A DNA stretch of 64,000 bases, taken from a virus. Taxonomy: Duplodnaviria > Caudoviricetes. Of the stretch, positions 1 to 64,000 are shown piece after piece. The stretch lies in IMG/VR virus record IMGVR_UViG_3300033463_000004, positions 160,001 to 224,000 of that record. One strand, 5' to 3'. The notes beneath the pieces were generated by a model. That model did no database searches and was not told where the DNA came from. It saw only the letters and a list, made by a program, of their open reading frames with translations. Positions within the stretch are counted from its first letter, which is position 1. Each line of letters opens with the position of its first letter. The position numbers and the translations under genes were made by a program.

Positions 1-304
1 CATCATATGCTCCGGATAAACTGTATGTCGTATCAGTGAATACTGCATTCGATGGAACATCCTTACCGACCGTATGTCCATTGACGGTTGCAGCAGCACC
101 GGTCCATACAACAGAATGCCAATTGTTATACCAGTTTTGAATTTTACCCAATGCAAGCGCTAGGTCTTGTCCATGGGGGTGTTGTTCCGTTGTGGAACCA
201 TCAATGTTTGAAGCATGGTTATTACCGCCTTCAACAGTGACATCTGAAGTAGCTTGTGAAAATGTAACATTTATTTTTACTTCATTAAATGTCTTGCTTG
301 ACAT
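1..304 (-). CDS. tail fibre-like protein (partial, runs off window start)
   Basis: ATG at 304 after AAAGGAG; reads MSSKTFNEVKINVTF...LGKIQNWY...TVNGHTVGKDVPSNAVFTDT, motifs typical of Firmicutes phage tail fibres. Confidence 0.65.
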   Translation of the reverse strand, partial: MSSKTFNEVKINVTFSQATSDVTVEGGNNHASNIDGSTTEQHPHGQDLALALGKIQNWYNNWHSVVWTGAAATVNGHTVGKDVPSNAVFTDTTYSLSGAYD

Positions 305-325
305 GAAATCATCTCCTTTATGAAG

Positions 326-1858
326 TTACACCTCAACATTTAATGTGAGGCGATGATAGTCCGGAATACTTACAACACCGTTTGTGACATCCAAATCCTG
401 TGAAAATTGCATGATGGTCGAAGTTTCACCATTCTCAATAGAGATTAATGACGGACCATTCATCTCGAGATGTGTTACTCCCGTATTTGTAATGACGTAT
501 TTGCCAATTTCAATTGGCCATGATATTTCACAATATTGGAGTGAGTTCTCATCGATTGTAATGTCATTCTGTTCTTTTAATAGTAATATGACATATGTAG
601 CATGTTCAGGACGTGTTGAATCACCGGATAATGTATGCCATGTTGAATCCATTTGTATGAATTCATGATTGGAATTATAATATGCTGCTTTCCATACCAT
701 ATCTGTCGAATCTGTTGCTTGGGCTGATACATTCAACATCTGTGTCAAACCAGTTTCAATTTCAGGAGATCGAATGACATTTGTAATTGTATCATCATGA
801 GTTCCAGTAGTTGGATCAATTGAACCTTGTTCCCAAGCCAATGACGTGATATCTTGTGTTGTTTCACCTTCATCAATAGAAATTCCATCACCAGCAACAT
901 ATTCAGGAACTTCGCCTGATCCAGTTACCCATAAAACACCTTGCGAATTGACAGATAAACCATTGCCGACAATAACACCACCAAGTGTTTCCGTTGTTGC
1001 TGGTTCAATTGTTACTCCTTCGACCGTTTTCCATGTACCTTCCGCGGATAAGAATTTATCTTTATCAGCAGGATATGGTGCTGGTACCATACCGTCAGTA
1101 CCAGCATGCAAACCGTCAGTTCCTTCAAACACTTCATAGTTTTGCAAACTTGCAAGCTTTTCTTTTTCTTCACGAGTATATGACGCAGTAGTATCATTTA
1201 AGATATCAATGTTATTGTGTATATGTGCTTTTTCTTGTAATTCTTCGATATCTTCTTTGACTTCAGTGTCATCATAATTTTCCAAACTCGCAAGTTTTGT
1301 TTTTTCTTCACGAGTATATGGTGCAGTTGTTTGATCTAAAATATCTTTGTTCGCATGTGTATGTGAAGCATTTTCCAATCGGTTAATTGTTGGCATAATT
1401 TCAACACGTTTCACATATGCAGATAAGTCAACATCAAAAGCTCCACCAATAGAAATCCATTTACTATCATTCCATAAATATGTTATTGGATCTGGATATC
1501 CTGGATTATTTACAAATCGAATTTCTCCAAGTTTATTGCCAGTGATTGGTAATGATTCTTTTGTCGGATAAATTTGAGTTGATGGAATTGATACAGCTTT
1601 CAGATTTGTAATGATTCTGTCAACTTGTTCTTTTGTGTAATAATTGGATAAATCTCCACCTTCTCCACCTATATATGGGAGTTGACGATAATATTTATCA
1701 CCCTCGCCAACTTTCAATTTGGTGAGTCCTTCTGGAAATAATTCTATACACAGAACACCGCGTGGAATAGGCCAGTTTGCAATACCGGCTTCTGTCCACT
1801 GTTTGGATGTTCGGATGACATGTTCGAAATGATCATATTGAACATTTTGTGAAGCCAT
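326..1858 (-). CDS. tail fibre protein with Mtd/hyaluronidase-like N-terminal domain
   Basis: N-terminal W..P.G..CIE...KLKVGEG..Y..LPY; duplicated HxHxNxDILxxTTAxYTREEKxKLASLxNY unit; PATTETLGGVIVG motif; RBS AAAGGAGG. Confidence 0.7.
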   Translation of the reverse strand: MASQNVQYDHFEHVIRTSKQWTEAGIANWPIPRGVLCIELFPEGLTKLKVGEGDKYYRQLPYIGGEGGDLSNYYTKEQVDRIITNLKAVSIPSTQIYPTKESLPITGNKLGEIRFVNNPGYPDPITYLWNDSKWISIGGAFDVDLSAYVKRVEIMPTINRLENASHTHANKDILDQTTAPYTREEKTKLASLENYDDTEVKEDIEELQEKAHIHNNIDILNDTTASYTREEKEKLASLQNYEVFEGTDGLHAGTDGMVPAPYPADKDKFLSAEGTWKTVEGVTIEPATTETLGGVIVGNGLSVNSQGVLWVTGSGEVPEYVAGDGISIDEGETTQDITSLAWEQGSIDPTTGTHDDTITNVIRSPEIETGLTQMLNVSAQATDSTDMVWKAAYYNSNHEFIQMDSTWHTLSGDSTRPEHATYVILLLKEQNDITIDENSLQYCEISWPIEIGKYVITNTGVTHLEMNGPSLISIENGETSTIMQFSQDLDVTNGVVSIPDYHRLTLNVEV

Positions 1859-1880
1859 AATAAGACCTCCTTTCTGTCAA

Positions 1881-1895
1881 GTTACTGAAACGTTT
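1881..1895 (-). promoter_or_regulatory. putative late (non-virion RNAP) promoter AAACG-N6-TAAC
   Basis: AAACGTTTCAGTAAC upstream of the tail fibre RBS; the motif recurs before other structural genes. Confidence 0.6.
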
Positions 1896-1901
1896 TTGTG
1901 C

Positions 1902-1933
1902 ATAATCGGGTGGGGATATCCCCACCCGATTAT
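1902..1933. terminator. intrinsic terminator hairpin
   Basis: ATAATCGGGTGGGG-ATAT-CCCCACCCGATTAT just after the 1940-2917 stop. Confidence 0.75.
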
Positions 1934-1939
1934 TTTGTA

Positions 1940-2917
1940 TTATTCATTTATATCCCATATACAAACAAAATCCACAATGTCAACAAGAGTTCTATCTAAC
2001 CAGCTATCTACTGTTCCATTAGTATTCATAATAGTGTCAGGATACTGCGCAGTGTTTCTTCTTCTGATAACACAAAATGGGAATTGGTAACTCGGTATAG
2101 GCACTTCCGGAGGTACTGTAAAGAGTCCAGTCTGCCAACCAGTTGAGAAGTTTCCCATCGTGATAGATACTTGCATAATAGCCATGTTGTCTATTATTTG
2201 TATACCTCCGGATGAACTGGAAACCTTTGTCGTATCAACACTTACTTGATACTCCGGTGTTATCACATCCCATGAGAAATCACCTGCCACAATTGCAGCA
2301 CTATTACCACTGATTGCAATATGCACTTCGCCGTTTGGTAAAATATATCCGGTGTAGTCAAATCCATAACCACCATTGCCACATTTGAACAGATATTTTG
2401 TGAATGGTCTGATTTCTTCTGGTAAAATAAATGCAAGTTTATCACCGGATACAGAAGACTTGAATGTTACTCTACCAGTCCATGTTACTTTTGGACCAAT
2501 CTTGACAGGTTTTCCAGTGACTTCCGATACATCGGAAGCCGGTGTAACCTCGTAAAATACTGGAACCGCACCTGTCTTGACATTGACATCAACGGACGAA
2601 TACCCATCAGCACTATCATCGGTGGCATTATATACGCCATTTTCAGTGATAGATTTGTCAATTAATACTGCAGGAGTTCCTCCGCCACCATGTGGATCCT
2701 CTTCAGGAAATAACTCATAAAAGTTATCACCGGTAATTGGATCACCCGTGGAAGAATCAGTTATATAATATTTTGAAAAATTAATTAAATACCGAATCTG
2801 TGATGCTGTTGCCGTAAATCCAACAACAGGATTCGGTTGATTAATGATCGCGATGTTCACATTGTTTCCAGGTGGAACTGTAACATCACGAACATCAATT
2901 ACCAGTGTAGAAGACAT
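1940..2917 (-). CDS. tail fibre/receptor-binding-associated protein
   Basis: 325 aa; K.ITENGVY.A..D.ADGYS.V.V.V motif plus two beta-rich LPE..RP-type tip domains. Confidence 0.55.
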   Translation of the reverse strand: MSSTLVIDVRDVTVPPGNNVNIAIINQPNPVVGFTATASQIRYLINFSKYYITDSSTGDPITGDNFYELFPEEDPHGGGGTPAVLIDKSITENGVYNATDDSADGYSSVDVNVKTGAVPVFYEVTPASDVSEVTGKPVKIGPKVTWTGRVTFKSSVSGDKLAFILPEEIRPFTKYLFKCGNGGYGFDYTGYILPNGEVHIAISGNSAAIVAGDFSWDVITPEYQVSVDTTKVSSSSGGIQIIDNMAIMQVSITMGNFSTGWQTGLFTVPPEVPIPSYQFPFCVIRRRNTAQYPDTIMNTNGTVDSWLDRTLVDIVDFVCIWDINE

Positions 2918-2931
2918 TCATATCCCTCCGA

Positions 2932-4107
2932 TCATTCTTGTTCGATCAAAGGAACGAGCTTTCCGTCAAGCACATCAGTTGCCAGAGCTTCCTCAACTGG
3001 AATTGAATCGTCATTTGTTGTGGTATATTCCATTGTCGTCTGATACAACGTTCCAGGAATTAACCATACAATGGTTCCTTTGTGATATGTTGTACCTTTA
3101 CGATATTCATCACATGTGAGATACAGATTATTGAGATCATACTGCATCTCCTGAATCTGAAATTCCAGAGCATTTATCTTCTGCATAAGAGTTGCAATGA
3201 TCTGTTCAGTTGGATTAAACAAAGACTTGTAGATTCCATAAGAATCGCCAGCCATAATAGTATTCGACATGAATACAGTGAATGCGATACGTAGACGTGT
3301 TGTCACATTCAGCTGAACGGCAATACTCCAGTTCACATTCATTGAACCAATCATCAGTAACACATCTTGTGTCGTTGAGTTGATTGTGTCATGTTGAACT
3401 GCGACATGCGTATTGTTATTTGTCCATTGATAATATGGATTCAATGTATTGACAATATGTTCCTTTGTATCAATAACACCGACATATGCCTCGACACGTT
3501 CGATTGCCAACTGATATACACCGGCATAGTCAAGTTGTGGAATATTTGTCACAGCTATGTTTTTGAATGATGTGATGAAGAAATCATTGATATCAGTATA
3601 ATGGAACAGATGGTTGGAACAAGTTGAATCTACATGGGAAGAGTAAACCACACCACCATTACGATCGCGCAACGTGAAATGGAACCGGAAAATCACACTC
3701 GATTTTTGAATCGGAAGAACTTGTTCCAAAGTTTCATATTGAGAGGAAATCACACTTTCGATGAATGATTTCCATACTGTATTTGTGACAATGTCACCAG
3801 TCATATCAAAAGATCCTGTCAGATTAATGCAAGACGGATCAGTTGATTTCGAAATTCTGGTATAAACATTTTCAGAAACACTCAGTTTTGTGCCATATGT
3901 AGTCGAAGTGTTGTCCAACAAATATGGTGTATTGTTGATGATCATATATGCATTCTCTTGCATGTCACCGGACACAGGATACTGTGCAGTATTTGGTTGA
4001 TGCATACTGGTGCAACAATCACATTGATACAACGCACCTCTTGTGAACGGATATGACACGAGTACCGGTTGCTGAGATCCACAGCCTCCACATCCAATGT
4101 TGTTCAT
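2932..4107 (-). CDS. putative virion structural protein
   Basis: start MNNIGC after GAGGAGG; lies in the late operon; C-terminal short carbohydrate-binding-like segment. Confidence 0.5.
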   Translation of the reverse strand: MNNIGCGGCGSQQPVLVSYPFTRGALYQCDCCTSMHQPNTAQYPVSGDMQENAYMIINNTPYLLDNTSTTYGTKLSVSENVYTRISKSTDPSCINLTGSFDMTGDIVTNTVWKSFIESVISSQYETLEQVLPIQKSSVIFRFHFTLRDRNGGVVYSSHVDSTCSNHLFHYTDINDFFITSFKNIAVTNIPQLDYAGVYQLAIERVEAYVGVIDTKEHIVNTLNPYYQWTNNNTHVAVQHDTINSTTQDVLLMIGSMNVNWSIAVQLNVTTRLRIAFTVFMSNTIMAGDSYGIYKSLFNPTEQIIATLMQKINALEFQIQEMQYDLNNLYLTCDEYRKGTTYHKGTIVWLIPGTLYQTTMEYTTTNDDSIPVEEALATDVLDGKLVPLIEQE

Positions 4108-4121
4108 AAAAATTTTCCTCC

Positions 4122-5405
4122 TCACTTGATTTTCAATGTTTGTTTAATAATCCATATAATGATCGGAGTCCATAAGAATACTTCTTGTGATAATGAATTA
4201 TCAAACAATTGATCGCCCGTATAGAGCGAAAGATCCTGAATTGTACGAATTCTGCCATGAATATAATCATGAATTAATGAAATATAATCATGACGAGAAA
4301 GTTTAAATGCACGGATACATTTATCACGACATTTACAGCATGGACAATCACAGATTTGACATTCACGGATATCATTCTCGGCTGCAAGAATATTGTATAC
4401 TTCCATTGGGAAGTATAAACCTTCACCCGGATTCAGACACCATTCATCACCAGGAATCATGATATCTACATCATATCCATAATTTGCAAATGATGAATCT
4501 GGGAATTCTGAACCTTTTACAGTTCGATATTTGAATGTCGAAAGATATCGTAATGGCGCCTCACGTTCAATCCATTTATATGGAGAACGTTGATAATGAA
4601 AATCCATTTCAGGTTTATTACGAATCTTATTTTCATTCAGAACAATATTCCGATGTCCATTATCACGTATCATAATTCCAGTACGTGCCATGAACATGTT
4701 TCCACAAACATCAAATAATGTTCGTCCATTTAAATGCAATAAGAAACAATTGTGTGTTCGATCATAATAATTGGCAATATAATTTTCAATCATATCATCA
4801 GTCATTTTGATCAGTCTGGAACGAAGCTCGTAATCTTCTTTACCAATGACAGGAGTAAGATCTTCACCACCAACAGTTTGAAGATCCATCACATATTTAC
4901 CGACAACTTGCTTTTCAAGATATTGCAGTTCTTTCGGTTCAGTTGTATATAAACTATATGTGATGCGATATGAGCCATCGGTATTCAATCCGTCTTGTGT
5001 AACTTCTGTGACACGAATCAAATGTGTCATACGCAAATGATTTACAATAAAGAAATCATTTTCTTTTGGCATAATTGTTCCAGGAATTATGAATGCTTCA
5101 CCATTTAAATTATAATCACGAACATTTGTAGAACCCGCATTTCCATTTTCTGGAGACAATGGAGAAAATGCAATCAATACCATGTTCTCAATTTTACGAT
5201 AACGCAAAGGTGAATCATTTCCAAGAATTTGATAAGCGTCATTCAGACCAAGTGAATCTGTTGTATTTTGCTCGTCGATATTAAAATATGTGACAAGTGT
5301 TCTACCGCTACCAGTATATTTATTAATACGAGAATGCAAAAATTTATCGTATTTATAAATTTGCTGATCGACTAACGATTTTTCGTCATAAATCAATTGT
5401 GCCAT
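4122..5405 (-). CDS. conserved jumbo-phage virion structural protein
   Basis: VTYFNID...GL...YQILG.DSPLRY.KIEN...GEAFIIPGTIMP.ENDFF resembles phiKZ-like structural proteins; late motif upstream. Confidence 0.55.
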   Translation of the reverse strand: MAQLIYDEKSLVDQQIYKYDKFLHSRINKYTGSGRTLVTYFNIDEQNTTDSLGLNDAYQILGNDSPLRYRKIENMVLIAFSPLSPENGNAGSTNVRDYNLNGEAFIIPGTIMPKENDFFIVNHLRMTHLIRVTEVTQDGLNTDGSYRITYSLYTTEPKELQYLEKQVVGKYVMDLQTVGGEDLTPVIGKEDYELRSRLIKMTDDMIENYIANYYDRTHNCFLLHLNGRTLFDVCGNMFMARTGIMIRDNGHRNIVLNENKIRNKPEMDFHYQRSPYKWIEREAPLRYLSTFKYRTVKGSEFPDSSFANYGYDVDIMIPGDEWCLNPGEGLYFPMEVYNILAAENDIRECQICDCPCCKCRDKCIRAFKLSRHDYISLIHDYIHGRIRTIQDLSLYTGDQLFDNSLSQEVFLWTPIIIWIIKQTLKIK

Positions 5406-5452
5406 CTTCTTATCACCAACTTTCAAAAAAGAAATTATAAACGTATCCAACG

Positions 5453-5467
5453 TTTACAATGCGGTTT
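5453..5467 (-). promoter_or_regulatory. putative late promoter
   Basis: AAACCGCATTGTAAA fits ARAC-N7-TAA. Confidence 0.4.
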
Positions 5468-5489
5468 AATGAAAATATTTTATTTCTGA

Positions 5490-5503
5490 ACACATATATT
5501 ATT
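5490..5503 (+). promoter_or_regulatory. putative early promoter (CATATATATT motif)
   Basis: ACATATATATTATT followed by a GCACGG/CCGTGC leader hairpin and an RBS. Confidence 0.5.
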
Positions 5504-5555
5504 GGGAAGCACGGATACAAAATATTTCTCTACCGTGCAGAAAGGAAGTATTATC

Positions 5556-6179
5556 ATGGTAAAAATCAGAATCATTAGCAGTGCACAGACCGATGTTACA
5601 GATCTGCGTGCAAAAGGTTGGCATGTCCTGGTATTCAGAGGCACAAAACTTGATGACGATTTCATCACATTCGAAAAGAAAGACATTCGATTTGTCGTTA
5701 AAATCGGTGAGAAGGATGGTAATCGTGTCGTTGAAATCTTCAAGTTCATCGATGGTCATCAGAAAGATGAGAAACAGTTCTTCGAAAACGGATGTGGCAT
5801 CAATGGTACTTACTGGATTTCCGAAGGTAAGACGAATGAGTTGACATACATGTTCTACAGAAATGAGAAGCTGCAGACTCTTATCGACGAATTCGGTATC
5901 CGTCGAGTTGTATTTCCGAAGGATCCTGGCGAAAAATTTGAGAAGGATGTATATCTGGATATCGAGAAAGCAAAACGTTATTCCGGAACATTACCGGAAG
6001 CTCCATCGTTCCATACAGATGGAACATATGAGGAAGTTGGCACTGATGTGAAGGGTACTCGTAAATGGCATGTCACAGATGCAAGTTACATTTATGAATA
6101 CAATACCCTCACACTTACAATTCCACAGGTATATGATACGGAAAAGATCCGCGAGTTATTGGATGAATTGACTCAGTAA
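5556..6179 (+). CDS. hypothetical protein
   Basis: ORF with AAAGGA RBS before ATG 5556. Confidence 0.7.
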   Translation: MVKIRIISSAQTDVTDLRAKGWHVLVFRGTKLDDDFITFEKKDIRFVVKIGEKDGNRVVEIFKFIDGHQKDEKQFFENGCGINGTYWISEGKTNELTYMFYRNEKLQTLIDEFGIRRVVFPKDPGEKFEKDVYLDIEKAKRYSGTLPEAPSFHTDGTYEEVGTDVKGTRKWHVTDASYIYEYNTLTLTIPQVYDTEKIRELLDELTQ

Positions 6180-6197
6180 TACAAAGGAGGGTGTTCG

Positions 6198-7364
6198 ATG
6201 AGTGATATCCAATATAATTATCCAGTCGAAAAATTGGACGAACTCATCTCCATGATTTATGAACAGGGAATGACACCATTGTTGCCCCCTGATCTGCGTG
6301 CTGAAGTAGATCTTCGTTATCAGGAAATGCTTCATTATGGTGAAGATATTGACGACGACGATGATTCTGCATTTGCAAATGCAAGACGTCAGCATGAAGA
6401 AGTCATGAAGAACATTGAACAACAAAAGCGCAAATCTCATTCGAGAAATGTTCTCGTCTTGGAATTGACAGATGAAGAGAAAGCAGAATTAAAAGACGCC
6501 ATGTCATCATCTTATGTTCGTTCTGATCCGAATTTGCCATATTATATATCCGATAAAGATTTGGATATGAATGAAGAACGCAAGCGAATTTATGCACAAT
6601 TAAATTCGCTTGGAAAAGTGTATTATCATCAGGAAGATTTCAACAATGCAATTGCGATTATTGTTGAAGCAATCGAATTCTCGTTGAAATATGATTATCC
6701 TCATATACCACATGCAGAAGCGGTTAGAAGATTCAATGAAGGAACAATCAAATTCACGTATATTCAGATGCCAACATTATTCGTCGATTATAATACACAG
6801 ATTGATGATCCGAAACTTCTGAAAGGAATATTTACAGGTGATATCAATCTCACTGATAAAGATGCAGAACCTCCGAAGAAGAAGAAACGGAAATCCAAAC
6901 CTGTCGAGATGCCGTATTCTGTTATCACACCTGCACAGCATGCTGAAATGGTCAAGATCCATCAGATGGGATATAATACGGATATTTCTACAATCCTCAA
7001 AGCTTGTTCAACAGTTTACAATCGTTATGTGATCCCGACATCATTCACATATGGAAGCGATACACCGAAGACAATTCCAGAGTTCGATTGGATGCAACCA
7101 GATGCAGGTGCACAATATTTCGATCTCATTCATGGTGTAAAGCATAATACGACGGCAGAAATTGTAAGCTTGCTGAATGAACAAAACGACAGAAAGTTGA
7201 ATCATGTTCTTGGTACAAGTATGAAAGAATTCTTCCAGTCTTGGACACCCAAAGAGCAATCATTCAAAACAATATCAACATCATTGGAACAAACAAACGA
7301 GGCCGTTCAAATCGAGAACAAATTGCTTGATTTGATTAGACAGACAAATGCTGGAACAACATGA
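6198..7364 (+). CDS. hypothetical protein
   Basis: 388-aa ORF, AAAGGAGG RBS. Confidence 0.75.
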   Translation: MSDIQYNYPVEKLDELISMIYEQGMTPLLPPDLRAEVDLRYQEMLHYGEDIDDDDDSAFANARRQHEEVMKNIEQQKRKSHSRNVLVLELTDEEKAELKDAMSSSYVRSDPNLPYYISDKDLDMNEERKRIYAQLNSLGKVYYHQEDFNNAIAIIVEAIEFSLKYDYPHIPHAEAVRRFNEGTIKFTYIQMPTLFVDYNTQIDDPKLLKGIFTGDINLTDKDAEPPKKKKRKSKPVEMPYSVITPAQHAEMVKIHQMGYNTDISTILKACSTVYNRYVIPTSFTYGSDTPKTIPEFDWMQPDAGAQYFDLIHGVKHNTTAEIVSLLNEQNDRKLNHVLGTSMKEFFQSWTPKEQSFKTISTSLEQTNEAVQIENKLLDLIRQTNAGTT

Positions 7365-7441
7365 CAGAAAGGTAAGTCATGGCATATCCTTGTGCATTCG
7401 TATATGTCATTGACAACTTTTCCTTTCGGTTCGGATATAAA

Positions 7442-7463
7442 TGGCGGGGCAAATGCCCCGCCA
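7442..7463. terminator. terminator between convergent genes
   Basis: TGGCGGGGC-AAAT-GCCCCGCCA with T-rich sequence downstream. Confidence 0.7.
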
Positions 7464-7478
7464 CATATCCGTATTTTT

Positions 7479-10400
7479 TTATTTAATTTGGATTGGTTCA
7501 ACATTTGGAAGTGTAGAATGAATCCACATTCCGTCAAATGTATCACTGACAATGATTCTTGTACCAGGACGAATCATTGGAATGATTTGTTTCGTTTTTG
7601 TAATCTCATCAATCTTTCCAGTCTTGGAAGTTGATATGTACAATGTGAAACACTCATCCGACAATCCAGTTGTATATATCTCATAACCATCTTCTACTTT
7701 TTGTACATGAAGAATTTGATTCTTTCCAATTGTATCAATATAAGCAGACAGATGTTTGAAAGGTGTGATACCATTCAAACCTTCCAGTTTCCAAGTTTTA
7801 TCGTATGCTTTGAGAAGTTGTTCATTTTTTATTTCTTGTAAGCCAAGATTTGTAGATGTTAAATTGAACAACGATACGCTATTGATCGTTGGAATATTGT
7901 GTAATTGATTATATGATGTAATTTCTGGACTCTGAATGTATGACATAATATCTGTTTCATAATCGTGATTATTTGCAACACGAATATCATCATACAGATA
8001 TGTGTCAAGCGGTGTCTTTTGTGATTGATTGAATATAAATCCAATGGATTGATCGACAATGTCTGCACGATGTTTCAATACGTCGAGATATGATGTATAA
8101 ATATTTCCATCGAAATCAACATATGCATTTCCAATTCGATTGATTGCATTAATTGAAATGTCATCAACCAATTCAACAACATCAAGGTTCTTCAATGATG
8201 TCATATTTCTCAATTGGAAAGATGTTGGTGACAATATTATGATTTGTGATGGGTCAGAAACATATCGTCCATTTACCCAGAACTCATAACGATCACGAGA
8301 TAATGGTGTTGGAATCAACCCGGTTAAATCAACAACACCATCAGACGGAATCTTTTGTGTTGCATATCGACAAATTCCAATATGATTAGAACGAATTGTA
8401 TCAACATTTGTATTCGTTGTCAAATCGATTGTCAAACGTTTATTGGAGGTATTTGTCAATACATTACCGATTGGATATTTGATATCATTTTCTTTGTCAT
8501 AATAATACACATAAAGATCATCTTCATTTGTATTATCTTCTGAAACATCATGGAATGTATCAAGTTGATATAAGTTCCCAAGTTCCAAATAAAGGAATTG
8601 AGATAAATCAACACCTGAATGTGGTAACAATGCAACTTCATTCGGAATCAACCGGTATGCCAACAAAGATATTCCTTGTTCTGATATGTCATGAAGTTTA
8701 ATCCAATCTCCGTTATTTGCATCAGTTGTTGTCGTTGACGACACAGATACAATATATACACCACCGATGATTGGATGACTTTCATCAGGTATAATTGTGC
8801 ACACATAATCATGTGTATCATTTGTCTGAATTGTTGATTGTTGGATTTGAATACCTTCATCTGTTGTAATTGCTGTGAACATAACACTGGATGCAGTTTT
8901 ATCAAATGATGAAAATTCATCATCATTGACAGATATCAATGTGATAACATGTCCTGCTTCCATATTCTCTGCAGCATGCATAACCGACACATTATATGAT
9001 ACATCAATTATTTTTTGATCAATAGAAGTGTCAATCACCGGTTTCTTTATATATACATCAAAATCTTGATATGTGTATGTGTTGTTTTCTGTGTAGAATC
9101 TCAAATCACCAAAACGAATCGGAGAACCGGTTGTATAGTAACCACTTCTTGAAGGTCTATCGAATGTAAAACCATTTACAGGACCGAATGATTCTGGCAA
9201 AGGTTTTAATTTGGAACTGCGATAGATTTCAGACTCGTCATAGTGTTTTCTGATACGGATAGATTCGTATTGGTCATTTTGTTTATTTGGATCATCTGCA
9301 TATACAGATATCACAGGTTGGAATCGTGCCACACAATTCATATCATGTAATTCAATTTCACTGTAAACATCGGATGATTCATATACGAAATAAATCAATA
9401 AACGTTTTGATCTGAAATACGTATCATTGAATATAATCGTCATAGAAGTCATCACATTATCAGTGTCAGAATCATTACAATCATTGAGATGTATACCATT
9501 TTCAACTGTTGTTTCAATATAATATGCAGACGGATCGATCCATTCTTTGTGTTCCCAATCATATAACAACACTTGCATTTTATCAGAATACAATAAATCC
9601 ATCACATATGGATGGAATGTTCTTGATAAATGCGCACGTCCATTATTGATATACACTAATGCATCATCATATGCACGAACATTATACCAAGTTGTCGGAG
9701 ATTCTAATTGTGCTTCATATTCATCCATACGAAGTCTGTGGGCATACCAATAATTCTTTTTCAGTTCACATTCTTCAATTTGAATTCTGATAGAACGTTT
9801 TTCTTCTTCGGTTGTTGCTTCCGCCATTTGTTCATATAATGCATAAATTCTTGCATCATATTCACGAACTTTTGTCATTGCCAATATTGATTGTTGTTGG
9901 AATACTTCTTTTTCTTTATCCCATATTTGATGATCGTCAGGTTCTGTACGCAACACTGTATACAATTCTGGAAGCGTATATGTATTGAAATTATGATTGA
10001 TCATATTCAATTCAATGAATGCATCATCTGTCATAATATCCGCAGATCCAATATATACAAAATGATGATGTAAATTATCGTCAACATGGAATCGATTTGG
10101 AACACCATCTTCACCAAACATTTCTGCGAGCTTTTCATAGATGTCATCGGACTTTGATTGAACAGACGGTGGATCTCCTGGGATGGGATCAGATACATCA
10201 ATTGTATAATCGGAAAATTCATCCAAGAAATTCCGAATATTGTCATCAGCAATATTACAATCAATATTTGTTGTAAGATATTTGTGGATTACATCAATAT
10301 CATTTGTTTCCGTCCATTTTGTATGCTGCATATCGACTTTTGCTTCGATAAATCCGCGTTCGATGGAATGATCGATTTTTGTAATGATGATTGGGAAAAT

Positions 10401-13400
10401 ACACAACAAATCATCAGTAATTGCATATAATGTTTGTCCTTCAAAGTATTTTCCACCAATCGAAGTCATTGTATCTTCAACGGGTTCAATGTGGAATACT
10501 TGACATGGACGGAAGAACATTGTTCTTGTTGGACGATTTGATTCATCATACATCGATAACTTGTTCATTTGCTCACATGATAAATATAATTTATCAATTG
10601 GACCTTGTAATTCGTATCTGTATGGTGAGCAATATTCAGATGTATGTGTAATTGGTGAAAAATGATTTCCACATAATAATTCATAATGCAATTCGGCATG
10701 ACGTGTTTGGATGATATTTCCATCACCATTTACGTCAAATGATTCATGTACATTCTGAACATCAATTGGAATATTTTGTGTATTCAGGAAACGCTCAATA
10801 TTATTTCTGATATCAGAGGATAAACCAACCTTTGTGAATGTGACTGGGATATCTGTAAATGTTTGAATTTCATTTCCATTTACATCAAATATGACAACAG
10901 AAACATTGATATCATCACCCGCGCAGAATGCATTTTCACATGTAGGAATGAGATCTGTGACATAATATGTTGAACCAGAATTATCATATTTCACTTGTGC
11001 AAGAATTGCAAATGTCTTATCAGTAAATTGACGAATTGGGAATGCAACATGTGGAAGATTCGATGATAACTGGATTTCAGCATATGCAGGTTTTGCATTG
11101 AGAGTTTGTGTAAACGATATCTTGTTCATAACATAATAATCGAAAATGCAATTATTCATGACATCGTCACAATAATCGATTAATATGTCAAAATATGTTG
11201 TTTGTAATGTTGTCAATAATGAATCTAAGAATGGTTGAACTTGACTGATTCGAGTTTGTGCAATCATACGACATGCAAGAAAATCTCGAACTGTTGCAAT
11301 GATATAAGAATCAGTATATGGTCTATTTGGATTATTTGACAAATAATCTGTCAGGTGTTCCATTGTTTCGACATCAATATTTTCTAACCATTCTGCATAT
11401 TGATACAGACCCATACCCTGATTCAATTGCTTTAATTGAATATATAACCGGCGAACATTTCGAATTGCATATCGATCAAATCCTGTATTCTCATGTAATT
11501 TGCGAATTACTGTCAATAATTTGTCCGTTGTCGTGAATATTGTTTTGTCAGGTTGTCCATGTGTAACAACAGTTCCTTTCACATAATACAATAACGTATC
11601 CAATTCATTCATTTTGAAATAAACTGGGTTTGATTCATGTGCAACAGAACAATATTCAATCACAGTTGATGCATTCTGTCCATAAACTTGTAAATTGTCG
11701 CCACGTTGTTCCAGATAATTTTGAATATCATCACAACGTTTTTCAACTGTATGTTTGATTGATTTGATAGTTGTTTGTGTATTCCACATAGAAACATAGT
11801 TTGTTGTTAATACAGAAATTCCATCATATAATTCAGATACCAAGATTGAAATCATTGATGCAAGTTGTGCGTCATCATAATACGTTGTGATCGGTTGTGT
11901 TCCCATGACACTAAGGATATTATTATATTTCAAATAGTATTCCGTATCAAGACCATCTGACGTCAACATATAAAACGGAGATTGTGATTGATACACATTG
12001 AATGTGAACGGGTAACGAATGACATCTTGCGATGAAGGTTCATATGCAACGAATGTTGATGGATTCAATGGGAATTGAATTCCATTGAATACTGATAAAT
12101 CAGAAATATCTGGCATAGATGAAATGGAACGATCTGTTGACAATGTTGCTTGCGGAGAATATGAAATAACAGAATAATTGATCAATTCCTTTTCTAAATC
12201 ATGATTCAATTCATTCAATTTCAAATCAGAATAACGTGGATAAAATTCTTTATCCGTAATCATATGCAACAAATAGGATTGCATCCGATTTTTATTCCGA
12301 TAGAACAATGATAAAGTATAGAATAAGAAATTGATTGTAAATGGCGCTCGAATGGATTGCTCGGTATAATCTTGAATATTATCCGAAGTAACATTTGACA
12401 ATTCATAATTTACTTCAGAAGCATAATCCAAGAAGATATCACCATCCAACTTCCGTTTCATGACTTTTGTGATGATAGATAACTCGGTTGATTCATCATG
12501 TATCCGATAAAACATATGAGACAGTTTCAACAGACGATTTGATACGTCCCAATACCGAATGTATCCCATGTGTTTATCGACTTCTTTTGTGAACAAATCA
12601 AAATCAATCAGTTCATCGTCTGTCATTGTAATCATTTCACGTTCTGATGGATTCTCTGTATCTGTATACAGGAACATGAACTTGAACAGTTCATCACCAT
12701 TCAGATCGGATGAAATATAAAATGTATTATCAATTCCATGGAAATGTTCAATCTTTGGATAATCAAATACCCAGCAACCATCTTCATCTGTATTGTATTT
12801 CAGAACAATCAAACATTGTTCGGATACAGGACGATTCACGCAATTTGTAGATTGTGGAAAGTAATCCGGAAGTTTGATTTTTCCGAATGTAGAAAATGGA
12901 GGTTGTTGTAATGGTGTACAAATCTTTTTCACAAAGATTTTGAAATTGTCACCATATAACAGATCAAATTCAGAAGGTGTTTCTTGAATACTTCTGAAAT
13001 TCGGTTGTGCATTTGATAATACATAGAAACGTTCGATTTCTTTACGGAAGTATTGAATCAAATCCATTGGAATTAATGTTGTCATCATTGCACCGTTTGC
13101 ATAGTTTGTATATGCACGATATAAAGTATTATAAATATTCCGAGATAAATCCAATACATTTTCTTGATACCATTCCGACAACGGTTGACCTGGTGTTACT
13201 GGTGGATTACTATTATTCCGATTTTCACCCAATACTTTTATTTTCAATCGAACAGATTCAAGATCCATATCAACGTTCGCGCATTTTGTAATGATTGCAT
13301 GACGATCGTCATCTTCGTTAACACGGGTTAACGATATTGGAGGAGTACAGATTGGAAGTTTGTCATCTGCTTTGGTATCTTGTAAAACAATACGTTTCGC

Positions 13401-14444
13401 ATCACCATTATCGATGTGATCATATTTATCATTATACACATATTTCGCAGACATCATGTCATAATAATTTACAGCAGGGAAAATACCCGGTACTTCACGT
13501 AAATACTTAATGACATAGATACGGAATTTCGTTGTTTCCGATTTGTAATTCTGCAAATCAGTGATGGTTTTTGTTTGGATATTCGGAATTAATAAACCTT
13601 CTCTTGTGAAATATCCAAAGTTTGGTGCAATATTAACTTCCTTTCGGAAATTGATATCAGATATTTGAACGATACAATTCTTACCAATCAAACTCATATC
13701 ATCAATTCCAAGTTCCGAAAAAGTAAATGTATGGTCTTGTCGAATGATTGATGTTGGCACGTTTGCTTCCAATACAGAAGATTCATCCAATTTCATAATC
13801 ATGAATTCGACATCAGAAGAATACCGCCATCCAATTTTAAATCGGAAACCTTGTTCAGATATACCAACATACCAATCATCTGACATATAACCATTTGTGC
13901 AACAGATGATTGTGAATCCTAAAATTCGTGAGATTTCATTTGATAAAAATCTATCTGCTGGCATAAAGTATCTGCTTTCCGTTTCATAAAAAGCATGTAA
14001 TTTTTGGCGAACAAATTCGTCACGTTCGCCAAAATGCATTTGTGCAAAAGGTACATCAATGATGTAATAATGTGCATATTTATCTTGCGAAACGTGTTTC
14101 TTATCATCATACCGATATTTTGCAATAACACAATGGGTGTTTACCATCATATTACCCATTGCATTTTGTAATGTCATTCGATATGTTTCAATCAAAGATT
14201 GATCAATATCTTCAAATGTATAATTCGATTTCTGCATCAAATCATACAATTGTTGAAATCCTGTATAATTTCCGATAACATTGTATGGTTGCTCATCCAA
14301 TAATGATGACATGGTATCTACAAGTTTTGAATATCGGTCATTGATCGTCTCCCATTTTGTATCATTATATCCCTTTGGACCTTTCGTTCCAGTGAGATAT
14401 TCATGATATTTATAGAACCAATCATTGTAGTTCATAATACTCAT
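7479..14444 (-). CDS. very large virion structural (tail/baseplate-type) protein
   Basis: 2321-aa ORF with late promoter and AAAGGAG RBS; C-terminal PLS...YEFWVNGR motif as in jumbo-phage structural proteins. Confidence 0.6.
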   Translation of the reverse strand: MSIMNYNDWFYKYHEYLTGTKGPKGYNDTKWETINDRYSKLVDTMSSLLDEQPYNVIGNYTGFQQLYDLMQKSNYTFEDIDQSLIETYRMTLQNAMGNMMVNTHCVIAKYRYDDKKHVSQDKYAHYYIIDVPFAQMHFGERDEFVRQKLHAFYETESRYFMPADRFLSNEISRILGFTIICCTNGYMSDDWYVGISEQGFRFKIGWRYSSDVEFMIMKLDESSVLEANVPTSIIRQDHTFTFSELGIDDMSLIGKNCIVQISDINFRKEVNIAPNFGYFTREGLLIPNIQTKTITDLQNYKSETTKFRIYVIKYLREVPGIFPAVNYYDMMSAKYVYNDKYDHIDNGDAKRIVLQDTKADDKLPICTPPISLTRVNEDDDRHAIITKCANVDMDLESVRLKIKVLGENRNNSNPPVTPGQPLSEWYQENVLDLSRNIYNTLYRAYTNYANGAMMTTLIPMDLIQYFRKEIERFYVLSNAQPNFRSIQETPSEFDLLYGDNFKIFVKKICTPLQQPPFSTFGKIKLPDYFPQSTNCVNRPVSEQCLIVLKYNTDEDGCWVFDYPKIEHFHGIDNTFYISSDLNGDELFKFMFLYTDTENPSEREMITMTDDELIDFDLFTKEVDKHMGYIRYWDVSNRLLKLSHMFYRIHDESTELSIITKVMKRKLDGDIFLDYASEVNYELSNVTSDNIQDYTEQSIRAPFTINFLFYTLSLFYRNKNRMQSYLLHMITDKEFYPRYSDLKLNELNHDLEKELINYSVISYSPQATLSTDRSISSMPDISDLSVFNGIQFPLNPSTFVAYEPSSQDVIRYPFTFNVYQSQSPFYMLTSDGLDTEYYLKYNNILSVMGTQPITTYYDDAQLASMISILVSELYDGISVLTTNYVSMWNTQTTIKSIKHTVEKRCDDIQNYLEQRGDNLQVYGQNASTVIEYCSVAHESNPVYFKMNELDTLLYYVKGTVVTHGQPDKTIFTTTDKLLTVIRKLHENTGFDRYAIRNVRRLYIQLKQLNQGMGLYQYAEWLENIDVETMEHLTDYLSNNPNRPYTDSYIIATVRDFLACRMIAQTRISQVQPFLDSLLTTLQTTYFDILIDYCDDVMNNCIFDYYVMNKISFTQTLNAKPAYAEIQLSSNLPHVAFPIRQFTDKTFAILAQVKYDNSGSTYYVTDLIPTCENAFCAGDDINVSVVIFDVNGNEIQTFTDIPVTFTKVGLSSDIRNNIERFLNTQNIPIDVQNVHESFDVNGDGNIIQTRHAELHYELLCGNHFSPITHTSEYCSPYRYELQGPIDKLYLSCEQMNKLSMYDESNRPTRTMFFRPCQVFHIEPVEDTMTSIGGKYFEGQTLYAITDDLLCIFPIIITKIDHSIERGFIEAKVDMQHTKWTETNDIDVIHKYLTTNIDCNIADDNIRNFLDEFSDYTIDVSDPIPGDPPSVQSKSDDIYEKLAEMFGEDGVPNRFHVDDNLHHHFVYIGSADIMTDDAFIELNMINHNFNTYTLPELYTVLRTEPDDHQIWDKEKEVFQQQSILAMTKVREYDARIYALYEQMAEATTEEEKRSIRIQIEECELKKNYWYAHRLRMDEYEAQLESPTTWYNVRAYDDALVYINNGRAHLSRTFHPYVMDLLYSDKMQVLLYDWEHKEWIDPSAYYIETTVENGIHLNDCNDSDTDNVMTSMTIIFNDTYFRSKRLLIYFVYESSDVYSEIELHDMNCVARFQPVISVYADDPNKQNDQYESIRIRKHYDESEIYRSSKLKPLPESFGPVNGFTFDRPSRSGYYTTGSPIRFGDLRFYTENNTYTYQDFDVYIKKPVIDTSIDQKIIDVSYNVSVMHAAENMEAGHVITLISVNDDEFSSFDKTASSVMFTAITTDEGIQIQQSTIQTNDTHDYVCTIIPDESHPIIGGVYIVSVSSTTTTDANNGDWIKLHDISEQGISLLAYRLIPNEVALLPHSGVDLSQFLYLELGNLYQLDTFHDVSEDNTNEDDLYVYYYDKENDIKYPIGNVLTNTSNKRLTIDLTTNTNVDTIRSNHIGICRYATQKIPSDGVVDLTGLIPTPLSRDRYEFWVNGRYVSDPSQIIILSPTSFQLRNMTSLKNLDVVELVDDISINAINRIGNAYVDFDGNIYTSYLDVLKHRADIVDQSIGFIFNQSQKTPLDTYLYDDIRVANNHDYETDIMSYIQSPEITSYNQLHNIPTINSVSLFNLTSTNLGLQEIKNEQLLKAYDKTWKLEGLNGITPFKHLSAYIDTIGKNQILHVQKVEDGYEIYTTGLSDECFTLYISTSKTGKIDEITKTKQIIPMIRPGTRIIVSDTFDGMWIHSTLPNVEPIQIK

Positions 14445-14468
14445 ACGAGTACGCTCCTTTCATTTAGA

Positions 14469-14483
14469 GTTACAGAACCGTTT
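14469..14483 (-). promoter_or_regulatory. putative late promoter
   Basis: AAACGGTTCTGTAAC. Confidence 0.6.
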
Positions 14484-14485
14484 GA

Positions 14486-14506
14486 TGTGGGGCACATAGC
14501 CCCACA
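14486..14506. terminator. hairpin insulating divergent promoters
   Basis: TGTGGGGC-ACATA-GCCCCACA. Confidence 0.55.
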
Positions 14507-14514
14507 AAATCGCG

Positions 14515-14544
14515 ATTTTCATATATATATTATTATTATGAATA
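14515..14544 (+). promoter_or_regulatory. putative early promoter, 30 bp identical to 62226-62255 (minus)
   Basis: ATTTTCATATATATATTATTATTATGAATA present twice; AT-rich like AR9-type early promoters. Confidence 0.65.
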
Positions 14545-14581
14545 AAAGAAATCCATGGTGGATCGAAAGGAGATGATAGAT

Positions 14582-14638
14582 ATGAGTGAAATCGTAATTA
14601 TCACCATCCCTGTAGACACTGAAATCATCTGTGAATGA
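14582..14638 (+). CDS. 18-aa peptide MSEIVIITIPVDTEIICE
   Basis: GAAAGGAG RBS; homologous peptide at 33329-33388. Confidence 0.6.
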   Translation: MSEIVIITIPVDTEIICE

Positions 14639-14781
14639 TAATGTGTGACGAGTCCCCAATTTAACTCGGAACGTCAGAAACCATGAATTTCTAATATTCA
14701 TTATAAGAAGGGTAAGAAACCCTAAAACAATTAAATCCCTCACGCCACGAGGGATGCAACAGAATCAAGGAGGAACTTATT

Positions 14782-15369
14782 ATGAAAGATTACAAAAGAG
14801 AACTGAGTTTTGCAGAAGACCGTCTGCAAAAATACGTCGCAAAACGAGATGAAATAATCTCGCTTTATGGAGCAACATTTGTACCGAAAGAGCTCGAGAA
14901 TACGATTATCGAAGCTCAAAACGAAGCATATGCCGCAAAAGCGGCATATGAAGCACAGTTGTTAACCAACAGCAATTGTGCTACTGTAAGAGCAAATACT
15001 AAAATCGATCGTTTAGTATTCGCTCGAAACAATGTTGAATTCTATCGCTCGCGGAAGAGCGATGGTTCATCATGGGGTATCGCGTTTATCAGTACTGATA
15101 AACGAGTTGATTGTTGCATCATGATGTCGGAGACATCCGGCAGCGCAACAATTCTCAGCTTCAACCCGGCTGAGAAAACAATTTTAAACGAATATGTTAT
15201 CGACATCGACAACGCCAGAGCACATGAAGACCTTTGGTCTGTCATGTGCACCGCAGGTTTCGATTACCTGCAAGAGGCTGAATTGAAATATATTCAGACT
15301 CAAATTTTAACCGAGCTTAAAAACCTCGGTTATACAGAGCAGGGTCTGCGACTCTGCAAAGAATTCTAA
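14782..15369 (+). CDS. hypothetical early protein (N-terminal coiled coil)
   Basis: 195-aa ORF, AAGGAGG RBS. Confidence 0.7.
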   Translation: MKDYKRELSFAEDRLQKYVAKRDEIISLYGATFVPKELENTIIEAQNEAYAAKAAYEAQLLTNSNCATVRANTKIDRLVFARNNVEFYRSRKSDGSSWGIAFISTDKRVDCCIMMSETSGSATILSFNPAEKTILNEYVIDIDNARAHEDLWSVMCTAGFDYLQEAELKYIQTQILTELKNLGYTEQGLRLCKEF

Positions 15370-15398
15370 AAAATAAAAAAAAAAGAAGGAGACAGAAA

Positions 15399-15602
15399 AT
15401 GAATAAACAATTTATCGAGTATGTGCGGGCATACATGCCCGTACATACAGTAGTAAAATGTAATGGTGAAAGAATCACCATTACCGATGCAGCCGTTGAT
15501 CGACAGATAATTATCGATATCAACGGAAATATTATCAGAAACGACGGGGTTCGTCCTATCGTTTCAGAAATGATCACAGTGCTCACAAGAGCACTGCAAT
15601 AA
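15399..15602 (+). CDS. hypothetical protein
   Basis: 67-aa ORF, AAGGAG RBS. Confidence 0.6.
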   Translation: MNKQFIEYVRAYMPVHTVVKCNGERITITDAAVDRQIIIDINGNIIRNDGVRPIVSEMITVLTRALQ

Positions 15603-15682
15603 AAAGTATGAGCTGGCTGCAGTAAGGCATTCAGTGCCTACAGATTCCTGCAGCCGGCGAAAAATAAAACAGGAAGTGGTAA

Positions 15683-15711
15683 AATAAGCGGGGCTTTAGG
15701 CCCCGCTTATT
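15683..15711. terminator. bidirectional terminator
   Basis: AATAAGCGGGGC-TTTAG-GCCCCGCTTATT between convergent genes. Confidence 0.75.
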
Positions 15712-15720
15712 ATTATTTTT

Positions 15721-18700
15721 TTATTGACCGTTCCATGTTTTTGCAATTTGACGCTTGAGATTAATCAAGACTTTATTTGCAGCAGCTGTTAATACAACAG
15801 ATGGAATCATTCGCTTTAAGATACTACCTGCCGATACGAACATTGAAATCTCTTCATCAGGATCAGTTTCACCGTATGGTTCCAATCCTTCAGGAACAAT
15901 TTCAGAGATGACTTGTTTTGATGCAGCATAAACAACGCATTTATCTCCGATAGATACATCATCACTATGTTCAATGTATATTTCAACAAGAACATCACAA
16001 CGAATTCCTTTGATTGTTTGACCTGATAAAGGTTGTGTTGGTGCACTATACAATGTTCCCATTTTCATGACAGAATCATTCTTATCATATTTATCGAGAA
16101 TACGACGTTTCTGAATATTGTCTTTGAAATGTTTATCAATTATCTCAAACAATGACGGAGATAATCTGTCAAGTGGTCTGTTTGTATAAATACGAATGTC
16201 TTTTACAACTCCAGCATGTTTAGAACGAACAACACGTTTTGCAGTATCTAAACTACTACCAGCATCACGGAATGCATTCAAGAATGAGTCAACTGCTTTG
16301 TCACCAGTATCTCCCAGACCAAATACGATCAGAGGATCACCGATTTCAATTTCGTCACCAACTTGAACAATCTTTTCAATGTCATCAGTTGCTTCCAATT
16401 TTGATGCTTGACACATTGTCACGTGCGTTCCGAGTCGTTTGGACATTTTATTTGTCATAATGCCAGCATCTTCATACGTGGCATATGTTCCACAGAATGC
16501 GACTTTTGCCAATGGTCCAACATTCATTCTCACCATTCCAGAAGAATCTTTTGAGAAGAATTTGGTATGATATGCAAGAATATCATTCTTCACAAATTTG
16601 TCTCCTTTTTGGAAATTTGATACAAGTTTATTGTCGACATAGAAACCTGAACCAGGATTGAATGAATATCTGGAATTAACCGGTATTGCTTGTTTCTGTT
16701 TTGAATCATATTGTACGATCATGTATCCATCAGCGATATCGAGAACTTGACCATTCTCTTTTGCTGTTACTGCAAATTCATCTGACAAATATGACGCAGC
16801 AATCTCATCAATACCATTTGAAACAAGAACCGGTTGAGCATCGTCAACTGGTAGAATATGTCCAGTTTGTGATGTTGCGATTGCAGTACGAATTGCATCA
16901 TCATGCGTAACAGTTCCTGGTGTTAACAGTTCAGAGAATGATGCAAGTTGTAAATCGTTGAATTCTGTTTCAGATGGGTTATCTGCAACTGTATAACCAC
17001 GGACAGATGATACTTTCGGATCAACTGTAAGTTGACGCACCATACCAACATTTGCAGAGTTTGGTGTTGACATTGCCATCTTACCAATCATCGATTCATC
17101 AAATGAACGTTTTGCTTCTGTGTATGCTTTAGCTTGGTTAACACCGCCATATCCTTTTTTGGTAATAGTTTCATCTTCATGAAGTTCGATCATCGGATTC
17201 AAAGCAGATGATGTTGATACAGTTTCAGTTGCCATCAATTCATTCATGATTGCCATGCGGTTGAATACAAGTTTATTATCGCGCGTTTTTGAACCGACAG
17301 CATTGTTATACTTCGAAATTGCAACCGCGAGATGATAATGAATCATTGCAGGAATAATTTCAGAAGAACGAATTCTGTATAATGATGAATTATTTTCTGA
17401 TGTGAAATTGTTATCTGCTAACATATGTGCGGCATAAATCAACATGTCACAAATGTTATTTGGAACATGATAATGCTGACAAACATCTTCTGTGATTGCA
17501 TCTACGAAGAAATGATAATATGTGATAAATGTTGTGCGTTGTGAATATTGTTTGAAGAATAACTGATTGAAGATATCAACAAATACAGAATTGTCATCCA
17601 TAATTGTCGTCTCAAAATCAGTTGAATTGTACTGACGTGTATTGATGCGATAAAAACCATTGAAAATCAATTGGTTTAAAACCGTATTTTGTATTGCAAG
17701 TGTTCGATCCTTAAAAGGAATCTTTAAGAACCCTGGAACATTCTCTCTCGGTGCAACGTATTTATATTGTGCACCAGAACGTTTTAACAGAGAAGGCATT
17801 CCTTCCCATGCTGCAATAGCAACACCCAACGGAATCAATACACCGATCTTAATATCAGCATACATGGAAAGCTTATTGGGTTTTCCTTTTGTATATAATT
17901 GCACAATATCGGATGGTAAATATTGTGTAATGATTTCTGTAATGGATTTACCATGACGATCCAAACCGGTTTCTGTATTTAAAACAATTGGAACTTGATT
18001 TACCATTCCACAACAGAATTCATTTTCTCCAACTGTGACAAATCCGAAATCACGTTGACATTGATCGCGGTTGAAAATAATTTTACAATTTGCATCTTTA
18101 TTTTCAAACATATACCAACGACGTGCATATTCATCATATTCAATCGTCGAAACGAATCGGTTGTTTGTAACCATTGAACTTCCGTATTGAACATATGGGT
18201 TTTTACCTTTTGAATCGTTCTTTGATGCAACTGCTTTCAGCATCATTGTAATGTCAACAAGAGATTTTGTATCATATCTTGAAACTGTAATCTTGTTGTA
18301 ATTTGTTGTCAGTATTACTTTTTTCTTGTTGATTTTCAAAATCGGAATCGGGAAATCCTGTTTTCCAATATTATAATATGAACCGTTATAAAGAAAACGT
18401 CCGTTGTTCATCACAGGAACAACGATGTCAATATGTGATTGTGAACCAGACCGTTTATTCTTTAAATGTACACGCCAATTATGCATCAATGATATTGGTG
18501 TTGATATATCTGTCACATCAATCTTTGTAACATTAAATCCTTCCGGAAGTTTCTGTAATGTCATGAATGTGGATATAATGTCTTGATCCATCATATTCTC
18601 TTCGTATGCTTGCGCAATTTTTGGAAATGATGTACCACGTTGTGCTCCAGGATTCAATGTTGTAATCTTCGCAGGTTTAATTGGTTCTGGTAACGGGATA

Positions 18701-19926
18701 TCTGTTACAGAACTCAACGAATTCACATTTAAGTCTTTTAATTGAATTTGACCAATATTGGAACGAAGTTGATATTCACGCGCAGATGTTGTTGTACGTA
18801 ATACAGAATCTTCATTCGTTGGTGTACGCATTGTCGCAATTGATTTTGATGCTTGATTAATCAATTGATTTTCAACGGGATTATCACCGCCAACTTCTAG
18901 ATCTGCTGCAATACGTTTATAATTTGAAACGGTTGTTTCGTTTGGAGTGATACGATGTAACAATTGTGTGTTAATATCAAATGTCTTTGCACGATAGATA
19001 CCATCTTTTTCACTACTTCCGGCAGCAATCCCAAACTTATCTTTGATTGCCTGAATCGATGATGATAACTTAGAACGTGTCCCTGATCCACCATTTGTCG
19101 GGGTTGTATCTTGTCCATTATCGTTTTCTGATGTGTTTGCATTAATAGTATCCATCATTTCATCCAACGATTCGTCTTCGTCAATCGATGACGTTGTTCT
19201 TGGACCATTAAATGGTGAACCAATTGAATGACACATTGTATTCAGATTCTCAACATCACTTTCTGATATTGACCTGAGATCCATCTTATAATCAGCAAGG
19301 GTTGATCTGAAAATAACTGTGATATCTTGTGATGTTGGTTTACCAGAACCAGAACGATATGAACCAATCAATCCATTAATCAAATCTGATTTAACCGTTT
19401 CTTCTGAATCATAAATCTTATACCGATCCGTATTTACAATCAGAATCTTTTTCTTTGCACCGGTAAACTGCTGCATCAATGTTGACATCATTTGCGGTGC
19501 ATTTCGTTCAATATATTCTGCAGATAATGATTTCAATGATTGATTTAAATAACGCATCACATCAGACATTGAAATATATACGTCATCCTTAGACAATTTA
19601 TTGATCGGAGGTTTTACAACTTGAATGGCAGGAATCAATTTCTGTTTCATTAAATAATCAACTTTTTTCCGATATTCACTTTCGGAAATAGAATACCGTA
19701 CATTCACGGGTCCTATTTTACTATTTAAAGAATACGGAATTATAATTTTTTTAATTACACGAGGTGGCGGCATTTTCTTAATCAATTCAAGATCATATTC
19801 ATACGAACCTGATACCAAGAAAACCGCCACGTCTTCCGTATCTTTTGGAAGCGTATAAATCGAGCGTGATGCTTGAAAATTCTTTCCAGTGGAAAGATCA
19901 GTTGCTTCCTGATATAAAAAAGACAT
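15721..19926 (-). CDS. multisubunit RNA polymerase beta-like subunit, probably virion RNAP
   Basis: motifs STPNSANVGMVRQLT, TYEDAGIM, VGDEIEIGDPL, IGDK...KQVI, SILKRMIPS; ~400-aa N-terminal extension, late promoter and YQEA motif; start MSFLYQEA after AAGGAG. Confidence 0.85.
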   Translation of the reverse strand: MSFLYQEATDLSTGKNFQASRSIYTLPKDTEDVAVFLVSGSYEYDLELIKKMPPPRVIKKIIIPYSLNSKIGPVNVRYSISESEYRKKVDYLMKQKLIPAIQVVKPPINKLSKDDVYISMSDVMRYLNQSLKSLSAEYIERNAPQMMSTLMQQFTGAKKKILIVNTDRYKIYDSEETVKSDLINGLIGSYRSGSGKPTSQDITVIFRSTLADYKMDLRSISESDVENLNTMCHSIGSPFNGPRTTSSIDEDESLDEMMDTINANTSENDNGQDTTPTNGGSGTRSKLSSSIQAIKDKFGIAAGSSEKDGIYRAKTFDINTQLLHRITPNETTVSNYKRIAADLEVGGDNPVENQLINQASKSIATMRTPTNEDSVLRTTTSAREYQLRSNIGQIQLKDLNVNSLSSVTDIPLPEPIKPAKITTLNPGAQRGTSFPKIAQAYEENMMDQDIISTFMTLQKLPEGFNVTKIDVTDISTPISLMHNWRVHLKNKRSGSQSHIDIVVPVMNNGRFLYNGSYYNIGKQDFPIPILKINKKKVILTTNYNKITVSRYDTKSLVDITMMLKAVASKNDSKGKNPYVQYGSSMVTNNRFVSTIEYDEYARRWYMFENKDANCKIIFNRDQCQRDFGFVTVGENEFCCGMVNQVPIVLNTETGLDRHGKSITEIITQYLPSDIVQLYTKGKPNKLSMYADIKIGVLIPLGVAIAAWEGMPSLLKRSGAQYKYVAPRENVPGFLKIPFKDRTLAIQNTVLNQLIFNGFYRINTRQYNSTDFETTIMDDNSVFVDIFNQLFFKQYSQRTTFITYYHFFVDAITEDVCQHYHVPNNICDMLIYAAHMLADNNFTSENNSSLYRIRSSEIIPAMIHYHLAVAISKYNNAVGSKTRDNKLVFNRMAIMNELMATETVSTSSALNPMIELHEDETITKKGYGGVNQAKAYTEAKRSFDESMIGKMAMSTPNSANVGMVRQLTVDPKVSSVRGYTVADNPSETEFNDLQLASFSELLTPGTVTHDDAIRTAIATSQTGHILPVDDAQPVLVSNGIDEIAASYLSDEFAVTAKENGQVLDIADGYMIVQYDSKQKQAIPVNSRYSFNPGSGFYVDNKLVSNFQKGDKFVKNDILAYHTKFFSKDSSGMVRMNVGPLAKVAFCGTYATYEDAGIMTNKMSKRLGTHVTMCQASKLEATDDIEKIVQVGDEIEIGDPLIVFGLGDTGDKAVDSFLNAFRDAGSSLDTAKRVVRSKHAGVVKDIRIYTNRPLDRLSPSLFEIIDKHFKDNIQKRRILDKYDKNDSVMKMGTLYSAPTQPLSGQTIKGIRCDVLVEIYIEHSDDVSIGDKCVVYAASKQVISEIVPEGLEPYGETDPDEEISMFVSAGSILKRMIPSVVLTAAANKVLINLKRQIAKTWNGQ

Positions 19927-19957
19927 ATTATCATCTCCTTGAAAGGTGGGTTTACAA

Positions 19958-20155
19958 ATGAATTCCAAACATACCTATTACCACACTTGCCCATATTGTG
20001 GTGCAAATCTTGATCCTAATGAATCATGTGACTGTCAGTATGAAGTTACAGAAAAGTCTGAGGAAAGTAAAGTGAATAATTCAGATGTATTCTCAAACAA
20101 ACGATCTTCGTTTTGTGACAATGGAAGATATCACAGGAATGAAGGAAGAACTTAA
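19958..20155 (+). CDS. small Cys-rich (CPxCGANLDPxExCDC) protein
   Basis: zinc-ribbon-like motif; GAAAGGTGG RBS. Confidence 0.6.
   Translation: MNSKHTYYHTCPYCGANLDPNESCDCQYEVTEKSEESKVNNSDVFSNKRSSFCDNGRYHRNEGRT
20045..20059 (-). promoter_or_regulatory. putative late promoter for the RNAP gene, inside the opposite ORF
   Basis: AGACTTTTCTGTAAC matches the 1881 and 14469 motifs. Confidence 0.5.
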
Positions 20156-20345
20156 TTACGTGATATACAATACAAATCTTCCAACTGAACGACGTACAAT
20201 GCTTTTTCAAGCTTATATGTCAAAAAAATATCCACACAAATTCTCAAAACAAGAATTGGAACATTTGATGTCTTTTGACATGTTCCATTTAAAAGATTTC
20301 ATTCAAACTGCCCGGAAATATATTGGTCTTCCGGAACGTACCTAA
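20085..20345 (+). CDS. hypothetical protein
   Basis: 86-aa ORF. Confidence 0.5.
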   Translation: MYSQTNDLRFVTMEDITGMKEELNYVIYNTNLPTERRTMLFQAYMSKKYPHKFSKQELEHLMSFDMFHLKDFIQTARKYIGLPERT

Positions 20346-20353
20346 ACGTAATT

Positions 20354-20492
20354 TCAGAATGGTCAACCATGGGTATGTAAACCTCCTTTCTTAATAAAGT
20401 CTATTCGGTACCTCCTGCTTGGCAACAGAATTTCGGGTGTTCGGTCATCATAAACTTGCGTACTGGGCCACGCAAGTTATTGACCATTCTGA
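20354..20492. ncRNA. candidate structured RNA
   Basis: 13-bp terminal inverted repeat TCAGAATGGTCAA/TTGACCATTCTGA; internal AACTTGCGT/ACGCAAGTT hairpin. Confidence 0.5.
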
Positions 20493-20503
20493 GAGAAGAT
20501 GAT

Positions 20504-20525
20504 GACGGCGGGGAAACCCGCCGTC
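20504..20525. terminator. terminator hairpin
   Basis: GACGGCGGG-GAAA-CCCGCCGTC, T-rich downstream on the plus strand. Confidence 0.7.
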
Positions 20526-20535
20526 TCATTCTTTT

Positions 20536-21138
20536 TTATTCGTCATCATCGATAAATTCTGCACACAGCATTCCACCACTCATATTCACAAGTCGTTGAA
20601 CAGTCGATATTGATATAATCATTTTCGATCGTTCTTCCGGTGATGACTTATAGAATTTTGATACAAGTTGTGATACATTATTCACAATTGTCGGTTTTAA
20701 AGTTTCCGTCATTTTCCGTCTAATGTCAGATGGAGTTATTTTATAATATTCTAAAATATCTCCAAACATTTGAGTGAAGTTAATTGGTTCTTTGTAGAAA
20801 AACCATTCAAATGATCTTTCAAATGTATCACTATCATATCGATCCAACCACACATAGCAATATATTTTTGGTTGTTTAATATGAATAATTTCCAATACCT
20901 CTTGTAATTTTGATTGAGATATTGTATTCGTTTCAGAATTTAATAACTTCACGAGTCTGTCATTCAATGTTGTCAATTTGATTGTACCGTAATCTACGGC
21001 TTTACATAATGCTGACATCAGGATATCATTGTTGACTTTCTTGGAAAAATCAACAACTGGTTTGATATCAACGACATCATGTAACTTCTCAACAGATTCT
21101 TTTGTAATCATTGCTTTTGCTTCTTCCAAAGTCAACAT
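20536..21138 (-). CDS. hypothetical protein
   Basis: 200-aa ORF, AAGGAGG RBS, leader hairpin near 21160-21197. Confidence 0.7.
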   Translation of the reverse strand: MLTLEEAKAMITKESVEKLHDVVDIKPVVDFSKKVNNDILMSALCKAVDYGTIKLTTLNDRLVKLLNSETNTISQSKLQEVLEIIHIKQPKIYCYVWLDRYDSDTFERSFEWFFYKEPINFTQMFGDILEYYKITPSDIRRKMTETLKPTIVNNVSQLVSKFYKSSPEERSKMIISISTVQRLVNMSGGMLCAEFIDDDE

Positions 21139-21222
21139 GATTATTTTCCTCCTTTTATTTTTTGTGTCATGCGTATTATTTCACCATGACACGAAAATTA
21201 TATATTTATTAAATAATAAAAA

Positions 21223-21250
21223 TTATACGGGGGCCGAAGCCCCCGTATAA
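21223..21250 (-). terminator. terminator
   Basis: TTATACGGGGGC-CGAA-GCCCCCGTATAA (UUCG loop on minus) after the 21259 stop. Confidence 0.75.
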
Positions 21251-21258
21251 TATTCGTA

Positions 21259-22032
21259 TTAGTATCTCGCCATATGAGATGCACTCGGATCAAGCTTGAA
21301 CATATAATCCATCTCACACAGACAGTACTCAATGATTGCTCGATTGAGACCTTCCTCTGCAGACATGGTATTACCAGCATAAGCTGCTTCAGAAACAAAC
21401 TTTGCAGAGATACGAAGAATGACAGATTCATTCGTTGATTCATCTGTTGCAACATTTGATTTTCTTTCCACAAGCTTTTCATCAAGATCAGTAAATACCG
21501 GTGCAGCATTTGATTGTGTAATGACCTTTGCAACATCATTAACAACCTTTTTAGATACGACTTCTTTGATACGTTTCCGGAGTTCATCATAGTTCTCAAT
21601 ATTCTCGAGTTCTTCTTTCAGATCCTCCGAATCGGCTGTGGTAGAATCATCCTGACGATCAACAACTTTTGACTGAACAGTCATGGTCTTTGCATCAATC
21701 TCCTGAATAATATCAGAGAGAATTGGTGAATTGAGCTTGTTACTTGCCTTGCACAGATAGTCATAGCAAGAACAACCATAATCATCATGGATGTGTTTCA
21801 TAATGGACTGATCAATCATTCCATCAAGATCCTTTGTCTCATCATGCATCATTGCACAGATGAGATCCTTAAGAACATACAGTGACAGCTTCTCACGGAA
21901 CTTACCTGCATCAAATGTGTGTGGCATATCCACACCAGGATTTTGATGAATCGTTGAGTTTACCGTGTTCGGAAACTTGTTGTTGGCGCCATCAATGATC
22001 GCATCCAACATACTTTTGATATCAGCCGGCAT
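21259..22032 (-). CDS. putative virion head protein
   Basis: 257-aa acidic helical ORF downstream of the head polyprotein. Confidence 0.5.
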   Translation of the reverse strand: MPADIKSMLDAIIDGANNKFPNTVNSTIHQNPGVDMPHTFDAGKFREKLSLYVLKDLICAMMHDETKDLDGMIDQSIMKHIHDDYGCSCYDYLCKASNKLNSPILSDIIQEIDAKTMTVQSKVVDRQDDSTTADSEDLKEELENIENYDELRKRIKEVVSKKVVNDVAKVITQSNAAPVFTDLDEKLVERKSNVATDESTNESVILRISAKFVSEAAYAGNTMSAEEGLNRAIIEYCLCEMDYMFKLDPSASHMARY

Positions 22033-22053
22033 TGTATTTCACTCCTTTCATTA

Positions 22054-23712
22054 TTAATAACATTGGCTGGTGAAATCTGCTTTAGTGAAATCCTTCTTTT
22101 TCAAAGATTCTTTCGTGATAAACAGATAAGCATTGCCATTGTCACCCCAACCGATGAAATCGTCGCTCGTCAATTGAAGCAACGTGACACTGTTATTTTT
22201 GTTATATCTGGAATCTCTGATGTCGTACTGGATGAATGCTGGATATCCACCGATTTTGTCTGCTCCACATGGATAGTCCCAACGCGGGAATGCATTTGGA
22301 TACTTAAACACCAATTGAAAAACATCTTCTGCAGTATGTGTTTTGGTTGTATCGTATTCATTCCATTTCTTAGCAAAGAGCTCTTCATAGTTATTGATCT
22401 CATCGCTGGTAGAAGGATTCAATGATTCTTTCATAGTTTTGAATCCGACATGACGCAAGACCGGTGAACCTTCAAACCACGGATCTTCCAAATAATCGGG
22501 TCTGTTATATACATTATCAGAAACCTGGTCAGCAATCGAAGGTTTTTTTGTATCTGAATAATACAAGACCTTCGATTCTTGTCCACCTTTTCTAAGGGGT
22601 CCCAACCATAATTGCAGAATACCACTTGTAGGAAGATCCGGTATCGCTCTAGGAACATCTGCGAGATTGATTTGGATTATGAATCTCATCTCTTTACCGT
22701 CGGATGTTTTTGGGATCACTGGAGCATATACAGGTTTTCCATACGCGCAGGAATCGTCAGGTTTCGGATTTTGTAAAGCATGGAAATCTGTTAATACAAC
22801 AACATCTGTTTGTGTTTCTGACTTGATTTCATCAAGAATCTTTTTGAACAGAGTTCTTTCGATTGGGAAATCGGATGGGATTGATTCTTTCTTATCAGAA
22901 GTTTTTGGTTGTGGTTTGGCTCCAGGGAATTTTTTATTGGCATTTTCTTTTGCCTTTTCCCACATCTTACTGAAGAATCCTTCTTGAATCATACCATTGT
23001 CATTGATGTAACGTTTATACATTGACTTGACATATTCTTCGAAGGTTCCATTAAATTCTTTTTCACCCTTTGTGTCGTAAACATATACTGAGTTTTTATA
23101 GTATAACAAAGCATCATCGTGTTGTATTACACCAAACACGAGTTCGCCATCCGTATACATTTCGTCATCATCAGATTTTGTATACCACGCGACAGTCTCA
23201 GCATCTGCGAAGAAATAATACGTTTCGTAACCATCTTCATCTTTTACTTCGAATTCGCTGGCTTTTACAAGTGCTTGATATTCCTTTGATTTGAATACCT
23301 TAACAAACTCAGCTGGAAGTTTTCTACCGAGCCACGTTTCAATGTACTCGACATCATCAGGTTCAGGTCTCGTAAGAACTTTTTCAAGTTCGGCGAATGT
23401 TGATGCAAGCTCATGTGTCTTTGTACCATTTCTGAGCATATAAGACTTTGACGCAATATCATAATAGATAGAAGCGTCATTAGAACATTCGAACAGAGGA
23501 ATTTGTGTTCGAATAATGTTCATTTTAAGCAACATCTTAGCTTGCCAGATACGGGTGACAATATAGATAGTATTGTCTATTTTGACAAACTTTCCACGCC
23601 ATCCATATCCATTTCTTGCGTTGTTAACAAGAAACTTTTTAAGATCGTCTGGTAATGGTCCTGACATTTTTTCAATTTTTGAGACAGTCTTATTCGCCAT
23701 CAACTGGCTCAA
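22054..23712 (-). CDS. two SMI1/KNR4 (SUKH)-like domains plus DUF1963/YwqG domain; probably the -1 frame continuation of 23709-26108
   Basis: IE..LG.KLP.EF and LPDDLKKFL SUKH starts; FIIQINL.D.P..LP.SGILQ, KIGGYP.F.Q.D.R, LLQL.SD..WGD.G.AY.FI YwqG motifs. Confidence 0.7.
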   Translation of the reverse strand: MSQLMANKTVSKIEKMSGPLPDDLKKFLVNNARNGYGWRGKFVKIDNTIYIVTRIWQAKMLLKMNIIRTQIPLFECSNDASIYYDIASKSYMLRNGTKTHELASTFAELEKVLTRPEPDDVEYIETWLGRKLPAEFVKVFKSKEYQALVKASEFEVKDEDGYETYYFFADAETVAWYTKSDDDEMYTDGELVFGVIQHDDALLYYKNSVYVYDTKGEKEFNGTFEEYVKSMYKRYINDNGMIQEGFFSKMWEKAKENANKKFPGAKPQPKTSDKKESIPSDFPIERTLFKKILDEIKSETQTDVVVLTDFHALQNPKPDDSCAYGKPVYAPVIPKTSDGKEMRFIIQINLADVPRAIPDLPTSGILQLWLGPLRKGGQESKVLYYSDTKKPSIADQVSDNVYNRPDYLEDPWFEGSPVLRHVGFKTMKESLNPSTSDEINNYEELFAKKWNEYDTTKTHTAEDVFQLVFKYPNAFPRWDYPCGADKIGGYPAFIQYDIRDSRYNKNNSVTLLQLTSDDFIGWGDNGNAYLFITKESLKKKDFTKADFTSQCY

Positions 23713-26108
23713 ATTTGAAAAAAACCTTCTTGAACATTTGATGTCAACTTGCTTTTGAATTTAGACCATGATTTCGCAATGACAACTTTTTCCGAATTCA
23801 TCTTGTCAAGGAAGAATACATCATTCGATTTGAGATCAAAGAATAACGTAAATTGATCACCCGATTCAATAGATTCAGCTGTGCCAATTTGGATTTTCGT
23901 ACAGGGATACTTTTCGAACGTTGCGATATCCTCATCAACAGAAGTCTGTTTTCCGTTGTTAATCACAGCAATCATATGTCTTGCGTCTTCATCATAATAT
24001 TCAGACCAGTCAGCAAGATGTATGTCGACAATCAAATCACTAATCAAATCACTAATACCGGATGCAGAATATTTAAATTCCCCATCACAGTTACTATTGC
24101 CTTGTTCAGATGCTTTCACATCATCCCTGAAATCAGCAGGCATGTGATCTTCGGCATATTTATAAATAGCCGATCTCAGTCTACTTCTTTCATCAACTGA
24201 TTCTTGAACAGGTTTACCCATCTTTGCTTCAACCATCTTCAGAACACCGGTTGCTTCTGAAACAAATGCTTGAATCATTCTCTTGACAGTCATGATACTT
24301 CCCTGATCGATATCTGCACGAAGCATCTTAATCAGATCAGACAGACAATGATTCAGTTTTAAGAGTTGATTGCGTTCAGTTTCATTAAAACTTTTTGTCA
24401 TTTTAGAAGCATGATGGACTACACGATTGAGCTTCCATCCTTCTTTCTTGAATTCAGAACAAATTTGCTCAATCTCCATATCGGAGCTATTCAATATGCC
24501 GAGCGCTTTTCTGAGGTGAATATCCAGCTCCTTATTAATATTACCTCTTGTCAGAAAAAAAGCTTCTTGCTCCACATTATCAACCGGCGGAACATCGGAA
24601 TCAACAGGTGGTTGAACATTTGTATCAGAACTCTGTAAGAATTCTTTCAGTTTTTCCATTGGCATGCTCTTCATCTTTTCTTGTGCTTGTGCAAGAATTT
24701 CATCCATTGACATATTATCAAAGTCAACATCAGAAGTTTCTGCTGGCATGTCATCAACTGCAGGAGCAGCTTCATCTCCACCGCCGAGTTCTGCATTCAA
24801 CTCATCTTCGGTCGGAGCTTCGTCTCCACCCAGATCTGCATCAACACCATCGATATTTACATCGTTCTCAGCATTTGCATCATTCTGGGTTTCATCTGCA
24901 ACCTTCTCTGCGATTTGGTCAGATACATTATTCGTATCGACGACTTCTTTGTTCTCACCATCTGCAGGAGTTTCGGTTCCAGTATCACCTTCAACAGGTG
25001 CTTCGGTTCCTTCTGCAGGCGGAGCAGCTGTTGTATCATCACCAGCAGGTTGTTCCATACCATCTGCTGGAGGAGCATCAAATGATACTGCTGGAGCATC
25101 AGGATTTGCAGCAGGTGCTTCATCAGGATTACCGAAATCAATTGCTTCTTGAACAAACCGACTCGGTGCACGATAACCTGATGCGATCATTGCAGCTTCC
25201 TGCTGAATTGCAACGCTCTTTGTCATTGTGTAAATATGAGGAATATCCATTGTTGTTACAGTGGATTCACCACCTTTAATAGGTTGACTCCATTCAACAA
25301 ATGACTTTTCACCGGTACTGTCGATTTCAAACTCAACGACAACTGCCAATTTGTCAGCTGGCTCTTTTGGAACCGTAATACCGACAGGAGTGATCTTATC
25401 CCACAATGCATCAGAAGTCTGTGCGTCAACCTTTGGACCGAACTGAGTGAATGCAGCCTCCTGAATTGCTTCAATGCCATTTTGACGGAATGCGATAACA
25501 CTGTCAAGTTGCTTCTTTAGAATCGTACGATTCTGTGCAGCCTCGAAGTTAACATCGAGCTTAACAGAATAATCTTTTCCATACAATGTACCACATTCCA
25601 TGACAATCTTCGAAGGAACACGATCATCATGAAGTTCAACTCGATCAAAACCGAACAAACCTTCCTGAATGCAGTAATTTTTGTATGCTGCAAACTGCTC
25701 TCTGGCAATTCCCTCAACACGATTTGCAAATTCCTCGTCAGATTCGCGTTGATACTGCATCGTAGTATTATACGCTTCCTGATAGAAATCATTCATTGTT
25801 TTCATTCTGGTGTAATCTGTATCAGACTCCTGAACATTTGCATCACCAGGAACATTCGTGACACGACCGTCAAGAAGATTCATCTCAACAGCAGTGATTT
25901 CAATATCATCTTCCAAAGGAATATCAATCTTAGTGAACGGACGAGAGCTACCTGCTTCAGTTCCTTCGACACTCAGATCATCCAGCTCTTGGAAGAGATG
26001 CGCACATTCCAGAATTGCTTCATTCATTTGTGCTTCTTCATTTACAGCTTCAAAAGCTTTTGCTTCTTCTTGGCGAGCTTTAAGCTGCTGGCTGATGTAA
26101 TCAAGCAT
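23709..26108 (-). CDS. acidic internal head protein/polyprotein with many xQE(A/S/G) motifs and a C-terminal SUKH-like domain
   Basis: VQES, YQEA, IQEG, IQEA, QQEA, VQEA, EQEA, VQES, VQEG; C-terminal IG..GD.F.LFFD..V..D..IAKSWSKF. Confidence 0.65.
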   Translation of the reverse strand: MLDYISQQLKARQEEAKAFEAVNEEAQMNEAILECAHLFQELDDLSVEGTEAGSSRPFTKIDIPLEDDIEITAVEMNLLDGRVTNVPGDANVQESDTDYTRMKTMNDFYQEAYNTTMQYQRESDEEFANRVEGIAREQFAAYKNYCIQEGLFGFDRVELHDDRVPSKIVMECGTLYGKDYSVKLDVNFEAAQNRTILKKQLDSVIAFRQNGIEAIQEAAFTQFGPKVDAQTSDALWDKITPVGITVPKEPADKLAVVVEFEIDSTGEKSFVEWSQPIKGGESTVTTMDIPHIYTMTKSVAIQQEAAMIASGYRAPSRFVQEAIDFGNPDEAPAANPDAPAVSFDAPPADGMEQPAGDDTTAAPPAEGTEAPVEGDTGTETPADGENKEVVDTNNVSDQIAEKVADETQNDANAENDVNIDGVDADLGGDEAPTEDELNAELGGGDEAAPAVDDMPAETSDVDFDNMSMDEILAQAQEKMKSMPMEKLKEFLQSSDTNVQPPVDSDVPPVDNVEQEAFFLTRGNINKELDIHLRKALGILNSSDMEIEQICSEFKKEGWKLNRVVHHASKMTKSFNETERNQLLKLNHCLSDLIKMLRADIDQGSIMTVKRMIQAFVSEATGVLKMVEAKMGKPVQESVDERSRLRSAIYKYAEDHMPADFRDDVKASEQGNSNCDGEFKYSASGISDLISDLIVDIHLADWSEYYDEDARHMIAVINNGKQTSVDEDIATFEKYPCTKIQIGTAESIESGDQFTLFFDLKSNDVFFLDKMNSEKVVIAKSWSKFKSKLTSNVQEGFFQI

Positions 26109-26189
26109 AATGAAATTCTCCTTTACAAATTTTTTTATAAATAGAGACACATATCGTTTTCATGTGTGGCGATATGTTATCTCTATTTA

Positions 26190-26336
26190 TTATAGTATGA
26201 CACCAAATGTTTCAAGAAAAATCTCTGAAACCATTTCTGGTGTTAACTCTGAAATACCAACGTCTTCTAATTCAAGATCACCTTCAAGTGTGGTCCCGTT
26301 GATAGAAGGTTTGTTTTCAAGTTCATTATAATCCAT
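26190..26336 (-). CDS. 48-aa protein with DYNELENKPSING motif
   Basis: TGGAGGTGG RBS; motif common in phage tail-associated proteins. Confidence 0.6.
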   Translation of the reverse strand: MDYNELENKPSINGTTLEGDLELEDVGISELTPEMVSEIFLETFGVIL

Positions 26337-26355
26337 AGGCCACCTCCAGAAAGGA

Positions 26356-28293
26356 ATGAATAATATGAATCCGTATGATGAATATTTGGACAGAGTTTTC
26401 AAAGTATATATGCAGATGCATCCGGATCGAAATCCGGATAAAGTAAAGCAACATATACAAGAAATGACTGACCGGAATTTTAAAGATATCCCATGCCAAT
26501 TGAATAATAACATTACACATGAAACAATCAACACGAGTGTTTGTCAAACATTTAATTGGATTGAACAACGTTCGCCGATTATTTCAGGTAATGGTACATT
26601 TTTCATGCAACATGAAGAATACCTTGCACCGATTGTGGTCATGCTTGAAACATTGCAGGCTGAACGTAAAGGTGTCAAGAAAGAAATGTACAAGCACGAC
26701 AAAAAATCGGTTGAATATGCTCTGTTGAATACAGAGCAAGGATCGATTAAGGTCATTATGAATGCTGACTACGGCGGGTCTGGAACGACGTTGTCACCAT
26801 TCTATTCTTGCTATATCCCGCCTGCAACGACGGGCTCCGCTAAGGTTATGACCACAACCTTAATCTGCTGTTTGGAAATGCTCTCTGGTAATCAAGATAA
26901 ATGGGCAAAGATTCAAAATATCAATGGTCTATACGATTTCATTCATATTGTATTAACTGATACAGAAGAGCGTCCAAATGCAATTAAGGATAAATTTGAT
27001 ATTGATGAAATATGCGATGCTTTGCTGAGTTTCGTTCATAATTATTCATATGAAGATGTCAAATATCTGAAAGCATTTCTTTTCACGCTAACAGACGAGC
27101 AGCGAACAAGATTGCGGTTAGCATTCCAAGTGAAATATGTTTTAAATGAATATTTGCAAACAGAAATCGATGTGGTAATGGAATATTTGAAATCACATCG
27201 TATAAACTGGAATAATATCTCAAAAGAAACATTACAGATATCTGGATTTGGTACCGAGATACCACCAGAAATCAAACCACAAATGGATCGAATCAGTCAG
27301 GTTGTATTGGATAATTGTTGTTATCCATTTATATTAAATGATAATGAAGTTCGTGCAGCAGAAATGCAACGAGTTATTGTATGTATTACAGATACGGATT
27401 CGTTGATGGTTCATTTTGCAAATTATCTGGACGAGTTCCATGCACATGTTGAGAACTTCCGTGATAGTTGCATTGTTGCATCTGCCTTGGGTATGCGATT
27501 ATTCGTTGAAAATATTATTCCAAAAATGGTACGATATCTGACGATTGGTTGTAATATTAAAGATGAATACTATCGAAAGAAGTTTGTGTTCAAAAATGAA
27601 TTTGGTTTCTTGGCACAAGCATTAATTGCAAAGAAAATGTATGCCTCATCTATGTTTGTGCAAGAGGGTTCTCCGCGTGATATTCATGATATTGCCGTAT
27701 CGGGTTTGTCATTTAAGAAACGTGATTCCGCAGAATTCTTGGAAGACATTATGGTGCATCTTTATGATAAATACATTCTGACACCAGATCGTGTATCCGT
27801 TGAAGGAATCATGGATGAATATTATGCATTACGTGACAAATTGAAAGGAGAACTCACGTACAATCCAAAGTATTATCAGGTATTAAGTTTGAAGGATGTA
27901 TCGGCATATGATCCGACAAAACGACTTCCTGCTCAAATGCTTGGTGCGTTGGTATGGAATGAAATCATGCCTGATGAACAGTTACTTCCGATGGATCGTG
28001 TCATTGTTGTTCGTTTATCATTTGAGAAAATGCAACAGCATGCCCCGAACAATCAACGAATTGCAACGGTGTTAAGATTGTCTTTGAATAACAACGAAAA
28101 GATGAAAGATACACCTTTCATCTGTCTGCCAGAACATTATCATGAAATTCCAGACTGGGTTTCATTAATCATTGATGAAGAAGGCATGGTAGATAAGTTG
28201 TTAACGCCTTTCAAACAACTGTTAAGTTTGTTTGATATTATGGTCGCAGAGACCAAAGCTGGAGCAGTATCATCTAGAATGATCTGCTTATAA
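26356..28293 (+). CDS. family B DNA polymerase, polymerase subunit of a split enzyme
   Basis: SIKVIMNADYGG (motif B), TDTDS (motif C), KKMYA; no exonuclease or DxxSLYPS motif; start may be 26365. Confidence 0.85.
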   Translation: MNNMNPYDEYLDRVFKVYMQMHPDRNPDKVKQHIQEMTDRNFKDIPCQLNNNITHETINTSVCQTFNWIEQRSPIISGNGTFFMQHEEYLAPIVVMLETLQAERKGVKKEMYKHDKKSVEYALLNTEQGSIKVIMNADYGGSGTTLSPFYSCYIPPATTGSAKVMTTTLICCLEMLSGNQDKWAKIQNINGLYDFIHIVLTDTEERPNAIKDKFDIDEICDALLSFVHNYSYEDVKYLKAFLFTLTDEQRTRLRLAFQVKYVLNEYLQTEIDVVMEYLKSHRINWNNISKETLQISGFGTEIPPEIKPQMDRISQVVLDNCCYPFILNDNEVRAAEMQRVIVCITDTDSLMVHFANYLDEFHAHVENFRDSCIVASALGMRLFVENIIPKMVRYLTIGCNIKDEYYRKKFVFKNEFGFLAQALIAKKMYASSMFVQEGSPRDIHDIAVSGLSFKKRDSAEFLEDIMVHLYDKYILTPDRVSVEGIMDEYYALRDKLKGELTYNPKYYQVLSLKDVSAYDPTKRLPAQMLGALVWNEIMPDEQLLPMDRVIVVRLSFEKMQQHAPNNQRIATVLRLSLNNNEKMKDTPFICLPEHYHEIPDWVSLIIDEEGMVDKLLTPFKQLLSLFDIMVAETKAGAVSSRMICL

Positions 28294-28312
28294 AATGAAA
28301 GGAGAATCCATA

Positions 28313-28873
28313 ATGTTTGAAGAAATCTACGTATGGTTGGAATCATATGGTGGAACATCATTTGATTTCGACGAATCAATTCAAGAAATTGGAGAGACTG
28401 AAGCAATCGTTGATCCATTTACATGGCATACGGGAATTGATATTATATTAACACAATTGGACGAAGCATGTGATATCATTGATGAATATTGGCGTGCAAT
28501 TCCAGAAGGTATGCCAAATCGTAAAAAGATGAAACGTATGTTGACCGAAAATGTTCTTGGTTTAGTTGTTGGCAATATTCGTTCAATCTGTAATATGTTA
28601 AATTTAAATCTTGAAGAAATCAAAACAATGGATCAACTCCATGTTGTAATTGATGCGTTATATGAATTGATCAATCTGTTGCGCACACATACGATTGATG
28701 AAATCATTAAGAACGGATTATATGATCAACATGAAGAGGAAAATGATAATTCATTTGCAAATGTGCTGAATGTCATGAAAGAAGATATGGCGCAGCTTGC
28801 AATGAATGTGACATCTATTCAAGATGAGTATTACGATTCTTTGGATAATGAGGATTTAGACGAATTATATTGA
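28313..28873 (+). CDS. acidic hypothetical protein
   Basis: AAAGGAG RBS. Confidence 0.7.
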   Translation: MFEEIYVWLESYGGTSFDFDESIQEIGETEAIVDPFTWHTGIDIILTQLDEACDIIDEYWRAIPEGMPNRKKMKRMLTENVLGLVVGNIRSICNMLNLNLEEIKTMDQLHVVIDALYELINLLRTHTIDEIIKNGLYDQHEEENDNSFANVLNVMKEDMAQLAMNVTSIQDEYYDSLDNEDLDELY

Positions 28874-28902
28874 TTCAGAACATAATATATATTGTTCTGA
28901 AT
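28873..28902. promoter_or_regulatory. perfect 10-bp inverted repeat enclosing TAATATATAT
   Basis: ATTCAGAACA-TAATATATAT-TGTTCTGAAT upstream of the SSB-like gene. Confidence 0.45.
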
Positions 28903-28949
28903 GGTCACAACATTAACATATATCATATTCTGAAAGGAGAGTGGCTGCA

Positions 28950-29534
28950 ATGCCGTTCCAAAATTCCAATGGTTTTAATAACCAAAATGCATCACAAGGC
29001 GAAAAGAAAAAGACTAACTTCCCTGTTGGTAGACTTTTCGGTACTGACGCTGTCATGAATCTGAGCGTTTGGAATTCTGATTCCGCTGTTTACACCATAT
29101 TCTCAATCAAACAATCTGTCGGTAAAGATCCGACAACTGGTGGAAATGTTTATGAACAGAAAATGCCGAATGAACTTCCGCGTGTGTTCATGAATCCGGA
29201 AATTCTTACAGCTTTCACAACTGGTTGTGAATCTCTGGATATTACCCAATCAGTAACAATTCAGATCCCGCAGAAGAATGGTTCTAAAATCACAATCGCA
29301 ACGAATGATTCTCAAGTCAAAATTACACTTGAGACACAGAAACAGGGTACTAGAACTGTGACGTTCGAACCGATTCCGTTTGGTTCTACGAAGATCAATT
29401 CTCAGTGGAAGAATATGTTGTATCTTCTGAATATTGCTATGAAGAAAGCACTCCTGGCAAAGTTGGATACAGCTGAATTCGGTACTGCAATTGCTGCATC
29501 AGGTGATGCTGCAGATGAGGAGTTGCCAATCTAA
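28950..29534 (+). CDS. putative single-stranded nucleic-acid-binding protein
   Basis: beta-rich core; acidic tail ending DEELPI; next to the DNA polymerase. Confidence 0.5.
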   Translation: MPFQNSNGFNNQNASQGEKKKTNFPVGRLFGTDAVMNLSVWNSDSAVYTIFSIKQSVGKDPTTGGNVYEQKMPNELPRVFMNPEILTAFTTGCESLDITQSVTIQIPQKNGSKITIATNDSQVKITLETQKQGTRTVTFEPIPFGSTKINSQWKNMLYLLNIAMKKALLAKLDTAEFGTAIAASGDAADEELPI

Positions 29535-30148
29535 TGGTTGATTTTTCCAGTATCGGACAAGACGCTTTTCTGGTTCAATATGAAGATATCATATCTTTAA
29601 TCGGATTGAATGTTGTTCGTTTTATCAGATCGAAACAGAATCTGGAATCAACGGATGAATTGACATTGGAATATCTAAATCGGACGGATTATGATATTGC
29701 AAAGTTTGTTCGTGAACGAAATCTGATTGATTGTGATTTTCCGATTACGCAAATGATGAATTCAAAGATTGCATGTCAACCAAATTTGGCATATGCTTTC
29801 AAGATGATCAATGCGGCACATCAGAATGGAATTACTCGTTTCTATATTCATTCAAATGAATATTCTCCTGTAATTGAGCAATTTGTCAATGATTTGGAAA
29901 TCAAAATAACGTATGTGCACGGGGATATTATCCCCGTGCTCAATGCGTTGCCCAACTGTACATATACAACATCTAACCCAGATAATATTCGGAAATGTAT
30001 GAATGTTAATGTTCCATTTGCATTGACAATTGTCGATGATTTCCAATATGTTGGACCGATCGTATTGGATCAATCATTTATAGATAAACTGAGACAGAAA
30101 AACGTTTATGTTCAATTCACCGGTGTGATATCCGCCGGAATCATCTGA
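29534..30148 (+). CDS. conserved hypothetical protein (possible degenerate HAD fold)
   Basis: 204-aa alpha/beta ORF in the replication/transcription block. Confidence 0.45.
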   Translation: MVDFSSIGQDAFLVQYEDIISLIGLNVVRFIRSKQNLESTDELTLEYLNRTDYDIAKFVRERNLIDCDFPITQMMNSKIACQPNLAYAFKMINAAHQNGITRFYIHSNEYSPVIEQFVNDLEIKITYVHGDIIPVLNALPNCTYTTSNPDNIRKCMNVNVPFALTIVDDFQYVGPIVLDQSFIDKLRQKNVYVQFTGVISAGII

Positions 30149-30172
30149 TATCATTTCCACTTAGTCAGGAGG

Positions 30173-31810
30173 TTGAAGACATTGGCCGAGCCCGTAAACA
30201 AGACAATGTTGTATCTGTATGACCCAGACGAGACGTATGAATACAACGCAAACCATGGTACTGAATATCCGTATAATGGATTCCCGACAGGACAGTATGG
30301 CAGAAAATATAAAAAGACCCGATTCATTAACTGGGAACCTATTCCGGAAGACATCATTATTCGACATAATGGTTCACAAATCTTTGTGAACTTTGCTGCG
30401 TTATTTCCTAACGATGTTCCTGACCCAGCCGTCCAGTTATTTCAGATGAGAACTCGGCGATTGGATTTACAAAACCTGATATGTGAACAGATCAATTTCT
30501 TTACCGCATTATATGATGATGACAATGATCTCATCACATCAATGCTGATTGCAAAACTGATGACAGATTCTCAAACATATACAATTGTGACATTTGACGA
30601 ATATCAACAACAGTTATTCGAGATTTTGTTTCCAGAAAGAACAATCGACAGAATCAGAAAAATGGTTGAAGAAAATGATGTTGGTGATGATGTCAAAGGA
30701 TTGTTCCCAGAAGATATGCCAAGAGATATTTTTATCGTATCATTCATGATTAAAGTGATGCATATTTTTATCGAGCATTTCATTATCTCAACTGGTAATT
30801 CGCCGAAGGATCTGTATGAATTGTTTGCAACCGCATTCACAAACATCATGAATCACATCAATCCAAACATTTATGTGTTGTTGTATGATTATGTGTACAA
30901 CTCGGTTGTTCAATCCTGTTCATCGAATGCAAATATCTATGATATGCAAGCAATCGATGGTGTTACAATTCCGACAACTGCACAATTTGTCATGCGGAAA
31001 AGTTTATTGTGTGACGGTTTAATCAAACTTACATTTGCATCTGCGTGGGATAAGATTAACAAACGTCCGACATTTTCATGTGTCGGTTTAATTAAAGCAA
31101 TTATTACACAAGCTTCATTTGTAACAAGAAAAGTACAACTCCGATATTCACTGGTCAACGTTGATGATATTTCTCAACTGCTTCCTGATCAGATATCGAA
31201 TAATTCTCCAATCTCAATGATTCGTTCTTTTAATCCTGGAGAATATTCCTGCATGTATAAGGATTTGAAGATTATCATTGCACATGTTGCATTGGAGATT
31301 GATTTGTCTCCGGTTGATTTCTATTTAGAAAATCTTCCGCAGATGAATGATCTTTCCAAGATTCTTGTTGAAGCTGTGTTGTATAATAAATTCCATTCAA
31401 GTATTTCAATTAATACATTATCCATGAAACAAAAATACATTCTTCTGTTGTATGTCAGACATTTAATCATGCAGATATATAATTTAACAGAAGAATCAAC
31501 AAAAACAAATCCATTGATTAACATGTTAATGGCAAAGACTGTAACGTATACAACGAAAACATTGACTGCAAAAGACTTGAATTCAATCAAGAAATTTGTG
31601 AAGTTAAATAACTTACGTGAGTTCTTATTGTCTGAAAAGAATGTCACAACGTTTATCGAATCTATTGTACATTCTGTTCTCTCATCATATACAATCGTGA
31701 ATCATAATGATGAATCATTGTTAAACACATCTCTTCAGTACGATGCAAATACGATGACATTGGATCTGTTGGATATGTGTGTATCATTGTTTGATTTCAT
31801 TACACGTTAA
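30173..31810 (+). CDS. sigma-like promoter-specificity subunit of non-virion RNAP (AR9 gp226/phiKZ gp68-like)
   Basis: colinear resemblance to the recalled gp226 pattern (IFVNFAALF, ICEQINFF, IRKMVEEN, NIYVLLYDYVYNSV, C-terminal LLDM); adjacent to beta'. Confidence 0.65.
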   Translation: MKTLAEPVNKTMLYLYDPDETYEYNANHGTEYPYNGFPTGQYGRKYKKTRFINWEPIPEDIIIRHNGSQIFVNFAALFPNDVPDPAVQLFQMRTRRLDLQNLICEQINFFTALYDDDNDLITSMLIAKLMTDSQTYTIVTFDEYQQQLFEILFPERTIDRIRKMVEENDVGDDVKGLFPEDMPRDIFIVSFMIKVMHIFIEHFIISTGNSPKDLYELFATAFTNIMNHINPNIYVLLYDYVYNSVVQSCSSNANIYDMQAIDGVTIPTTAQFVMRKSLLCDGLIKLTFASAWDKINKRPTFSCVGLIKAIITQASFVTRKVQLRYSLVNVDDISQLLPDQISNNSPISMIRSFNPGEYSCMYKDLKIIIAHVALEIDLSPVDFYLENLPQMNDLSKILVEAVLYNKFHSSISINTLSMKQKYILLLYVRHLIMQIYNLTEESTKTNPLINMLMAKTVTYTTKTLTAKDLNSIKKFVKLNNLREFLLSEKNVTTFIESIVHSVLSSYTIVNHNDESLLNTSLQYDANTMTLDLLDMCVSLFDFITR

Positions 31811-31830
31811 AAAGAAAGAAGGAGAATAAT

Positions 31831-33213
31831 ATGAAAGCAGTAAGATGTAATCTGGAAACAGAATACAGAGCAGACATCGCGACAAACAATGGATTTCGAA
31901 TTGAGAAAGAAGACCACTATTCACCAACAAATGTAAATGCACTTGTGGATTCCTCTAAATTCACCGATTGTGAATATAGATGTGAGTGTGGTGCATTTAT
32001 CGGACAGGATTTAATTGGTCAGACATGCCCTCGTTGTCATACAGAAATTGCATTACATTCTCTGAATTTCTGTTATACTGGCTGGATTGATCTTCATGAT
32101 CATAAAGTCATTTCACCGGTTTATTATATTATGCTGAAACGTGTACTCGGCACAAACATGCTTCGGTATATTCTTGGTGATTATAAATCAAAACTCGATA
32201 TCAAATATAACGAGAATGACCAAGGTGAACCGGAAGAGAAAAAACAGAAACGTGCAGGACGTGTATCTCAAGATGATATTCGATACATTGAAAAGAAAAT
32301 ACCAAAAACAAAGTTAATGTATAAAGGAATCGGTCATGATGGATTCTATGCACGATTTGAAGAAATCATGAATGCATGTGCACCGAAAAACAATGAAGAG
32401 CTTCCGATACTGTTGGCAAATAAAGAAGCTGTATTTACATCGAAGATCCCATTATATTCAACTGCGTTTCGTCCTGTGTCAAAAACATCGGAAACAAAGT
32501 TCTATCCGAAAATCAATAAATGGTTTGCTCAAATGGTTTCTGTTGCATGCAGAATGGAAAACATGGTTCTGGATATTGAATTTATGCAAGCATTGAATTA
32601 TATTCAGAAATGTTGGATGGAAGCTGTTGAGCATATCATTAAAAATGAAATGTCAAAGAAAGAAGGCTTTGTTCGTTCAGAAATTGTTGGTGGTTCATTT
32701 GCATTTTCTGCACGTTCTGTTATCACCCTTGACATTTCATTGAATGTTGACGAAGTTGATTTGCCATATTCAATGGTATTAACAGCATATCAATATCGGT
32801 TGACATACATGCTTGCAACTCGATATAATATGACATTGGAACAAGCGTATCTGTTCATTAACACATATGAACATAATGACATCATCATTCAACTTTTAGA
32901 CGAAATTATTGCAGAAGGACAATGGGTTGTCTATTTAAGAGAGCCAACGAATAATCTCGCATCAATTGTTCTTGCAAAGATTCGTCGATATAAAATTGGT
33001 GATGATACGATGTCTGTTCCGCTTGAACCATTAGCTGGTTTGAATGCAGACTTTGACGGTGATGCATTGGACATTTGGTTTATGTTGGATAAACAACTTA
33101 TGCCAAAATTCCAGTCATTCCATTATTCATGTCTGACTGATAGAATCAACGAGAAAGTCTCTCTTGATATTCTTTCATGGTCTGAAGTTGCTTTGGGTAG
33201 AATGACTGAATGA
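31831..33213 (+). CDS. RNA polymerase beta' N-terminal/catalytic subunit (non-virion RNAP)
   Basis: Zn finger CECG...CPRC, GWIDL, SARSVI, REPT, catalytic NADFDGD. Confidence 0.9.
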   Translation: MKAVRCNLETEYRADIATNNGFRIEKEDHYSPTNVNALVDSSKFTDCEYRCECGAFIGQDLIGQTCPRCHTEIALHSLNFCYTGWIDLHDHKVISPVYYIMLKRVLGTNMLRYILGDYKSKLDIKYNENDQGEPEEKKQKRAGRVSQDDIRYIEKKIPKTKLMYKGIGHDGFYARFEEIMNACAPKNNEELPILLANKEAVFTSKIPLYSTAFRPVSKTSETKFYPKINKWFAQMVSVACRMENMVLDIEFMQALNYIQKCWMEAVEHIIKNEMSKKEGFVRSEIVGGSFAFSARSVITLDISLNVDEVDLPYSMVLTAYQYRLTYMLATRYNMTLEQAYLFINTYEHNDIIIQLLDEIIAEGQWVVYLREPTNNLASIVLAKIRRYKIGDDTMSVPLEPLAGLNADFDGDALDIWFMLDKQLMPKFQSFHYSCLTDRINEKVSLDILSWSEVALGRMTE

Positions 33214-33219
33214 TATATG

Positions 33220-33245
33220 TAATGGGGCGCATATGCGCCCCATTA
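33220..33245 (+). terminator. terminator (same hairpin as 62269-62290)
   Basis: ATGGGGCGCATATGCGCCCCAT plus T-run. Confidence 0.75.
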
Positions 33246-33328
33246 TTTTTTTATATATTTACATATATATACTTTTAAAGATGAGCTAATGTTCACACAA
33301 AATTATGTCACCAAAAGAATGTGAAAAC

Positions 33329-33388
33329 ATGACTGAAGAAATCGTCATTATTCAGATTCCGAAAGGAACTGAAATTATCTGTGAATGA
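33329..33388 (+). CDS. 19-aa peptide MTEEIVIIQIPKGTEIICE
   Basis: homologous to 14582-14638; follows ACATATATATAC promoter-like motif; weak RBS. Confidence 0.5.
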   Translation: MTEEIVIIQIPKGTEIICE

Positions 33389-33482
33389 CAGTCACAGATA
33401 TTGAATATATAATATAACTCATTCGCTATCCGAAAACGAGGTGATATATGTGTGAACCATAACTCATTATCAGATTAGGTAA

Positions 33483-33497
33483 AAACGATTTCATAAT
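33483..33497 (+). promoter_or_regulatory. putative late promoter
   Basis: AAACGATTTCATAAT. Confidence 0.5.
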
Positions 33498-33519
33498 ATA
33501 TTTTTGGAGGTGTACCATA

Positions 33520-34197
33520 ATGGGAATTTTCGATAAAATCATTCAAGAATATTCTCGAAAACATGAAGATGAAGTTCAAGAAAATATTAAGGAATCGGGT
33601 ACGAAAAATTCACAACAAATTTCCGCATTAATCAAGAAAGCATTATCATCTGGACATAAAGTATATCTGTGTTGTGATTGGCATTTGTGGAGATGTACAG
33701 ATAAAAAGAAACGAACAATTGTTGAACGCTCTGATATCAATACAATTGTGAATAAATATAATAATATCGTAACAGATGATGATGTTGTTTTATATATGGG
33801 AGATCTAATTGACGGTGAGTGTGAAAAGAAAGAAGCGCTCGGTAAGATACTTGATTCGTTGAAAGGTATCAAAATTCTTGTGAGAGGTAATAATGATTTA
33901 TTCGATGATGATTATTATTTATCACATGGATTCAAATATGTGACACCAAAATTTATATATGACAATATTCTATTTTCGCATATTCCGCAAAAACATAATA
34001 ATCGAATGAATATTCATGCACATTTACATGGATACGCAACATATTGGTTACCATACCGCGAAATGATTGATGTTGCATTTTGTGATGGTAGAAAAGAACC
34101 TGTTGAACTCAACACAGTAATCAAATCATTACCCGCATACAAAAAGAAAGCAAAAGAAATACCTGAAAAATTCGAACAAGAATTTGCATCGTTATAA
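33520..34197 (+). CDS. calcineurin-like metallophosphoesterase
   Basis: DWH, GDL, GNND, SH, HAHLH motifs; N-terminal IQEY/VQEN leader. Confidence 0.8.
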   Translation: MGIFDKIIQEYSRKHEDEVQENIKESGTKNSQQISALIKKALSSGHKVYLCCDWHLWRCTDKKKRTIVERSDINTIVNKYNNIVTDDDVVLYMGDLIDGECEKKEALGKILDSLKGIKILVRGNNDLFDDDYYLSHGFKYVTPKFIYDNILFSHIPQKHNNRMNIHAHLHGYATYWLPYREMIDVAFCDGRKEPVELNTVIKSLPAYKKKAKEIPEKFEQEFASL

Positions 34198-34198
34198 T

Positions 34199-34224
34199 AT
34201 ATGGGCGGGGATTTCCCGCCCATA
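34199..34224 (+). terminator. terminator
   Basis: ATATGGGCGGG-GATT-TCCCGCCCATAT. Confidence 0.65.
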
Positions 34225-34248
34225 TTAACAAATAAATATTTTTAAGAG

Positions 34249-34641
34249 GTGAAGATTATGAACCCGAGAGATTTCTACGAATACCCAACAATGGAAGAAC
34301 AACAACGTGTGTTACATGCTCCATTTGATATCATGACGCACATGAAAACTTTCGTAGAGTATTTGGAAGTTATTATTCATCCAAATGGAACCGTTGAATA
34401 TGCCGTTCCATCGCATGTATTAAAACTCCAAGAAATCTATGGAAAAACATCAGATGAGATGTTTGAAGAGTTTTATAATAGTCTGGATGCATTATGTGAA
34501 CCCGCTGAATGGCTATGTAAAAAGACAGGATGTATATCTGTTTGGAATAATGGGTATGCAGGAACGGCAAATGAAGCGCAGAAAGAAGCACTTCGAAAAT
34601 TAAAGGAATATCAACTTTATAAAGGAGAAATTGAAAAATGA
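34249..34641 (+). CDS. hypothetical protein
   Basis: 130-aa ORF, YLEVII.P.G.VEYAVPSH. Confidence 0.6.
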   Translation: MKIMNPRDFYEYPTMEEQQRVLHAPFDIMTHMKTFVEYLEVIIHPNGTVEYAVPSHVLKLQEIYGKTSDEMFEEFYNSLDALCEPAEWLCKKTGCISVWNNGYAGTANEAQKEALRKLKEYQLYKGEIEK

Positions 34642-34985
34642 AAGTGTTTATTTCACAACCGATGGCTGGTATGACAGATGAAGAAATCTTGACACGAAGG
34701 AATGAATTGATTGGTATCTTAAAAAATAAATATGGTGAAGATATTGAAATTATCGATTCATTCACAAAGAGTGAAGAAATCATTGGTAAAGGGCGAATCG
34801 CAATGTTGGGTGATTCGATTTCTCTTATGCGTGATGCCGATGTTGTATTCTTTGCTCATGGATGGAATAAGTCAGCTGGATGTAATGTTGAACATGAGGT
34901 ATGTGTACAATATCACATACGAAGACTTTTCGAGGAATGTTTGCCGGAATTCAAGAAGGCACAACATACACAGTATTGGAGGTAA
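34638..34985 (+). CDS. DUF4406 / nucleoside deoxyribosyltransferase-like protein
   Basis: MKVFISQPM.G...AD.V.F..GW..S.GC.VEH. Confidence 0.7.
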   Translation: MKVFISQPMAGMTDEEILTRRNELIGILKNKYGEDIEIIDSFTKSEEIIGKGRIAMLGDSISLMRDADVVFFAHGWNKSAGCNVEHEVCVQYHIRRLFEECLPEFKKAQHTQYWR

Positions 34986-34987
34986 AT

Positions 34988-35341
34988 ATGAAACGAAATA
35001 CACAATATAGACCTGACGATTGGCCGCCGTTATTGAAACAATTAGCTATCGTAAACAATAGTCGTCATGCTGGAACAATTAAGTCGTCTGCATTTATTAT
35101 TCATACGCTTGTAAAGCAATATGAATATACGATTTACATCTATAATCCTTCAAAGAATATCTTTGAGAATATCGGTAATTATAGATACCTCGGCGAGGAT
35201 TCATTAAATTATCGATTCATAGAAGTAAAATCCAATCTGTCCAATATCGAATGGACAACAATCACATTGCCTAAAATGTGTGACGATAGATACTTTTTCC
35301 AAGCGATCAATTCTTATAGTCCGGGAGGTGTAACAGAATGA
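34988..35341 (+). CDS. hypothetical protein
   Basis: GGAGGT RBS. Confidence 0.6.
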   Translation: MKRNTQYRPDDWPPLLKQLAIVNNSRHAGTIKSSAFIIHTLVKQYEYTIYIYNPSKNIFENIGNYRYLGEDSLNYRFIEVKSNLSNIEWTTITLPKMCDDRYFFQAINSYSPGGVTE

Positions 35342-35631
35342 CAGAAATCGAACTCAATGATGTATTGACAAAGAATGCAACATTCGAAGACGGTACATTA
35401 TGTCTCGATGATTACAGTGTCAAATTAGAACCTGGAAATCTTTACAGAGTTCATATTTATGATACATATGGAAACTCGCGATATTTAGGTTTATACAAAT
35501 TTGATGATCGTGATCATCAAGACACATATGTATTCAAAGCATGTGAATGGCAAATGGGTCGGAATTATAATATGTTATTAATTCCATTCGAATTGTTGGA
35601 CCGTTATGTATTCGAAACTCATTTATCTTAA
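35338..35631 (+). CDS. hypothetical protein
   Basis: GGAGGTG RBS, overlapping stop/start. Confidence 0.6.
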   Translation: MTEIELNDVLTKNATFEDGTLCLDDYSVKLEPGNLYRVHIYDTYGNSRYLGLYKFDDRDHQDTYVFKACEWQMGRNYNMLLIPFELLDRYVFETHLS

Positions 35632-35652
35632 TAAATAAGGACGTGATACATA

Positions 35653-36711
35653 ATGTATGCTTTTATCGGTGATTTGCATCTGGGTGTGAAATTACCACAA
35701 TCAGATTTCATAAATTCATTGGCACAATTCTTGGGTTATATTCAAAAGAGCAAAGAAGAATGCCATGCAATATTTGTTTGTGGTGATTTATTTGACCATC
35801 GTTTGTCTATTGAAGATGCAAAGTTTGCATCTAAGTTTATTGCAGCTTTGGTTTATAATCATTCTGGTGCAAATCACCAAAATATTCCAGTGTATTTTGT
35901 ACATGGTACTTATACACATGACCAAGAACAGTATCCAATTTATTTGTCAATGATTGATGAAACTGTTCGTGCCAGTGTATTCTATATTCCAAAAGCAACT
36001 GTCATGGATGTATTCGGTGATAAGAAAGTATTATTCTTACCACAAGAATATGGAGATATTGATTACACAAAATTATTTGAATCCAAATATGACATCATTG
36101 TTGGACATGGTCCCATTGCATCACAAACTAAGAATCCATGTAAATCTGCAAAATATGAAATTGTTCATTCTGCTGAATTACTTGGTAAGATTTCTGAATT
36201 ATGTGTATTCGGACATTATCATGGATACACCGATTTCGGAAATAATGTATTTTACACAGGACCTTGGTTGCAATGGAAATATGGTGAAGATGAACCAAAA
36301 GTGTTCTTCTTCTGTGATGATAACTTGAAAGTTCATACAGAACCAAATCCAAATGCAATGGAATTTAAGACAATTGAGATATCTGACCCAGAACAATTAC
36401 GTGAATATCTTTCCCAAGATATTCACACACCACATCGATTCATGATTTCATCAACGCATTCCGATATGGAAACATATCGTGGAATCATGAATTCAAATAA
36501 ATCTTCTAATGTGAAATTTCAGTTAGAAGAAATCGTCGATGAAGACGATTTACAATTGACCGTTGATGAAGTTGTTGATGCGCAGGTTGAAGCGGTCCAG
36601 CCGATACCTGCGTTGATTACATATATCAAAGATAAGTATGGTATTGACCCAGAAACACAACTTCATGAATATGAAACCCAAATTAACAAGGAGGAACCGA
36701 AAAATGGATAA
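35653..36711 (+). CDS. sbcD: SbcD/Mre11-like nuclease
   Basis: GDLHLG, GDLFD, GTYTHD, GHG, FGHYH, YTG motifs. Confidence 0.8.
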   Translation: MYAFIGDLHLGVKLPQSDFINSLAQFLGYIQKSKEECHAIFVCGDLFDHRLSIEDAKFASKFIAALVYNHSGANHQNIPVYFVHGTYTHDQEQYPIYLSMIDETVRASVFYIPKATVMDVFGDKKVLFLPQEYGDIDYTKLFESKYDIIVGHGPIASQTKNPCKSAKYEIVHSAELLGKISELCVFGHYHGYTDFGNNVFYTGPWLQWKYGEDEPKVFFFCDDNLKVHTEPNPNAMEFKTIEISDPEQLREYLSQDIHTPHRFMISSTHSDMETYRGIMNSNKSSNVKFQLEEIVDEDDLQLTVDEVVDAQVEAVQPIPALITYIKDKYGIDPETQLHEYETQINKEEPKNG

Positions 36712-37270
36712 AAACCGAAAGCTCGATTATGTGTTTTTCACCACACGTGAATTCACAACAAAATTGTTCACAACAATTGTTGACAATCTCACGGATATGC
36801 TAATGCAATCTTGTCCTGAGAATAAACGTATATGTGTTGTCAATTTTGATCAAGATGATGACAAGATTACGAATGATTCTCGCATTGTTCAGCAGATTCA
36901 GTTGGAGTATACCACAATTAATCCTGACACGAATACAGCATCAATACAACTTTGTGTTGCACTTGGTCTGATGGCGTCAACTAAAGACAATAACAGGTGG
37001 TATATCGTCGTTGATATACCTACAAGTCATACACATCTGGAATATGAGTTCTGGATTGAAAAAGAAGAAAATGATACTATTGATGAAGCTACTGCATATG
37101 CATTTCATGGTAGCTCTCACAGCAATGGTATGCCGAGTGACATGACGGATTATCAAGGATATAAATTCTACAAAAACTTTATTAAAGAATCAATTGATAA
37201 AGTTGTAAGTCATTCTCATGTTGCTGTCAGAACAGATCCGGATGATCCTGATATGTTCACGTATCGTTGA
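36704..37270 (+). CDS. hypothetical protein
   Basis: AAGGAGG RBS. Confidence 0.65.
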   Translation: MDKNRKLDYVFFTTREFTTKLFTTIVDNLTDMLMQSCPENKRICVVNFDQDDDKITNDSRIVQQIQLEYTTINPDTNTASIQLCVALGLMASTKDNNRWYIVVDIPTSHTHLEYEFWIEKEENDTIDEATAYAFHGSSHSNGMPSDMTDYQGYKFYKNFIKESIDKVVSHSHVAVRTDPDDPDMFTYR

Positions 37271-37279
37271 TATAAACGT

Positions 37280-37307
37280 AATATGGTGCCCTTCGGGGCA
37301 CCATATT
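37280..37307 (+). terminator. terminator
   Basis: AATATGGTGCCC-TTCG-GGGCACCATATT. Confidence 0.75.
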
Positions 37308-37333
37308 TTATATTTCACAAAGGAGTTGTAATA

Positions 37334-37930
37334 ATGGAAAATAAACCGATACTCGGATTTGTAACGATGGAATCACTTGCGAGATTCATCTTTTCAAAAG
37401 TATCATCGGCTTTGCTCAATCGTTATACTGATCTGCGAACAGGACTCAATGTCGTGAAAGCGATTGGTCATGGTCAATCAACTCAGGCTACTGACTATGA
37501 TAAACATCCGTGGTATATCGAAGATGCTATGTCAATTTATACTGGACCTGGACCCGCGCAACAAGATGAACTCAACGCACTTGTTGCGCTAAAACATAAA
37601 TCAGAAACATTGAATACAGATTCACGAATGATACAGAAAACTGCAGTGTATCATATCACAACAGCGTTATCAGATGCACATACACATGTCATTATCACAG
37701 TTCGATATCCAAAGAAATTCGATAATGGATTTGATATTGTTATCACTGATGAAGGATTTGATGTCATGATGGATGTTGCTGATGAACACGGTAAACATAT
37801 TGAACCCGAAGATGTTCCAAAAGAACTTCATGACGATGTTATTTGTATTGCTGAAGTCGCACATGAAATCAGATCAACGCTCAGTATTGCTGTAGAGAGG
37901 GATTTAGACAATGGATCAGAAAGCAATTGA
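37334..37930 (+). CDS. hypothetical protein
   Basis: AAAGGAG RBS. Confidence 0.65.
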   Translation: MENKPILGFVTMESLARFIFSKVSSALLNRYTDLRTGLNVVKAIGHGQSTQATDYDKHPWYIEDAMSIYTGPGPAQQDELNALVALKHKSETLNTDSRMIQKTAVYHITTALSDAHTHVIITVRYPKKFDNGFDIVITDEGFDVMMDVADEHGKHIEPEDVPKELHDDVICIAEVAHEIRSTLSIAVERDLDNGSESN

Positions 37931-38222
37931 TGAAGCGTATGCAAATGTGGTAGAAAAAGAGATGATCCCTGGTGTCAAAGTGAAAATGACACATGCCAAA
38001 ATGACATTTGCTCCATATGGTTTGCCACGTGAAATCACATTATGTGGAAGATTAGTTGATGTTTTACATGCTGCAAAGATGAGTGTTGAAGAACGCTCAA
38101 AATACATGGAAATATCAGATGGATGTAATCTGGAATGGTGGTGTGGCGTCTCACAGGATTACATAATGGCATTACCAAAACCGCGAGGATGTCAAATGAA
38201 AGGAGATGAACAACATGATTGA
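37911..38222 (+). CDS. hypothetical protein
   Basis: tightly packed ORF. Confidence 0.6.
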   Translation: MDQKAIDEAYANVVEKEMIPGVKVKMTHAKMTFAPYGLPREITLCGRLVDVLHAAKMSVEERSKYMEISDGCNLEWWCGVSQDYIMALPKPRGCQMKGDEQHD

Positions 38223-38739
38223 GGTTGATGGATTTAGATTAAACGGCGGTGGTTGTGATTTTAATAATACAACCAAACGGGATACACCGTTTCCCGACTC
38301 ATCGTCAACGCCGGTTTCAATTCGCAAAATCTGCGATGATCCGAATGATCCCAATTACTGGAAAGAAAACATTACCACACAAAAAGACACCGGTATCAGA
38401 GTTCCGATTAATCAACCGGGAATTCCATTGACGGAATTTGCTGAACGGTTGATTGCTCTTGAACAAGAGAATGTTGTACTTCGTGAGGAACTTGAACAAC
38501 TGAAGGAAGTTGTCAGTATTACATTGTCTCTGGCAGGACATACGTTTCCATTATTGTCCCAATACTATGGACACCGTGTTCTTACTAACGAAGCCGCAAA
38601 AAAGGTACGTGATGGACTATGGGATTGGGCTAAAGATCATGGTATTGAATTCATACCATTCGAGCTATCACCCAATGGTGGTTTAAAGATTCTGAAAAAT
38701 GAGGAGGAAAATAAAAATGATTCAAGTAGCGACGATTGA
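38215..38739 (+). CDS. hypothetical protein (coiled-coil segment)
   Basis: AAAGGAG RBS. Confidence 0.6.
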   Translation: MIEVDGFRLNGGGCDFNNTTKRDTPFPDSSSTPVSIRKICDDPNDPNYWKENITTQKDTGIRVPINQPGIPLTEFAERLIALEQENVVLREELEQLKEVVSITLSLAGHTFPLLSQYYGHRVLTNEAAKKVRDGLWDWAKDHGIEFIPFELSPNGGLKILKNEEENKNDSSSDD

Positions 38740-39175
38740 AATTGCAAAGGAACTTGTTATGCGAGATTTGATTCGCTGTGCATGTAATACTATTGTCGAT
38801 TCTGGTGTTAATCCAGACAATATTGATACATTTTACTGTCAAACACACAATGAGAACACAGGCGATCGGATTGGCTGTATGATTACAATCAACAATGTTC
38901 CGAAGTTTACAATTTCAAGATCATTGGATGCGAATGTTGTTCATGTTGTAATTGAAGAATTGAACACCGAAAATGGTGCAGCATCATTTGACTTTATTAT
39001 CAAATTTGATAAGGAGACATGTATGGGTCGTTTTGAGTTTGCAGAAATTGTTGCGCCAAGTGAACATGAAATCAAACTGATGCTTCCATATAAATATCTG
39101 TCTGGAATGTTTGCTGGATATTTGACAGCACTGCAAGAACATATGATGCTTGTCGAATTGCCTGATATAGATTAA
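38717..39175 (+). CDS. hypothetical protein
   Basis: GAGGAGG RBS. Confidence 0.6.
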   Translation: MIQVATIEIAKELVMRDLIRCACNTIVDSGVNPDNIDTFYCQTHNENTGDRIGCMITINNVPKFTISRSLDANVVHVVIEELNTENGAASFDFIIKFDKETCMGRFEFAEIVAPSEHEIKLMLPYKYLSGMFAGYLTALQEHMMLVELPDID

Positions 39176-39192
39176 AATGGAGGTAAATTAAA

Positions 39193-39756
39193 ATGAAAAC
39201 CGAGTTTGTGTTTTTCGATGAGAAAAGATTATCGTCTGTTGTGTTTAACAACATCGCATTTGCTATTTTAAATTCATTTAAGCAGTACCATAGTGAATAT
39301 ATGAACATGGCACTGATTTTCAATGATGTAGATCATATTGATCCGAGCGAATTCAACTATCCGAACTATGAGATGGTTGAATTCGTTCAGCTGAATGGTT
39401 ATGTCAGAAAAGAAAATGACAAACATGCTACCATGCAACAATTCTGCGGTATTGCCCGTTTGGAACATGAAACAGAAGACAAGTGTCTGGTTGTTGTTGA
39501 AATACCTGGAAACAATATTGCATATAGAATCAATATTGAGCGGAGACCTGGTGATGATGATATTCATGATGATTTAGTAGCATCTATGACAACGGCTCCA
39601 GTGTTTATCACAAACATCGAAGAGCTTCTGGATAAAGAACCGATTAAGTATTATGGAAAAATCATCTCGGAAGCTGTTGCTGAAATCGTAGAAAATCAGT
39701 CTCTTGCGAGAATCATCGATGAAGATGGACGTCATATGTTTGAATACCGTCTCTGA
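39193..39756 (+). CDS. hypothetical protein
   Basis: GGAGGT RBS. Confidence 0.65.
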   Translation: MKTEFVFFDEKRLSSVVFNNIAFAILNSFKQYHSEYMNMALIFNDVDHIDPSEFNYPNYEMVEFVQLNGYVRKENDKHATMQQFCGIARLEHETEDKCLVVVEIPGNNIAYRINIERRPGDDDIHDDLVASMTTAPVFITNIEELLDKEPIKYYGKIISEAVAEIVENQSLARIIDEDGRHMFEYRL

Positions 39757-39771
39757 TTGACTGGAGGAAAT

Positions 39772-40416
39772 ATGATGATTGATTATAAATCAGCGTGGGA
39801 ACATTTGAAACATTACGTTTCTGATATGGAATTTTATACAAAGCCGTATAAAGGTAATGGTTTTCGGGCGGTCTTGTATAAAATGGAAGAACTGGAAAAA
39901 TCTCTAACCAGAGATGAACCAAGTGAAATCATTGAACGTTCGAAAGATATTAAAATTGGTAATTATACACTCAAACGTTCGGATCTTCAATTCACAAAAG
40001 AAGATTTTGAAGAAGCAAAGAAAGCTTGGAAACAAGGTAGTGTGATCTATGATATTGCACATGATCTTGAACAACAGCTTTTGGATTTTGACAGTAAGGT
40101 CAGACTGGAAGTTGACAGATGGGTATTCGATGCATTCAAGGATATATGCGGATGTACCACACCGGATGAGGTGTTCAACATTATAACAACACCATTGCAT
40201 ATTCATCGATTCATGTATGTAATAGAAACCGTAAACAATAAAATCAAACTTCTGGATATTTGCGATGATACATTCACGCATCCAGAACCAGGTAAATTGC
40301 AATATAATCCATTGCATGGATGTCAATTGAGTGTACCGACAAAATCGTTTCAAGCAACCGAAGAACTGCGAAATTCAGTCAAACAACGATGGGAGGAAAT
40401 TTATAATGCAAATTGA
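39772..40416 (+). CDS. hypothetical protein
   Basis: GGAGG RBS. Confidence 0.6.
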   Translation: MMIDYKSAWEHLKHYVSDMEFYTKPYKGNGFRAVLYKMEELEKSLTRDEPSEIIERSKDIKIGNYTLKRSDLQFTKEDFEEAKKAWKQGSVIYDIAHDLEQQLLDFDSKVRLEVDRWVFDAFKDICGCTTPDEVFNIITTPLHIHRFMYVIETVNNKIKLLDICDDTFTHPEPGKLQYNPLHGCQLSVPTKSFQATEELRNSVKQRWEEIYNAN

Positions 40417-40861
40417 AAATTGGTCCGTTTCACAAACGGAATCAAATGTTAACGTAACTCTGAATCTGACATCATTTGATGATTTTGATTCAACCGGATT
40501 TATCAAGTACATCAAAGAATTTGGTGATACTGATATTGATATGTCTGAATATAAGGAATTAAAGAGTGCTAAAGAAGCAAATATTAAAATGCATGATCAT
40601 TTCAGAGGATTGAATCATGCTCAGATTGTTTGCGTATGTGATGAATTGTATGAAAAACTTCAAAAGAATCCGAAAAATGTATATAATAGAAAACTTCTGA
40701 AAGTCGGTATCGATATTCTTCAAGATTATGACGTTTTCTGGTGTCCTCCGGTTGATAAATATGATGGCGAACAAAACAAACAGTCTGATGACCCATACAA
40801 AGATCTTCCTTATGAGGGTAAGATGGTTGGTGGTGTATTCCGTAGACCAGCTGATGAGTAA
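40406..40861 (+). CDS. hypothetical protein
   Basis: GGGAGG RBS. Confidence 0.6.
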   Translation: MQIENWSVSQTESNVNVTLNLTSFDDFDSTGFIKYIKEFGDTDIDMSEYKELKSAKEANIKMHDHFRGLNHAQIVCVCDELYEKLQKNPKNVYNRKLLKVGIDILQDYDVFWCPPVDKYDGEQNKQSDDPYKDLPYEGKMVGGVFRRPADE

Positions 40862-40867
40862 ATGTAT

Positions 40868-40891
40868 AATGGTGGCCTTCGGGCCACCATT
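40868..40891 (+). terminator. terminator followed by TATATATCATT promoter-like motif
   Basis: AATGGTGGCC-TTCG-GGCCACCATT. Confidence 0.7.
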
Positions 40892-40914
40892 CTATATATC
40901 ATTTTAAGGAGTAT

Positions 40915-41826
40915 GTGCAAATGAATAAAGATCAGTATGTAAAACGCGTTCAGCGACATACTTGTGTTGTATGTGGATGTGAAGCAACTTCTGGTGGAAA
41001 TTGGTGGCCTAGTGGTGAAGTTGGTGTAATGCGCCTATATCAGGGACTCCCGATTTGCTGGGAATGTGCTTCTAGAATTTATGTACAATATCAAATGTAT
41101 GATAATAATTATGCATGGAGAGTAGCGCCATCAAGTTGGCAAAAATTAATCGTCGAACCAGTAAAAGAGAACACAGACAATCAACAAATTCAATTTGAAG
41201 AACAATGTGAACGTTGGAAAGATTTTGATATTGTGGATATAACAAAAGAAACATCGAGATCTGACGATACTCAATCTGAAAAAGTTCTTGTTGGTCATAT
41301 GTTCGCTGGTCATGAATATGACAAGGATTACATGGTGCAAACAATTCTCGGGGGAATTCGAGATTTTTCTGCAGGAGAATATCCAGAAGGTACATATTTC
41401 GATGTTGTTATTAGAAAGAAATCCGAAGAGATTTCAACCACAACACCACTGAGACTCCCAATATGGTTTCCAAAAGATTTGCGAGATTCTATTATATATT
41501 ATATCAAAAATATTCAAAGACGGGACACAAATGGTGTGTATGCCGTTGCAATGGAAGCATCGGATATTTTTCCAAATGCAAAACCGGAAAACTGGGTTGG
41601 ATTCATTACTGATATACAAATTGATTCAGATCCGTATCCTATTGACTGGGGTGTAATTAAAATGAATGATACAGAGATAGCAAAGGATGCTATTGCTGTC
41701 ATTAATTCATTATACACATTTAACAATACACATGTACATCTTACCCCACTCATATCCGGGGTTCAAGAAGATGACAAATTTACGATTGTCAGTTTGAATG
41801 GCTTCGTCATCAAAAAGGATGGTTAA
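40915..41826 (+). CDS. hypothetical protein with N-terminal CxxC...CxxC Zn finger
   Basis: CVVC...CWEC. Confidence 0.65.
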   Translation: MQMNKDQYVKRVQRHTCVVCGCEATSGGNWWPSGEVGVMRLYQGLPICWECASRIYVQYQMYDNNYAWRVAPSSWQKLIVEPVKENTDNQQIQFEEQCERWKDFDIVDITKETSRSDDTQSEKVLVGHMFAGHEYDKDYMVQTILGGIRDFSAGEYPEGTYFDVVIRKKSEEISTTTPLRLPIWFPKDLRDSIIYYIKNIQRRDTNGVYAVAMEASDIFPNAKPENWVGFITDIQIDSDPYPIDWGVIKMNDTEIAKDAIAVINSLYTFNNTHVHLTPLISGVQEDDKFTIVSLNGFVIKKDG

Positions 41827-41827
41827 T

Positions 41828-42211
41828 ATGTTAAAAAATAAAACTGTAATTCAATTAAAATTCAAAGTAAATCCGGAATTTCGTAATAAGATTTCGGATT
41901 TTCTGAAATGTGATAATGTAAAAGAAACATTCTGTCACGGGGGATTTATCATTGTCCCCCGTAATAAAAATGGTCAAAAAACATATTTATCTTTCCGATT
42001 TTTAGAAAAATGGATCGGACGAGTACAATCCATATTTCTCGATCCAATCAATCCTGAAAATGATTATGCTGATTGTGTTTCGTTTGATGGTCCGTGGTTT
42101 GGATTAAATAATAAATCATTTGATAACGTCTATGTTACTCCGGTGATTGTCCTTGATAAAGAAGACAATAACATCGCAGATATTCTTGGATGTATTTTGG
42201 AGGTGGAATAA
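41828..42211 (+). CDS. hypothetical protein, paralog of the C-terminal domain of 40915-41826
   Basis: W(I/V)G.(V/I)..I..D...D...V.(V/L)TP.I...G..(L/I) shared. Confidence 0.6.
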   Translation: MLKNKTVIQLKFKVNPEFRNKISDFLKCDNVKETFCHGGFIIVPRNKNGQKTYLSFRFLEKWIGRVQSIFLDPINPENDYADCVSFDGPWFGLNNKSFDNVYVTPVIVLDKEDNNIADILGCILEVE

Positions 42212-42939
42212 TGAATTCAAGATTACTGAGCTTCGCAACAAAAGAAGATTTCAATTTCATTCATTTTGTTGTAATTAAATTTGTAGAAACAGGAAGACGA
42301 ATTCCGGATTCATTGCAATTGGTTTTATCATATGATACATATTATCATGCGCTTGTAACAGGTCATAATGATCTCACGTTTTCCATATCTTTCCAGGATG
42401 ATTATCATAATATGGTATCAATGATAATTCCATATACTGATATCAATAATAAAATGATAAAAGTATATCCTGTTTTGACAATGGAAGAGTGTGAAAATTT
42501 ATGTAATCGCAGAATTGATGAAGTAATTGCACAGGCAAGTGTAACAAAATTACACTATACAGACGAAGAGTTGTTGAAGTTTATTTTATTCGGGCGAAAC
42601 ATTGATGAATTTGATGATAAACTTAAAGACACATATAAACGATATACAAAACAGCACATTGGTCATCTTATTGAAATAATGGATAAAGGATTGATCAAAG
42701 GTTTGCTGGCTGCTCAAGGATTGTATAATGGCAAACTTGATACATGCGCAATAACAAAATCATCCTGTAATCCACATACGTATTATGTGAACTTGAAAAT
42801 ATTACATACCGGAATGATGTCTTTTTATATCATAATTGGAAATAAATTTGATAAAGATATAAAAGATATAATATTGTCTGCAAGTGATATAGCTAACGAA
42901 TCAACCAATAATGGGGAGGAGTTTGATTATGATGTCTGA
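42211..42939 (+). CDS. hypothetical protein
   Basis: GGAGGTG RBS. Confidence 0.6.
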   Translation: MNSRLLSFATKEDFNFIHFVVIKFVETGRRIPDSLQLVLSYDTYYHALVTGHNDLTFSISFQDDYHNMVSMIIPYTDINNKMIKVYPVLTMEECENLCNRRIDEVIAQASVTKLHYTDEELLKFILFGRNIDEFDDKLKDTYKRYTKQHIGHLIEIMDKGLIKGLLAAQGLYNGKLDTCAITKSSCNPHTYYVNLKILHTGMMSFYIIIGNKFDKDIKDIILSASDIANESTNNGEEFDYDV

Positions 42940-43687
42940 ATACCTCAAAAAGTTAATATTGAGATCCGTACATCCGTCAAAAAGTCTTGAGAATGCAAAA
43001 GAAAATCCAACATCGGATAAACCAATATGCATAAATGGTGAATTCATGTGTGATGAACGTCTTCGTGAATTGATGGATGCCATTAATATTAATACAGCAA
43101 CCACCGAAGAAATCAAACATCGTTTAGGTACAAAATATACTGACAGATGCATCAATACTAACGAAAGACTTATGCATGAAATGAATCGTGAGTTGGCAAA
43201 TAAAATAGTTCATGCAAAACTTGATGAGTTCCTAGAAAATGAAATTATTAAGAAATATGATTTACATTTTTGCAAAGATTTACATTTTTGCAATAATGGG
43301 GAGTTTACTGGTTCGATATTCATTGCATCACCATTAACTTCAATGAATGATCAAGGTGGATATATAGGAATCAAAAAAGAAGTCAGATATGATTTTTCAA
43401 CATTATATGTATCATTAAAAATCGATTATATATTCACAACAGGTTCTTCACTCACGATAGTGAACGCATGGACGCATTGTTCGACCTACGAAGATAATAA
43501 ATTTACTATTAAACCCCCTGAAGAATTTTCTGGTTTGTTAACGTATCCAGAATTCGAGAGGGCTCAATTTCAGTTCTTTTGTGATCAACTTATTCCAATA
43601 ATTCAAGCATTGTTCGAAGATACATTTTCTGATGGATGGAAAGAAAGGCTTGGTATCACAGATGAAAAAGATAATTGTTGCGGATAA
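42929..43687 (+). CDS. hypothetical protein
   Basis: GGGGAGG RBS. Confidence 0.6.
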   Translation: MMSEYLKKLILRSVHPSKSLENAKENPTSDKPICINGEFMCDERLRELMDAININTATTEEIKHRLGTKYTDRCINTNERLMHEMNRELANKIVHAKLDEFLENEIIKKYDLHFCKDLHFCNNGEFTGSIFIASPLTSMNDQGGYIGIKKEVRYDFSTLYVSLKIDYIFTTGSSLTIVNAWTHCSTYEDNKFTIKPPEEFSGLLTYPEFERAQFQFFCDQLIPIIQALFEDTFSDGWKERLGITDEKDNCCG

Positions 43688-44015
43688 ATTTGATCCATCA
43701 TACATTTTTCGTCCAGCATTTATAAATGCAATGCAATCAAAGCTCCTTCGGGTTATGAAAAAATACCCGAAGGAGCAAAAGTTTCGTATGATACTTGAAC
43801 CAATATCTGATGAGAATAAAAATGTGGTTATATATATAAATGATTATCTCGAGAAAATGACACAAGAACATTCAGAATCATTACATAAGATATTAGAGTC
43901 AAAATCTGCAGAAGAAATAAATGAAATGTGTTCTGACTGGTTCAAGTCATATTTCTTAAAACCTTTAATAGAAGGAGTGAATAACAATGACACGAAGAAA
44001 GAAGAAGAAACTTGA
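43662..44015 (+). CDS. hypothetical protein
   Basis: packed ORF. Confidence 0.55.
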   Translation: MKKIIVADKFDPSYIFRPAFINAMQSKLLRVMKKYPKEQKFRMILEPISDENKNVVIYINDYLEKMTQEHSESLHKILESKSAEEINEMCSDWFKSYFLKPLIEGVNNNDTKKEEET

Positions 44016-44766
44016 GAATCGTGCAGGATTCTTTCATTATCGCGATTATAAATTGCGTGTGAAATTGTTGTATCATGCGATAGACGTGGTAATGAAATCA
44101 TCAGCGGCATATGCATTTAAAGTAGTTATGTTTGAGCATTTCAAGGGGTTGTTGCTGGGTCAAGTTCCGAAGAAGATTTGTGATCAGAATCTGAGATATA
44201 AACCTTTCCTCACAAATTGTGATGGAACGTTAGTCGGTAGGCATGCTGATATTGCGAAACCTGACGTGATTCCATCAATGAGCATGCGAATGGTTGGTGA
44301 TAAAATCCATTCATTCTCCATCGATGAGGATTCTTTCAAGAACGGATACAAACCCGATGAACTTGCACCCCCACTTCCAAAGGGTCCGCTTGACGGTCAT
44401 AAGTCGATGTCATCAGCCAAGCTGTCAGCTATTCACAATAATCCCACAATGGCGTCAGCCAAGTTGACGATTGAGCACGGGGATACAGATCGCATGAGTA
44501 GGCAGATTATGGCTGACGAATATATCAAAGGTGGATCTGCCATCGAATATCCTTCAAGTGCAACGATCGATCTGCGAAAAGCTGTCGGTCGATATGGTAA
44601 CATGTCTATCAAGGGCAATGAAGAAGACGTGTCTGAGCCGATTCATCTCGGTCCGATTGATCTGGGTCCTACTGATGGTGAACGTATCGAAGAACATCTG
44701 CTTCAGTCAGAAGATAAGAAGCGTAGGTTTGCATCCAACGCTTGCGAGGCTTCTGCATATGATTAA
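43987..44766 (+). CDS. hypothetical protein, basic N-terminal module (MTRRKKKKL)
   Basis: AAGGAG RBS. Confidence 0.6.
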   Translation: MTRRKKKKLENRAGFFHYRDYKLRVKLLYHAIDVVMKSSAAYAFKVVMFEHFKGLLLGQVPKKICDQNLRYKPFLTNCDGTLVGRHADIAKPDVIPSMSMRMVGDKIHSFSIDEDSFKNGYKPDELAPPLPKGPLDGHKSMSSAKLSAIHNNPTMASAKLTIEHGDTDRMSRQIMADEYIKGGSAIEYPSSATIDLRKAVGRYGNMSIKGNEEDVSEPIHLGPIDLGPTDGERIEEHLLQSEDKKRRFASNACEASAYD

Positions 44767-44778
44767 GGGGGAATTCTG

Positions 44779-45003
44779 ATGGATAAGGGTAAACGACCTA
44801 CGTGTGTCGAATGCAAATGGTATTCCGAAAAAGGTGGTCCGATCGGTTCATGCGAAAACACGGGTTATCGACTCGAATTAGAAGACTTCTGTAGGGTTCC
44901 CAAAAATCCGATGATGATCAAAGGTCCGAAAACTGGGGTTCCAACATGGTGCCATAAATTCTGGACAAGAAAGGAGGATTCAGATGAACTGGAGAAAACG
45001 TAA
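44779..45003 (+). CDS. small Cys-rich protein
   Basis: CVEC...C...C...PTWC. Confidence 0.55.
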   Translation: MDKGKRPTCVECKWYSEKGGPIGSCENTGYRLELEDFCRVPKNPMMIKGPKTGVPTWCHKFWTRKEDSDELEKT

Positions 45004-45565
45004 AAGATTGCGTCGTATTGCACAGCATTATGGATACACCCATTACTGGGAATACAAACGTAATCTGAAGTTCTGCATCTATTATACTGCATTTCAGAAC
45101 GCACTTGACAATGGGGAGATCCAATGGTCAGAAGTGCTTCCTAAGATGAATCAGATGTTTTGTAAAGCCGGACTTCCTGAGTATTGTATGACTCAGGAAG
45201 AATGGTATGCAAAAGTAATGGAGTCTGTCAATGAGCGGGAACGTCAACAAGACGAGGTGATCTTTCAGTTTATTGACGACGACTTCATGTCTCCATCCAT
45301 GAAAGTCAACAAACATGCCAATATCGTTGTCAAGAACAACTTCCACAAAAAGCTTGAAGATGCTGTAAGTGAAATGTGTGATCGTGACAAACCTGTTCAA
45401 CTTGGTTATATCGACTACCTTGGTATCGAAAAACTCAATGGTCCGATTAAAGAATTTCATGAAGCCGTCTGTGAATGTTTACGTGACCCAAATCCTATCA
45501 GTGAATATCATGGTATTGTTGAGGAGGTGACAGATAATGAATCGTCGTCAGAAGAAGAAACTTGA
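44984..45565 (+). CDS. hypothetical protein, basic N-terminal module
   Basis: MNWRKRKRL; AAAGGAGG RBS. Confidence 0.65.
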   Translation: MNWRKRKRLRRIAQHYGYTHYWEYKRNLKFCIYYTAFQNALDNGEIQWSEVLPKMNQMFCKAGLPEYCMTQEEWYAKVMESVNERERQQDEVIFQFIDDDFMSPSMKVNKHANIVVKNNFHKKLEDAVSEMCDRDKPVQLGYIDYLGIEKLNGPIKEFHEAVCECLRDPNPISEYHGIVEEVTDNESSSEEET

Positions 45566-45929
45566 AAAACGCCGTGGATACTTCAGATATTCCAAATTCA
45601 AGGAATGGAAACGGATTCTTGATTTCGGTATGAAGCACGGTGGGCAAACGTTCTACGAATGGTTTGTCGAAGGCAAACATCGTTCCGAAGCACATAAAGC
45701 TGGAACTGGAGTTGACATGTTGCTTATCACAACTAGCAAATCTGGAAAAGCTATCAAGCATATGCAGATTGCACAGGGGTGCTATCCGTCAGCAATGACA
45801 TCATCTGATGATGCATCGAATATCACACTGAGTTTCACAGCGGACTTTCACAATGGTGAATGTACAACCGACGTATTTCAGGAAGTGTATAACAGATATC
45901 AGGAATGGTTAGGAGGTATTCAGAAATGA
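45537..45929 (+). CDS. hypothetical protein, basic N-terminal module
   Basis: MNRRQKKKL; GAGGAGGTG RBS. Confidence 0.65.
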   Translation: MNRRQKKKLEKRRGYFRYSKFKEWKRILDFGMKHGGQTFYEWFVEGKHRSEAHKAGTGVDMLLITTSKSGKAIKHMQIAQGCYPSAMTSSDDASNITLSFTADFHNGECTTDVFQEVYNRYQEWLGGIQK

Positions 45930-46258
45930 AATGTCTCGAGTTTCCAAAGAAACCTTTCGAACAGTGTAAGTTCGACTATCCGGACGAGATGAAAAAGCTT
46001 GTCGACCTGCTTGAAGCAGATGGAATCAAAATCAATTGTGATTTGATGACACTCGAAAAGCTGTGGTTTGCCTATTCAGAAACATGGTCCGCTCACTTCC
46101 TGACAGTGGGTAACAATGATAAAGACGATACTTATCCAAGATTCCTTGAATGGGTCGAGGACATCGACATTGATACCGCTGATCATATGAATTATGAAGG
46201 AGAACAACTCGCGAGAGTTTGTCGTCCGTGGGATGATGAGGAGGATGATGATGAATGA
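45926..46258 (+). CDS. hypothetical protein
   Basis: AGGAGGT RBS. Confidence 0.6.
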   Translation: MKCLEFPKKPFEQCKFDYPDEMKKLVDLLEADGIKINCDLMTLEKLWFAYSETWSAHFLTVGNNDKDDTYPRFLEWVEDIDIDTADHMNYEGEQLARVCRPWDDEEDDDE

Positions 46259-46473
46259 AATTGAATAAGGTGATTGAGGAGCTACAGGCTCTCGCAGCCA
46301 AAGGATATGGCGAATATGATGTCACGTTTGTATGTGACGCCACTCAAACATATTTCAATGACTCAGAGTACACATATGGTACCGATAGTCGAACATTCGA
46401 TTTCGATGATCCAAGCCGCACACATAAAGCATATGATCAGCAGAAGATACTCGAGTTGCATTCAAAATGGTGA
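46255..46473 (+). CDS. hypothetical protein
   Basis: GAGGAGG RBS. Confidence 0.55.
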   Translation: MKLNKVIEELQALAAKGYGEYDVTFVCDATQTYFNDSEYTYGTDSRTFDFDDPSRTHKAYDQQKILELHSKW

Positions 46474-46477
46474 TTAC

Positions 46478-46510
46478 AAATGAGGAGCCCACACGGCTCC
46501 TCATTTTTTT
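46478..46510 (+). terminator. terminator
   Basis: AAATGAGGAGCC-CACAC-GGCTCCTCATTT plus T-run. Confidence 0.75.
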
Positions 46511-46558
46511 TTATATTATGACATGTATATCATTCATTCGAAAGGAGGTTGAATAGCC

Positions 46559-46849
46559 ATGCATTGGAAGAAACGTCATAAATTCCGGAAGCTTCTGCAC
46601 AGTAAGCTGCGGAAAAAACGTTGGTGGATGTGGATACCCGAAGATTTCAAATCATATGCTGATTACAAACGATACGTTCGTTCTTATTGCAGACGAAATG
46701 TACCATGTCCGCCAATGGATCCAGAAGTGAGAAAAGCCATAATCCAATCTGAATGGAATGGAATGCCAATACGAAAATGGAATGAGCAATTTGAGGATCG
46801 GATAATCCAAGGGATTGTCGATGCTGAAATAGAACGCTTAATGAAATAA
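46559..46849 (+). CDS. basic hypothetical protein
   Basis: AAAGGAGGT RBS; CATGTATATCATT promoter-like motif upstream. Confidence 0.6.
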   Translation: MHWKKRHKFRKLLHSKLRKKRWWMWIPEDFKSYADYKRYVRSYCRRNVPCPPMDPEVRKAIIQSEWNGMPIRKWNEQFEDRIIQGIVDAEIERLMK

Positions 46850-46864
46850 GAAGGAGGATAAACA

Positions 46865-47188
46865 ATGAAATTTATGATTTGTGATAAGGACGCATATCAT
46901 GAGATACCAACTCCGTCTTCTCAACTTGTAATGATCGATGGTCGCGCGTGTGCTCCGGGTCATAGGGTTGTAGATAAATATGCTGCAATCATGTACAACT
47001 ATAATCTGAAAATCGGAGAATGGTATCCATGTGAATTAGTATCCACTATGCCACTGCCCGATATGTCCGTATATGCATATGATATCCAAATTACTGGAAC
47101 GCTGAAATATATTTGCGTACGGAAACAGGAGATTGACGATGGATACGTCAAGCTCGATTTTGAGGAAGGAGAAACGGATGGAACGTAA
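46865..47188 (+). CDS. hypothetical protein
   Basis: AAGGAGG RBS. Confidence 0.6.
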   Translation: MKFMICDKDAYHEIPTPSSQLVMIDGRACAPGHRVVDKYAAIMYNYNLKIGEWYPCELVSTMPLPDMSVYAYDIQITGTLKYICVRKQEIDDGYVKLDFEEGETDGT

Positions 47189-47672
47189 GTTTACCGTGAG
47201 AATCAACGGCATTCCGCTCCATAAATGGTATCTGTACAATGAAGAGGGTATGCAGCATGTATGTCCTGAATGCGGGCATGTTGCCACTGTATCACAGAGC
47301 GAACTTGAACTGTGTCAAACATTGCAGCCTCGTGGTGTCAACATGTTCTCAAGACTGTATGAGAAAGTTGCACCACATATTCAATGCGTGAAATGTGGTT
47401 TTCGCAATCCGTATTGGATGTTCTGCATTCGGAAATATTCGAAAGAACTGACAATTGCCGATGTTGTCAAGAATTCGATCTCTAAAAAGATCTTTGATGA
47501 TCGGTCAATAATCTTTGATATGCCTTATACTCCCAGAGAGAATTGGGTTTGGAATCATTTGGCCAAGGATTTCGAAGGGGATACCATTGATACAATTTAT
47601 CTCACACCCAAACGTGGGCAATCACGAATGTGGCGTGGTTTGACAAAAGCATATACAAACTTTGGAGGTTAA
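47178..47672 (+). CDS. Zn-ribbon protein
   Basis: CPECG...CVKCG. Confidence 0.6.
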   Translation: MERKFTVRINGIPLHKWYLYNEEGMQHVCPECGHVATVSQSELELCQTLQPRGVNMFSRLYEKVAPHIQCVKCGFRNPYWMFCIRKYSKELTIADVVKNSISKKIFDDRSIIFDMPYTPRENWVWNHLAKDFEGDTIDTIYLTPKRGQSRMWRGLTKAYTNFGG

Positions 47673-48048
47673 TAATGGCAACACCGATTCCGAAAAGTGA
47701 TGCCCCTGTAGAAAAGGTCAAGGTTTCACACTGGATGCAAGTGAAATATGATCCGACCCTGTTGGAAGGTGCTCTCGAGATTGGTTGGATGGAGATGCGA
47801 AACAATTACAAAGACTGGGAAGCTGATGGAGACCGTCCGCTCACAGAAGACGATTTCTATTGGCTTGTTGATGTTGCGCTGAATGAGGCATATCCCTGTT
47901 GCTGGTTTCCATATACAAACAAATATCTCAGGGAACTGAAAATTGAGTATATCCGCGTTGGCGAAATGCGGATCAGTATCAATGATTACCACAAGCTCTT
48001 TACTCGCAGGGGTTTGACAAAACCATATACAAATTTCGGAGGTTAATA
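47637..48048 (+). repeat. 38-bp direct repeat (47637-47674 and 48011-48048) flanking one gene
   Basis: 35 of 38 positions identical; encodes GLTKxYTNFGG-stop plus RBS. Confidence 0.8.
47675..48046 (+). CDS. hypothetical protein
   Basis: GGAGGT RBS. Confidence 0.6.
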   Translation: MATPIPKSDAPVEKVKVSHWMQVKYDPTLLEGALEIGWMEMRNNYKDWEADGDRPLTEDDFYWLVDVALNEAYPCCWFPYTNKYLRELKIEYIRVGEMRISINDYHKLFTRRGLTKPYTNFGG

Positions 48049-49226
48049 TGGAACTGTTGAGAACTGATTCAAAGGAACAACTGTTTGAAAGCTATACGGA
48101 TCTGAAGTATGTTGATGGTGGTTGGATGCGTGCAGCAGATCGTATTGACAACATTGTCGACAACCATATCAACGCGGATCCGATCAAGAACCGCGATTAT
48201 CTTGTTGAGCTTCGTTGCAGATACGACGCTGATATCAATGCTGGACGTCCGTATTCTTTCACGACAGAATTTATCTATCATGAAGATGAACGTGACGGAT
48301 ACTGCTGGTTGAATGACTGGTATGAAGGTCAGCAAGATATTGATGTCATGCGAATTATCGCAGTGGATGAAATCGATGAATTCGAGTCAATCGAGTACAC
48401 AACATCGAAACTGTCCGAAGGCTATATTCCGGCAGACATCACGTCCGAGAACTATGCAAACATCTTTGATGCTACCATCAAATCGTGGATGAATAAGCAT
48501 GAAATGTATACAGACGTGATTGTCCGGCTTGCATACAAGGTGAAAAGCGATCCGGAAATCAGGATTCGCAATGAGTTCCTGGAGTTCAACGGGAATGAAG
48601 GTATCTTCGAATGGACTCACAAATGGGAACCTGAAGATCTGGAATTTTTCTATGCTACAGGGGTTATTGATCCGGATGACATCGAGAAGTATACCACCGT
48701 GTATACGGAACATGATGCACCGTCATATCGTGAAACAATCCGCAATGTATCTGGTTCGGTTGATGGTAAGACATTCGAACAATGGGCAAAGGGTATATAC
48801 AGGAAGCTTGACGAAACCCTGAAGAAGTTTGCAACCGAAAATGATTGCATGGGTGAAGAGCTTGTTGTTCTTTGGGTACATACCGAGGATTCGCAGTGGG
48901 TTCTTCGGAAAGACGTTTTCCATCTCTTGCATTCTACATTATGGGATTCACCCGAGTTAATGTATCAGGTTCCCGGTGGTGCATTTGCCTATTATGAGAA
49001 TATCATGATTTGGGCAATCAGACCGCTGTCACAGATCAAAGAATTCGATCATTGGTTTGTGTCGACACACAACTATGCCGTCAAACAGAAAACGTCGGTT
49101 CCGATTTCACAAACGAATCTGACACCGGAACAACTCAAGGACCTGAAAGCGATGGCGTTGGCTCCTGTGATAGATGCCATCAACGAGGAAATGAAATCGG
49201 GTGACAAGAATGATTCATCAGTTTGA
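48048..49226 (+). CDS. hypothetical protein with 2-3 internal domain repeats
   Basis: repeated V.L...EF.....W...W.....I..D.I..(F/Y). Confidence 0.65.
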   Translation: MELLRTDSKEQLFESYTDLKYVDGGWMRAADRIDNIVDNHINADPIKNRDYLVELRCRYDADINAGRPYSFTTEFIYHEDERDGYCWLNDWYEGQQDIDVMRIIAVDEIDEFESIEYTTSKLSEGYIPADITSENYANIFDATIKSWMNKHEMYTDVIVRLAYKVKSDPEIRIRNEFLEFNGNEGIFEWTHKWEPEDLEFFYATGVIDPDDIEKYTTVYTEHDAPSYRETIRNVSGSVDGKTFEQWAKGIYRKLDETLKKFATENDCMGEELVVLWVHTEDSQWVLRKDVFHLLHSTLWDSPELMYQVPGGAFAYYENIMIWAIRPLSQIKEFDHWFVSTHNYAVKQKTSVPISQTNLTPEQLKDLKAMALAPVIDAINEEMKSGDKNDSSV

Positions 49227-49716
49227 TTTGTACATGCTGATACACGGATATCTGTCGGGTGTTTACAAAGAGCAAATGGAACTGGGTCTGGTCGGAGGAT
49301 CGAATTTCTCATTTCACAAAATAACATTCGATCTCCGATCCAACCAGAATCTTCGTGGTACATATAATCGTTTGAAGGTCAATCGTGTGACGAAAGCGGG
49401 TGTTTCATATTGGGAGATTGCCCAGACGATTGTTAGTCCAACATTCAAGACAATCGGATTCGGTTGTTTGATTCAGATATACGATGATGGAACAATCGTA
49501 TTTGTTGACTCTAAGAATCCGATTCAACCGGTTGACAAAGGTTTTATGCTCGGATTACAAACTCGCATCGAGAAATACATCCAAAAGCATAAAGACGATC
49601 CAGCAATATCAGAATCAAATGCGGGAATCATGATCGAAATGAAAGACGGCGAAGTTCAAGTTCATGATGAACGTGATGATTATGACGAAGATATTTCAAA
49701 GTATTGGGGGTATTGA
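49210..49716 (+). CDS. hypothetical protein
   Basis: packed ORF. Confidence 0.6.
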   Translation: MIHQFDLYMLIHGYLSGVYKEQMELGLVGGSNFSFHKITFDLRSNQNLRGTYNRLKVNRVTKAGVSYWEIAQTIVSPTFKTIGFGCLIQIYDDGTIVFVDSKNPIQPVDKGFMLGLQTRIEKYIQKHKDDPAISESNAGIMIEMKDGEVQVHDERDDYDEDISKYWGY

Positions 49717-49717
49717 T

Positions 49718-49984
49718 ATGACACGACGCAAGAAGAAAAAGCTCGCTCGCCGAATGGGACTTCGACATTATCGCGATGCGAAAGCTGTCAAATATGCGGC
49801 AGACATTCTCATGAGAATGTCACACACGCTTGAAGAATCCTCATGGCCGAAACGCGATGACATCACGAAGTTACAAGAGGATTACACCAATGACATGTCA
49901 AAAGTATATCGTCATGTTTTGCGTACAGGACAGGTTCCTGTGAACAATAAAGAACTTATGGAGGTCATTCAACATGGGGAATGA
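49718..49984 (+). CDS. hypothetical protein, basic N-terminal module
   Basis: MTRRKKKKLARRMG. Confidence 0.6.
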   Translation: MTRRKKKKLARRMGLRHYRDAKAVKYAADILMRMSHTLEESSWPKRDDITKLQEDYTNDMSKVYRHVLRTGQVPVNNKELMEVIQHGE

Positions 49985-50783
49985 AAATTGCAAAAAGCTT
50001 ACCATCACCCAATCGGTCGACATCGCGATCGAAGAACGTATGCTACATGCACGGCAGTTAGAAAAAGAAATGACCGCGCTCGAATTGAGCTTTCCGGATA
50101 TCTATAAAGATATATCAGCATATATCTGTGCAGATGCTGCACTCGCCGGTACACGGTCTGGTATCAAACTTGAACATGAGTTCATGGGAAACTATGCTGA
50201 ACTTGATGATGTTCTTAAGAAACTTCTTGAACGTGTTCCGCTCAAACCGATCAACTACGGCTATTGGCTTATCAGGGATGGTGTAGGTAAAGATTTCCCA
50301 TTTATGGAACGGATTCAATCATGGAATTATGATCGTTGCATGCACAACCGCAGCAATCCCGGATATATGATGACAGAATACAGTGTTTTCTCTAATTCTG
50401 CATTATACTTTGCATTTCCGAAATACAGCGGTGCAATTCTGTATATGAGGAGAATGTTTTGCGGCAGTTCCATAAAACCTCAGCTTGCGCTCGAAATCGG
50501 TCTTCAGATCGTCGATAATTATGATGCATATAAAGAACCTTGCATCGACCTTCAGGAATATCCGGCGATAACATACGTGGTATTGTCGAATGAAACCGAC
50601 ATGCGTGCTCTGGCGCGTACCGGTATTTCGGATAGGGATCCACATCCGTTTCAAAGCAGGCTTACATTATTGAACCTTGGCTACTGTCAGGGTATCTGCA
50701 AGACTATTGCAGAAATCATCCTTAGTGAACATCCTGATGTGTTCGCATACAAATATCCGAAAACTACTAATGAGAAGGAATAA
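49974..50783 (+). CDS. hypothetical protein
   Basis: GGAGGT RBS. Confidence 0.65.
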   Translation: MGNENCKKLTITQSVDIAIEERMLHARQLEKEMTALELSFPDIYKDISAYICADAALAGTRSGIKLEHEFMGNYAELDDVLKKLLERVPLKPINYGYWLIRDGVGKDFPFMERIQSWNYDRCMHNRSNPGYMMTEYSVFSNSALYFAFPKYSGAILYMRRMFCGSSIKPQLALEIGLQIVDNYDAYKEPCIDLQEYPAITYVVLSNETDMRALARTGISDRDPHPFQSRLTLLNLGYCQGICKTIAEIILSEHPDVFAYKYPKTTNEKE

Positions 50784-50879
50784 TCAAATGAGTATTAAAG
50801 TACACGATAGCGAAGACGCCATCAGAAACCTTGAGTTCATTAATAGGGTTGAAGTCAAAACAGAGGAGGAATAAATAAA

Positions 50880-51734
50880 ATGGAAATGAAACTGATTGTA
50901 TATGATCGGAGAGATGCCATCACATATATGGCTCCGATTATCACGAATGCATGCAGAGATTTCGCCAGCAAGGTAGCGCCACAGGGTGGTGGTGTCTATT
51001 CGCAGGTGACAGTTGATTTCAATTTGACATCGTTCGGATACACAATTAACAAAGTTAATCCGAAAACACTGATCACGGTCATGGTTGATGACAGTTATCA
51101 TCGTCCAATGATCATCGTCGGTGTTCCATTTCTCAGAGACGATCTCTTCTTCAAAATTACATTCGTAAATACGAATGAAGATGTTAAAGATTATCCAGAA
51201 GAATGGGCATTCAAACTGGAATATTGCAGCGATCGGTGGGGTCACAACGTGATTGAAAGGAGAGCTGTAGCGCTCTCAGTGTCACAATTAAGCGCGAAGT
51301 TCATCGAACTGGTCGAACTCATGGAACGGCTTGTGAACTTCGGAACCAGTAACACATTCATGACAATCTCAATGCAAGACAGATGTGATGCTGAAGAGGA
51401 TGTGGGCGAAGAAGCTGACGAGGAGATTCCCGTCGAAGAATCGGATGAAACACCGGAAGAACAACCAGTTCACAAAATGCGAAGATTCGCAGGCATGATG
51501 CCCGTGAATGAAATCGAACGGACAGAGATATTCAAAGACAAATATGGACATGATGTTCGTATTGACGCAGGTCCGAACGGCTGGACAGTTAGATACGCAG
51601 ATATGAGTTCCAATTACAAAGACGAGTCTATCGGCACTAATGCAAACTTCAAGAATGCATATGACACTGCTGCGACTTGTGTTGGACCTCTCACACCTGT
51701 GAAAACGGAACGAAAGGAGGGAATTGAAAAATGA
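50880..51734 (+). CDS. two-domain hypothetical protein with acidic linker
   Basis: GAGGAGG RBS. Confidence 0.65.
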   Translation: MEMKLIVYDRRDAITYMAPIITNACRDFASKVAPQGGGVYSQVTVDFNLTSFGYTINKVNPKTLITVMVDDSYHRPMIIVGVPFLRDDLFFKITFVNTNEDVKDYPEEWAFKLEYCSDRWGHNVIERRAVALSVSQLSAKFIELVELMERLVNFGTSNTFMTISMQDRCDAEEDVGEEADEEIPVEESDETPEEQPVHKMRRFAGMMPVNEIERTEIFKDKYGHDVRIDAGPNGWTVRYADMSSNYKDESIGTNANFKNAYDTAATCVGPLTPVKTERKEGIEK

Positions 51735-51964
51735 AACGTACAAATCGTGCGGCACTTCATGCAATGCCTACTGATCAATTGGCAATGTTCATCAATCATG
51801 TTGATTGCAGGAACTGTGCTTACTGTGGTGAGGATGGGGTGAGCTGTACAATCCCCGACCGTCCCATTCCTTCAGATAAATGTATCGAAGGTATCGCAAA
51901 ATGGCTTGACCAGGAAGAATCGGAATTCCTGAGTCATCTGGAATCAGAATACGAGGAGGACTAA
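51731..51964 (+). CDS. small Cys-rich protein
   Basis: CRNCAYC...C...C.EGI.KWL. Confidence 0.6.
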   Translation: MKRTNRAALHAMPTDQLAMFINHVDCRNCAYCGEDGVSCTIPDRPIPSDKCIEGIAKWLDQEESEFLSHLESEYEED

Positions 51965-51966
51965 TA

Positions 51967-52422
51967 ATGAACAAGGATAAGGCATATGAAAATCTGATGA
52001 AAACAATGGCAGCGAATGCTGCTGAAAATGGTATTCCGTGGCCGCCCATTGAAAATCTGGGCGATCAGGCACATACTGCTGAAACACCGAACAAAGAATC
52101 AAAAGGTGCTTCATCAACGCCCAAAAAACAGGTGGGTGGCATCCCCGCAACAGTCAACATTGATATCGGACCCAAATACAGAATTCAGATTGATGAAAAT
52201 AACCCGTCTTCAATCGAGGCAGTCAAAAAGCTCATCAATTCGGAGCCTGTTATTTCACCGACGACAATGGCGACTGTTGCAACAGAGATCATCGGCATTC
52301 TGACCAAAAACAATATTGTTCCAACAATTCATATTAATCTGGGACCGCATGTCGATATTATTCGTAAGAAGCCTGCAGAGAATACTGATACCAAAACTGA
52401 CAAGGGGGACAAATCAAAATGA
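51967..52422 (+). CDS. hypothetical protein
   Basis: GAGGAGG RBS. Confidence 0.55.
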   Translation: MNKDKAYENLMKTMAANAAENGIPWPPIENLGDQAHTAETPNKESKGASSTPKKQVGGIPATVNIDIGPKYRIQIDENNPSSIEAVKKLINSEPVISPTTMATVATEIIGILTKNNIVPTIHINLGPHVDIIRKKPAENTDTKTDKGDKSK

Positions 52423-53432
52423 AAATCATTCCACAAGCAGCATATTATCTTGATACGACGGGAATGTCCCAGTATCAAATCATCGAGAAAGCTGGAAGAA
52501 CCTGCTACAAGTCTGAAGACAAAATCACTGAGGAATCCGCAACAAAGTTTGTTGCAGCTCTTGTGAGAAGGTGTCACCTTGCAATGCTCGAATTCGGTTA
52601 TCTCTACATGAAGATTACCGATATCGATTTTCTCGAATTCTTTCAGGCGACAAAACCACATTTCATCCATATGGTTGGTGAGTATGCTGTTGGTAACTTC
52701 CGAGCATTCTACGACTGGTACAAGGCATGGCTTGACGGCAAATGGATGATTGATATGGATTATTATGATGGATTCATGGATCTCATCTGGTGTCTGGCTC
52801 AGAAGTATCCTGAAGTTTACAAAGACCTCTATGACAAGCTTCATGAGAAGTTTGAACCGGATGTGATCGATATAGAACGCATGAATGTCGATGACGTGAA
52901 ATATCCGTTCATGTTCTTCACAAAAGAGGAACTGATCGCTGATTACAAAGCATCTGGAAACTTTGACAGCTATCTGGTTGACATTATTCCGCACATCGTG
53001 ATGTTCACAACAAACCGCGGTGTTACACATGAACTGGTAAGACATCGTAATGATGAAACATTCGCAATGGAGTCAACAAGATACTGCAAATACGATGTGG
53101 AAAAGTTCGGTGGAGAGCTCACGATCATCGAACCGATGCAGGAAATCCGTGATAATCCGGATGCATATGAGAGATGGTTGAAGGATACCAAGGCTGATGA
53201 AGAATCGTATATGTGGTTCGTCAAGCATGGCATTTCTGCACAGGCTGCTCGCGGAAGACTTCCGCATGACATCAAAGCTGACATCTGGAATGCTTGTTTC
53301 GAGTCCCAATGGCAGCATAAACTGAATTTGAGAATGCATGGAACGACTGGCGCTCCGCATCCGCAGTTCAAAGAACTGATGGAACTTGTGTATCCAGACC
53401 TCGTGAAGTATTCCGAAGGAAGACTGAAATAA
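52419..53432 (+). CDS. thyX: flavin-dependent thymidylate synthase
   Basis: IEKAGRTCYKS, H.AMLEF, RGVTHELVRHR...ESTRY, ARG.LP, LR...APHPQ. Confidence 0.9.
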   Translation: MKIIPQAAYYLDTTGMSQYQIIEKAGRTCYKSEDKITEESATKFVAALVRRCHLAMLEFGYLYMKITDIDFLEFFQATKPHFIHMVGEYAVGNFRAFYDWYKAWLDGKWMIDMDYYDGFMDLIWCLAQKYPEVYKDLYDKLHEKFEPDVIDIERMNVDDVKYPFMFFTKEELIADYKASGNFDSYLVDIIPHIVMFTTNRGVTHELVRHRNDETFAMESTRYCKYDVEKFGGELTIIEPMQEIRDNPDAYERWLKDTKADEESYMWFVKHGISAQAARGRLPHDIKADIWNACFESQWQHKLNLRMHGTTGAPHPQFKELMELVYPDLVKYSEGRLK

Positions 53433-53447
53433 AAAAAAATAAAACAT

Positions 53448-53469
53448 GTGGGGCGGGAAACCGCCCCAT
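53448..53469 (+). terminator. terminator hairpin
   Basis: TGGGGCGG-GAAA-CCGCCCCA. Confidence 0.6.
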
Positions 53470-53495
53470 ATATAAATTTTTGAAAGGATTTTCAT

Positions 53496-54260
53496 ATGAA
53501 AAATATTCGAGTTCAACCATTTTTGAAGAATGTTTATAATGAAAAAAGTCAACATAATAAATCAACATTCTATTGCGATATTGTATTACGATATGAAATT
53601 CTATATGGTATTCCTGATTTTATGTTTGCGGATGAAAATATTGTCGGTATTCAATTCGAAGAAGAAGATACAGAATATGACATCATTAACATCATGAATT
53701 TGATCATGGGGAATCCGAGAGTCCGTGCAATCGTCGTATTGGATTCGAAAATAGATAAAAACATGCAGAGCTATGCGGTACAATCAACTGTTGACGATAA
53801 TCCAGATTTTGTATTAATGAAAGAAGAGACGTATCGTGAACGGTCATGTTATGTCCGTTTTCCAAAACAAGATTCGTTATATAAAGCTCTGAAAAATTCT
53901 GTTCGGAACGCATTTGTGGGTCGAATTAAATGGAATCGGAATCATATTGATACCAATACAGATGAAAGGTGTTATTCCGCAGAAGCAAACATTGATATCA
54001 TTTTCATGGATTCAACAGGTCTTTGTACAGTCATATTCAAGAATCCAGATAAACTAATTGATGTGGATGATCGTATCATCAGATTGTTCTTTGATTATAA
54101 CCGATACTTGAGCGTGAATGATCCTTCTGAAAACAAAGTCGACCAAAAGAAAGGGATCATTTGTGATAATCATCCATGGATGACCGATATTCAGAAATTG
54201 TTCGTGAATGATTTGAATAAGATCATTGAATATTATCATTTAAAATATAGGAGGGATTGA
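53496..54260 (+). CDS. hypothetical protein
   Basis: GAAAGGA RBS. Confidence 0.6.
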   Translation: MKNIRVQPFLKNVYNEKSQHNKSTFYCDIVLRYEILYGIPDFMFADENIVGIQFEEEDTEYDIINIMNLIMGNPRVRAIVVLDSKIDKNMQSYAVQSTVDDNPDFVLMKEETYRERSCYVRFPKQDSLYKALKNSVRNAFVGRIKWNRNHIDTNTDERCYSAEANIDIIFMDSTGLCTVIFKNPDKLIDVDDRIIRLFFDYNRYLSVNDPSENKVDQKKGIICDNHPWMTDIQKLFVNDLNKIIEYYHLKYRRD

Positions 54261-54264
54261 TAAT

Positions 54265-55035
54265 ATGATGATGCATGGTGCCCAAATTGTTTCGGAAGTA
54301 AAACACCGAATGCATGTGACAAATCATTTTCAATGTGAACCATGGACAGTTGAAGTTCGAGGTCATATTGCAACCATTTGTCCATCGGATAACAACGTAA
54401 AATGGGTATACTATCGGGATTACTGGTTCAGAGTTTCGATTGATGAATTGATCTCATTTCATGATGATACCCAACATAAACTCGATAAACGTTTCGATGA
54501 TTCTATGAGAGAAACAATCGAAAAGTATATTGACGAAAATCATATTGTATTTGGAGATGAGAAAATCATGAATGAGAATGTTAAAGTTAAATACAAATTC
54601 CGTGTCGGTGATTATTTTCGTCAGGGTATGCCATATGAACTGATTCTGACACAAGGTTCCGCGCTGTATAATAAATTGACATGTAATGGTATTGGACCCG
54701 CGTTTACAAATGAATACGGTGACGGTTCAGACAAATTTCGAACAACTATAATCTGTGATGGTTTCGACACAGATGATACACGTGCGATTTTCATCTATTA
54801 TGATGCAAAAGAAAAGAAACCGATGCGGTTCACAATCAGAGCAGATGTTCTGGTTCGATCTATTGGATTACAAGATGATGGAACTCTTGGTGAAATGTCT
54901 AGAGATGATCATATCTGTATTACACGGATTCCGACTGTCTCACACAAAGGTGTTCCGGCAGAAGATTGTTTCGGAAGTACATATGGTCATGTTCCGTCAT
55001 TCATGCTCGAACACGTTCTTTATGCAGTTCGATAA
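54265..55035 (+). CDS. hypothetical protein
   Basis: AGGAGG RBS. Confidence 0.6.
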   Translation: MMMHGAQIVSEVKHRMHVTNHFQCEPWTVEVRGHIATICPSDNNVKWVYYRDYWFRVSIDELISFHDDTQHKLDKRFDDSMRETIEKYIDENHIVFGDEKIMNENVKVKYKFRVGDYFRQGMPYELILTQGSALYNKLTCNGIGPAFTNEYGDGSDKFRTTIICDGFDTDDTRAIFIYYDAKEKKPMRFTIRADVLVRSIGLQDDGTLGEMSRDDHICITRIPTVSHKGVPAEDCFGSTYGHVPSFMLEHVLYAVR

Positions 55036-55050
55036 TGAAGGTGCTAAATC

Positions 55051-55503
55051 ATGAAAGTATATATTACAAAAGATATTGTATGCAAGATCATCGACGAATT
55101 TCACAGTGGGTATCTACGAAATATGCTATATGAAGTAACAAATATTCATATAGAAAAAGCACATTTCTTATGGACAATTCATGAGTATCCATATTTGGTT
55201 CTCGCTGAAATGTATGATAATGCCGGTTTCGTTATTACTTGCAGAATTCGTGCAATCGGTGGTAAAGAAGCTGAAATCGAGGATCTTCGGAAGTGGTGTA
55301 TAGAAAATTACATCATTAAAATATCATCAGATTCGATTGACTTCAAGTACAACACCGATTACTTCACTCATTTTGCATTAGATGAAGAATGGGTCAATAC
55401 CCTATTCAAAATATATGCACGAATCGTTCAAGTAAATACAGAAATGTGGAAAGATGAACTGTTCAGGATGAGCCAAGAAATGAATGGTGGTGAAGAAACT
55501 TGA
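55051..55503 (+). CDS. hypothetical protein
   Basis: AAGGTG RBS. Confidence 0.6.
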   Translation: MKVYITKDIVCKIIDEFHSGYLRNMLYEVTNIHIEKAHFLWTIHEYPYLVLAEMYDNAGFVITCRIRAIGGKEAEIEDLRKWCIENYIIKISSDSIDFKYNTDYFTHFALDEEWVNTLFKIYARIVQVNTEMWKDELFRMSQEMNGGEET

Positions 55504-55835
55504 AAAGAAACTTGAAAAAGTTTTTGAAAAAGATAACTCCTCTAATATTGGCTATACTAATAATAGCGGGTGTGTCTGTAATTGTTGTGTGGACGTGTAC
55601 AAATAATTCAACATCAATAGAAGATAAACTTATAACCGACATATTTGCACATGATTATATCAGAATTGATGGTATTGATTACCCGACAAAGGATATCAGT
55701 CGTATTCAAATCGGATATGGCGCATCATACGGATATATGACACTCAACGATGAACAAGTGATTGTACGATTCAATTGTGGTGAATTTGTATTATATAATG
55801 AAGGGGGTTTTCCATATGGAACTGGTGTCTCATAA
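55500..55835 (+). CDS. membrane-anchored hypothetical protein
   Basis: basic N-terminus then hydrophobic ITPLILAILIIAGVSVIVVW. Confidence 0.6.
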   Translation: MKRNLKKFLKKITPLILAILIIAGVSVIVVWTCTNNSTSIEDKLITDIFAHDYIRIDGIDYPTKDISRIQIGYGASYGYMTLNDEQVIVRFNCGEFVLYNEGGFPYGTGVS

Positions 55836-56085
55836 GAAAATCATTCGACCGTTTATATTCCGGGGAAAACAATGTATAGTTGTTCCAGCGTCACCGCATG
55901 TCATTCGTATATTTTATGATTGTCATATATATGATGTATTGCTGACCCATGATGAACTGAATACATGGAAAACGTCTGGTACAGACTGGCAACGAGAGTA
56001 CATTCATAAACTTCTTGATGACAGACTGATCGGTACCGAAGCACTTGAACGGAATGCTTCCATCTTAGATGGATATCTTGCATAA
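55816..56085 (+). CDS. hypothetical protein
   Basis: packed ORF. Confidence 0.5.
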   Translation: MELVSHKKIIRPFIFRGKQCIVVPASPHVIRIFYDCHIYDVLLTHDELNTWKTSGTDWQREYIHKLLDDRLIGTEALERNASILDGYLA

Positions 56086-56091
56086 AGAAAG

Positions 56092-57366
56092 GTGATAATT
56101 ATGAAAAAGAAACTGGTAACTGATCAGGTGAAAAGTTTACTTGACCATGTCATCAGAACAATCGATCAATGGTGGTTTGAGACAACGAATATCGAACAAG
56201 GATGCTTCACAAGATCAGACATAAACGATTCTTCCGTTACATATAAAGATTATGTTGAGTGGAGATATAGTGAGAAGGCAGACTACAAAAACTATATACC
56301 TGACTATGTTTCTATATTCATCTCACTTGAATATGAAGATGGTACGGATTATATCCGAATCGCGTTGAAAAAGTTGAAAGACGGAGTATATACTACATAT
56401 GATCCGTTCTGTGAAATTCATGACGGAAAAGTGGATGTCACAATTTCCGATGATACTGGCGGTTATGATGAATGGTTCTCCGTATTAGGAAAGAACTGTT
56501 TCAATGACTTGACAGATAATATTGCGACAGCTGTGTATAGATTTACGAATCCACCATATGATGAAGAGAAAGTGAGTGCTATTATGTCTGATAAAAAAGA
56601 ATACGGCGATGGTCTTTTAACATTAACGAACTTTGAAGTATTACAGACGGTCATATCAGAATTATATAATCTTCGAATGTTTTGGCCAAACTTTTTCAAT
56701 ATCAAATTTGATATTGATCCCAGAGAGTCTGATATTACATTTAATATCGATTTTCCCGACGATGGTACTTTTTGTATCGATATCCAAAATCAAGGATTCT
56801 ATGTTGGTGAATTGGAATATCAATGGTGCGGTGGGTCTAATTCCAACATGCTGAATTTTAATTGTCTGGATGAGCATGGGGACATAGCAGATCGTATCAA
56901 TGGAATTTGTTTGAGAGATAACAATACCAATGATCCAAAAATCAATTATTGGAATGAGGATGAATTAAAAACATCAAACATTCCATTGTTATATGAATTT
57001 ATATCCAGAATTTATTCTGCATTACATGAAGAGATGCGTAATAAATGGATTAAGGAACAAGCAATTGAAGAAAAACATCATATGCAATATAACGGTATCA
57101 TAGCACGTCCAATATTCGATCCACAATTTCTTGAACCAGGTGCTTTGATTCAGATTCATGTATTAAAAGAACGATCCACGTGGAAAACAAACGTGTGGAG
57201 ATCTGGAATTTATTACAACTGCTTCGTCACAGGTCAAGACGAAATGAATACAAAGTTAAATGTTATTCGCATCGATTATCGTTCTGGATCAAAAAGTACA
57301 ATTACAGAAAAGATTGATGTGAAAGATATAACCGAAGGATATCTCGAAATTATTAGAGTGAAATAA
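56092..57366 (+). CDS. hypothetical protein
   Basis: 424-aa ORF. Confidence 0.65.
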   Translation: MIIMKKKLVTDQVKSLLDHVIRTIDQWWFETTNIEQGCFTRSDINDSSVTYKDYVEWRYSEKADYKNYIPDYVSIFISLEYEDGTDYIRIALKKLKDGVYTTYDPFCEIHDGKVDVTISDDTGGYDEWFSVLGKNCFNDLTDNIATAVYRFTNPPYDEEKVSAIMSDKKEYGDGLLTLTNFEVLQTVISELYNLRMFWPNFFNIKFDIDPRESDITFNIDFPDDGTFCIDIQNQGFYVGELEYQWCGGSNSNMLNFNCLDEHGDIADRINGICLRDNNTNDPKINYWNEDELKTSNIPLLYEFISRIYSALHEEMRNKWIKEQAIEEKHHMQYNGIIARPIFDPQFLEPGALIQIHVLKERSTWKTNVWRSGIYYNCFVTGQDEMNTKLNVIRIDYRSGSKSTITEKIDVKDITEGYLEIIRVK

Positions 57367-57369
57367 GAG

Positions 57370-57798
57370 GTGATTACATTGGCAAAATATCAGAATAATG
57401 ATCCATTTGGATATTTCTATGCAATGGTCGAAACAAAGAAAATTTACAACAAAGATTCATTCACAATGGGACATCCATATTGGATTAAATTTGCAGATGA
57501 TGAATCTGCCATAAAATGTTTACCAAATTTAGATAAGTCTGGATTGTTTTGTGCCAAACGATGTAACAAAATGACCGATTCTGGTGTATATGCATTATTC
57601 ATTGGATATTCTAAAGGTATGACAACTGCAGATTTCATCACATTCCAATTAATAAATGATAATGGCGATTTTCAACAAGGTATATACATTTCAATTGATA
57701 TCGAAATGATTGTTGATTCTATGAATTCGATGTCAGCACAAGTGGATATACCAATCACAATTATACCATTAGGAAAGGAAGATATCAATGATATATGA
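57370..57798 (+). CDS. hypothetical protein
   Basis: packed ORF. Confidence 0.55.
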   Translation: MITLAKYQNNDPFGYFYAMVETKKIYNKDSFTMGHPYWIKFADDESAIKCLPNLDKSGLFCAKRCNKMTDSGVYALFIGYSKGMTTADFITFQLINDNGDFQQGIYISIDIEMIVDSMNSMSAQVDIPITIIPLGKEDINDI

Positions 57799-58108
57799 AG
57801 ATAATGAAAATCAAAGTACAAACGAATCACCAATGATTACATTGCATGCAATCAGACAAACGACTTTCGTTTATAAAAATAAAAAAGTCGTGATTTCTCC
57901 AGTGACATCGCGGTTTATCAAAGATGATAATACCAAGCATGAATTCATCATCACATACAGTGGTAAAATCTTACACTGTTCAATCAGTGAAGAAGACTTG
58001 TTAAAAGTTAAAGAATTCACAAAAGAAGAACGACAGGCATTCTTCATAAAAGTCATTGATTGGGCTGATAAACAGAAAACAACAGGGACGGTAAAAGCCG
58101 ATGAATGA
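57788..58108 (+). CDS. hypothetical protein
   Basis: GAAAGGA RBS. Confidence 0.55.
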   Translation: MIYEDNENQSTNESPMITLHAIRQTTFVYKNKKVVISPVTSRFIKDDNTKHEFIITYSGKILHCSISEEDLLKVKEFTKEERQAFFIKVIDWADKQKTTGTVKADE

Positions 58109-58358
58109 TTTGAATAAAGTAATATCATGTGAAAATTTTACCCCTTCCCCATATGAGAGAGAAATCAATATCATTGGATCACCTGCGTATATCAGAGAAG
58201 ATATTGTGTGCTGGAATGGTCAACTCGTAAATTCATTTATGATTATTTACAGAGGAAAAGAATTTCAGATGCTTTCTTCCAAAAAAGATCTTGATGACGA
58301 TGTGATTAGAAGAGCAGTCATCGATTATATTTACGATAACGATATCAGATTCACATAA
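58101..58358 (+). CDS. hypothetical protein
   Basis: packed ORF. Confidence 0.5.
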   Translation: MNDLNKVISCENFTPSPYEREINIIGSPAYIREDIVCWNGQLVNSFMIIYRGKEFQMLSSKKDLDDDVIRRAVIDYIYDNDIRFT

Positions 58359-58362
58359 CAAA

Positions 58363-58387
58363 TTGGGGCGGGAAATCCCGCCCCAAT
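58363..58387 (+). terminator. terminator hairpin
   Basis: GGGGCGGGA-AA-TCCCGCCCC. Confidence 0.6.
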
Positions 58388-58446
58388 AAATCACAACTTT
58401 CAAAGAACAAATTCTTACTATATTTCTTTGAAGGGAGCTAATCAAC

Positions 58447-59796
58447 ATGGCTGTCAAGAAAAAACAACAAACACCTCTGGAAGAAGATCTCAATAAGCTT
58501 GATTTTATGACAATTATTTCCGGTGGTGGATCATCCAGAGTATTCTCCAAGAATACGTTAATTGATTATTCATATTCAACAGGTATTCCGATTATTGATT
58601 ATGCTTTGGGATACGAGGTAAATGTATTTGATGGAGATACGTTCGTTAAGAAACGTACATGTTTGGGTCTTCAAGCAGGTTCATTCAATGTTGTTACAGG
58701 ACGTACGCAGGCATATAAGACAACAATCTGTATCAAGATTATTGCCGAAATTGCATACAAGTATGGTGGAAACATCGTGCATTATGATGCTGAACAGAGA
58801 CTTGTATTACAACGTGCAAAGAATCTTTCGAAACTTCCCGGTGATTGGTTTACCGGAGAATATCCGAGATATTCTTTGCGTTCTGGTGCAATTGGTTTTG
58901 ATACATTGCAGAATGATATTGCGGAAATTTATTCTGCGAAAATGCAGAATAAACAATATCTGTTACAAGATACCGGTGAAGTAGACGATCAGAATAAACC
59001 CATCAAATTGATGCCACCAACTGTTGTATTCTTAGATTCACTTCAGGATGTTATTGAAAAAGAATATAATGTTGATGATAAGAAATGGGTTGAAGATTCG
59101 AAAGAGCTTCGTGGTAATATGTATGGAGCACAATCTGCAAAAACAATCCGTGGTCTGTTGACAGATATTCTACCTATGCTGAAAGAGGCAAATATCATTC
59201 TAATCGCAATTGCACACAAGACATCCAATATGTCTCTGAATCCGTTTGCTGGTGTGAAGAAACAATTCCAGTATGGCGCAAATGATGAAAGAATCTCCGG
59301 TGGTTCTGCAGTTGAATTTAATGCATCTTCTGTTCTGAACTTCTCTGGATTGGTATCGGAAGATTCCCGTTATCATGAAGCACAAGATGGTTTCGAAGGA
59401 AACACCGTTCTGTTTGAACCGACAAAGTGTTCGACAAATGAGTCTGGTAACGTAAAGACTGGACTTGGATTCAATATCATCATTGACAAACGACGTGAAG
59501 GTGTTGACAATATTCGAACACTCATCGAGTATCTCAGACAAAAAGGAAGACTTAAAGGAAATAAAGCAGGTTTCCGTGTCATTGATGATAAGGGTGAACC
59601 TATCTCAGAGAAGTTTACTTGGAAAACATGTTACAATGATTTCAAGGAAGATCCAGCTTCTTATAAAACATTTATGATGGTTGCACGTGAAGAGTTGGAA
59701 AAACTCATTGCGAAAGCAGATGTAGATGTGATGGGAACAATCAAACCATTTTCAATGGATGATATCATTAATGATCTAGAAACTGTTAATGGGTAA
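58447..59796 (+). CDS. uvsX: UvsX/RecA-like recombinase
   Basis: STGIPIIDYALG, Walker A variant GRTQAYKTT, YDAEQ, Walker B VFLDSL, GGSAVEF. Confidence 0.85.
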   Translation: MAVKKKQQTPLEEDLNKLDFMTIISGGGSSRVFSKNTLIDYSYSTGIPIIDYALGYEVNVFDGDTFVKKRTCLGLQAGSFNVVTGRTQAYKTTICIKIIAEIAYKYGGNIVHYDAEQRLVLQRAKNLSKLPGDWFTGEYPRYSLRSGAIGFDTLQNDIAEIYSAKMQNKQYLLQDTGEVDDQNKPIKLMPPTVVFLDSLQDVIEKEYNVDDKKWVEDSKELRGNMYGAQSAKTIRGLLTDILPMLKEANIILIAIAHKTSNMSLNPFAGVKKQFQYGANDERISGGSAVEFNASSVLNFSGLVSEDSRYHEAQDGFEGNTVLFEPTKCSTNESGNVKTGLGFNIIIDKRREGVDNIRTLIEYLRQKGRLKGNKAGFRVIDDKGEPISEKFTWKTCYNDFKEDPASYKTFMMVAREELEKLIAKADVDVMGTIKPFSMDDIINDLETVNG

Positions 59797-59802
59797 TTAA
59801 AT

Positions 59803-60426
59803 ATGATATGTTACAATAATATCCCAACTATCAGATTTCAAAAGACACATGGGCAATACCCAATCGTATTTGCGATTCTAATAACAGCTGGAACTGTTTT
59901 ATTCATTTTGGGATGCATTATATTTAGCACCCCAAAAGAATATACTGTTAAAGCAAAAAGTATTCATTGGCAATATGATATTCATATTGATGAATTAAAA
60001 CAATTTCATGAATCTGGATGGTCATCACCACCTGAAGGGGCATATAATATTGAAAGTTATCGTAAATACAAAGGACAGAAAAAAGTTGGTGACATAACAA
60101 TTCCAGATTATGATGATTGGTATGAATACGATATTGACAAATGGCGTGAGACAAGAGTTGTGACAACGCAAGGATATGACAAAGAACCTTATTGGGGTGA
60201 ATACACTCTCCGTAGCACAGAAAATGAACGTGGAATTGGTAATGAGCGTGCTATAAGAAAAATAACAACGTATACAGTATACGGTCAATTACTAAATTCA
60301 GATAAAACTGATTTGATTCCTCTCGAAGTTGATGAATATATCTGGAAGAATATTACGGTCAATGATGAGTTGAATTATAAGAAAAGACTCGCTGGAAAAC
60401 CTTATGCAATCAGCTTAGCTGAATAA
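59803..60426 (+). CDS. membrane-anchored hypothetical protein
   Basis: N-terminal TM helix IVFAILITAGTVLFILGCIIF. Confidence 0.65.
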   Translation: MICYNNIPTIRFQKTHGQYPIVFAILITAGTVLFILGCIIFSTPKEYTVKAKSIHWQYDIHIDELKQFHESGWSSPPEGAYNIESYRKYKGQKKVGDITIPDYDDWYEYDIDKWRETRVVTTQGYDKEPYWGEYTLRSTENERGIGNERAIRKITTYTVYGQLLNSDKTDLIPLEVDEYIWKNITVNDELNYKKRLAGKPYAISLAE

Positions 60427-60428
60427 AA

Positions 60429-60461
60429 AATAAATGGGCGGGGATGTCCCCGCCCATTTAT
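60429..60461. terminator. terminator
   Basis: ATAAATGGGCGGGGA-TG-TCCCCGCCCATTTAT. Confidence 0.75.
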
Positions 60462-60473
60462 CATTTTTTTATA

Positions 60474-60515
60474 AAAAAAGAGAGATGTCGATGCGACACA
60501 ACATCTCTCTTTTTT
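60474..60515 (-). terminator. terminator closing the ncRNA operon (bidirectional)
   Basis: A7-GAGAGATGT...ACATCTCTC-T6. Confidence 0.7.
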
Positions 60516-60516
60516 C

Positions 60517-60871
60517 ATTTCCAGATCTTGTGGACATGGCATCGGAACAATACCAGATAGCTGAACATATTTACTCGGACGTCCACGTTACCTTTCAATA
60601 TCTATCTGATACCATGAACCTCAAGGATTCGTTTCCACCAATAATTGGAATGATCTGATGGTCAGTGCTAGCCCTAACCATTGATGGTTGCCAACCCATC
60701 TTTCCAATTTTGATGTCTCCTCCAAACACACGCCACATGTTGGAGGCCCGCTGTTCATTTATATCCCGCATCGACAGCCGGCGGACAGTAAATACATTGA
60801 ACGAACCAAGCAATGTATCTACCGTGACGGAATTGGGGTAGCTTGATTCCAGGATAGCCAGTCCTGGAAAT
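60517..60871 (-). ncRNA. candidate large (~350 nt) multi-domain structured RNA
   Basis: terminal ATTTCCAG/CTGGAAAT pairing and at least 6 helices; G-U pairs form only on the minus strand; no RBS-led ORF; followed by a terminator. Confidence 0.65.
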
Positions 60872-60880
60872 ACAAACATC

Positions 60881-61297
60881 TCAGAGATCAAAGAGTTGTG
60901 CCAACTCTTTGGCCTCTTGGCGCGATGTTTTATTATGGTTAAATCGGGTTATGCTTCCCTTTTTTAACCACGGCTTTAGTTTCCATGCTTTGTTCCTTGG
61001 AACATGGAAACTTATTTGTCTTCGTGTTCCATCGACTTTTATGTCGAAGAACACCAAGACACATCTGAAACCGTTTTGGTCTTTGCCCGGTTTCAGATAA
61101 TAATAGATCCCGCACGGAGGAACGGAATCTATCATTTTTAATGTATCAACCAGAATGTCTTCTTTATGTCGATATCTGGTTGATACCAAATTGTCCCGAT
61201 GCAGATGAACATCATAAATATTCTTACCTGCATCGGAACAGGCTTGAGCAAGACAGATTCTCCGTAAAATCTGTCTTGTCATTTTGGTTTGTGCCAT
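60881..61297 (-). CDS. small basic protein (QISFHVP motif), possible RNA-binding partner
   Basis: 138 aa, K/R-rich, AAAGGAGGTG RBS; layout loosely YkyB-like. Confidence 0.7.
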   Translation of the reverse strand: MAQTKMTRQILRRICLAQACSDAGKNIYDVHLHRDNLVSTRYRHKEDILVDTLKMIDSVPPCGIYYYLKPGKDQNGFRCVLVFFDIKVDGTRRQISFHVPRNKAWKLKPWLKKGSITRFNHNKTSRQEAKELAQLFDL

Positions 61298-61346
61298 TAT
61301 GATGACACCTCCTTTATCTAATTCTAATAAGAGTATTACATCATTC

Positions 61347-62126
61347 TCATGAGTATTGTTTCAGGCGGTTATCCCATGTCTGTGCGGTCTCTAATGCATT
61401 GGTACGCATCGTTTCCACTGCATCCCAGATATCTCCGGAAAATGCTTCGTTGCCGATGATTTGTCTCGCAAGACTCTCATCTGATGAAGCGATCGCTTCA
61501 TCACACGATTTGACTACAGCGATCGCAGCAGCCTTAGCATCATATGCCAACTGCTTGAGTTCACGCAGTTTCTCACCATATTGATTGTTCATCACATCGA
61601 CTGATGTGCCGTCCTCAAGTACGCGTTTCAGGCTAAGACACTCCCAGTCAAATTTGCCATACTCTTCATCGCGGCGGGGTCCATATCCTCTGGTACGGCC
61701 ACAATTCAGTGCTGCTTTCACAGCATTGAGAGCAATGTCGGTATAACATACAAATGTTATCCGACATTTGCAACCTGCCGGAATGACTTCAGCTCTCATT
61801 GTATCATGCGATAGGTCTTCCGACTCAAATGTTACGACATCCGGTGCTTTACCGGATTCGATCGGAATCCGTCTCTCTTCAATGAAGACTTCGTCGCTGA
61901 TATCGCGATAGATGCTCGTGCAGCCACGGCACTGCTTCTTTACATAGCCGATCCAGCCATAGGACTGGAGCACGGGTTGGTTGTTATTGTCTCTCATAAA
62001 CTGTCTTGTGTAATCGTCAGTGGTAGGGGTTTCATTGAGTAAGTGTGCATAATCAGCCGGTGCACTCGAAGCAACCAGATCCGTTATAAACGTAATGCAG
62101 GCTGTCAGAATATATTTTTCTTTCAT
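61347..62126 (-). CDS. stand-alone Cas7/RAMP-like protein with helical C-terminal extension
   Basis: ITFITDL (first strand), FMRD..QPVL...GYVK, VFIEERRIPI, EVIPAG, C-terminal G-loop G..RGYGPRR.EEYGKFDW. Confidence 0.65.
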   Translation of the reverse strand: MKEKYILTACITFITDLVASSAPADYAHLLNETPTTDDYTRQFMRDNNNQPVLQSYGWIGYVKKQCRGCTSIYRDISDEVFIEERRIPIESGKAPDVVTFESEDLSHDTMRAEVIPAGCKCRITFVCYTDIALNAVKAALNCGRTRGYGPRRDEEYGKFDWECLSLKRVLEDGTSVDVMNNQYGEKLRELKQLAYDAKAAAIAVVKSCDEAIASSDESLARQIIGNEAFSGDIWDAVETMRTNALETAQTWDNRLKQYS

Positions 62127-62225
62127 GGGTTTCCTCACTTTCTCCCGCTGTGCGGGTTGCGACGGCGTTAAGCTTTTACGCCGTCTATTATTTATTTTCT
62201 TTGAATATTAGATAATACTATCTTC

Positions 62226-62255
62226 TATTCATAATAATAATATATATATGAAAAT
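62226..62255 (-). promoter_or_regulatory. putative early promoter driving the RAMP operon
   Basis: identical to 14515-14544. Confidence 0.65.
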
Positions 62256-62268
62256 TGTGATTCTAAAA

Positions 62269-62290
62269 ATGGGGCGCATATGCGCCCCAT
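62269..62290 (-). terminator. terminator
   Basis: ATGGGGCGCATATGCGCCCCAT with T-run on the minus strand. Confidence 0.75.
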
Positions 62291-62298
62291 ATCTATCA

Positions 62299-62922
62299 TT
62301 ATTTGTCGTTTTCCATGAGACTACCTTCAAATTCATTTGTTAATGAAATTATTGTGTCCAGCCATTCAATAAACATCGCAGCATTTTCTGAAGACAATAA
62401 TTCATTAAAAAGTGCTTTGGCGTCATCAGCGGTAAATTTAATACGATATAATTCACCACTCGGAATATCAGAATATCGTTTCGCCATAAAATCTTCTGTA
62501 TACTGATTAAATGTGTCTGGATCAAATGTTATTTTTTTACAGGTTTGACCATTATTCATGCCCAACGAAATATCGATATACAGCTGAACAATATCATCAT
62601 TCAATTTCGGAGAATCCATGAAATTGAATGTATAATCGATTTGCACTGTCATATCATAAAGAACACCGTTATCAGATACCCAACAATCTGCAAAAGTATC
62701 AAAGAGTTGACAACCTTCTTTCAATGTTACAGTCATTGCATCATTTGTATAGATCGGAACATCAACAATCTGAGTTTGTTCATCATAATATTCAAACTCA
62801 GTATTAGATATCAATTTCTTTGTTGCTACATCAAATTTGTCAATCGTTTCATGAATCTTTTCTTTGAGTGCCTGCATTTGTTTGATGCCTTTGTCAAAAT
62901 TGTTTGACCATATTTCATTCAT
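62299..62922 (-). CDS. acidic hypothetical protein
   Basis: AAAGGAG RBS. Confidence 0.65.
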   Translation of the reverse strand: MNEIWSNNFDKGIKQMQALKEKIHETIDKFDVATKKLISNTEFEYYDEQTQIVDVPIYTNDAMTVTLKEGCQLFDTFADCWVSDNGVLYDMTVQIDYTFNFMDSPKLNDDIVQLYIDISLGMNNGQTCKKITFDPDTFNQYTEDFMAKRYSDIPSGELYRIKFTADDAKALFNELLSSENAAMFIEWLDTIISLTNEFEGSLMENDK

Positions 62923-62944
62923 AATAAAAAACTCCTTTCAAAAT

Positions 62945-62966
62945 GGGTGGGACACATGTCCCACCC
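62945..62966 (-). terminator. terminator hairpin after the ligase gene
   Basis: GGGTGGGAC-ACAT-GTCCCACCC. Confidence 0.6.
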
Positions 62967-62975
62967 TTATATACA

Positions 62976-64000
62976 TTAAAACGGTTTTACTAAATGCCAT
63001 CTGGCTTCCGATAAATCATATATCGGAATATTCTTTGCTTTTGCTTTACGAGTTTTCTCGGATTCAAAATCATGATTTGGTACAATGACACAAATACAAT
63101 CATTTGACCATCCCCCAACTTCATATCCAGAAGATTCCAAATCTTGAATCAAATCAGCATCACGTGTACCTGTCATACATACTTTACCGGATTTTCCGTA
63201 TGTATAGTCAACTTGTTTTAAATCTTTAGCAAGTTCCATGATGTTTGTTAATTCGTCTTTATACCGAAGATATCCATCAATAATCTTTTGTATTTTTAAT
63301 TTTCCTACATTCGGAATGTATCCTACAGACATGATTAATTCAGGGAAAGATCCATCTTCCATACTTTTTACAAGATCATGATCGTTGATAACCGTTAGGA
63401 TTTGTTTCCATGTTTTCTCATCCGTATCATTAAATGGTAACGCTCCGAGGAATCTTGGTAATGTCGCTTCATGTAAAGCTTTATCAACTGACTTTACCAT
63501 ATTATCGAATGACGTATATCCAAACCCAGGTGTTTGTGCAATACAATCATCCCACTTTCGCAAATCATATAGATCAGCAATACATGATACAAATTCATTG
63601 TCATATAGCTTTGTGATAACACCTTCACCCAACCCAACCATTTTCATCTTTTCAGCATGACGAATGATTGCACCAAGTTTCAGACCACGACAATTTGGAT
63701 TTGAACATTTTACCAATCGATATGAAAGATAATCCAATGGTGCATTACAAATTGGACACTTATCTGGAATTTGAATTGGAATATCACCATCATGATACGA
63801 TTCAAGGAAATATGGCACGATGTTGTATGCAATTCGTACAGTATCATTGTGTTTTAATTGCATATCAACAACGCGTTGTAATGTTGATAATGTCACATGA
63901 TCAACATTCACATTTCCAAATTTTGCAGGTGGATCCAATATTGCAACAGGTGTGATTCTACCTTGTTTACCGAATTGATATTCGATTCGGTTTAATTTTG
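62976..64000 (-). CDS. ligA: NAD-dependent DNA ligase (C-terminal part; OB, Zn finger, HhH, BRCT)
   Basis: QFGKQGRITPVA, CPIC...CSNPNC, GLGE, PGFG, BRCT VCMTG...SEKTRKA; frame open to the window end. Confidence 0.9.
   Translation of the reverse strand, partial: KLNRIEYQFGKQGRITPVAILDPPAKFGNVNVDHVTLSTLQRVVDMQLKHNDTVRIAYNIVPYFLESYHDGDIPIQIPDKCPICNAPLDYLSYRLVKCSNPNCRGLKLGAIIRHAEKMKMVGLGEGVITKLYDNEFVSCIADLYDLRKWDDCIAQTPGFGYTSFDNMVKSVDKALHEATLPRFLGALPFNDTDEKTWKQILTVINDHDLVKSMEDGSFPELIMSVGYIPNVGKLKIQKIIDGYLRYKDELTNIMELAKDLKQVDYTYGKSGKVCMTGTRDADLIQDLESSGYEVGGWSNDCICVIVPNHDFESEKTRKAKAKNIPIYDLSEARWHLVKPF

Follow-up and report, generated by a model that had tools for sequence, protein, structure and literature searches.

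A conserved micro-gene family with a predicted end-paired messenger in an uncultured AR9/PBS1-like jumbo phage and its relatives

Described systems and the phage under study

Several described systems resemble parts of the locus reported here. The peptides of type I toxins are hydrophobic and membrane-spanning, with about 19 or more mostly apolar residues. The 5′ stabilisers of Bacillus (the aprE and ermC leaders, SP82 early RNA) combine structure at the 5′ end with a strong ribosome-binding site (RBS) nearby, dual-function small RNAs such as RNAIII/hld and SR1/SR1P carry a small open reading frame (ORF), and stems processed by RNase III flank rRNAs and the early genes of T7. To our knowledge, annotation hardly ever includes phage proteins that are very small. 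The available parts of two papers describe the PeSL cassettes of T4-type phages, where a stem-loop and an early promoter bracket very small ORFs and whole cassettes are present or absent (PMC2839356, PMC4122927). In phage AR9, the early promoters were defined by dRNA-seq and primer extension as AAATATATATTAT-N6-G+1, and the accessible portion of the paper on AR9 early transcription mentions no micro-gene of the kind reported here (PMC5312081).

The stretch of DNA that we analysed (64 kb, hereafter the window) covers bases 160001-224000 of one virus record of 262,694 bp (G+C 37%). The phage encodes subunits of split multisubunit RNA polymerases (PHROG 3148 and 2987), whose closest cultured relatives, at about 27-30% identity, belong to the Staphylococcus jumbo phages SA1 and S6, the Bacillus phages PBS1 and Goe21, and the Yersinia phage phiR1-37. 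Because of these split RNA polymerases and their nearest cultured relatives, we class the phage, from its sequence, as an uncultured AR9/PBS1-like jumbo phage. Its close relatives are metagenome assemblies, with sample labels that resemble ruminant-gut studies.

The cassette studied here places a very small ORF inside a helix that closes a predicted RNA. With the Bacillus 5′ stabilisers and the dual-function RNAs it shares a structure at the extreme 5′ end, a strong RBS nearby and a short, structured, translated RNA; here, however, the partner of the 5′ end is a distant 3′ segment and not the other half of a local hairpin, and the peptides make up a new family. Its likeness to the early units of AR9 and PBS1, as these appear in the available text, consists of an AT-rich 13-mer, six bases and G+1, along with related split multisubunit RNA polymerases (PMC5312081). 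In the present phage, the initially transcribed GAATAAAAG is also conserved and is used as a strand of the long-range helix. As in the PeSL cassettes, to the extent that the accessible parts of those papers describe them, a hairpin and a promoter precede all three copies, and indels the size of a cassette occur at all three sites (A, B and C); but the promoter belongs to the AR9 virion-polymerase type and not to sigma-70, one peptide recurs in every cassette, and each ORF has an RNA helix of its own around it. Nor is the context T4-like: this is an AR9/PBS1-like phage with its own RNA polymerases, and sigma-70-like matches are at chance level. The nearest known kinds are small early phage genes and fold-back mRNAs, and the gene together with its fold is undescribed. 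We conclude that this is a conserved, uncatalogued micro-gene family with an unusual, well-supported messenger architecture.

The cassettes, their promoters and the closing helix

The features of the two copies in the window are listed in Table 1. For copy B, the original prediction had paired 14538-14559 with 14680-14701 just after a promoter motif, and the sequence confirms pairing at 19 of 22 positions, the mismatches being A-A, A-A and C-A; the 5′ arm proposed then began 2 nt before the predicted start G14540. An RBS (AGGAG), an 18-codon ORF and a TGACG/CGTCA hairpin, which the stem had been said to enclose, all lie inside it. The ORF ends in two in-frame stops (TGA 14636-14638, TAA 14639-14641). 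The 181-nt stretch of copy B folds at -44.3 kcal/mol, against -30.5 ± 3.7 kcal/mol for 200 dinucleotide shuffles (z = -3.7), none of which did as well. Copies A and C and the orthologous cassettes are also preceded by a G+C-rich hairpin similar to that of copy B. On the other side of copy B, neither of the two leader hairpins is followed by a U-run on the + strand, and the 195-aa gene has no PHROG or Pfam match.

Table 1. Positions in the window of the features of copies B and C
Feature	Position	Strand	Remark
G+C-rich hairpin GTGGGGC-ACATA-GCCCCAC	14487..14505	.	Between the divergent 2321-aa gene and the cassette
Copy B predicted AR9-type early (virion RNA polymerase) promoter TTTTCATATATATATTATTATTAT, then G+1	14516..14539	+	12/13 AR9 consensus positions
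Copy B closing helix, 5′ arm	14540..14559	+	Begins at predicted transcription start G14540
Copy B Shine-Dalgarno AGGAG	14568..14572	+	9 nt ahead of ATG 14582; orthologues: AGGAGGTGAT
Copy B micro-gene, 18 codons, MSEIVIITIPVDTEIICE, tandem stops TGA TAA	14582..14641	+	
Copy B inner 3′-UTR hairpin TGACG...CGTCA	14646..14676	+	Kept in L017 and L025; different in L018, L011 and L031
Copy B closing helix, 3′ arm	14680..14699	+	Final C pairs with G+1
Two short leader hairpins, GGG..CCC and CCCTC..GAGGG	14710..14753	+	Between the cassette and the next gene
195-aa gene downstream of copy B	14782..15369	+	The cassette makes up the 5′ end of its leader
Copy C degenerate early-promoter-like stretch ACATATATATACT-TTTAAA, then G33280	33261..33279	+	10/13 of the phage's core
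Copy C closing helix, 5′ arm	33280..33299	+	Begins at predicted G+1
Copy C micro-gene, 19 codons (MTEEIVIIQIPKGTEIICE) + TGA	33329..33388	+	No recognisable Shine-Dalgarno site
Copy C stop-codon hairpin	33376..33400	+	I-C-E codons pair with downstream complement; stop codon in loop
Copy C closing helix, 3′ arm	33449..33471	+	

A search of the whole genome for the peptide motif, proposed along with the prediction, gave three copies (A, B and C), and further ones exist in metagenomic relatives: the I-I-C-E-stop codon pattern has exactly 3 matches in the genome and its reversed control 0. Copy C is the homologous peptide that had been placed 19 kb away in the same architecture, and its ORF and helix are as expected (Table 1); it lies in the 5′ leader of a Metallophos phosphoesterase gene. 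Copy A (genome 47207-47383, ORF 47258-47314) lies outside the window and is a stand-alone unit between two terminators, without a downstream gene, with a closing helix of 21 bp and one mismatch. The stems of copies B and C had been described as different in sequence. Beyond the first 5-9 bases they are; up to there, directly after the predicted start, both have GAATAAAAG, since this is part of the conserved start region of the promoter.

The promoter motif named in the prediction is real, as CATATATATATTATT-N5-G occurs 3 times in the 64-kb window against 0.17 expected. The copy B promoter has the same spacing as the AR9 early consensus given in the accessible part of the AR9 paper (PMC5312081). 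The version of the promoter used in this phage is sharper (TTTTCATATATATATTATT-N5-G, then AATAAAAG) and has about 20 genome sites with at most 2 mismatches; copy B has a perfect site, and its predicted G+1 (14540) coincides with the start of the 5′ arm. The related metagenomic cassettes all have this arrangement of promoter and helix. In copy C the promoter is weakened and the predicted G+1 (33280) is again the first base of the helix, and copy A retains only the start-proximal part (TTATAATGAATAAAA), its AT-rich half being gone. Most likely, an AR9-type promoter directs early transcription of copy B by the virion RNA polymerase that is injected, the early timing and the start sites being read from sequence alone. 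As a general rule of early transcripts, a 5′-terminal hairpin is only a trend: helices at the 5′ end are found at 8 of 20 predicted early starts genome-wide, against 21% of random G-starting 45-mers (p = 0.07).

A late promoter was considered for copy A and rejected, as the strong motif AAACGTTTCNGTAAC stands ahead of about six genes and of no cassette. This motif is found in the window at 14464-14477 (-) and at five other genome sites, 15-25 nt ahead of the RBS of about six genes, including the 2321-aa gene. With G at its fourth position, it agrees with the AR9 late consensus AACA-N6-TA, and the late promoters that it marks are probably the strongest of the phage.

To compare cassettes between phages, we used a degenerate-codon scan of JGI metagenomes (12 matches, three of them true: L011, L017 and L018) and contigs anchored on the neighbouring RNA polymerase gene, which yielded L025/L026 and L031-L033. 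The resulting eight distinct cassettes of this type (type 1) are the three paralogues and five metagenomic relatives, four of which are at the B locus. Nucleotide 1 is paired with the last nucleotide in the minimum-energy fold of 8/8 cassettes. Their terminal duplexes have energies of -16.5 to -28.3 kcal/mol and comprise about 18-23 bp plus short inward extensions. Past the first five base pairs, the arm sequences vary among cassettes while complementarity is kept. A joint MAFFT alignment of the eight cassettes did not bring the 3′ arms of A, C and L011 into register; hence, covariation was counted on the five B-type sequences and complemented with the duplex energies of cognate and non-cognate arms. 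When the first five pairs are left out, the mean energy is -18.2 kcal/mol for cognate arms and -6.9 kcal/mol for non-cognate ones. The cognate arm ranks first in 6/8 rows and second in the two others, which have arms nearly identical to those of L017. RNAalifold returns the closing helix as the consensus structure of the five B-type sequences. In this alignment (A2), the 18 helix pairs have 92% of their cells paired, with double (compensatory) changes at six pairs; 0/500 shuffles of the alignment match its paired fraction or covariation score, and sliding the partner by 1-3 columns lowers pairing to 30-54%. These comparisons show that the closing helix is kept by compensatory changes and is under selection, the covariation and the cognate arms bearing out the earlier claim of a selected fold. 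Five pairs into the B-type helices there is a 2x2 internal loop of purines, which is conserved. Searches of Rfam gave no family at the gathering threshold (the best scores were 28 bits where 141 were needed and 30.6 where 56 were needed).

A second, small hairpin spans the I-C-E codons, with the stop codon in its loop. It is seen in copies A and C and in the sister cassettes L052, L054, L056 and L057 described below; the positions include window 33376-33400 (copy C) and L034 ~800-830. Where the Cys codon changes synonymously between TGT and TGC, the partner strand carries A or G to match. A scan of IMG/VR for this hairpin gave 3 matches, all chance.

Copy B probably gives an RNA that starts at G14540 and whose first ~20 nt pair with a segment ~140 nt downstream, which would thus hold both ends of an RNA domain of ~160 nt in one helix. 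This domain would carry a Firmicute-type RBS and the 18-codon ORF; since the ORF and its RBS are 20-40 nt from either arm, translation would be possible with the helix closed. By analogy with the known 5′ stabilisers, the helix would shield these ends from RNases that depend on the 5′ or the 3′ end (RNase J1, RNase Y entry and 3′ exonucleases, for a Firmicute host).

The encoded peptide and its sister family

The eight type-1 copies have the consensus M-[STR]-[EN]-[IV]-V-I-I-x-[IV]-P-x-[GDE]-T-E-I-I-C-E. Pairs of them differ by 2-10 synonymous codons and only 1-6 non-synonymous ones, giving a dN of 0.03-0.33 with a dS of ~0.5 up to saturated (uncomputable by the Nei-Gojobori method). The replacements are concentrated at positions 8, 11 and 12, or are Ile/Val swaps. 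In 7/8 copies, an AGGAG(G)TGA of Firmicute type lies 5-9 nt ahead of the ATG; it is absent in copy C. Since synonymous change is saturated and dN is low, the substitutions show that the peptide is under purifying selection, and since a non-coding RNA would not give such a pattern, that the ORF is a protein-coding gene. The original prediction had also held the peptide to be selected, and the further copies show conservation at the codon level.

Beyond these cassettes, sequence searches gave little. Copies B and C have no nucleotide match by blastn in 50,697 phage records, a 27-aa extended frame gave nothing by tblastn against public phage records, and a pattern scan of IMG/VR for P-x-x-T-E-I-I-C-E-stop gave 0 matches. 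Single-protein searches of IMG/VR with the two genes adjoining the cassette found no relatives, and a scan of species genomes found chance matches only, in unrelated MAGs. Gene callers miss the micro-ORF, and the only member of the family that is called is a read-through variant of 51 aa, which among 1.84 billion protein representatives matches only itself. In this variant (L031:15515-15670 (-), also in L032 and L033), the stop TAA has become CAA, and the ORF continues across the 3′ UTR into the clamp (our term for the closing helix), whose 3′ arm it reads through. As the stop is lost and the ORF runs through the 3′ arm in these contigs, the design tolerates disruption.

The peptides have 16-20 residues, 25-44% of which are Ile/Val/Leu, and an invariant I-I-C-E C-terminus; the 18-mer contains neither Lys nor Arg. 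They show a beta-branched run, a P-x-G/D turn and a second short strand, with one face wholly apolar, from which one would expect the variable positions to be exposed. The earlier description of an acidic, strand-turn-strand peptide without a membrane helix is upheld, as the net charge is -2 to -5 and the longest apolar run is of 7-8 residues. These properties bear on the idea that the cassette is a module like type I toxin–antitoxin systems, whose fold-back mRNA would be inert until processed, as in hok, and would encode a toxic peptide. The cassette does share with hok/sok-type mRNAs a small ORF within 5′-3′ end pairing and a compact, presumably stable RNA, and the Shine-Dalgarno site is almost fully paired in L017, L025 and L031 (P(unpaired) 0.02-0.03). 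Yet P(unpaired) ranges over 0.02-0.60 across the eight copies, sequestration is overall no stronger than in shuffles (1/8 copies falls under the 5% tail), and the site of copy A is more open than in its shuffles, so that we rejected RBS occlusion as a selected feature. An apolar run of this length is too short for a membrane helix. Antisense to any copy, we found no early or strong late phage promoter motif, and sigma-70-like matches are at chance level. Finally, in contrast to hok/sok, the peptide is acidic and the gene is present in three to five copies, behind an early promoter, in a lytic jumbo phage. As the original prediction had it, the likeness to type I toxins is limited to the layout, and we give very little credence to a toxin–antitoxin function.

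A scan of IMG/VR for YIPxTxGSIIICE identified two further jumbo phage records, of 258 and 251 kb, that encode a sister peptide, M-x-E-[IV]-Y-I-P-[DN]-T-x-G-[SC]-I-I-I-C-E, of 16-20 residues. Scans of the whole records gave four and five true copies, with 0 control matches. A polymerase subunit of these two phages is 54-56% identical to that of the present phage. Both peptide types have an E-[IV] start, an I-P and an I-I-C-E end; judged from these sequences, their homology is likely, if not proven. Each sister cassette has an RBS of the AGGAGGTGA type, and a simple scan finds closing helices of 20-28 bp in 6/9, with arm sequences unrelated between copies; in the remaining copies, clamps are visible in folds from the predicted start. 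What is conserved between the two families is thus the design (micro-ORF, I-I-C-E end, closing helix) and not any one sequence. The clamp begins at +1 in three sister copies (L049, L055 and L057). Three others (L052, L054 and L056) have a separate strong 5′ hairpin ahead of it, which implies that the clamp is not simply a 5′ cap. Three sister copies have no early promoter. One sister cassette, with a 16-residue peptide and the I-I-C-E end, lies at L060 ~800-1000 (-), which corresponds to G002:76.7-76.9 kb, about 0.6 kb downstream of the RNA polymerase beta′ gene. The same gene precedes copy C in the present phage, and this placement may be conserved.

These longer helices raise the question of whether the closing helix is chiefly a processing site for RNase III, which would excise a mini-mRNA out of longer transcripts, early or read-through, and separate it from the downstream gene, with the peptide still being the product. 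Excision has to be considered seriously because the longer, near-perfect helices resemble RNase III substrates: they span 18-28 bp and are near-perfect in several copies, such as copy A and sister copies with 28 bp. Copy A, which lacks a good promoter, may need to be excised from read-through RNA, and the clamps of L052, L054 and L056, where a separate hairpin caps the transcript, need another role. That the helix begins exactly at the predicted +1 in copies B, C, L049, L055 and L057 fits the capping of an end better, and the 2x2 purine internal loop and the mismatches of the B-type helices may disfavour RNase III. As the chief role of the helix, we therefore regard processing as possible, if clearly less probable than end protection. 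The two are compatible, and excision deserves serious weight alongside end protection, above all in copy A and in those sister copies where a separate 5′ hairpin comes first: within an end-protected messenger, RNase III may also cut the helix, which would free a long-lived, context-independent mini-mRNA.

Presence and absence among relatives and possible modes of action

The relatives differ in their content at each of the three sites. At the B site, which extends from the 2321-aa gene to the next early gene, they keep the early promoter, and the sequence after it varies. A plain hairpin, with its start at +1 or no more than 5 bases from it, is present in L021 and L024; in L022, a similar clamp surrounds a hairpin and no ORF; and both forms are followed by the same downstream leader. 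L025 and L031 have the full cassette. L055 was discarded as an orthologue of the B locus, as its divergent neighbour is a 648-aa gene and not the 2321-aa gene. Copy C is missing from a relative whose adjacent polymerase subunit is 89% identical, where the gap is 146 nt instead of 306 nt and the early transcript begins with GATGA, like that of copy C. Copy A is missing at its site from every relative examined, which have gaps of 44-54 nt with one terminator instead of 296 nt; the insert brought a second G+C hairpin, which is why copy A lies between two terminators. Given these patterns at the A, B and C sites, the cassette behaves like a movable block that lands after an early-type start, and the comparison shows a multi-copy unit whose gains and losses involve the whole block, immediately after such starts.

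Two observations in these leaders stand on their own. In L022 the clamp (15200-15290 (-)) pairs GAAUAGAAGAUAAU with AUUAUCCGAUAUUC and has only a hairpin inside. Ahead of different early genes in several related phages we also find a conserved module made of a AAUAGACGGCG hairpin, GCAAC, a second G+C hairpin and then the RBS (window ~62140-62230 (-); L011:6215-6290; L018:3915-3975; L022 ~15160-15230 (-)), which may be a regulatory RNA element.

Insertion relative to close relatives, with the repeat as the boundary, is also what one would see if the inverted repeats acted on DNA, as MITE-like terminal repeats or recombination sites, and the RNA helix were a by-product; a hairpin and promoter sequence precede each cassette, as in the shuffling units of PeSL. 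The arms tell otherwise: they differ between copies past the first 5-9 nt while their complementarity is kept, which is the opposite of repeats recognised by a transposase, and among orthologues at one fixed locus there are compensatory changes as well as G-U pairs. The insertion sites showed no target-site duplication. We accordingly rejected a MITE-like element, and consider any explanation at the DNA level very improbable.

The same comparisons bear on whether the peptide acts in cis or in trans. Copies B and C are in 5′ leaders, those of the 195-aa protein and of the phosphoesterase, and the ORF could be a leader peptide for the downstream gene, either an arrest peptide, an attenuator that senses Ile/Val or a 5′ stabiliser that loads ribosomes. 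The high Ile/Val/Leu content would suit such a role, as would the covariation of the hairpin over the last codons and stop with the synonymous Cys codon, and arrest peptides are likewise conserved in sequence. A pure Ile sensor, however, would not need the invariant T-E-I-I-C-E; the downstream genes are unrelated to each other; and between cassette and next gene there is neither a terminator/antiterminator alternative nor a U-run. Copy A, moreover, has its own terminator and nothing to lead into, and orthologous leaders exist without the ORF. Because copy A is without a downstream gene and relatives at the B site have the same leader but no ORF, we favour action in trans over a role as a leader, which we consider improbable.

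The reading that we prefer, and hold to be rather probable, is that the cassette is a movable, end-protected mini-mRNA for an acidic beta-hairpin peptide that acts in trans. As the pattern of its residues suggests, the peptide probably binds a protein of the host or of the phage through its hydrophobic face. An early role in host takeover or as a mimic, raised in the original prediction, is compatible with these results. A bolder version, unlikely in our judgement, is that of a portable, nuclease-proof module of rumen jumbo phages of the AR9 lineage, in 3-5 copies per genome and placeable behind any early start, that floods the cell with an acidic I-I-C-E beta-hairpin peptide and so blocks an abundant host machine stoichiometrically or tunes the phage polymerase or nucleus-like compartment.

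Across a clade of giant gut phages, strong selection thus maintains a peptide of 18 residues, of which each genome has several copies. If the clamp gives resistance to end-dependent RNases, it would be a simple natural design for the stable expression of micro-proteins; if true, this would also hint at how early phage RNA survives the destruction of host RNA. If the bolder version is true, the phage effector and the messenger that delivers it would both belong to new classes. Being so small, the peptide can be synthesised, which makes direct fishing for its target feasible.

Follow-up and report, generated by a model that had tools for sequence, protein, structure and literature searches.

Two adjacent reading frames in a jumbo phage from the cattle gut (genome of ~263 kb), here called ORF A and ORF B, may together encode a head-targeted cargo polyprotein that would be cut by a protease and in which ORF B would be attached by a −1 shift; the probability given to this reading is roughly one half. 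The nearest cultured relatives, though distant, are phages of the AR9/PBS1/S6 group, in which a virion RNA polymerase is found. All positions refer to the window, the whole stretch of 64,000 nucleotides that was analysed.

Two reading frames and a candidate slip site at their junction

Positions 22054 to 26108 had been read as one polyprotein ORF in the preliminary description, but two ORFs are present, the first ending at a TGA (23709-23711) and the second lying in the −1 frame. This break had been missed, and it alters how the cargo must be produced. The locus contains the following features:

23709..26108, minus strand: ORF A, 799 aa, carrier core and first cargo module
22054..23700, minus strand: ORF B, 548 aa, −1 frame relative to ORF A
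23718..23724, minus strand: junction T7 run, U_UUU_UUU heptamer in the A frame
23678..23713, minus strand: junction hairpin of 6+5 bp, 4 nt past the T7 run, enclosing the A stop and the B ATG
22097..23667, no strand: stretch absent from two strains (1571-bp deletion, 8-nt microhomology)

ORF A starts at the ATG at 26108, preceded by AAAGGAG, and ends in ..NVQEGFFQI. The frame of ORF B is open from 23760, and the two frames meet at GGT TTT TTT CAA ATT TGA, where the T7 run makes a perfect X_XXY_YYZ heptamer. A −1 slip at this point would read ..QEGFF-SNLSQLMANK.., restoring the QEGFFS border of the family. Given a −1 frame break at a seven-T run, the ORF B cargo is probably made via ribosome slippage. 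The junction hairpin (−10 kcal/mol, z −0.8) is weak by itself. The break is real and fixed in this lineage. An identical 799-aa ORF A protein is found on 4 contigs, and no junction indel was found in the contigs of four other strains (four runs, four studies) that cross it; the other indels within the ORF A frame of these contigs are of 3 and 12 nt. The ORF A gene lies back to back with a replication gene.

The ORF A family comprises more than 334 proteins from metagenomic phage contigs of 150-280 kb, and its architecture is modular, with a conserved core followed by swappable C-terminal SUKH, DUF6985 or DUF1963 modules. Among the relatives listed, ~30 of 120 hold SMI1_KNR4, SUKH_6, DUF6985 or DUF1963 in the same cargo slot. 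Comparison with these relatives indicates that A and B descend from an in-frame fusion ancestor: modules 1, 2 and 3 are contiguous in a single frame in P0004 (1282 aa), the linker and DUF1963 are fused in frame in P0006 (83-93% identity), and a single ORF extends to the conserved downstream gene in 18 of 18 IMG/VR relatives. The in-frame relative L001 reads ..TVQEGFFSKIGDAMAGRTVSKLEKMTG.., and the present sequence after a −1 slip would read ..NVQEGFF/SNLSQLMANKTVSKIEKMSG.. (the slash marks the border). A full-length homologue of ORF B is also known (P0001, 549 aa, 83% identity). Against a need for recoding, the break is limited to one shallow lineage and the 18 wider relatives are all in frame.

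One T would have been deleted from the ancestral single ORF, the simplest source being a T8 run, so that ORF B would now be reached only via a −1 shift at U_UUU_UUU, by ribosomal frameshifting or polymerase slippage. Most ribosomes would terminate two codons past the slip site and yield A alone, and a minority would yield a 1351-aa A-B fusion, in a ratio like that of Gag to Gag-Pol. Retroviral Gag/Gag-Pol, the T7 capsid proteins 10A/10B and the tail chaperones G/GT are −1 frameshift products. The present locus resembles Gag/Gag-Pol in its slippery heptamer, placed shortly before the upstream ORF ends, and in a minor product with a C-terminal extension, which its shared N-terminal part would bring into the particle for cleavage by the viral protease. 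It differs in that frameshifting is here predicted and in that the arrangement is young, occurring in one lineage and derived from an in-frame ancestor.

Probable carrier core and border motif

The core of ORF A and the two borders outside the junction are composed as follows (here and below, a slash within a motif marks a candidate cut):

25179..25808, minus strand: conserved alpha/beta core domain, A aa 101-310 (AF2 pLDDT 75-92)
24564..25145, minus strand: disordered acidic tract, A aa 322-515 (27% D+E, 3% K+R; pLDDT <50)
24213..24539, minus strand: four-helix bundle, A aa 524-632 (AF2 pLDDT 79-92; basic, pI 9.2)
24198..24212, minus strand: PVQE/S border between core and cargo, with KPVQE kept family-wide
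22969..22989, minus strand: IQE/GFFS border between the SUKH tandem and the pre-DUF1963 linker, kept in P0001, P0002 and P0006

No fold match for the alpha/beta domain was found in PDB, BFVD or ESM Atlas, and the four-helix bundle matches generic helical bundles (VIA Z ~11). The acidic region noticed earlier is present, and it is flanked by the candidate cut sites FVQE/A and VEQE/A. A search for homology between ORF A and known virion proteins gave none, and cultured phages with a virion proteome yielded no homologue.

The borders quoted in the preliminary description were all recovered, PVQES at A 633-637, VQEGFF at A 792-797 and IQEGFFS at B 238-244, and [VI]QE[GA]FF occurs at each module border of the A family. 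The general motif Phi-Q-E-[AGS] is enriched about fourfold genome-wide (42 sites, with 11 ± 3 after shuffling). Its sites cluster in certain proteins, and 7 of the 42 are in ORF A. The major capsid protein carries it where a propeptide site would be expected (FMVQE/S, residue 121), and the head maturation protease carries it close to its N-terminus (YVQE/A). The QE sites at A 321, 515, 636 and 794 all lie within AF2 linkers of pLDDT <50. Moreover, the codons for QEGFF vary (GGT TTC TTC, GGA TTC TTC, GGT TTT TTT), which points to selection on the peptide rather than on a DNA joint. Altogether, the module borders are probably cut sites of the head protease, and ORF A is probably a head-packaged carrier protein. 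The motif is also seen in proteins unlikely to be virion components, such as the DNA polymerase (FVQEGS).

Proposed cargo modules

Four cargo modules were delimited:

23727..24200, minus strand: cargo module 1, A aa 637-794, SUKH-like identity unproven
23368..23700, minus strand: SUKH domain, B aa 1-111 (VIA Z 9.2; Foldseek probability 0.97-0.99)
22981..23367, minus strand: SUKH domain, B aa 112-240 (VIA Z 8.5; Pfam SMI1_KNR4 E=1.3e-3)
22060..22716, minus strand: DUF1963/YwqG-family TYPP domain, B aa 329-547 (Pfam and PDB sequence matches)

The two modules at the start of ORF B, previously described as SUKH-like domains 2 and 3, are confirmed as SUKH by their fold, in agreement with that description. 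The AF2 model of B 1-240 has a pLDDT of 88 and a pTM of 0.84, and in an unbiased fold search against 48,161 PDB chains just 12 reached Z>=5, the best eight all being SUKH. Residues 1-111 match 3d5p (Z 9.2), Syd 3ffv (8.7) and the RhsPI immunity protein 8bd1_B (8.6), and residues 112-240 match 2icg (8.5), 2pag (8.0), YobK 2prv (7.8), FBXO3 (7.2) and Knr4 (6.7); the P0009 homologue of the latter domain exceeds the Pfam cutoff. QE sites had been proposed to separate all of the domains, which is borne out at the other quoted borders but not between SUKH 2 and SUKH 3, where ORF B has none; the pair would therefore remain joined as a ~29 kDa tandem.

The first module, also called SUKH-like before, may be so, but this identity is unproven. 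It gave no sequence match in Pfam or PDB, hhalign to the other domains was weak, and the AF2 model, in which helices are followed by four strands and a further helix, is of low confidence over half of its length. An ESM language-model lead to SMI1/KNR4 clusters (0.91, under the recognition threshold) is the sole positive sign. Homologues of this module occupy the cargo slot of P0004, P0031 and P0025.

The clear DUF1963 domain announced earlier is firm. It matches Pfam at E=3.9e-29 (103 bits, cutoff 23) and B. subtilis YwqG (PDB 1PV5) at E=1.2e-14, in an alignment that covers the GGxP (IGGYP) and LLQ motifs; the conserved Gln is present. A protein-binding or chaperone-like role has been proposed for DUF1963 in a study of the TYPP superfamily (Burroughs and Aravind 2014, PMC4275035). 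The claim that DUF1963 occurs in toxin-immunity loci finds no backing in that comparative study, which does not report such a link; bacterial YwqG proteins occur alone or fused to Sel1, LRR, BRCT and other binding modules, and PMC4275035 describes none joined to SUKH or to a phage carrier. The suggestion of an immunity cassette is weaker than had been stated, with no documented immunity role for TYPP/DUF1963 and no toxin gene adjoining the locus. In other phages, the DUF1963 module is joined via the same QE motif to two further carriers, one a 58-aa N-terminal module common to three proteins of the present genome and the other a homologue of a protein in its head gene block; both have homologues within or beside this block.

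Alternative explanations

An unlikely alternative is that ORF B is a separate gene, translated by re-initiation into a free, unpackaged cytoplasmic SUKH-SUKH-TYPP protein that would act during infection, with A alone as the head protein. The A stop lies only 8 nt before the B ATG, so that coupled re-initiation is possible; B and P0001 start at the same Met, and P0125 (246 aa, the SUKH tandem alone) suggests that standalone forms may exist elsewhere. However, the B ATG has no Shine-Dalgarno motif, although 141 of 197 ORFs (72%), including A, have a strong one. This Met is an ancestral one that lies inside the protein in the in-frame relatives (..GDAMAGR..), the −1 frame is open and homologous from the T7 run on, and B retains the IQE/GFFS border, which would be relevant only inside the prohead. 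Purifying selection on B is compatible with re-initiation and weighs against the least probable of the alternatives, in which B is a recently inactivated, silent remnant being lost after a one-base homopolymer deletion. Among the 39 differences listed between ORF B and the X5/X6 strains, 27 are synonymous and 12 non-synonymous, and the third codon position accounts for 27 (p=5e-6). Over 12-19% nucleotide divergence in the compared segments, B carries neither a stop nor an uncompensated frameshift, and where a −1 indel occurs, a +1 indel at a distance of 6 nt brings the frame back. This substitution pattern indicates that ORF B is under purifying selection, and the synonymous excess together with the full-length P0001 indicates that it is expressed; its divergence could partly reflect recombination with in-frame relatives instead of evolution after the break. 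In favour of a remnant, the change from T8 to T7 is typical of indels in homopolymers and is restricted to one shallow lineage, and the length of the 1571-bp deletion in X7/X9 is not divisible by three. This deletion leaves almost nothing of ORF B (in the X9 contig, 22096 is joined to 23668, and the X7 contigs end there too) in strains ~96-99% identical in the compared stretches of ORF A, and fits the loss of a gene that no longer matters.

It is also improbable, somewhat more so than re-initiation, that the A family has no place in the head and consists of late, cytoplasmic multidomain proteins of the polyimmunity type, in which Phi-QE-[GA]FF would serve as a structural linker or mark a recombination joint, with no protease acting on it. 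The lack of homology to known virion proteins, the motif in the DNA polymerase and the neighbouring replication gene would suit this view. The position of the motif in the major capsid protein, its presence in the protease itself, its concentration in a protein subset and the variable QEGFF codons argue against it, and the acidic disordered tract with multiple sites resembles scaffold or internal head proteins.

Proposed mechanism and comparison with known systems

Under the cargo-polyprotein reading, the conserved A core (N-terminal helix, alpha/beta domain, acidic tract and basic four-helix bundle) would bring the protein into the prohead, where the prohead protease would cut after Phi-Q-E in each linker and release module 1, the tandem SUKH pair of ~29 kDa and a YwqG/TYPP domain of ~35 kDa. 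The released modules would exit the head together with the DNA and might bind host or competitor effectors, for example toxin domains normally neutralised by SUKH immunity proteins. We infer packaging, cleavage and frameshifting, as well as the target and any immunity function of the cargo.

In 2012, Thomas et al. (work cited in PMC7824862) reportedly found that inner-body and head proteins of phiKZ are processed by the gp175 protease at S/A/G-x-E. Like the present phage, phiKZ is a jumbo phage with a virion RNA polymerase, and many of its head proteins are cut after Glu, with propeptides removed and paralogous internal proteins; sequence or fold similarity is absent, P2 is Gln here, and phiKZ is not among the nearest cultured relatives, which are in the AR9/PBS1/S6 group. 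In T4, a short capsid-targeting sequence takes the internal proteins and Alt into the prohead, where gp21 cuts after (L/I)-x-E, and IPI* blocks a host restriction nuclease. The cargo proposed here would similarly be head-packaged, released by a prohead protease cut after Glu and injected with DNA against the host, with separable carrier and cargo. In contrast to T4, where the tag has 10 aa, the putative carrier is a ~640-aa core; binding domains in an array would form the cargo, and the candidate cut motif is Phi-Q-E-[AGS]. Packaging of Alt is described in PMC5512222, a study of polyvalent proteins, which are injected by phages and conjugative elements and for which peptidase processing has been proposed (Iyer et al. 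2017). These proteins are likewise multidomain and delivered with invading DNA for early host conflict, but enzymes make up most of their repertoire (methylases, helicases, ARTs, peptidases), and SUKH and DUF1963 are unmentioned there. Polyimmunity proteins of polymorphic toxin systems are bacterial, cytoplasmic and encoded in immunity loci (Zhang et al. 2012, PMC3482391). They also combine several SUKH and unrelated immunity-type domains in one polypeptide, in arrays that vary strongly among close relatives, whereas the array here is attached to a phage carrier of structural type, has putative protease sites at its borders and has no toxin gene nearby.

A second T7 run inside the core

Two further features lie near the end of the acidic tract:

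24555..24561, minus strand: conserved in-frame T7 run (GCT TTT TTT, QE/AFF), candidate −1 slip site
24513..24547, minus strand: 11-bp stem-loop beginning 7 nt past the core T7 run, kept in six phages

The stem-loop is thermodynamically unremarkable (z −0.4); 100% of its cells are paired, and its covariation, which consists of one compensatory change, is reached by 84 of 500 shuffles. The core T7 run has the same phase as that at the junction and occurs in six phages; a stop in the −1 frame is conserved as well, and synonymous-site conservation peaks at the run (0.87-0.90 against a mean of 0.56). Conservation of the run and hairpin suggests that slippage is used within the A gene family; a −1 slip here would give a truncated product of ~520 aa ending in SD[AKE]R.

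Gene layout and candidate recoding signals

The phage genome is represented by a 262,694-bp IMG/VR virus record, 98% complete, whose bases 160001-224000 are the window, and window DNA is present in bovine gut metagenome runs. A single polyprotein had been claimed at 22054-26108 in the preliminary description; the minus strand shows two ORFs instead, with B in the -1 frame relative to A.

Open reading frames in place of the single polyprotein (window coordinates)
26108 to 23709, minus strand: ORF A, 799 aa; ATG with AAAGGAG ahead; C-terminus ..SNVQEGFFQI, then TGA
23700 to 22054, minus strand: ORF B, 548 aa; N-terminus MANKTVSK

The A/B junction reads CAA GAA GGT TTT TTT CAA ATT TGA GCC AGT TG ATG, and the reading frame of B is already open from 23760. 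An X_XXY_YYZ heptamer is found in the zero frame near the end of A (GG T_TTT_TTT CAA ATT TGA), where a -1 slip on T_TTT_TTT would continue the chain as ..NVQEGFF-SNLSQLMANKTVSKIEKMSG.., the predicted junction peptide of the A-B fusion being GFFSNLSQLMANK. The heptamer is followed, after 4 nt, by a bulged hairpin of 11 bp, which is energetically not exceptional (-10 kcal/mol, z -0.8). Every run of seven T (T7) in the A gene falls on QE[AG]FF, the candidate cut motif of a head protease, and a second such run is located inside the core of A.

T7 sites inside the core
Window 24555-24561, minus strand: core T7, in frame, on QE|AFF; with its hairpin it spans 24513-24561
L001 7581-7630 and L002 7620-7669 (DNA stretches of relatives): equivalent core T7 and hairpin site, also found in the relatives' stretches L007, L008 and L009

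The core T7 is kept as GCT TTT TTT CTG ACG CGA GGT AAT in six phages with 45-67% protein identity, and the identity of synonymous codons is maximal at this point (0.87-0.90, against a mean of 0.56). In six of the six phages, a -1 slip there leads to SD[AKE]R and then to a stop, after 4 codons, and an 11-bp stem 7 nt 3' of the run is paired in all six sequences, with one compensatory change, so that support from covariation is thin. From these comparisons, the core T7 and its hairpin look like a conserved -1 frameshift signal, a candidate whose truncated product would be of about 520 aa. It also makes slippage at the junction T7 more plausible beforehand. At the core/cargo border of L008 (about 7906-7930) the sequence is GGT TTT TTT GAC (PVQEGFFDG), so that a -1 slip would meet an immediate TGA, and a gene that bears cargo would yield the core without it.

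Domain identities

The claim of a DUF1963 domain (YwqG family, TYPP superfamily) was borne out by Pfam PF09234, which matches B 329-547 over profile positions 15-216 of 216; the score of 103 bits is far above the cutoff of 23 (E=3.9e-29). Bacillus subtilis YwqG (PDB 1PV5) also matches the module (E=1.2e-14), and both the GGxP and the conserved Gln of TYPP domains are present, with kIGGYPaFiQ and tLLQLtSDD aligning with the same 1PV5 residues. Three SUKH-like domains had been described as well. Two of them, B 1-111 (module 2) and B 112-240 (module 3), stand by fold, while the sole positive sign for A 637-794 (module 1) is a weak language-model neighbour.

An AF2 model of B 1-240, based on a ten-sequence alignment (pLDDT 88, pTM 0.84), was compared with 48,161 PDB representatives (VIA-wide); 12 chains were found at Z of at least 5, and the best eight are all SUKH. 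The SUKH fold of B 1-111 is supported by 3d5p (SMI1/KNR4 BF1740; Z 9.2, rmsd 2.6, 99 residues aligned), by Syd (Z 8.7), by the RhsPI immunity protein (Z 8.6) and by a Foldseek probability of 0.97-0.99, the best three Foldseek PDB matches for B 1-240 concurring with SUKH; Pfam gave no match on B 1-111. That of B 112-240 is supported by Z values of 8.5 (2icg), 8.0 (2pag), 7.8 (YobK, 2prv), 7.2 (FBXO3) and 6.7 (Knr4), with 103-117 residues aligned. The Pfam SMI1_KNR4 match of this second domain (E=1.3e-3, 19.7 bits) is below the cutoff of 25.4, and its BLAST homologues (E about 1e-21) pass or come near Pfam cutoffs, the related proteins P0009 and P0040 scoring 28.3 bits and, for SUKH_6, 26.7 bits.

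For A 637-794, neither a Pfam match nor a PDB sequence match was obtained, and hhalign against the other domains gave a probability of at most 12%. When modules 1, 2 and 3 were aligned with strong SUKH domains of relatives by hhalign, using shallow profiles, the probability was at most 28%, over short stretches. AF2 gave A 637-794 a pattern of four strands and a helix, with pLDDT of 27-50 at 667-722 and 73-80 at 730-790, and its best ESM Atlas cluster is 'SMI1/KNR4 family' (0.91, recognition below threshold). The 799-aa model of A is too long and partly disordered for a fold test of module 1; it gave only generic four-helix-bundle matches in Foldseek PDB and VIA-wide searches and nothing meaningful in BFVD (TM about 0.1), and the core alpha/beta domain had no usable match in the ESM Atlas. 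Module 1 thus remains a lead as a SUKH domain.

A putative carrier family with variable cargo

More than 334 relatives of A were found at E<=1e-3; those listed measure 496-1384 aa, and many are on contigs of 150-280 kb. Relatives whose domain arrays were compared have a common core as far as a conserved KPVQE, past which the C-terminal modules vary: none, helical domains, SMI1_KNR4, SUKH_6, DUF6985 or DUF1963. By local BLAST, modules 1-2-3 are found in a single frame in the related protein P0004, an unrelated module is followed by modules 2-3 in P0005 (encoded on L001), the linker and DUF1963 are found in P0006, and DUF1963 comes straight after the core in P0002. All module borders are [VI]QE[GA]FF. 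Separation of the domains by QE sites, as initially described, holds at the module borders but not between B 1-111 and B 112-240, where no QE occurs.

A and B had no match among 50,697 phage records, whether by blastn or by tblastn, and a search of IMG/VR for B by itself was also negative. A profile of the A family (A2), which recovered the genome of L001 as a positive control, had no hit in Staphylococcus UFV_DC4, Bacillus Goe21, Listeria LPJP1 or Yersinia phiR1-37.

The candidate head-protease motif

Across 232 ORFs there are 42 instances of the motif [VILMFYW]QE[AGS], compared with 11 +/- 3 in residue shuffles. Seven sites are in A, and those at residues 321, 515, 636 and 794 are all located in AF2 linkers (pLDDT <50). 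Both the major head protein (FMVQE|S at residue 121) and the head maturation protease (genome positions 121693-122580; CYVQE|A at residue 20, near the N-terminus), identified by PHROG matches, carry the motif. Moreover, DUF1963 is joined via the same motif to two further carriers in other phages. The first, an N-terminal module of 58 aa, ends in DIFQE|G and has homology with the N-termini of three proteins encoded in the present genome, one of which adjoins the protease gene; the second is homologous to a protein inside the head gene block. This distribution is the pattern expected of capsid-targeted cargo, not proof of it. A search of the genome with Pfam PF03420 (T4 gp21 protease) gave no match, and was uninformative since the control genomes were silent too.

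Dispersed proteins with the ~58-aa module, [DE][IV]FQE|G (whole-genome coordinates)
120098-121177, minus strand: first protein with the module
132202-133605, plus strand: second protein with the module
231073-232299, minus strand: third protein with the module

This ~58-aa module, which is fused directly to DUF1963 in P0129 and P0130 from other phages, has the look of a portable propeptide for capsid targeting. At the N-terminus of the 1415-aa virion RNA polymerase beta subunit (window 19906-19968, minus strand), FLYQE|A stands at residue 21; if the motif is a protease site, the packaged subunit would lose a short propeptide. Just past the end of the window, a 1550-aa protein with a GNAT acetyltransferase domain (L005:246-4898, minus strand, corresponding to genome positions 225246-229898) contains three Phi-QE-[AGS] sites, KPVQE|S, DIQE|G and LIQE|A, and may be a second packaged, processed polyprotein, in this case with an enzyme.

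Origin and fixation of the frame break

In 18 of 18 IMG/VR relatives, a single ORF reaches the conserved downstream gene, which indicates that the A/B split is derived, the simplest route being the loss of one T from T8. The exact 799-aa A product is recorded on four contigs, and the junction is without indel in the metagenomic strains X5, X6, X7 and X9 (contigs from four further runs and four studies), which differ by 3-nt and 12-nt indels at other places in A. A homopolymer sequencing or assembly error as the source of the break was ruled out, as five independent assemblies agree. The fixed break was seen within one lineage only, the 18 wider relatives being in frame. On/off phase variation was also considered; neither the assemblies nor the protein database showed an in-frame T8 variant of the lineage, and the nearest protein longer than 799 aa among the matches listed is only 68% identical.

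Interpretation

Altogether, the earlier observation is partly confirmed and its interpretation partly supported. The reading that we favour, with a probability of about one half, is that A and B encode a cargo polyprotein that is packaged in the head and processed by a protease, and that its SUKH-SUKH-TYPP part is now accessed through -1 recoding. Separate production of B by re-initiation is unlikely. For it, the ATG of B lies shortly past the TGA of A; against it, no Shine-Dalgarno motif is found ahead of B, and a strong one precedes 141 of the genome's 197 ORFs. It is less probable still that the motif is not a protease site, or that A is not a head protein. Homology of A to known internal head proteins was not detected by PHROG, tblastn, cultured-relative profile or BFVD fold searches; the shared motif of the head protein, the protease and the carriers of DUF1963 is on the other side.

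That B is a decaying remnant is the least probable of these alternatives. A 1571-bp deletion with 8-nt microhomology (window 22097-23667) removes nearly all of ORF B: the X9 contig joins 22096 to 23668, and X7 contigs stop at the same positions (two runs, two studies). These two strains are about 96-99% identical in the compared stretches of ORF A, and their lack of 1571 bp of B indicates that the cargo is dispensable in some settings. A full-length homologue of B exists at 83% identity (P0001), and the 39 nucleotide differences listed in B comprise 27 synonymous and 12 non-synonymous changes, with 27 of the 39 at third codon positions (p=5e-6). By this substitution pattern, ORF B is maintained and under selection. 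The deletion variants show that cargo comes and goes on short time scales, as an arms race would predict.

A wider proposal, which we regard as tentative and doubtful, is that a clade of gut jumbo phages has a Gag/Gag-Pol-like head economy serving as a virion-borne polyimmunity kit. Slippage by -1 at U7 runs on QE|[AG]FF sites would give three products from one gene, namely part of the scaffold in truncated form, the full core and a form laden with cargo. This cargo, a quickly reshuffled array of toxin-immunity-type domains (SUKH, DUF6985, TYPP), would be freed by the head protease and injected, and might pre-empt host abortive-infection effectors or neighbour-delivered toxins. A family hundreds strong, with a fixed carrier, a fixed cut-site motif and a free cargo slot, would be a catalogue of candidate counter-defence binders, and its layout would naturally suit the loading of foreign proteins into capsids. 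Whether recoding sets the stoichiometry of the cargo could be tested directly on the fixed -1 break and on the conserved internal T7/hairpin.

Few injected phage anti-defence proteins are known, such as T4 IPI* and P1 Dar. The closest concepts are polyimmunity proteins (PMC3482391) and injected polyvalent proteins (PMC5512222), but neither describes SUKH/DUF1963 on a phage head carrier. In the literature searched, SUKH-type immunity domains as virion cargo were not found, nor was anything relevant for DUF1963 in phages. For TYPP/DUF1963, a protein-binding or chaperone-like module has been proposed (PMC4275035). Ten long bacterial DUF1963 proteins in Pfam have Sel1, BRCT, LRR, DUF6892, DUF6630 and DUF4259 as partners and no SUKH; this small sample thus lends no support to SUKH-DUF1963 fusions being common among bacteria.

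Neighbouring genes and relatives

The genes next to A and B encode DNA polymerase B, a conserved phage protein of 257 aa and the beta subunit of the virion RNA polymerase; no toxin gene or domain and no polyimmunity locus was found among these neighbours. The family-B DNA polymerase (645 aa, window 26356-28293, plus strand) is transcribed divergently from ORF A. It covers only parts of full-length polymerase profiles (Pfam DNA_pol_B 76-191/453, PHROG 390-702/710), and more than one gene may encode the polymerase. The virion RNA polymerase beta has about 30% identity with its counterparts in Staphylococcus S6/MarsHill/UFV_DC4, Bacillus Goe21, Listeria LPJP1 and Yersinia phiR1-37. Strong AAGGAG-type Shine-Dalgarno motifs precede 72% of the genome's ORFs of at least 100 aa, and the hosts of the nearest cultured relatives are Staphylococcus, Bacillus and Listeria; taken together, these two features suggest a rumen host of the phylum Bacillota.

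Follow-up and report, generated by a model that had tools for sequence, protein, structure and literature searches.

VIPR is a newly described RNA-guided system from which class 1 CRISPR has been proposed to descend. Its published description allows for degenerate repeats (bioRxiv 10.64898/2026.04.26.720920), and cryo-EM analysis has shown that the thumb and the helical bundle create a gapped code, with W178 stacking on the repeat guanine G2 (bioRxiv 10.64898/2026.04.26.720927). Related phages target one another with VIPR and deploy decoys made of RNA (10.64898/2026.10.15.759431); a word search of the same preprint found neither a paralogue nor a protein inhibitor, and decoy RNAs are the only VIPR counter-measures that we found described.

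Here, we report the analysis of a Vipr paralogue encoded by a 263-kb jumbo phage, a virus record of 262,694 bp found in bovine gut metagenomes (cow rumen). The window that we analysed is a stretch of 64,000 nucleotides, positions 160001-224000 of this record, and the locus, 60474-62255 of the window, is flanked by a DNA-ligase block on one side and by a convergent block with a UvsX-like recombinase on the other. An earlier note, made from the letters of the window alone, had proposed that a lone Cas7/RAMP-like protein, a small basic protein and a structured RNA form a new ribonucleoprotein system at this site. We find that the locus is a putative early-type expression slot with two independently moving cassettes.

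Organization of the expression slot

The elements of the locus, in window coordinates, are the following.

62226-62255, minus strand: predicted phage promoter motif, AT-rich, 30 bp identical to 14515-14544
62127-62225, minus strand: 5' leader, in which two hairpins (62161-62185 and 62144-62156) precede the ribosome-binding site GAAAGTGAG
61349-62227, no strand assigned: optional block of 879 nt (leader and RAMP gene), missing in X5, with about 270 unrelated bases in its place in X13 and L007
61347-62126, minus strand: degenerate paralogue of Vipr (RAMP), 259 aa, with a helical hairpin fused to it
61617-62126, minus strand: RAMP domain, residues 1-170, which retains the RRM core and the scaffold of the G-loop and has lost the thumb motif, the Trp of the G-loop and most of the alpha-bundle
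61347-61586, minus strand: acidic helical hairpin at the C terminus (residues 181-259), with homology to the free-standing 97-aa phage protein P0006
60881-61297, minus strand: 138-aa basic protein, pI 9.9, of an unnamed rumen-phage family with 62 further members
60519-60880, minus strand: hairpin-rich tail, 362 nt, which travels with the 138-aa gene; candidate ncRNA
60595-60879, minus strand: 94-aa ORF in the tail, beginning 1 nt past the 138-aa stop
60471-60518, minus strand: intrinsic terminator hairpin and U-run
60429-60462: second, two-way terminator hairpin, common to the unit and the convergent gene

Most of the layout described in the earlier note was borne out, namely, a minus-strand unit bounded by a promoter and a terminator, with a hairpin-rich leader, two genes and a higher GC content than its flanks. 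Both ORFs are present, the leader folds with a z-score of -5.1, and the GC content is 0.47 in the 259-aa gene, 0.40 in the 138-aa gene and 0.45 in the tail, compared with 0.32-0.37 in the flanking genes. The promoter motif is found in 12 copies in the genome, one of them ahead of the full-length vipr gene described below, and this recurrence marks a promoter class; expression from the copy at 62226-62255 is predicted to be early. The ribosome-binding site is common in the phage genome. A similar leader layout precedes the genes of two short RAMP homologues, P0004 and P0005, as well as the RAMP-less gene of P0006, and because of the latter we rejected the leader as a dedicated RNA partner of the short RAMP. 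Elsewhere in the window, a block of small genes at 44000-53400 has a GC content of 0.41-0.44 vs 0.33-0.37 around it and is probably an acquired region.

The short RAMP protein and its Vipr relatives

The 259-aa protein was assigned to no named family by sequence searches of Pfam, PHROGs, NCBIfam and PDB, and profile HMMs of Cas7/Csm3 gave no match above the cut-off; its homologue P0004 matches Csm4 weakly (E 0.002, below the cut-off). The AlphaFold model (pLDDT 80) nevertheless adopts a RAMP fold over residues 1 to about 175, with Foldseek matches to Csm3 and type VII Cas7 at E of about 1e-7, a Z-score of 12.9 against Csm3 (rmsd 3.6 Å over 162 residues) and an Atlas RAMP match with TM of 0.53/0.64, in agreement with the Cas7/RAMP-like call made from the letters. 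The shortened thumb and the added helical tail likewise stand: the thumb motif is absent, and residues 181-259 form a hairpin that is missing from the two nearest RAMP homologues. This hairpin is 33% identical to P0006 and, on that similarity, looks like a fused neighbour gene. The non-CRISPR context also holds, given that the whole phage genome contains neither Cas1 nor a CRISPR-like repeat-spacer array.

The RAMP is not, however, a lone one as had been thought. Two RAMP genes were found in the phage genome, that of the short protein and, 28 kb away behind the same promoter motif, a full-length Vipr of 241 aa (250102-250827 of the record), to which the short protein is 28% identical (E 6e-19). 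A scan for 5-nt periodicity identified arrays with the consensus N-G-Y-N-N at 239.6-240.2 kb and 247.4-250.0 kb of the record and the full-length gene together with these arrays is arranged like a published VIPR system (bioRxiv 10.64898/2026.04.26.720920). This complete VIPR locus (239.6-251.0 kb, with the full-length vipr gene at L005:14102-14827) lies within a tRNA cluster, and its NGY-NN arrays, at about L005:3600-4200, 11370-11620, 12600-13990 and 14890-15010, are unusually long (over 1.3 kb) and degenerate, with phase shifts. Under a 1-nt skip rule, the guides of this genome and of locus L018 match this genome only at chance level, so nothing points to self-targeting in need of damping. 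At the short-RAMP locus itself, no periodic tract was found (best array score 11.8 vs 14.5-17.5 for the arrays), and lag-5 autocorrelation is absent from the tail and the leader (0.29 in the tail vs 0.46 in the arrays).

Locus scans run with a single protein gave no relatives, and alignment searches were needed. The nearest homologues of the short RAMP are P0004 (177 aa) and P0005 (148 aa), which are 36-40% identical to it and are encoded on related phage contigs, with similar promoters and leaders and no arrays nearby. Five viral-contig loci found by alignment search carry Viprs with period-5 tracts in the vicinity. In a midpoint-rooted tree of nine proteins, three short and six array-linked, the short RAMP, P0004 and P0005 form a single clade (100/100) with long branches (0.6-1.2); no more than three short sequences are known, and co-occurrence with a full Vipr was seen for the source genome only. 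A 268-nt piece of the short RAMP gene is also present in run X21. P0004 is preceded by a gene-free leader of about 330 nt (L009:2930-3272) beside a tRNA cluster whose long non-coding stretches are shared with L005:8000-9500.

The differences between the two groups are concentrated in a few regions. The thumb motif RPLRAxTxxGxR is present in the six array-linked Viprs and absent from all three short proteins, in each of which the helical bundle is cut or deleted, and the G-loop Trp (W178 of the SUSP1 Vipr) is replaced by R, M or H, whereas R179 is kept. The short clade retains the RRM core, ExxPxG, the helix-1 Lys, and the G-loop Gly, Arg, Tyr-Gly and Phe, and has its own set of conserved residues; all three genes are intact open frames with the promoter and the ribosome-binding site kept. 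The reference for this comparison, the SUSP1 Vipr (L063:28474-29061), was located via published residue numbers, 9 of 10 of which agree; position 175 is Val in GenBank KT454805.2 vs T175 in the structure preprint. It is the top ORF for the profile of the nine proteins, although weakly (hmmsearch E 0.13; HHalign E 7e-4 over 45 columns), and the G-loop aligns, with D177-W178-R179 lying opposite Q-W-R in the array-linked Viprs and opposite P-R-R in the 259-aa protein; for R138, H17 and K33, no reliable mapping was obtained.

With its RAMP fold, its phage origin outside CRISPR and its homology to array-linked Viprs, the 259-aa protein derives from the known family Vipr. With the guide-reading parts lost and no array present, it lacks the marks of a working VIPR system: the thumb, bundle and Trp, a vrRNA and a linked vap gene are all lacking at the locus, where a vrRNA was defined as having 9-16 pentamer repeats (YNNGG or related).

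The 138-aa protein, its tail and the independent movement of the parts

The 138-aa protein represents a family that is widespread in rumen phages, without a known fold and often found amid structured RNAs and ribozymes. The family shares the motifs AQxxSDAGK, YxxK, IVYF and QISFH, with invariant S, D, K, Y, K, F, S, F and H; compared with the related locus L007, the gene shows 11 synonymous and 2 amino-acid changes, a ratio indicative of purifying selection. Sequence searches of Pfam, PHROGs, NCBIfam and PDB gave it no name, and its poor model (pLDDT 62) has no clear match among solved folds (Z at most 4.1). Faint matches to YkyB (PF14177; 2 of 54 members, E 0.014) and WDGH (PF25311; 1 of 54, E 0.008) share a similar S/F-H motif, but these profile matches are below all cut-offs and the WDGH model compares with that of the 138-aa protein at a TM of 0.39, so that this link is a lead only; a literature search for a connection of YkyB or WDGH with RNA returned nothing relevant. 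The family bears no likeness to SUSP1 Vap1 (HHalign 0.16%), the one Vap included in the comparison.

Several features were noticed around other members of the family. Two matches to the 138-aa profile, at L024:2460-2876 and 3001-3420, are probably tandem genes. Ribozymes near family members include a pistol (L057:3153-3216), hammerhead-like sequences (L047 and L049, about 250 nt behind the homologue), and twister-sister and twister ribozymes (L035:4098-4177, L049:3948-4027 and L057:3873-3923); a group I intron (L033:3700-4018) lies in a gene beside a member. The word CGTTAAA after a hairpin recurs in the tails of L008, L036, L039, L040, L043, L044, L045 and L057. Inspected by eye, several of these tails have a downstream complement of the loop and probably form small pseudoknots that resemble the pistol ribozyme in its 5' half; among them, only the full pistol has an Rfam match.

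The earlier note had described an ORF-less, structured tail, which stands only in part. The tail folds better than its shuffled versions (z -4.65 with the terminator and -3.3 without), but it is not strictly ORF-less, as it contains the 94-aa ORF, and its folding is not special: the z-score equals the median of 30 gaps of at least 300 nt in the genome (-3.4, best of both strands) and is reached by 4 of 12 coding controls. The 94-aa ORF itself is frameshifted in relatives and therefore is probably spurious, not a gene. With z-scores of -8 to -10, three long intergenic stretches of the window (14515-14781, 15370-15720 and 33214-33519) fold much more strongly than the tail; the same holds for several further gaps in the genome, and part of this may be due to terminators. 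Rfam and ARAGORN gave no match in the window, so the tail belongs to no Rfam family, and it contains no 5-nt repeat. Of 20 substitutions in near-identical strains, 6 break predicted pairs vs 8.5 expected (P 0.14), which is no proof that the pairing is conserved.

Behind the stop codon, about 20 distinct 138-aa loci carry structured DNA (z -1.3 to -6.9), and some of these tails contain a pistol ribozyme, a hammerhead core, the CGTTAAA word (8 of 20) or small ORFs; the tail in the window has no pistol, hammerhead core or CGTTAAA word. No distant homologue of it was found, and tails across the family are homologous only in close pairs. A long gene-free stretch behind family members counts for little because such gaps are common in these loci: by the same crude rule, they occur for 64% of all genes there, compared with 21% in the source genome. 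Covariation between two sequences (L038/L043) is too thin and concerns another tail than that in the window. In a single RNA run, a low-depth contig spans 60827-61091 and also the upstream gene, and therefore demonstrates neither that the tail is expressed nor that it is missing. The tail may represent a small RNA or, alternatively, a long 3' region with a stabilising effect, and a specific pair of the 138-aa protein and the tail RNA is possible.

The relatives show which parts of the unit travel together. In three near-identical strains (L007, X5 and X13), the RAMP gene is absent, whereas the promoter, the tail and the 138-aa gene are retained. A failure of the three parts to co-occur in related phages was what the earlier note had named as refuting its proposal. 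In L007, the 138-aa gene is 96% identical, the tail differs by about 18 substitutions in 410 nt, and the unrelated bases take the place of the RAMP gene; a 54-kb contig of X13 has a replacement of the same kind, and in X5 a 908-nt contig joins 61348 to 62228, skipping the leader and the gene. Conversely, P0005 occupies the same chromosomal site with neither the 138-aa gene nor the tail, and neither of the two nearest RAMP homologues has these elements as neighbours; no RAMP gene was found near the 138-aa family at about 20 other loci, within the flanks fetched. A complete 277-kb relative encodes a full Vipr, with no short Vipr and no 138-aa gene, and the short gene is therefore dispensable. 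The 138-aa protein and the folded RNA form a separate cassette, the small unnamed protein with its structured 3' region, which travels without the RAMP cassette and does not partner the short RAMP.

Possible functions and comparison with known systems

The optional cassette of 879 nt very probably encodes a Vipr-derived RAMP that has kept the RRM core and the G-loop scaffold, has lost the parts by which guide repeats are read and presented to DNA, and is fused, in this strain, to a small helical protein. We tentatively favour a role of the short RAMP as an optional dominant-negative or decoy Vipr subunit. Made early, it would bind vrRNA or enter Vipr filaments, where such a subunit could neither flip out the repeat bases nor cradle the skipped target base; VIPR silencing would thus be blunted, be it that of co-infecting relatives or the phage's own. 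The decoy idea raised in the earlier note stays plausible, with VIPR in place of CRISPR as the target and with no guide role for the downstream RNA. On the other side, the thumb aids RNA binding in RAMPs, so that its shortening may have cost the protein both RNA binding and co-assembly, and the long branches fit relaxed selection or a new, unrelated job as well. The complex prediction for the full Vipr with the short RAMP scored 0.00 and carries no weight either way. Even more tentatively, the guide-blind Vipr clade could be the first VIPR inhibitor that is a protein, acting as a poisoning or capping subunit that rumen jumbo phages gain and lose at early slots.

It is somewhat unlikely that the short RAMP has left the VIPR pathway and binds another RNA or single-stranded DNA, such as its own leader or host or phage transcripts, without a guide code. 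Such re-purposing would fit the retention of the RRM core, the helix-1 Lys and the G-loop glycines and Arg, the conserved residues specific to the clade, and the setting of all three genes, which follow a phage promoter and a hairpin leader and have no arrays close by; yet the leader layout is shared with the RAMP-less P0006, the ribosome-binding site is common, and no partner RNA is conserved across the three short-RAMP loci. We consider it improbable that the gene is a redundant vipr copy decaying under relaxed selection in a gene-swapping slot, with no present function. The loss of several invariant residues, the long branches, the absence from sister strains and the fusion with a neighbouring gene are what such decay would leave, but three divergent open frames retain the same core residues, promoter and ribosome-binding site at 36-40% identity, and the losses cluster in the thumb, the bundle and the tip of the G-loop.

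In class 1 CRISPR effectors, RAMP paralogues that have diverged serve as caps, and the short gene has the promoter class of the full vipr gene; a helper subunit of the phage's own VIPR, capping or nucleating its filament or recruiting an effector via the helical tail, is nonetheless distinctly improbable, being absent from the complete VIPR-bearing relative and the sister strains, with the tail missing in two of the three members and the gene 28 kb from the arrays. Finally, a single ribonucleoprotein system of the RAMP, the 138-aa protein and the downstream RNA, as originally proposed, is suggested by the one promoter and one terminator that enclose all three and by the resemblance of the layout to vipr-vap1-vrRNA in SUSP1. 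The parts assort independently across strains and relatives, the tail lacks the 5-nt period of the arrays, and the 138-aa family is unlike SUSP1 Vap1, so this model appears largely refuted by the sequence comparisons and is highly improbable.

If the guide-blind clade does act on VIPR, it would show how duplicated RAMPs specialise, a step that has been proposed between VIPR and the multi-RAMP effectors of class 1 CRISPR, and the short Vipr would be a living example of such duplication and specialisation. A natural paralogue without the guide-reading parts also offers a ready test for a protein off-switch of Vipr tools.

Among described systems, the short-RAMP locus resembles VIPR (bioRxiv 10.64898/2026.04.26.720920; 10.64898/2026.04.26.720927) in having a phage-encoded single RAMP outside CRISPR, with the RRM core and the G-loop, followed by a gene of similar size and non-coding DNA, as in SUSP1. 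It differs in the lack of a repeat array, thumb motif, G-loop Trp and bundle, in the extra helical tail, in a neighbouring 138-aa gene that is dissimilar to Vap1 and unlinked in other strains, and in the presence of a second, complete VIPR in the same genome. With the Cas7-group RAMPs (Csm3, Cmr4, type VII Cas7 and Csf2), the short RAMP shares the fold, but it has only about 10-15% identity to them and a short thumb, and is accompanied by neither cas1 nor a CRISPR array. The solo vrRNA decoys of satellites and phages (10.64898/2026.10.15.759431) are like the short RAMP in the proposed role, the blunting of a rival VIPR; these decoys are RNAs, whereas the candidate described here is a protein.

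Follow-up and report, generated by a model that had tools for sequence, protein, structure and literature searches.

The locus lies in a stretch of 64,000 nt of viral DNA (hereafter the window), which corresponds to bases 160001-224000 of the IMG/VR record IMGVR_UViG_3300033463_000004. The genome is that of a jumbo phage, since the record measures 262,694 bp at an estimated completeness of 98%. Two gene sets converge here. On the plus strand a recombinase gene is followed by a 207-aa ORF; on the minus strand a NAD-dependent DNA-ligase-like gene, another 207-aa ORF and a 263-aa ORF precede a 138-aa ORF, the product of which is called P0002. The point of convergence is occupied by a structured RNA, which takes up the interval from the 138-aa ORF's stop codon to an intrinsic terminator. 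No terminator has been found at the locus between the gene and the RNA. The gene carries its own strong Shine-Dalgarno (SD) sequence (AAAGGAGG), and a promoter-like site is located at 61350-61321. Both the RNA and P0002 are single-copy in the 262.7-kb genome. Comparison with related jumbo phages revealed that the interval from the recombinase to the ligase is a variable accessory region. In five such phages, carrying UvsX-like proteins 64-93% identical, no copy of the RNA was found either at the syntenic site or elsewhere, and four of the five lack both a P0002 homolog and the RNA. Peptide-pattern searches of IMG/VR with two neighbouring proteins retrieved nothing. Use of an alternative genetic code was considered and rejected: the large ORFs are intact under table 11, and P0002-like proteins share one C-terminal end point whether the stop codon is TAA, TAG or TGA, which counts against recoding. 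The features of the locus, and the elements of the RNA, are listed in Table 1.

Table 1. Genes, terminators and RNA elements at the locus (positions are those of the window; RNA elements are listed in 5' to 3' order of the minus strand)
Feature	Position	Strand	Remarks
UvsX-like recombinase gene	58447-59796	+	phrog_97
207-aa ORF	59803-60426	+	convergent with the RNA and the 138-aa gene
Gene for basic protein P0002, 138 aa	60881-61297	-	pI 9.9, net charge +13
Structured RNA body	60517-60880	-	about 365 nt, begins right behind the stop codon and stops right ahead of the terminator
P1, 5' hairpin	60841-60877	-	UUCCAGGA (60869-60862) / UCCUGGAA (60854-60847), base GUUUG/CAAGC
Closing helix of the multibranch core	60519-60832	-	UUCCG (60832-60828) / UGGAA (60523-60519)
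P2, 15-bp hairpin, 11-nt loop	60785-60825	-	ACGGUAGAUACAUUG (60825-60811) / CAAUGUAUUUACUGU (60799-60785)
PK1, candidate H-type pseudoknot	60750-60784	-	S1 and S2, A-rich linker GAUAUAAAUGA
PK1 S1		-	CCGC (60784-60781) / GCGG (60769-60766)
PK1 S2		-	GCUGU (60778-60774) / ACAGC (60754-60750)
P4, hairpin	60719-60746	-	CCUCCAA (60746-60740) / UUGGAGG (60725-60719), then conserved AGA
P5, three-way junction	60636-60715	-	AAUUGGAA (60709-60702) / UUCCAAUU (60650-60643)
Inner P5 helices		-	GAUGG/CCAUC (60700-60696/60687-60683); AUGGUUAG/CUGACCAU (60681-60674/60665-60658)
P6, long irregular hairpin	60526-60625	-	CAUGGUAUC (60616-60608) / GAUGCCAUG (60543-60535)
P6 inner helix		-	AGAUAG (60607-60602) / CUAUCU (60560-60555)
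PK2, within P6		-	GUGGAC (60586-60581) / GUCCAC (60535-60530)
Intrinsic terminator ending the RNA	stem 60509-60480, U-tract 60479-60473	-	GAGAGAUGU...ACAUCUCUC then U7
Bidirectional terminator	60429-60462	both	common to the convergent 207-aa gene (59803-60426)

An earlier note on this DNA had drawn a set of minus-strand helices in the region. All of them are present at the positions given there, and nearly all are recovered by RNAfold. The minimum free energy (MFE) of the minus strand is -139.9 kcal/mol (z -3.84), and none of 100 dinucleotide shuffles is as stable; the plus strand in the same test reaches -110.7 kcal/mol (z -2.0). The difference between the two energies indicates that the strand preference, also claimed in the note, is real. 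The MFE fold consists of the 5' hairpin P1 and of a core with five branches, closed by the UUCCG/UGGAA helix. The branches are P2, an element composed of CCG...CGG and GCUGU...ACAGC, P4, the three-way junction P5 and the long arm P6. Along the RNA the order is P1, P2, the candidate pseudoknot PK1, P4, P5, and P6 holding PK2. The closing helix is found in both MFE and centroid folds, and is invariant among the available sequences. The pairing of CCGC/GCGG with GCUGU/ACAGC, which makes up PK1, was absent from the helix list of the note, and the note made no mention of a link with the upstream protein family. UUUCCAG (60870-60864) is complementary to CUGGAAA (60524-60518) and could pair with it, but beyond this complementarity the switchable 5' end proposed in the note is not supported.

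The size and the ornate fold of the RNA overlap with those of several known classes, and the combination of H-type pseudoknot and A-rich loop may recall the build of several riboswitch aptamers. That the RNA is a diverged member of one of these classes, be it a group I intron remnant, an RNase P-like or tmRNA-like RNA, a riboswitch, or an omega/reRNA, is nonetheless very improbable. No match to Rfam 15 was obtained at gathering thresholds in the whole window, nor in 18 related loci. In E-value mode, the terminators and the 3' end beside them (60350-60624) drew matches that all score far short of the gathering thresholds, and the best match in the RNA body (E 9.8) falls on the plus strand, which is the wrong one. 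ARAGORN found neither tRNA nor tmRNA genes in the window. Introns can be set aside on similar grounds: no intron model matches, the 138-aa ORF ends with a C-terminus typical of its family, and two terminators and a convergent gene lie downstream, so that there are no flanking exons to join. The placement is not that of a riboswitch either, as the RNA sits 3' of its gene and no gene to control follows, only the terminators and the convergent gene. With regard to guide RNAs, no gene for TnpB, IscB or a reverse transcriptase resides nearby and no adjacent gene for a RuvC-type nuclease of about 400 aa or more was detected; the upstream gene encodes 138 aa and has no domain match, and the neighbours are ORFs of 263, 207 and 207 aa, devoid of such domains. 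Tandem Repeats Finder (minimum score 30) returned no rows in the interval 60400-61350, and a blastn search with the RNA against 50,697 phage records yielded no match.

Searches with the short pattern GTCCGC-N10-12-ATGCGG-N-ATATAAA gave no match in IMG/VR and 13 matches in metagenome contigs. None of the 13 is near a member of the P0002 family, and they have been judged chance matches; five lie within a coding repeat (VVREH.DAEYKYR), in which the apparent covariation is codon drift.

The region might encode a small protein, or be a chance structure left in a decaying gene. An open frame of 98 codons (60595-60891) does exist, and a 94-aa product was once called by a gene caller. Yet in the contig L015, a relative about 95% identical, a 1-nt deletion interrupts the frame, and a search among 1.84 billion representative proteins returned, in addition to the self-match, only one spurious match of 32 residues. 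The region is empty for gene callers in L015, L030 and other related loci. Two mini-ORFs of the window have been rejected as genes: the AUG at 60518-60516, the frame of which is shifted in L015 by a 1-nt insertion, and the AUG within the terminator both lack a proper SD. Compensatory base changes, and a core that stays invariant while the flanks show drift of the synonymous type, both described below, speak against a coding sequence and against chance as well. Either variant has to be regarded as the least probable of the explanations considered here. The earlier note had listed three outcomes that would count against its own reading, namely a match to Rfam, lack of covariation among homologs, and translation of the frame 60595-60891. 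All three have been examined and none was found, and the reading as an ornate, unassigned non-coding RNA is supported.

L015 is a 13-kb Logan contig which encodes a 96% relative of P0002 and carries the same RNA behind the gene. The two RNAs differ at 19 alignment columns. The overall identity, 94.8%, is no better than that of the neighbouring genes (94.7-97.1%), but changes are distributed in a markedly uneven manner. A core of 181 nt (60809-60629), spanning the loop and 3' strand of P2, PK1, P4 and P5, has no substitutions, while the flanking genes differ by 3-5%; by our own estimate, at a divergence of about 4.5% the probability of a substitution-free core of this kind is about 2e-4. Some 14 changes cluster in the P6 arm, which is about 110 nt long. 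Three of these turn A-U into G-U pairs, and pairing is kept on the minus strand only. In PK2, the pseudoknot that the note had suspected, the GUGGAC/GUCCAC pairing shows one true compensatory change, from A-U to G-C. The helices drawn in the long arm are all present in the window, but in L015 the CAUGG/CCAUG stem no longer forms its three basal pairs, which makes this part of the proposed arm weaker. P1 is nearly identical, the only change being G60873 to A in the base stem. The core of the RNA is under selective constraint, and P6 is a fast-evolving arm.

More distant homologs have been identified by covariance models. The first model, R1, covers a 5' domain of 112 nt (P2, S2 and P4). It was built from the window and L015 only, by using the window's own structure, and was searched against 196 kb of loci plus controls on both strands. 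One further full-length match was obtained (L030:557-682, E 2.4e-5), located directly after the stop codon of P0058, a protein 44% identical to P0002. A second model, R2, made of the R1 sequences and L030, with L029 left out, identified L029:997-1099 (E 4.7e-5), in which every modelled pair is standard; this match too lies directly after the stop codon of a P0002 homolog, P0039. Both E-values come from models blind to the sequences found. In the alignment of the four sequences 98.1% of the cells pair (100% in P4), against 76% on average in shuffles and 31-52% when strands are slid by 1-3 columns; the alignment was fitted to the model, and these pair counts therefore lean toward structure. Two-sided compensatory changes support 16 of the 27 modelled pairs (7 of 15 in P2, 3 of 5 in S2, 6 of 7 in P4), values reached in none of 500 shuffles, and the covariation sought among homologs is thus present.

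The modelled 5' domain is shared by only three independent lineages. A third model, R3, built on the four sequences and run with the filters off, detected no other clade, and outside the window's clade matched long generic hairpins only: the domain is specific to the clade of the window. Beyond it, the three lineages have in common an order of elements, P4, AGA, P5 (a simple hairpin in L030 and L029, but a three-way junction in the window) and GRAAC. The pairing GUGGN...N'CCAC appears to be kept across them as well, the fifth pair being, when the sequences are compared by eye, A-U in the window, G-C in L015, G-U in L030 and C-G in L029. In the window, L030 and L029 the two S1 strands of PK1, CCGC and (A)UGCGG, show no variation and complement each other; the S1 loop holds the 5' strand of S2, the partner of which follows after an A-rich linker of 11-12 nt. 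At the position of P1, L030 has a different hairpin of 12 bp, L029 none.

P0002 has no match in Pfam or among PHROGs. A profile search gathered 71 family proteins, 117-168 aa long, none of which hosts a Pfam domain. The family is basic (median pI 9.4) and is marked by the motifs AQxxSDAGK, Y..K, IVYF, QISFHxP and RWD..SR. Ser21, Asp22, Lys25, Tyr42, Lys45 and Phe84 are invariant, His98 nearly so. P0002 could be an enzyme, because of its invariant polar residues. An AlphaFold model obtained from a 68-sequence alignment has pLDDT 92 and pTM 0.88. The model found no match in the PDB by Foldseek (best E 0.04), nothing above background among 48,161 chains by VIA-align (best Z 4.6), and no match in BFVD and the ESM Atlas (best TM 0.42); a profile search of PDB sequences with the family gave no matches.

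The genomic context has been analysed for members of the family from 19 lineages. Behind the gene, 17 of these have a region of 215-510 nt (more than 1 kb in L023 and L064) devoid of called ORFs and of ORFs of at least 60 aa, and scanning of 18 downstream regions identified a terminator in 12. The folds of these regions reach z-scores of -6.2 in L016, -3.9 in L029 and -3.0 in L030. The exceptions are the clade of L017 and L062, found in bacterial-type contexts, in which a terminator follows the stop codon directly and there is no RNA, and G005, a distant jumbo phage in which a fused form of 272 aa occurs, again with no RNA. The existence of these members implies that the protein is not strictly dependent on an RNA encoded in cis.

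RNAs located behind the genes of other clades have conserved folds of their own. RNAalifold identified nine compensated and no broken pairs in the RNAs of L047 and L049, and three compensated pairs in those of L018 and L022. The topology of PK1 recurs early in RNAs of other clades, with other sequences: GAGG/CCUC with GCUG/CAGC, GGAG/CUCC with GCUGU/ACAGC, GAGCC/GGCUC with AAGAG/CUCUU, GUCUU/GAGAC with GCGU/ACGC. A scan that took UAAA as its anchor detected it in seven lineages, against 3-6% of 1,238 anchors in control DNA; since the motif was defined post hoc, the result is supportive, not decisive. MAFFT alignments of the pseudoknots across clades were out of register, and a cross-clade covariance model was therefore not built. 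As R3 found no other clade, homology of the RNA throughout the family is argued from position, size and this post hoc pseudoknot motif.

In many relatives the 3' end of the RNA carries AAGGAG(G), followed 5-9 nt later by an AUG and by 0-12 codons which end in, or beside, the terminator. This SD plus mini-ORF arrangement has been identified in L016, L027, L047, L049, L050, L052, L054, L018, L022, L023, L064 and L065; in L016, L027 and L050 it is reduced to a bare start-stop, AUG-UGA and AUG-UAA in L016 and L027. The arrangement is the main support for the hypothesis that the RNA works in cis, as a structured 3' UTR which stabilises the mRNA of the 138-aa gene or tunes its translation or termination. 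Because the mini-ORF runs into the terminator, ribosome binding could remodel the fold or the terminator itself. The hypothesis also draws on the fact that no terminator separates gene and RNA, and on the RNAs of L047 and L049, in which GGAG and CCAAUG each contribute a strand to a conserved helix, with one of these helices closing the RNA as a whole. However, neither the window nor L030 has a convincing SD-mini-ORF, a multi-domain fold of 365 nt with two pseudoknots far exceeds the needs of known 3' stabilisers, and there is nothing downstream to regulate, only two terminators and then a convergent gene. A 3' UTR is on balance an unlikely explanation, though one that deserves some weight.

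By analogy with type III systems, gene and RNA could make a toxin-antitoxin-like pair, in which an RNase-type P0002 would be held inactive, or directed, by the RNA. The basic nature of the protein, the invariant Ser, Asp, Lys, Tyr and Lys, and the nearly invariant His fit this hypothesis. PBECR2 and PBECR3 clusters are language-model neighbours of P0002 at 0.80-0.81, a value in the range of chance and to be taken as a lead only. Weak matches link the family to YkyB/Kre (PF14177), a factor of Bacillus subtilis which lowers the stability of comK mRNA (PMC4482431). On the other hand, the RNA is behind the gene and not ahead of it, and is free of tandem repeats. No PBECR2 or PBECR3 match was found in Pfam at E up to 1, no PBECR, RelE, Barnase or EndoU match in Pfam, PDB or fold searches, and colicin E5/D was likewise absent from the fold lists. 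Kinship with YkyB/Kre, followed through Pfam, two YkyB genes and hhalign, is not supported: three of 68 members match PF14177, with a best E of 0.014 and below the cut-off of 28.4 bits, and P0002 is not among them; hhalign against a single YkyB sequence, which falls short of a fair profile-profile comparison, gave a probability of 0.2%. Both the PBECR and the Kre/YkyB links are too weak to classify P0002. The best match in PADLOC has an E of 0.002 and concerns a single member. Kinship with ToxN, AbiQ or CptN found no match in Pfam, PADLOC or the fold searches, a remote relation being one that could escape fold lists. Altogether a toxin-antitoxin-like pair looks improbable, and more so than a 3' UTR.

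What has been observed is a non-coding RNA with a strand-specific fold, under constraint and with covariation, which matches no known family and forms a unit with the P0002 gene. That this is a real, conserved and unassigned structured RNA coupled to the P0002 gene family can be held with high confidence. The layout recurs in many uncultured phages yet matches no known family, and for this reason RNA and gene look like a new RNA-protein module; the best reading is a two-part accessory cassette of uncultured phages. The 138-aa gene and the RNA would be made as one transcript, and RNA and P0002 would act together as a ribonucleoprotein, the binding being entirely conjectural. According to this model, the conserved P2-PK1-P4-P5 core may be the binding platform, or the substrate, of P0002, and the fast-evolving P6 arm its variable, outward-facing part. 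Counter-defence, RNA processing, or the control of an RNase-like protein are candidate roles of the particle. Taken with its ribonucleoprotein component, the notion that phages carry a new class of RNA, coupled to a protein that is new as well, is one toward which we lean, by a modest degree.

A bolder version of the same model would have a phage ribonucleoprotein class in which a basic protein with a new fold, possibly catalytic, sits on a pseudoknotted scaffold, the invariant core binding the protein and P6 recognising a variable target of the host, or of a rival phage. This is a tentative proposal, and its odds are rather low. Were it true, the module would be an RNA-directed accessory weapon, or a counter-defence device, which many gut and rumen phages would keep in their variable regions as a self-contained unit. 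New defence and counter-defence systems are drawn chiefly from the accessory regions of phages, and RNA-protein modules of such origin, among them CRISPR, retrons, TnpB/IscB and type III toxin-antitoxin pairs, have repeatedly become tools. Rfam, Pfam, PDB, BFVD and the ESM Atlas contain no relative of either partner, and still the pairing recurs in 17 or more diverged lineages sampled in different metagenomes. The experimental entry point is concrete, inexpensive and small, one protein of 138 aa and one RNA of 365 nt, and could lead to a new kind of ribonucleoprotein.

Several known systems share single traits with the locus. RNase P likewise joins a basic protein, some 120-140 aa long, to a pseudoknotted RNA that measures about 350 nt; at this locus, however, the conserved RNase P sequence blocks are absent, the RNA has no match to the Rfam RNase P models, and the protein none to RnpA (Ribonuclease_P) in Pfam. 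We know of no RNA partner for Kre, which resembles P0002 in size, in the order of helices and strands, and in the F-H-x-P motif; only three of 68 members of the P0002 family, however, touch PF14177, below the cut-off. Kre has been reported among candidate sRNA-interacting factors in a study of the RNA-binding proteome (bioRxiv 10.1101/2025.03.21.644579).

In TnpB and IscB systems, the reRNA or omega RNA is a structured RNA immediately 3' of its protein gene, as observed here. P0002 differs in that it measures 138 aa and contains no nuclease domain, of RuvC, HNH or other type, that could be detected, and no transposon ends accompany it; the RNA differs in having its own terminator and no apparent guide segment. 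The type III toxin-antitoxin systems ToxIN, CptIN and TenpIN similarly feature the gene of a small basic protein beside a dedicated, terminator-ended RNA, travel on phage or other mobile DNA, and share with the present locus a complex of protein and RNA as the proposed working form. Their RNA is located upstream, and is made of short tandem repeats cut by the toxin. In contrast, the RNA described in this work is located downstream, is non-repetitive, and folds as a single multi-domain unit of 365 nt, and P0002 has no ToxN/AbiEii-type match. The RNA may also be set beside GOLLD, ROOL and HEARO, and beside OLE as a size class, which are long, multi-domain, pseudoknotted, often located in phage or prophage DNA, and of functions that are unknown or have begun to emerge only recently; Rfam matches to these RNAs were not obtained. 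It is smaller than GOLLD and ROOL and, unlike those RNA-only assemblies, tied to one specific small protein gene. To the few large structured RNAs known from phages it adds a class that has covariation behind it and a defined protein beside it.

The terminator that closes the unit of the RNA is not the only one available to it. A second, perfect bidirectional terminator (see the table) is common to both convergent transcription units. Since it serves the unit of the RNA too, two terminators stand in series behind the RNA.

Terminator and accessory features of the window near the RNA
Feature	Position in window	Strand	Description
Bidirectional terminator	60429-60462	both	perfect; core GGGCGGGG/CCCCGCCC
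263-aa ORF	61347-62138	minus	between 207-aa ORF and 138-aa gene
Hypervariable accessory stretch	59797-62300		UvsX-like recombinase to DNA-ligase-like gene

Some members of the protein family of the 138-aa gene have no RNA downstream (L017:684-1055, L062:1501-1911 and L069:1159-1977). In the clade formed by the L017 and L062 members, a terminator directly follows the stop codon of the gene, and the contexts are of bacterial type, with an adjoining sortase gene, and a Clostridia MAG of Hadza gut origin. Upstream of the gene these contigs carry about 700 nt of AT-rich DNA (L017:1-680, L062:743-1500), in which no gene is called and no ORF exceeds about 40 aa; folding of L017:200-690 gave a z of -2.5. 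The other RNA-less type, found in a distant jumbo phage, is extended at its N-terminus and has 272 aa.

Near the 3' end, many family RNAs carry a strong Shine-Dalgarno-like AAGGAG(G), followed 5-9 nt later by an AUG and then by 0-12 codons, the stop codon lying inside or beside the terminator. The element was seen at L016:780-830 and L047:2140-2175, and in L027, L049, L050, L052, L054, L018, L022, L023, L064 and L065. It is reduced to a bare AUG-stop in three lineages, and in L047 and L049 the SD and AUG bases double as strands of conserved helices.

The first bases of L016, a 915-bp Logan contig, are not biological, because the Nextera/Tn5 mosaic-end adapter AGATGTGTATAAGAGACAG opens it (L016:1-21). 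Matches to the pseudoknot search pattern in L038-L042 and L046, metagenome contigs from one sample, were rejected: they fall in a repeated coding element, translated as VVREH(S/P)DAEYKYR, which fits the pattern by chance and whose codon changes mimic covariation, a caution for RNA searches by pattern.

The 263-aa ORF has no Pfam match, and only a faint one to a PHROG of unknown function. It is missing from L015, the closest relative, though L015 is otherwise 95-96% identical; about 1 kb of the window corresponds there to about 300 nt. This difference appears to stem from a recent event, either an insertion or a deletion. The stretch from recombinase to ligase is hypervariable against the related jumbo phages L002-L006, each of which has a different set of small ORFs in this interval.
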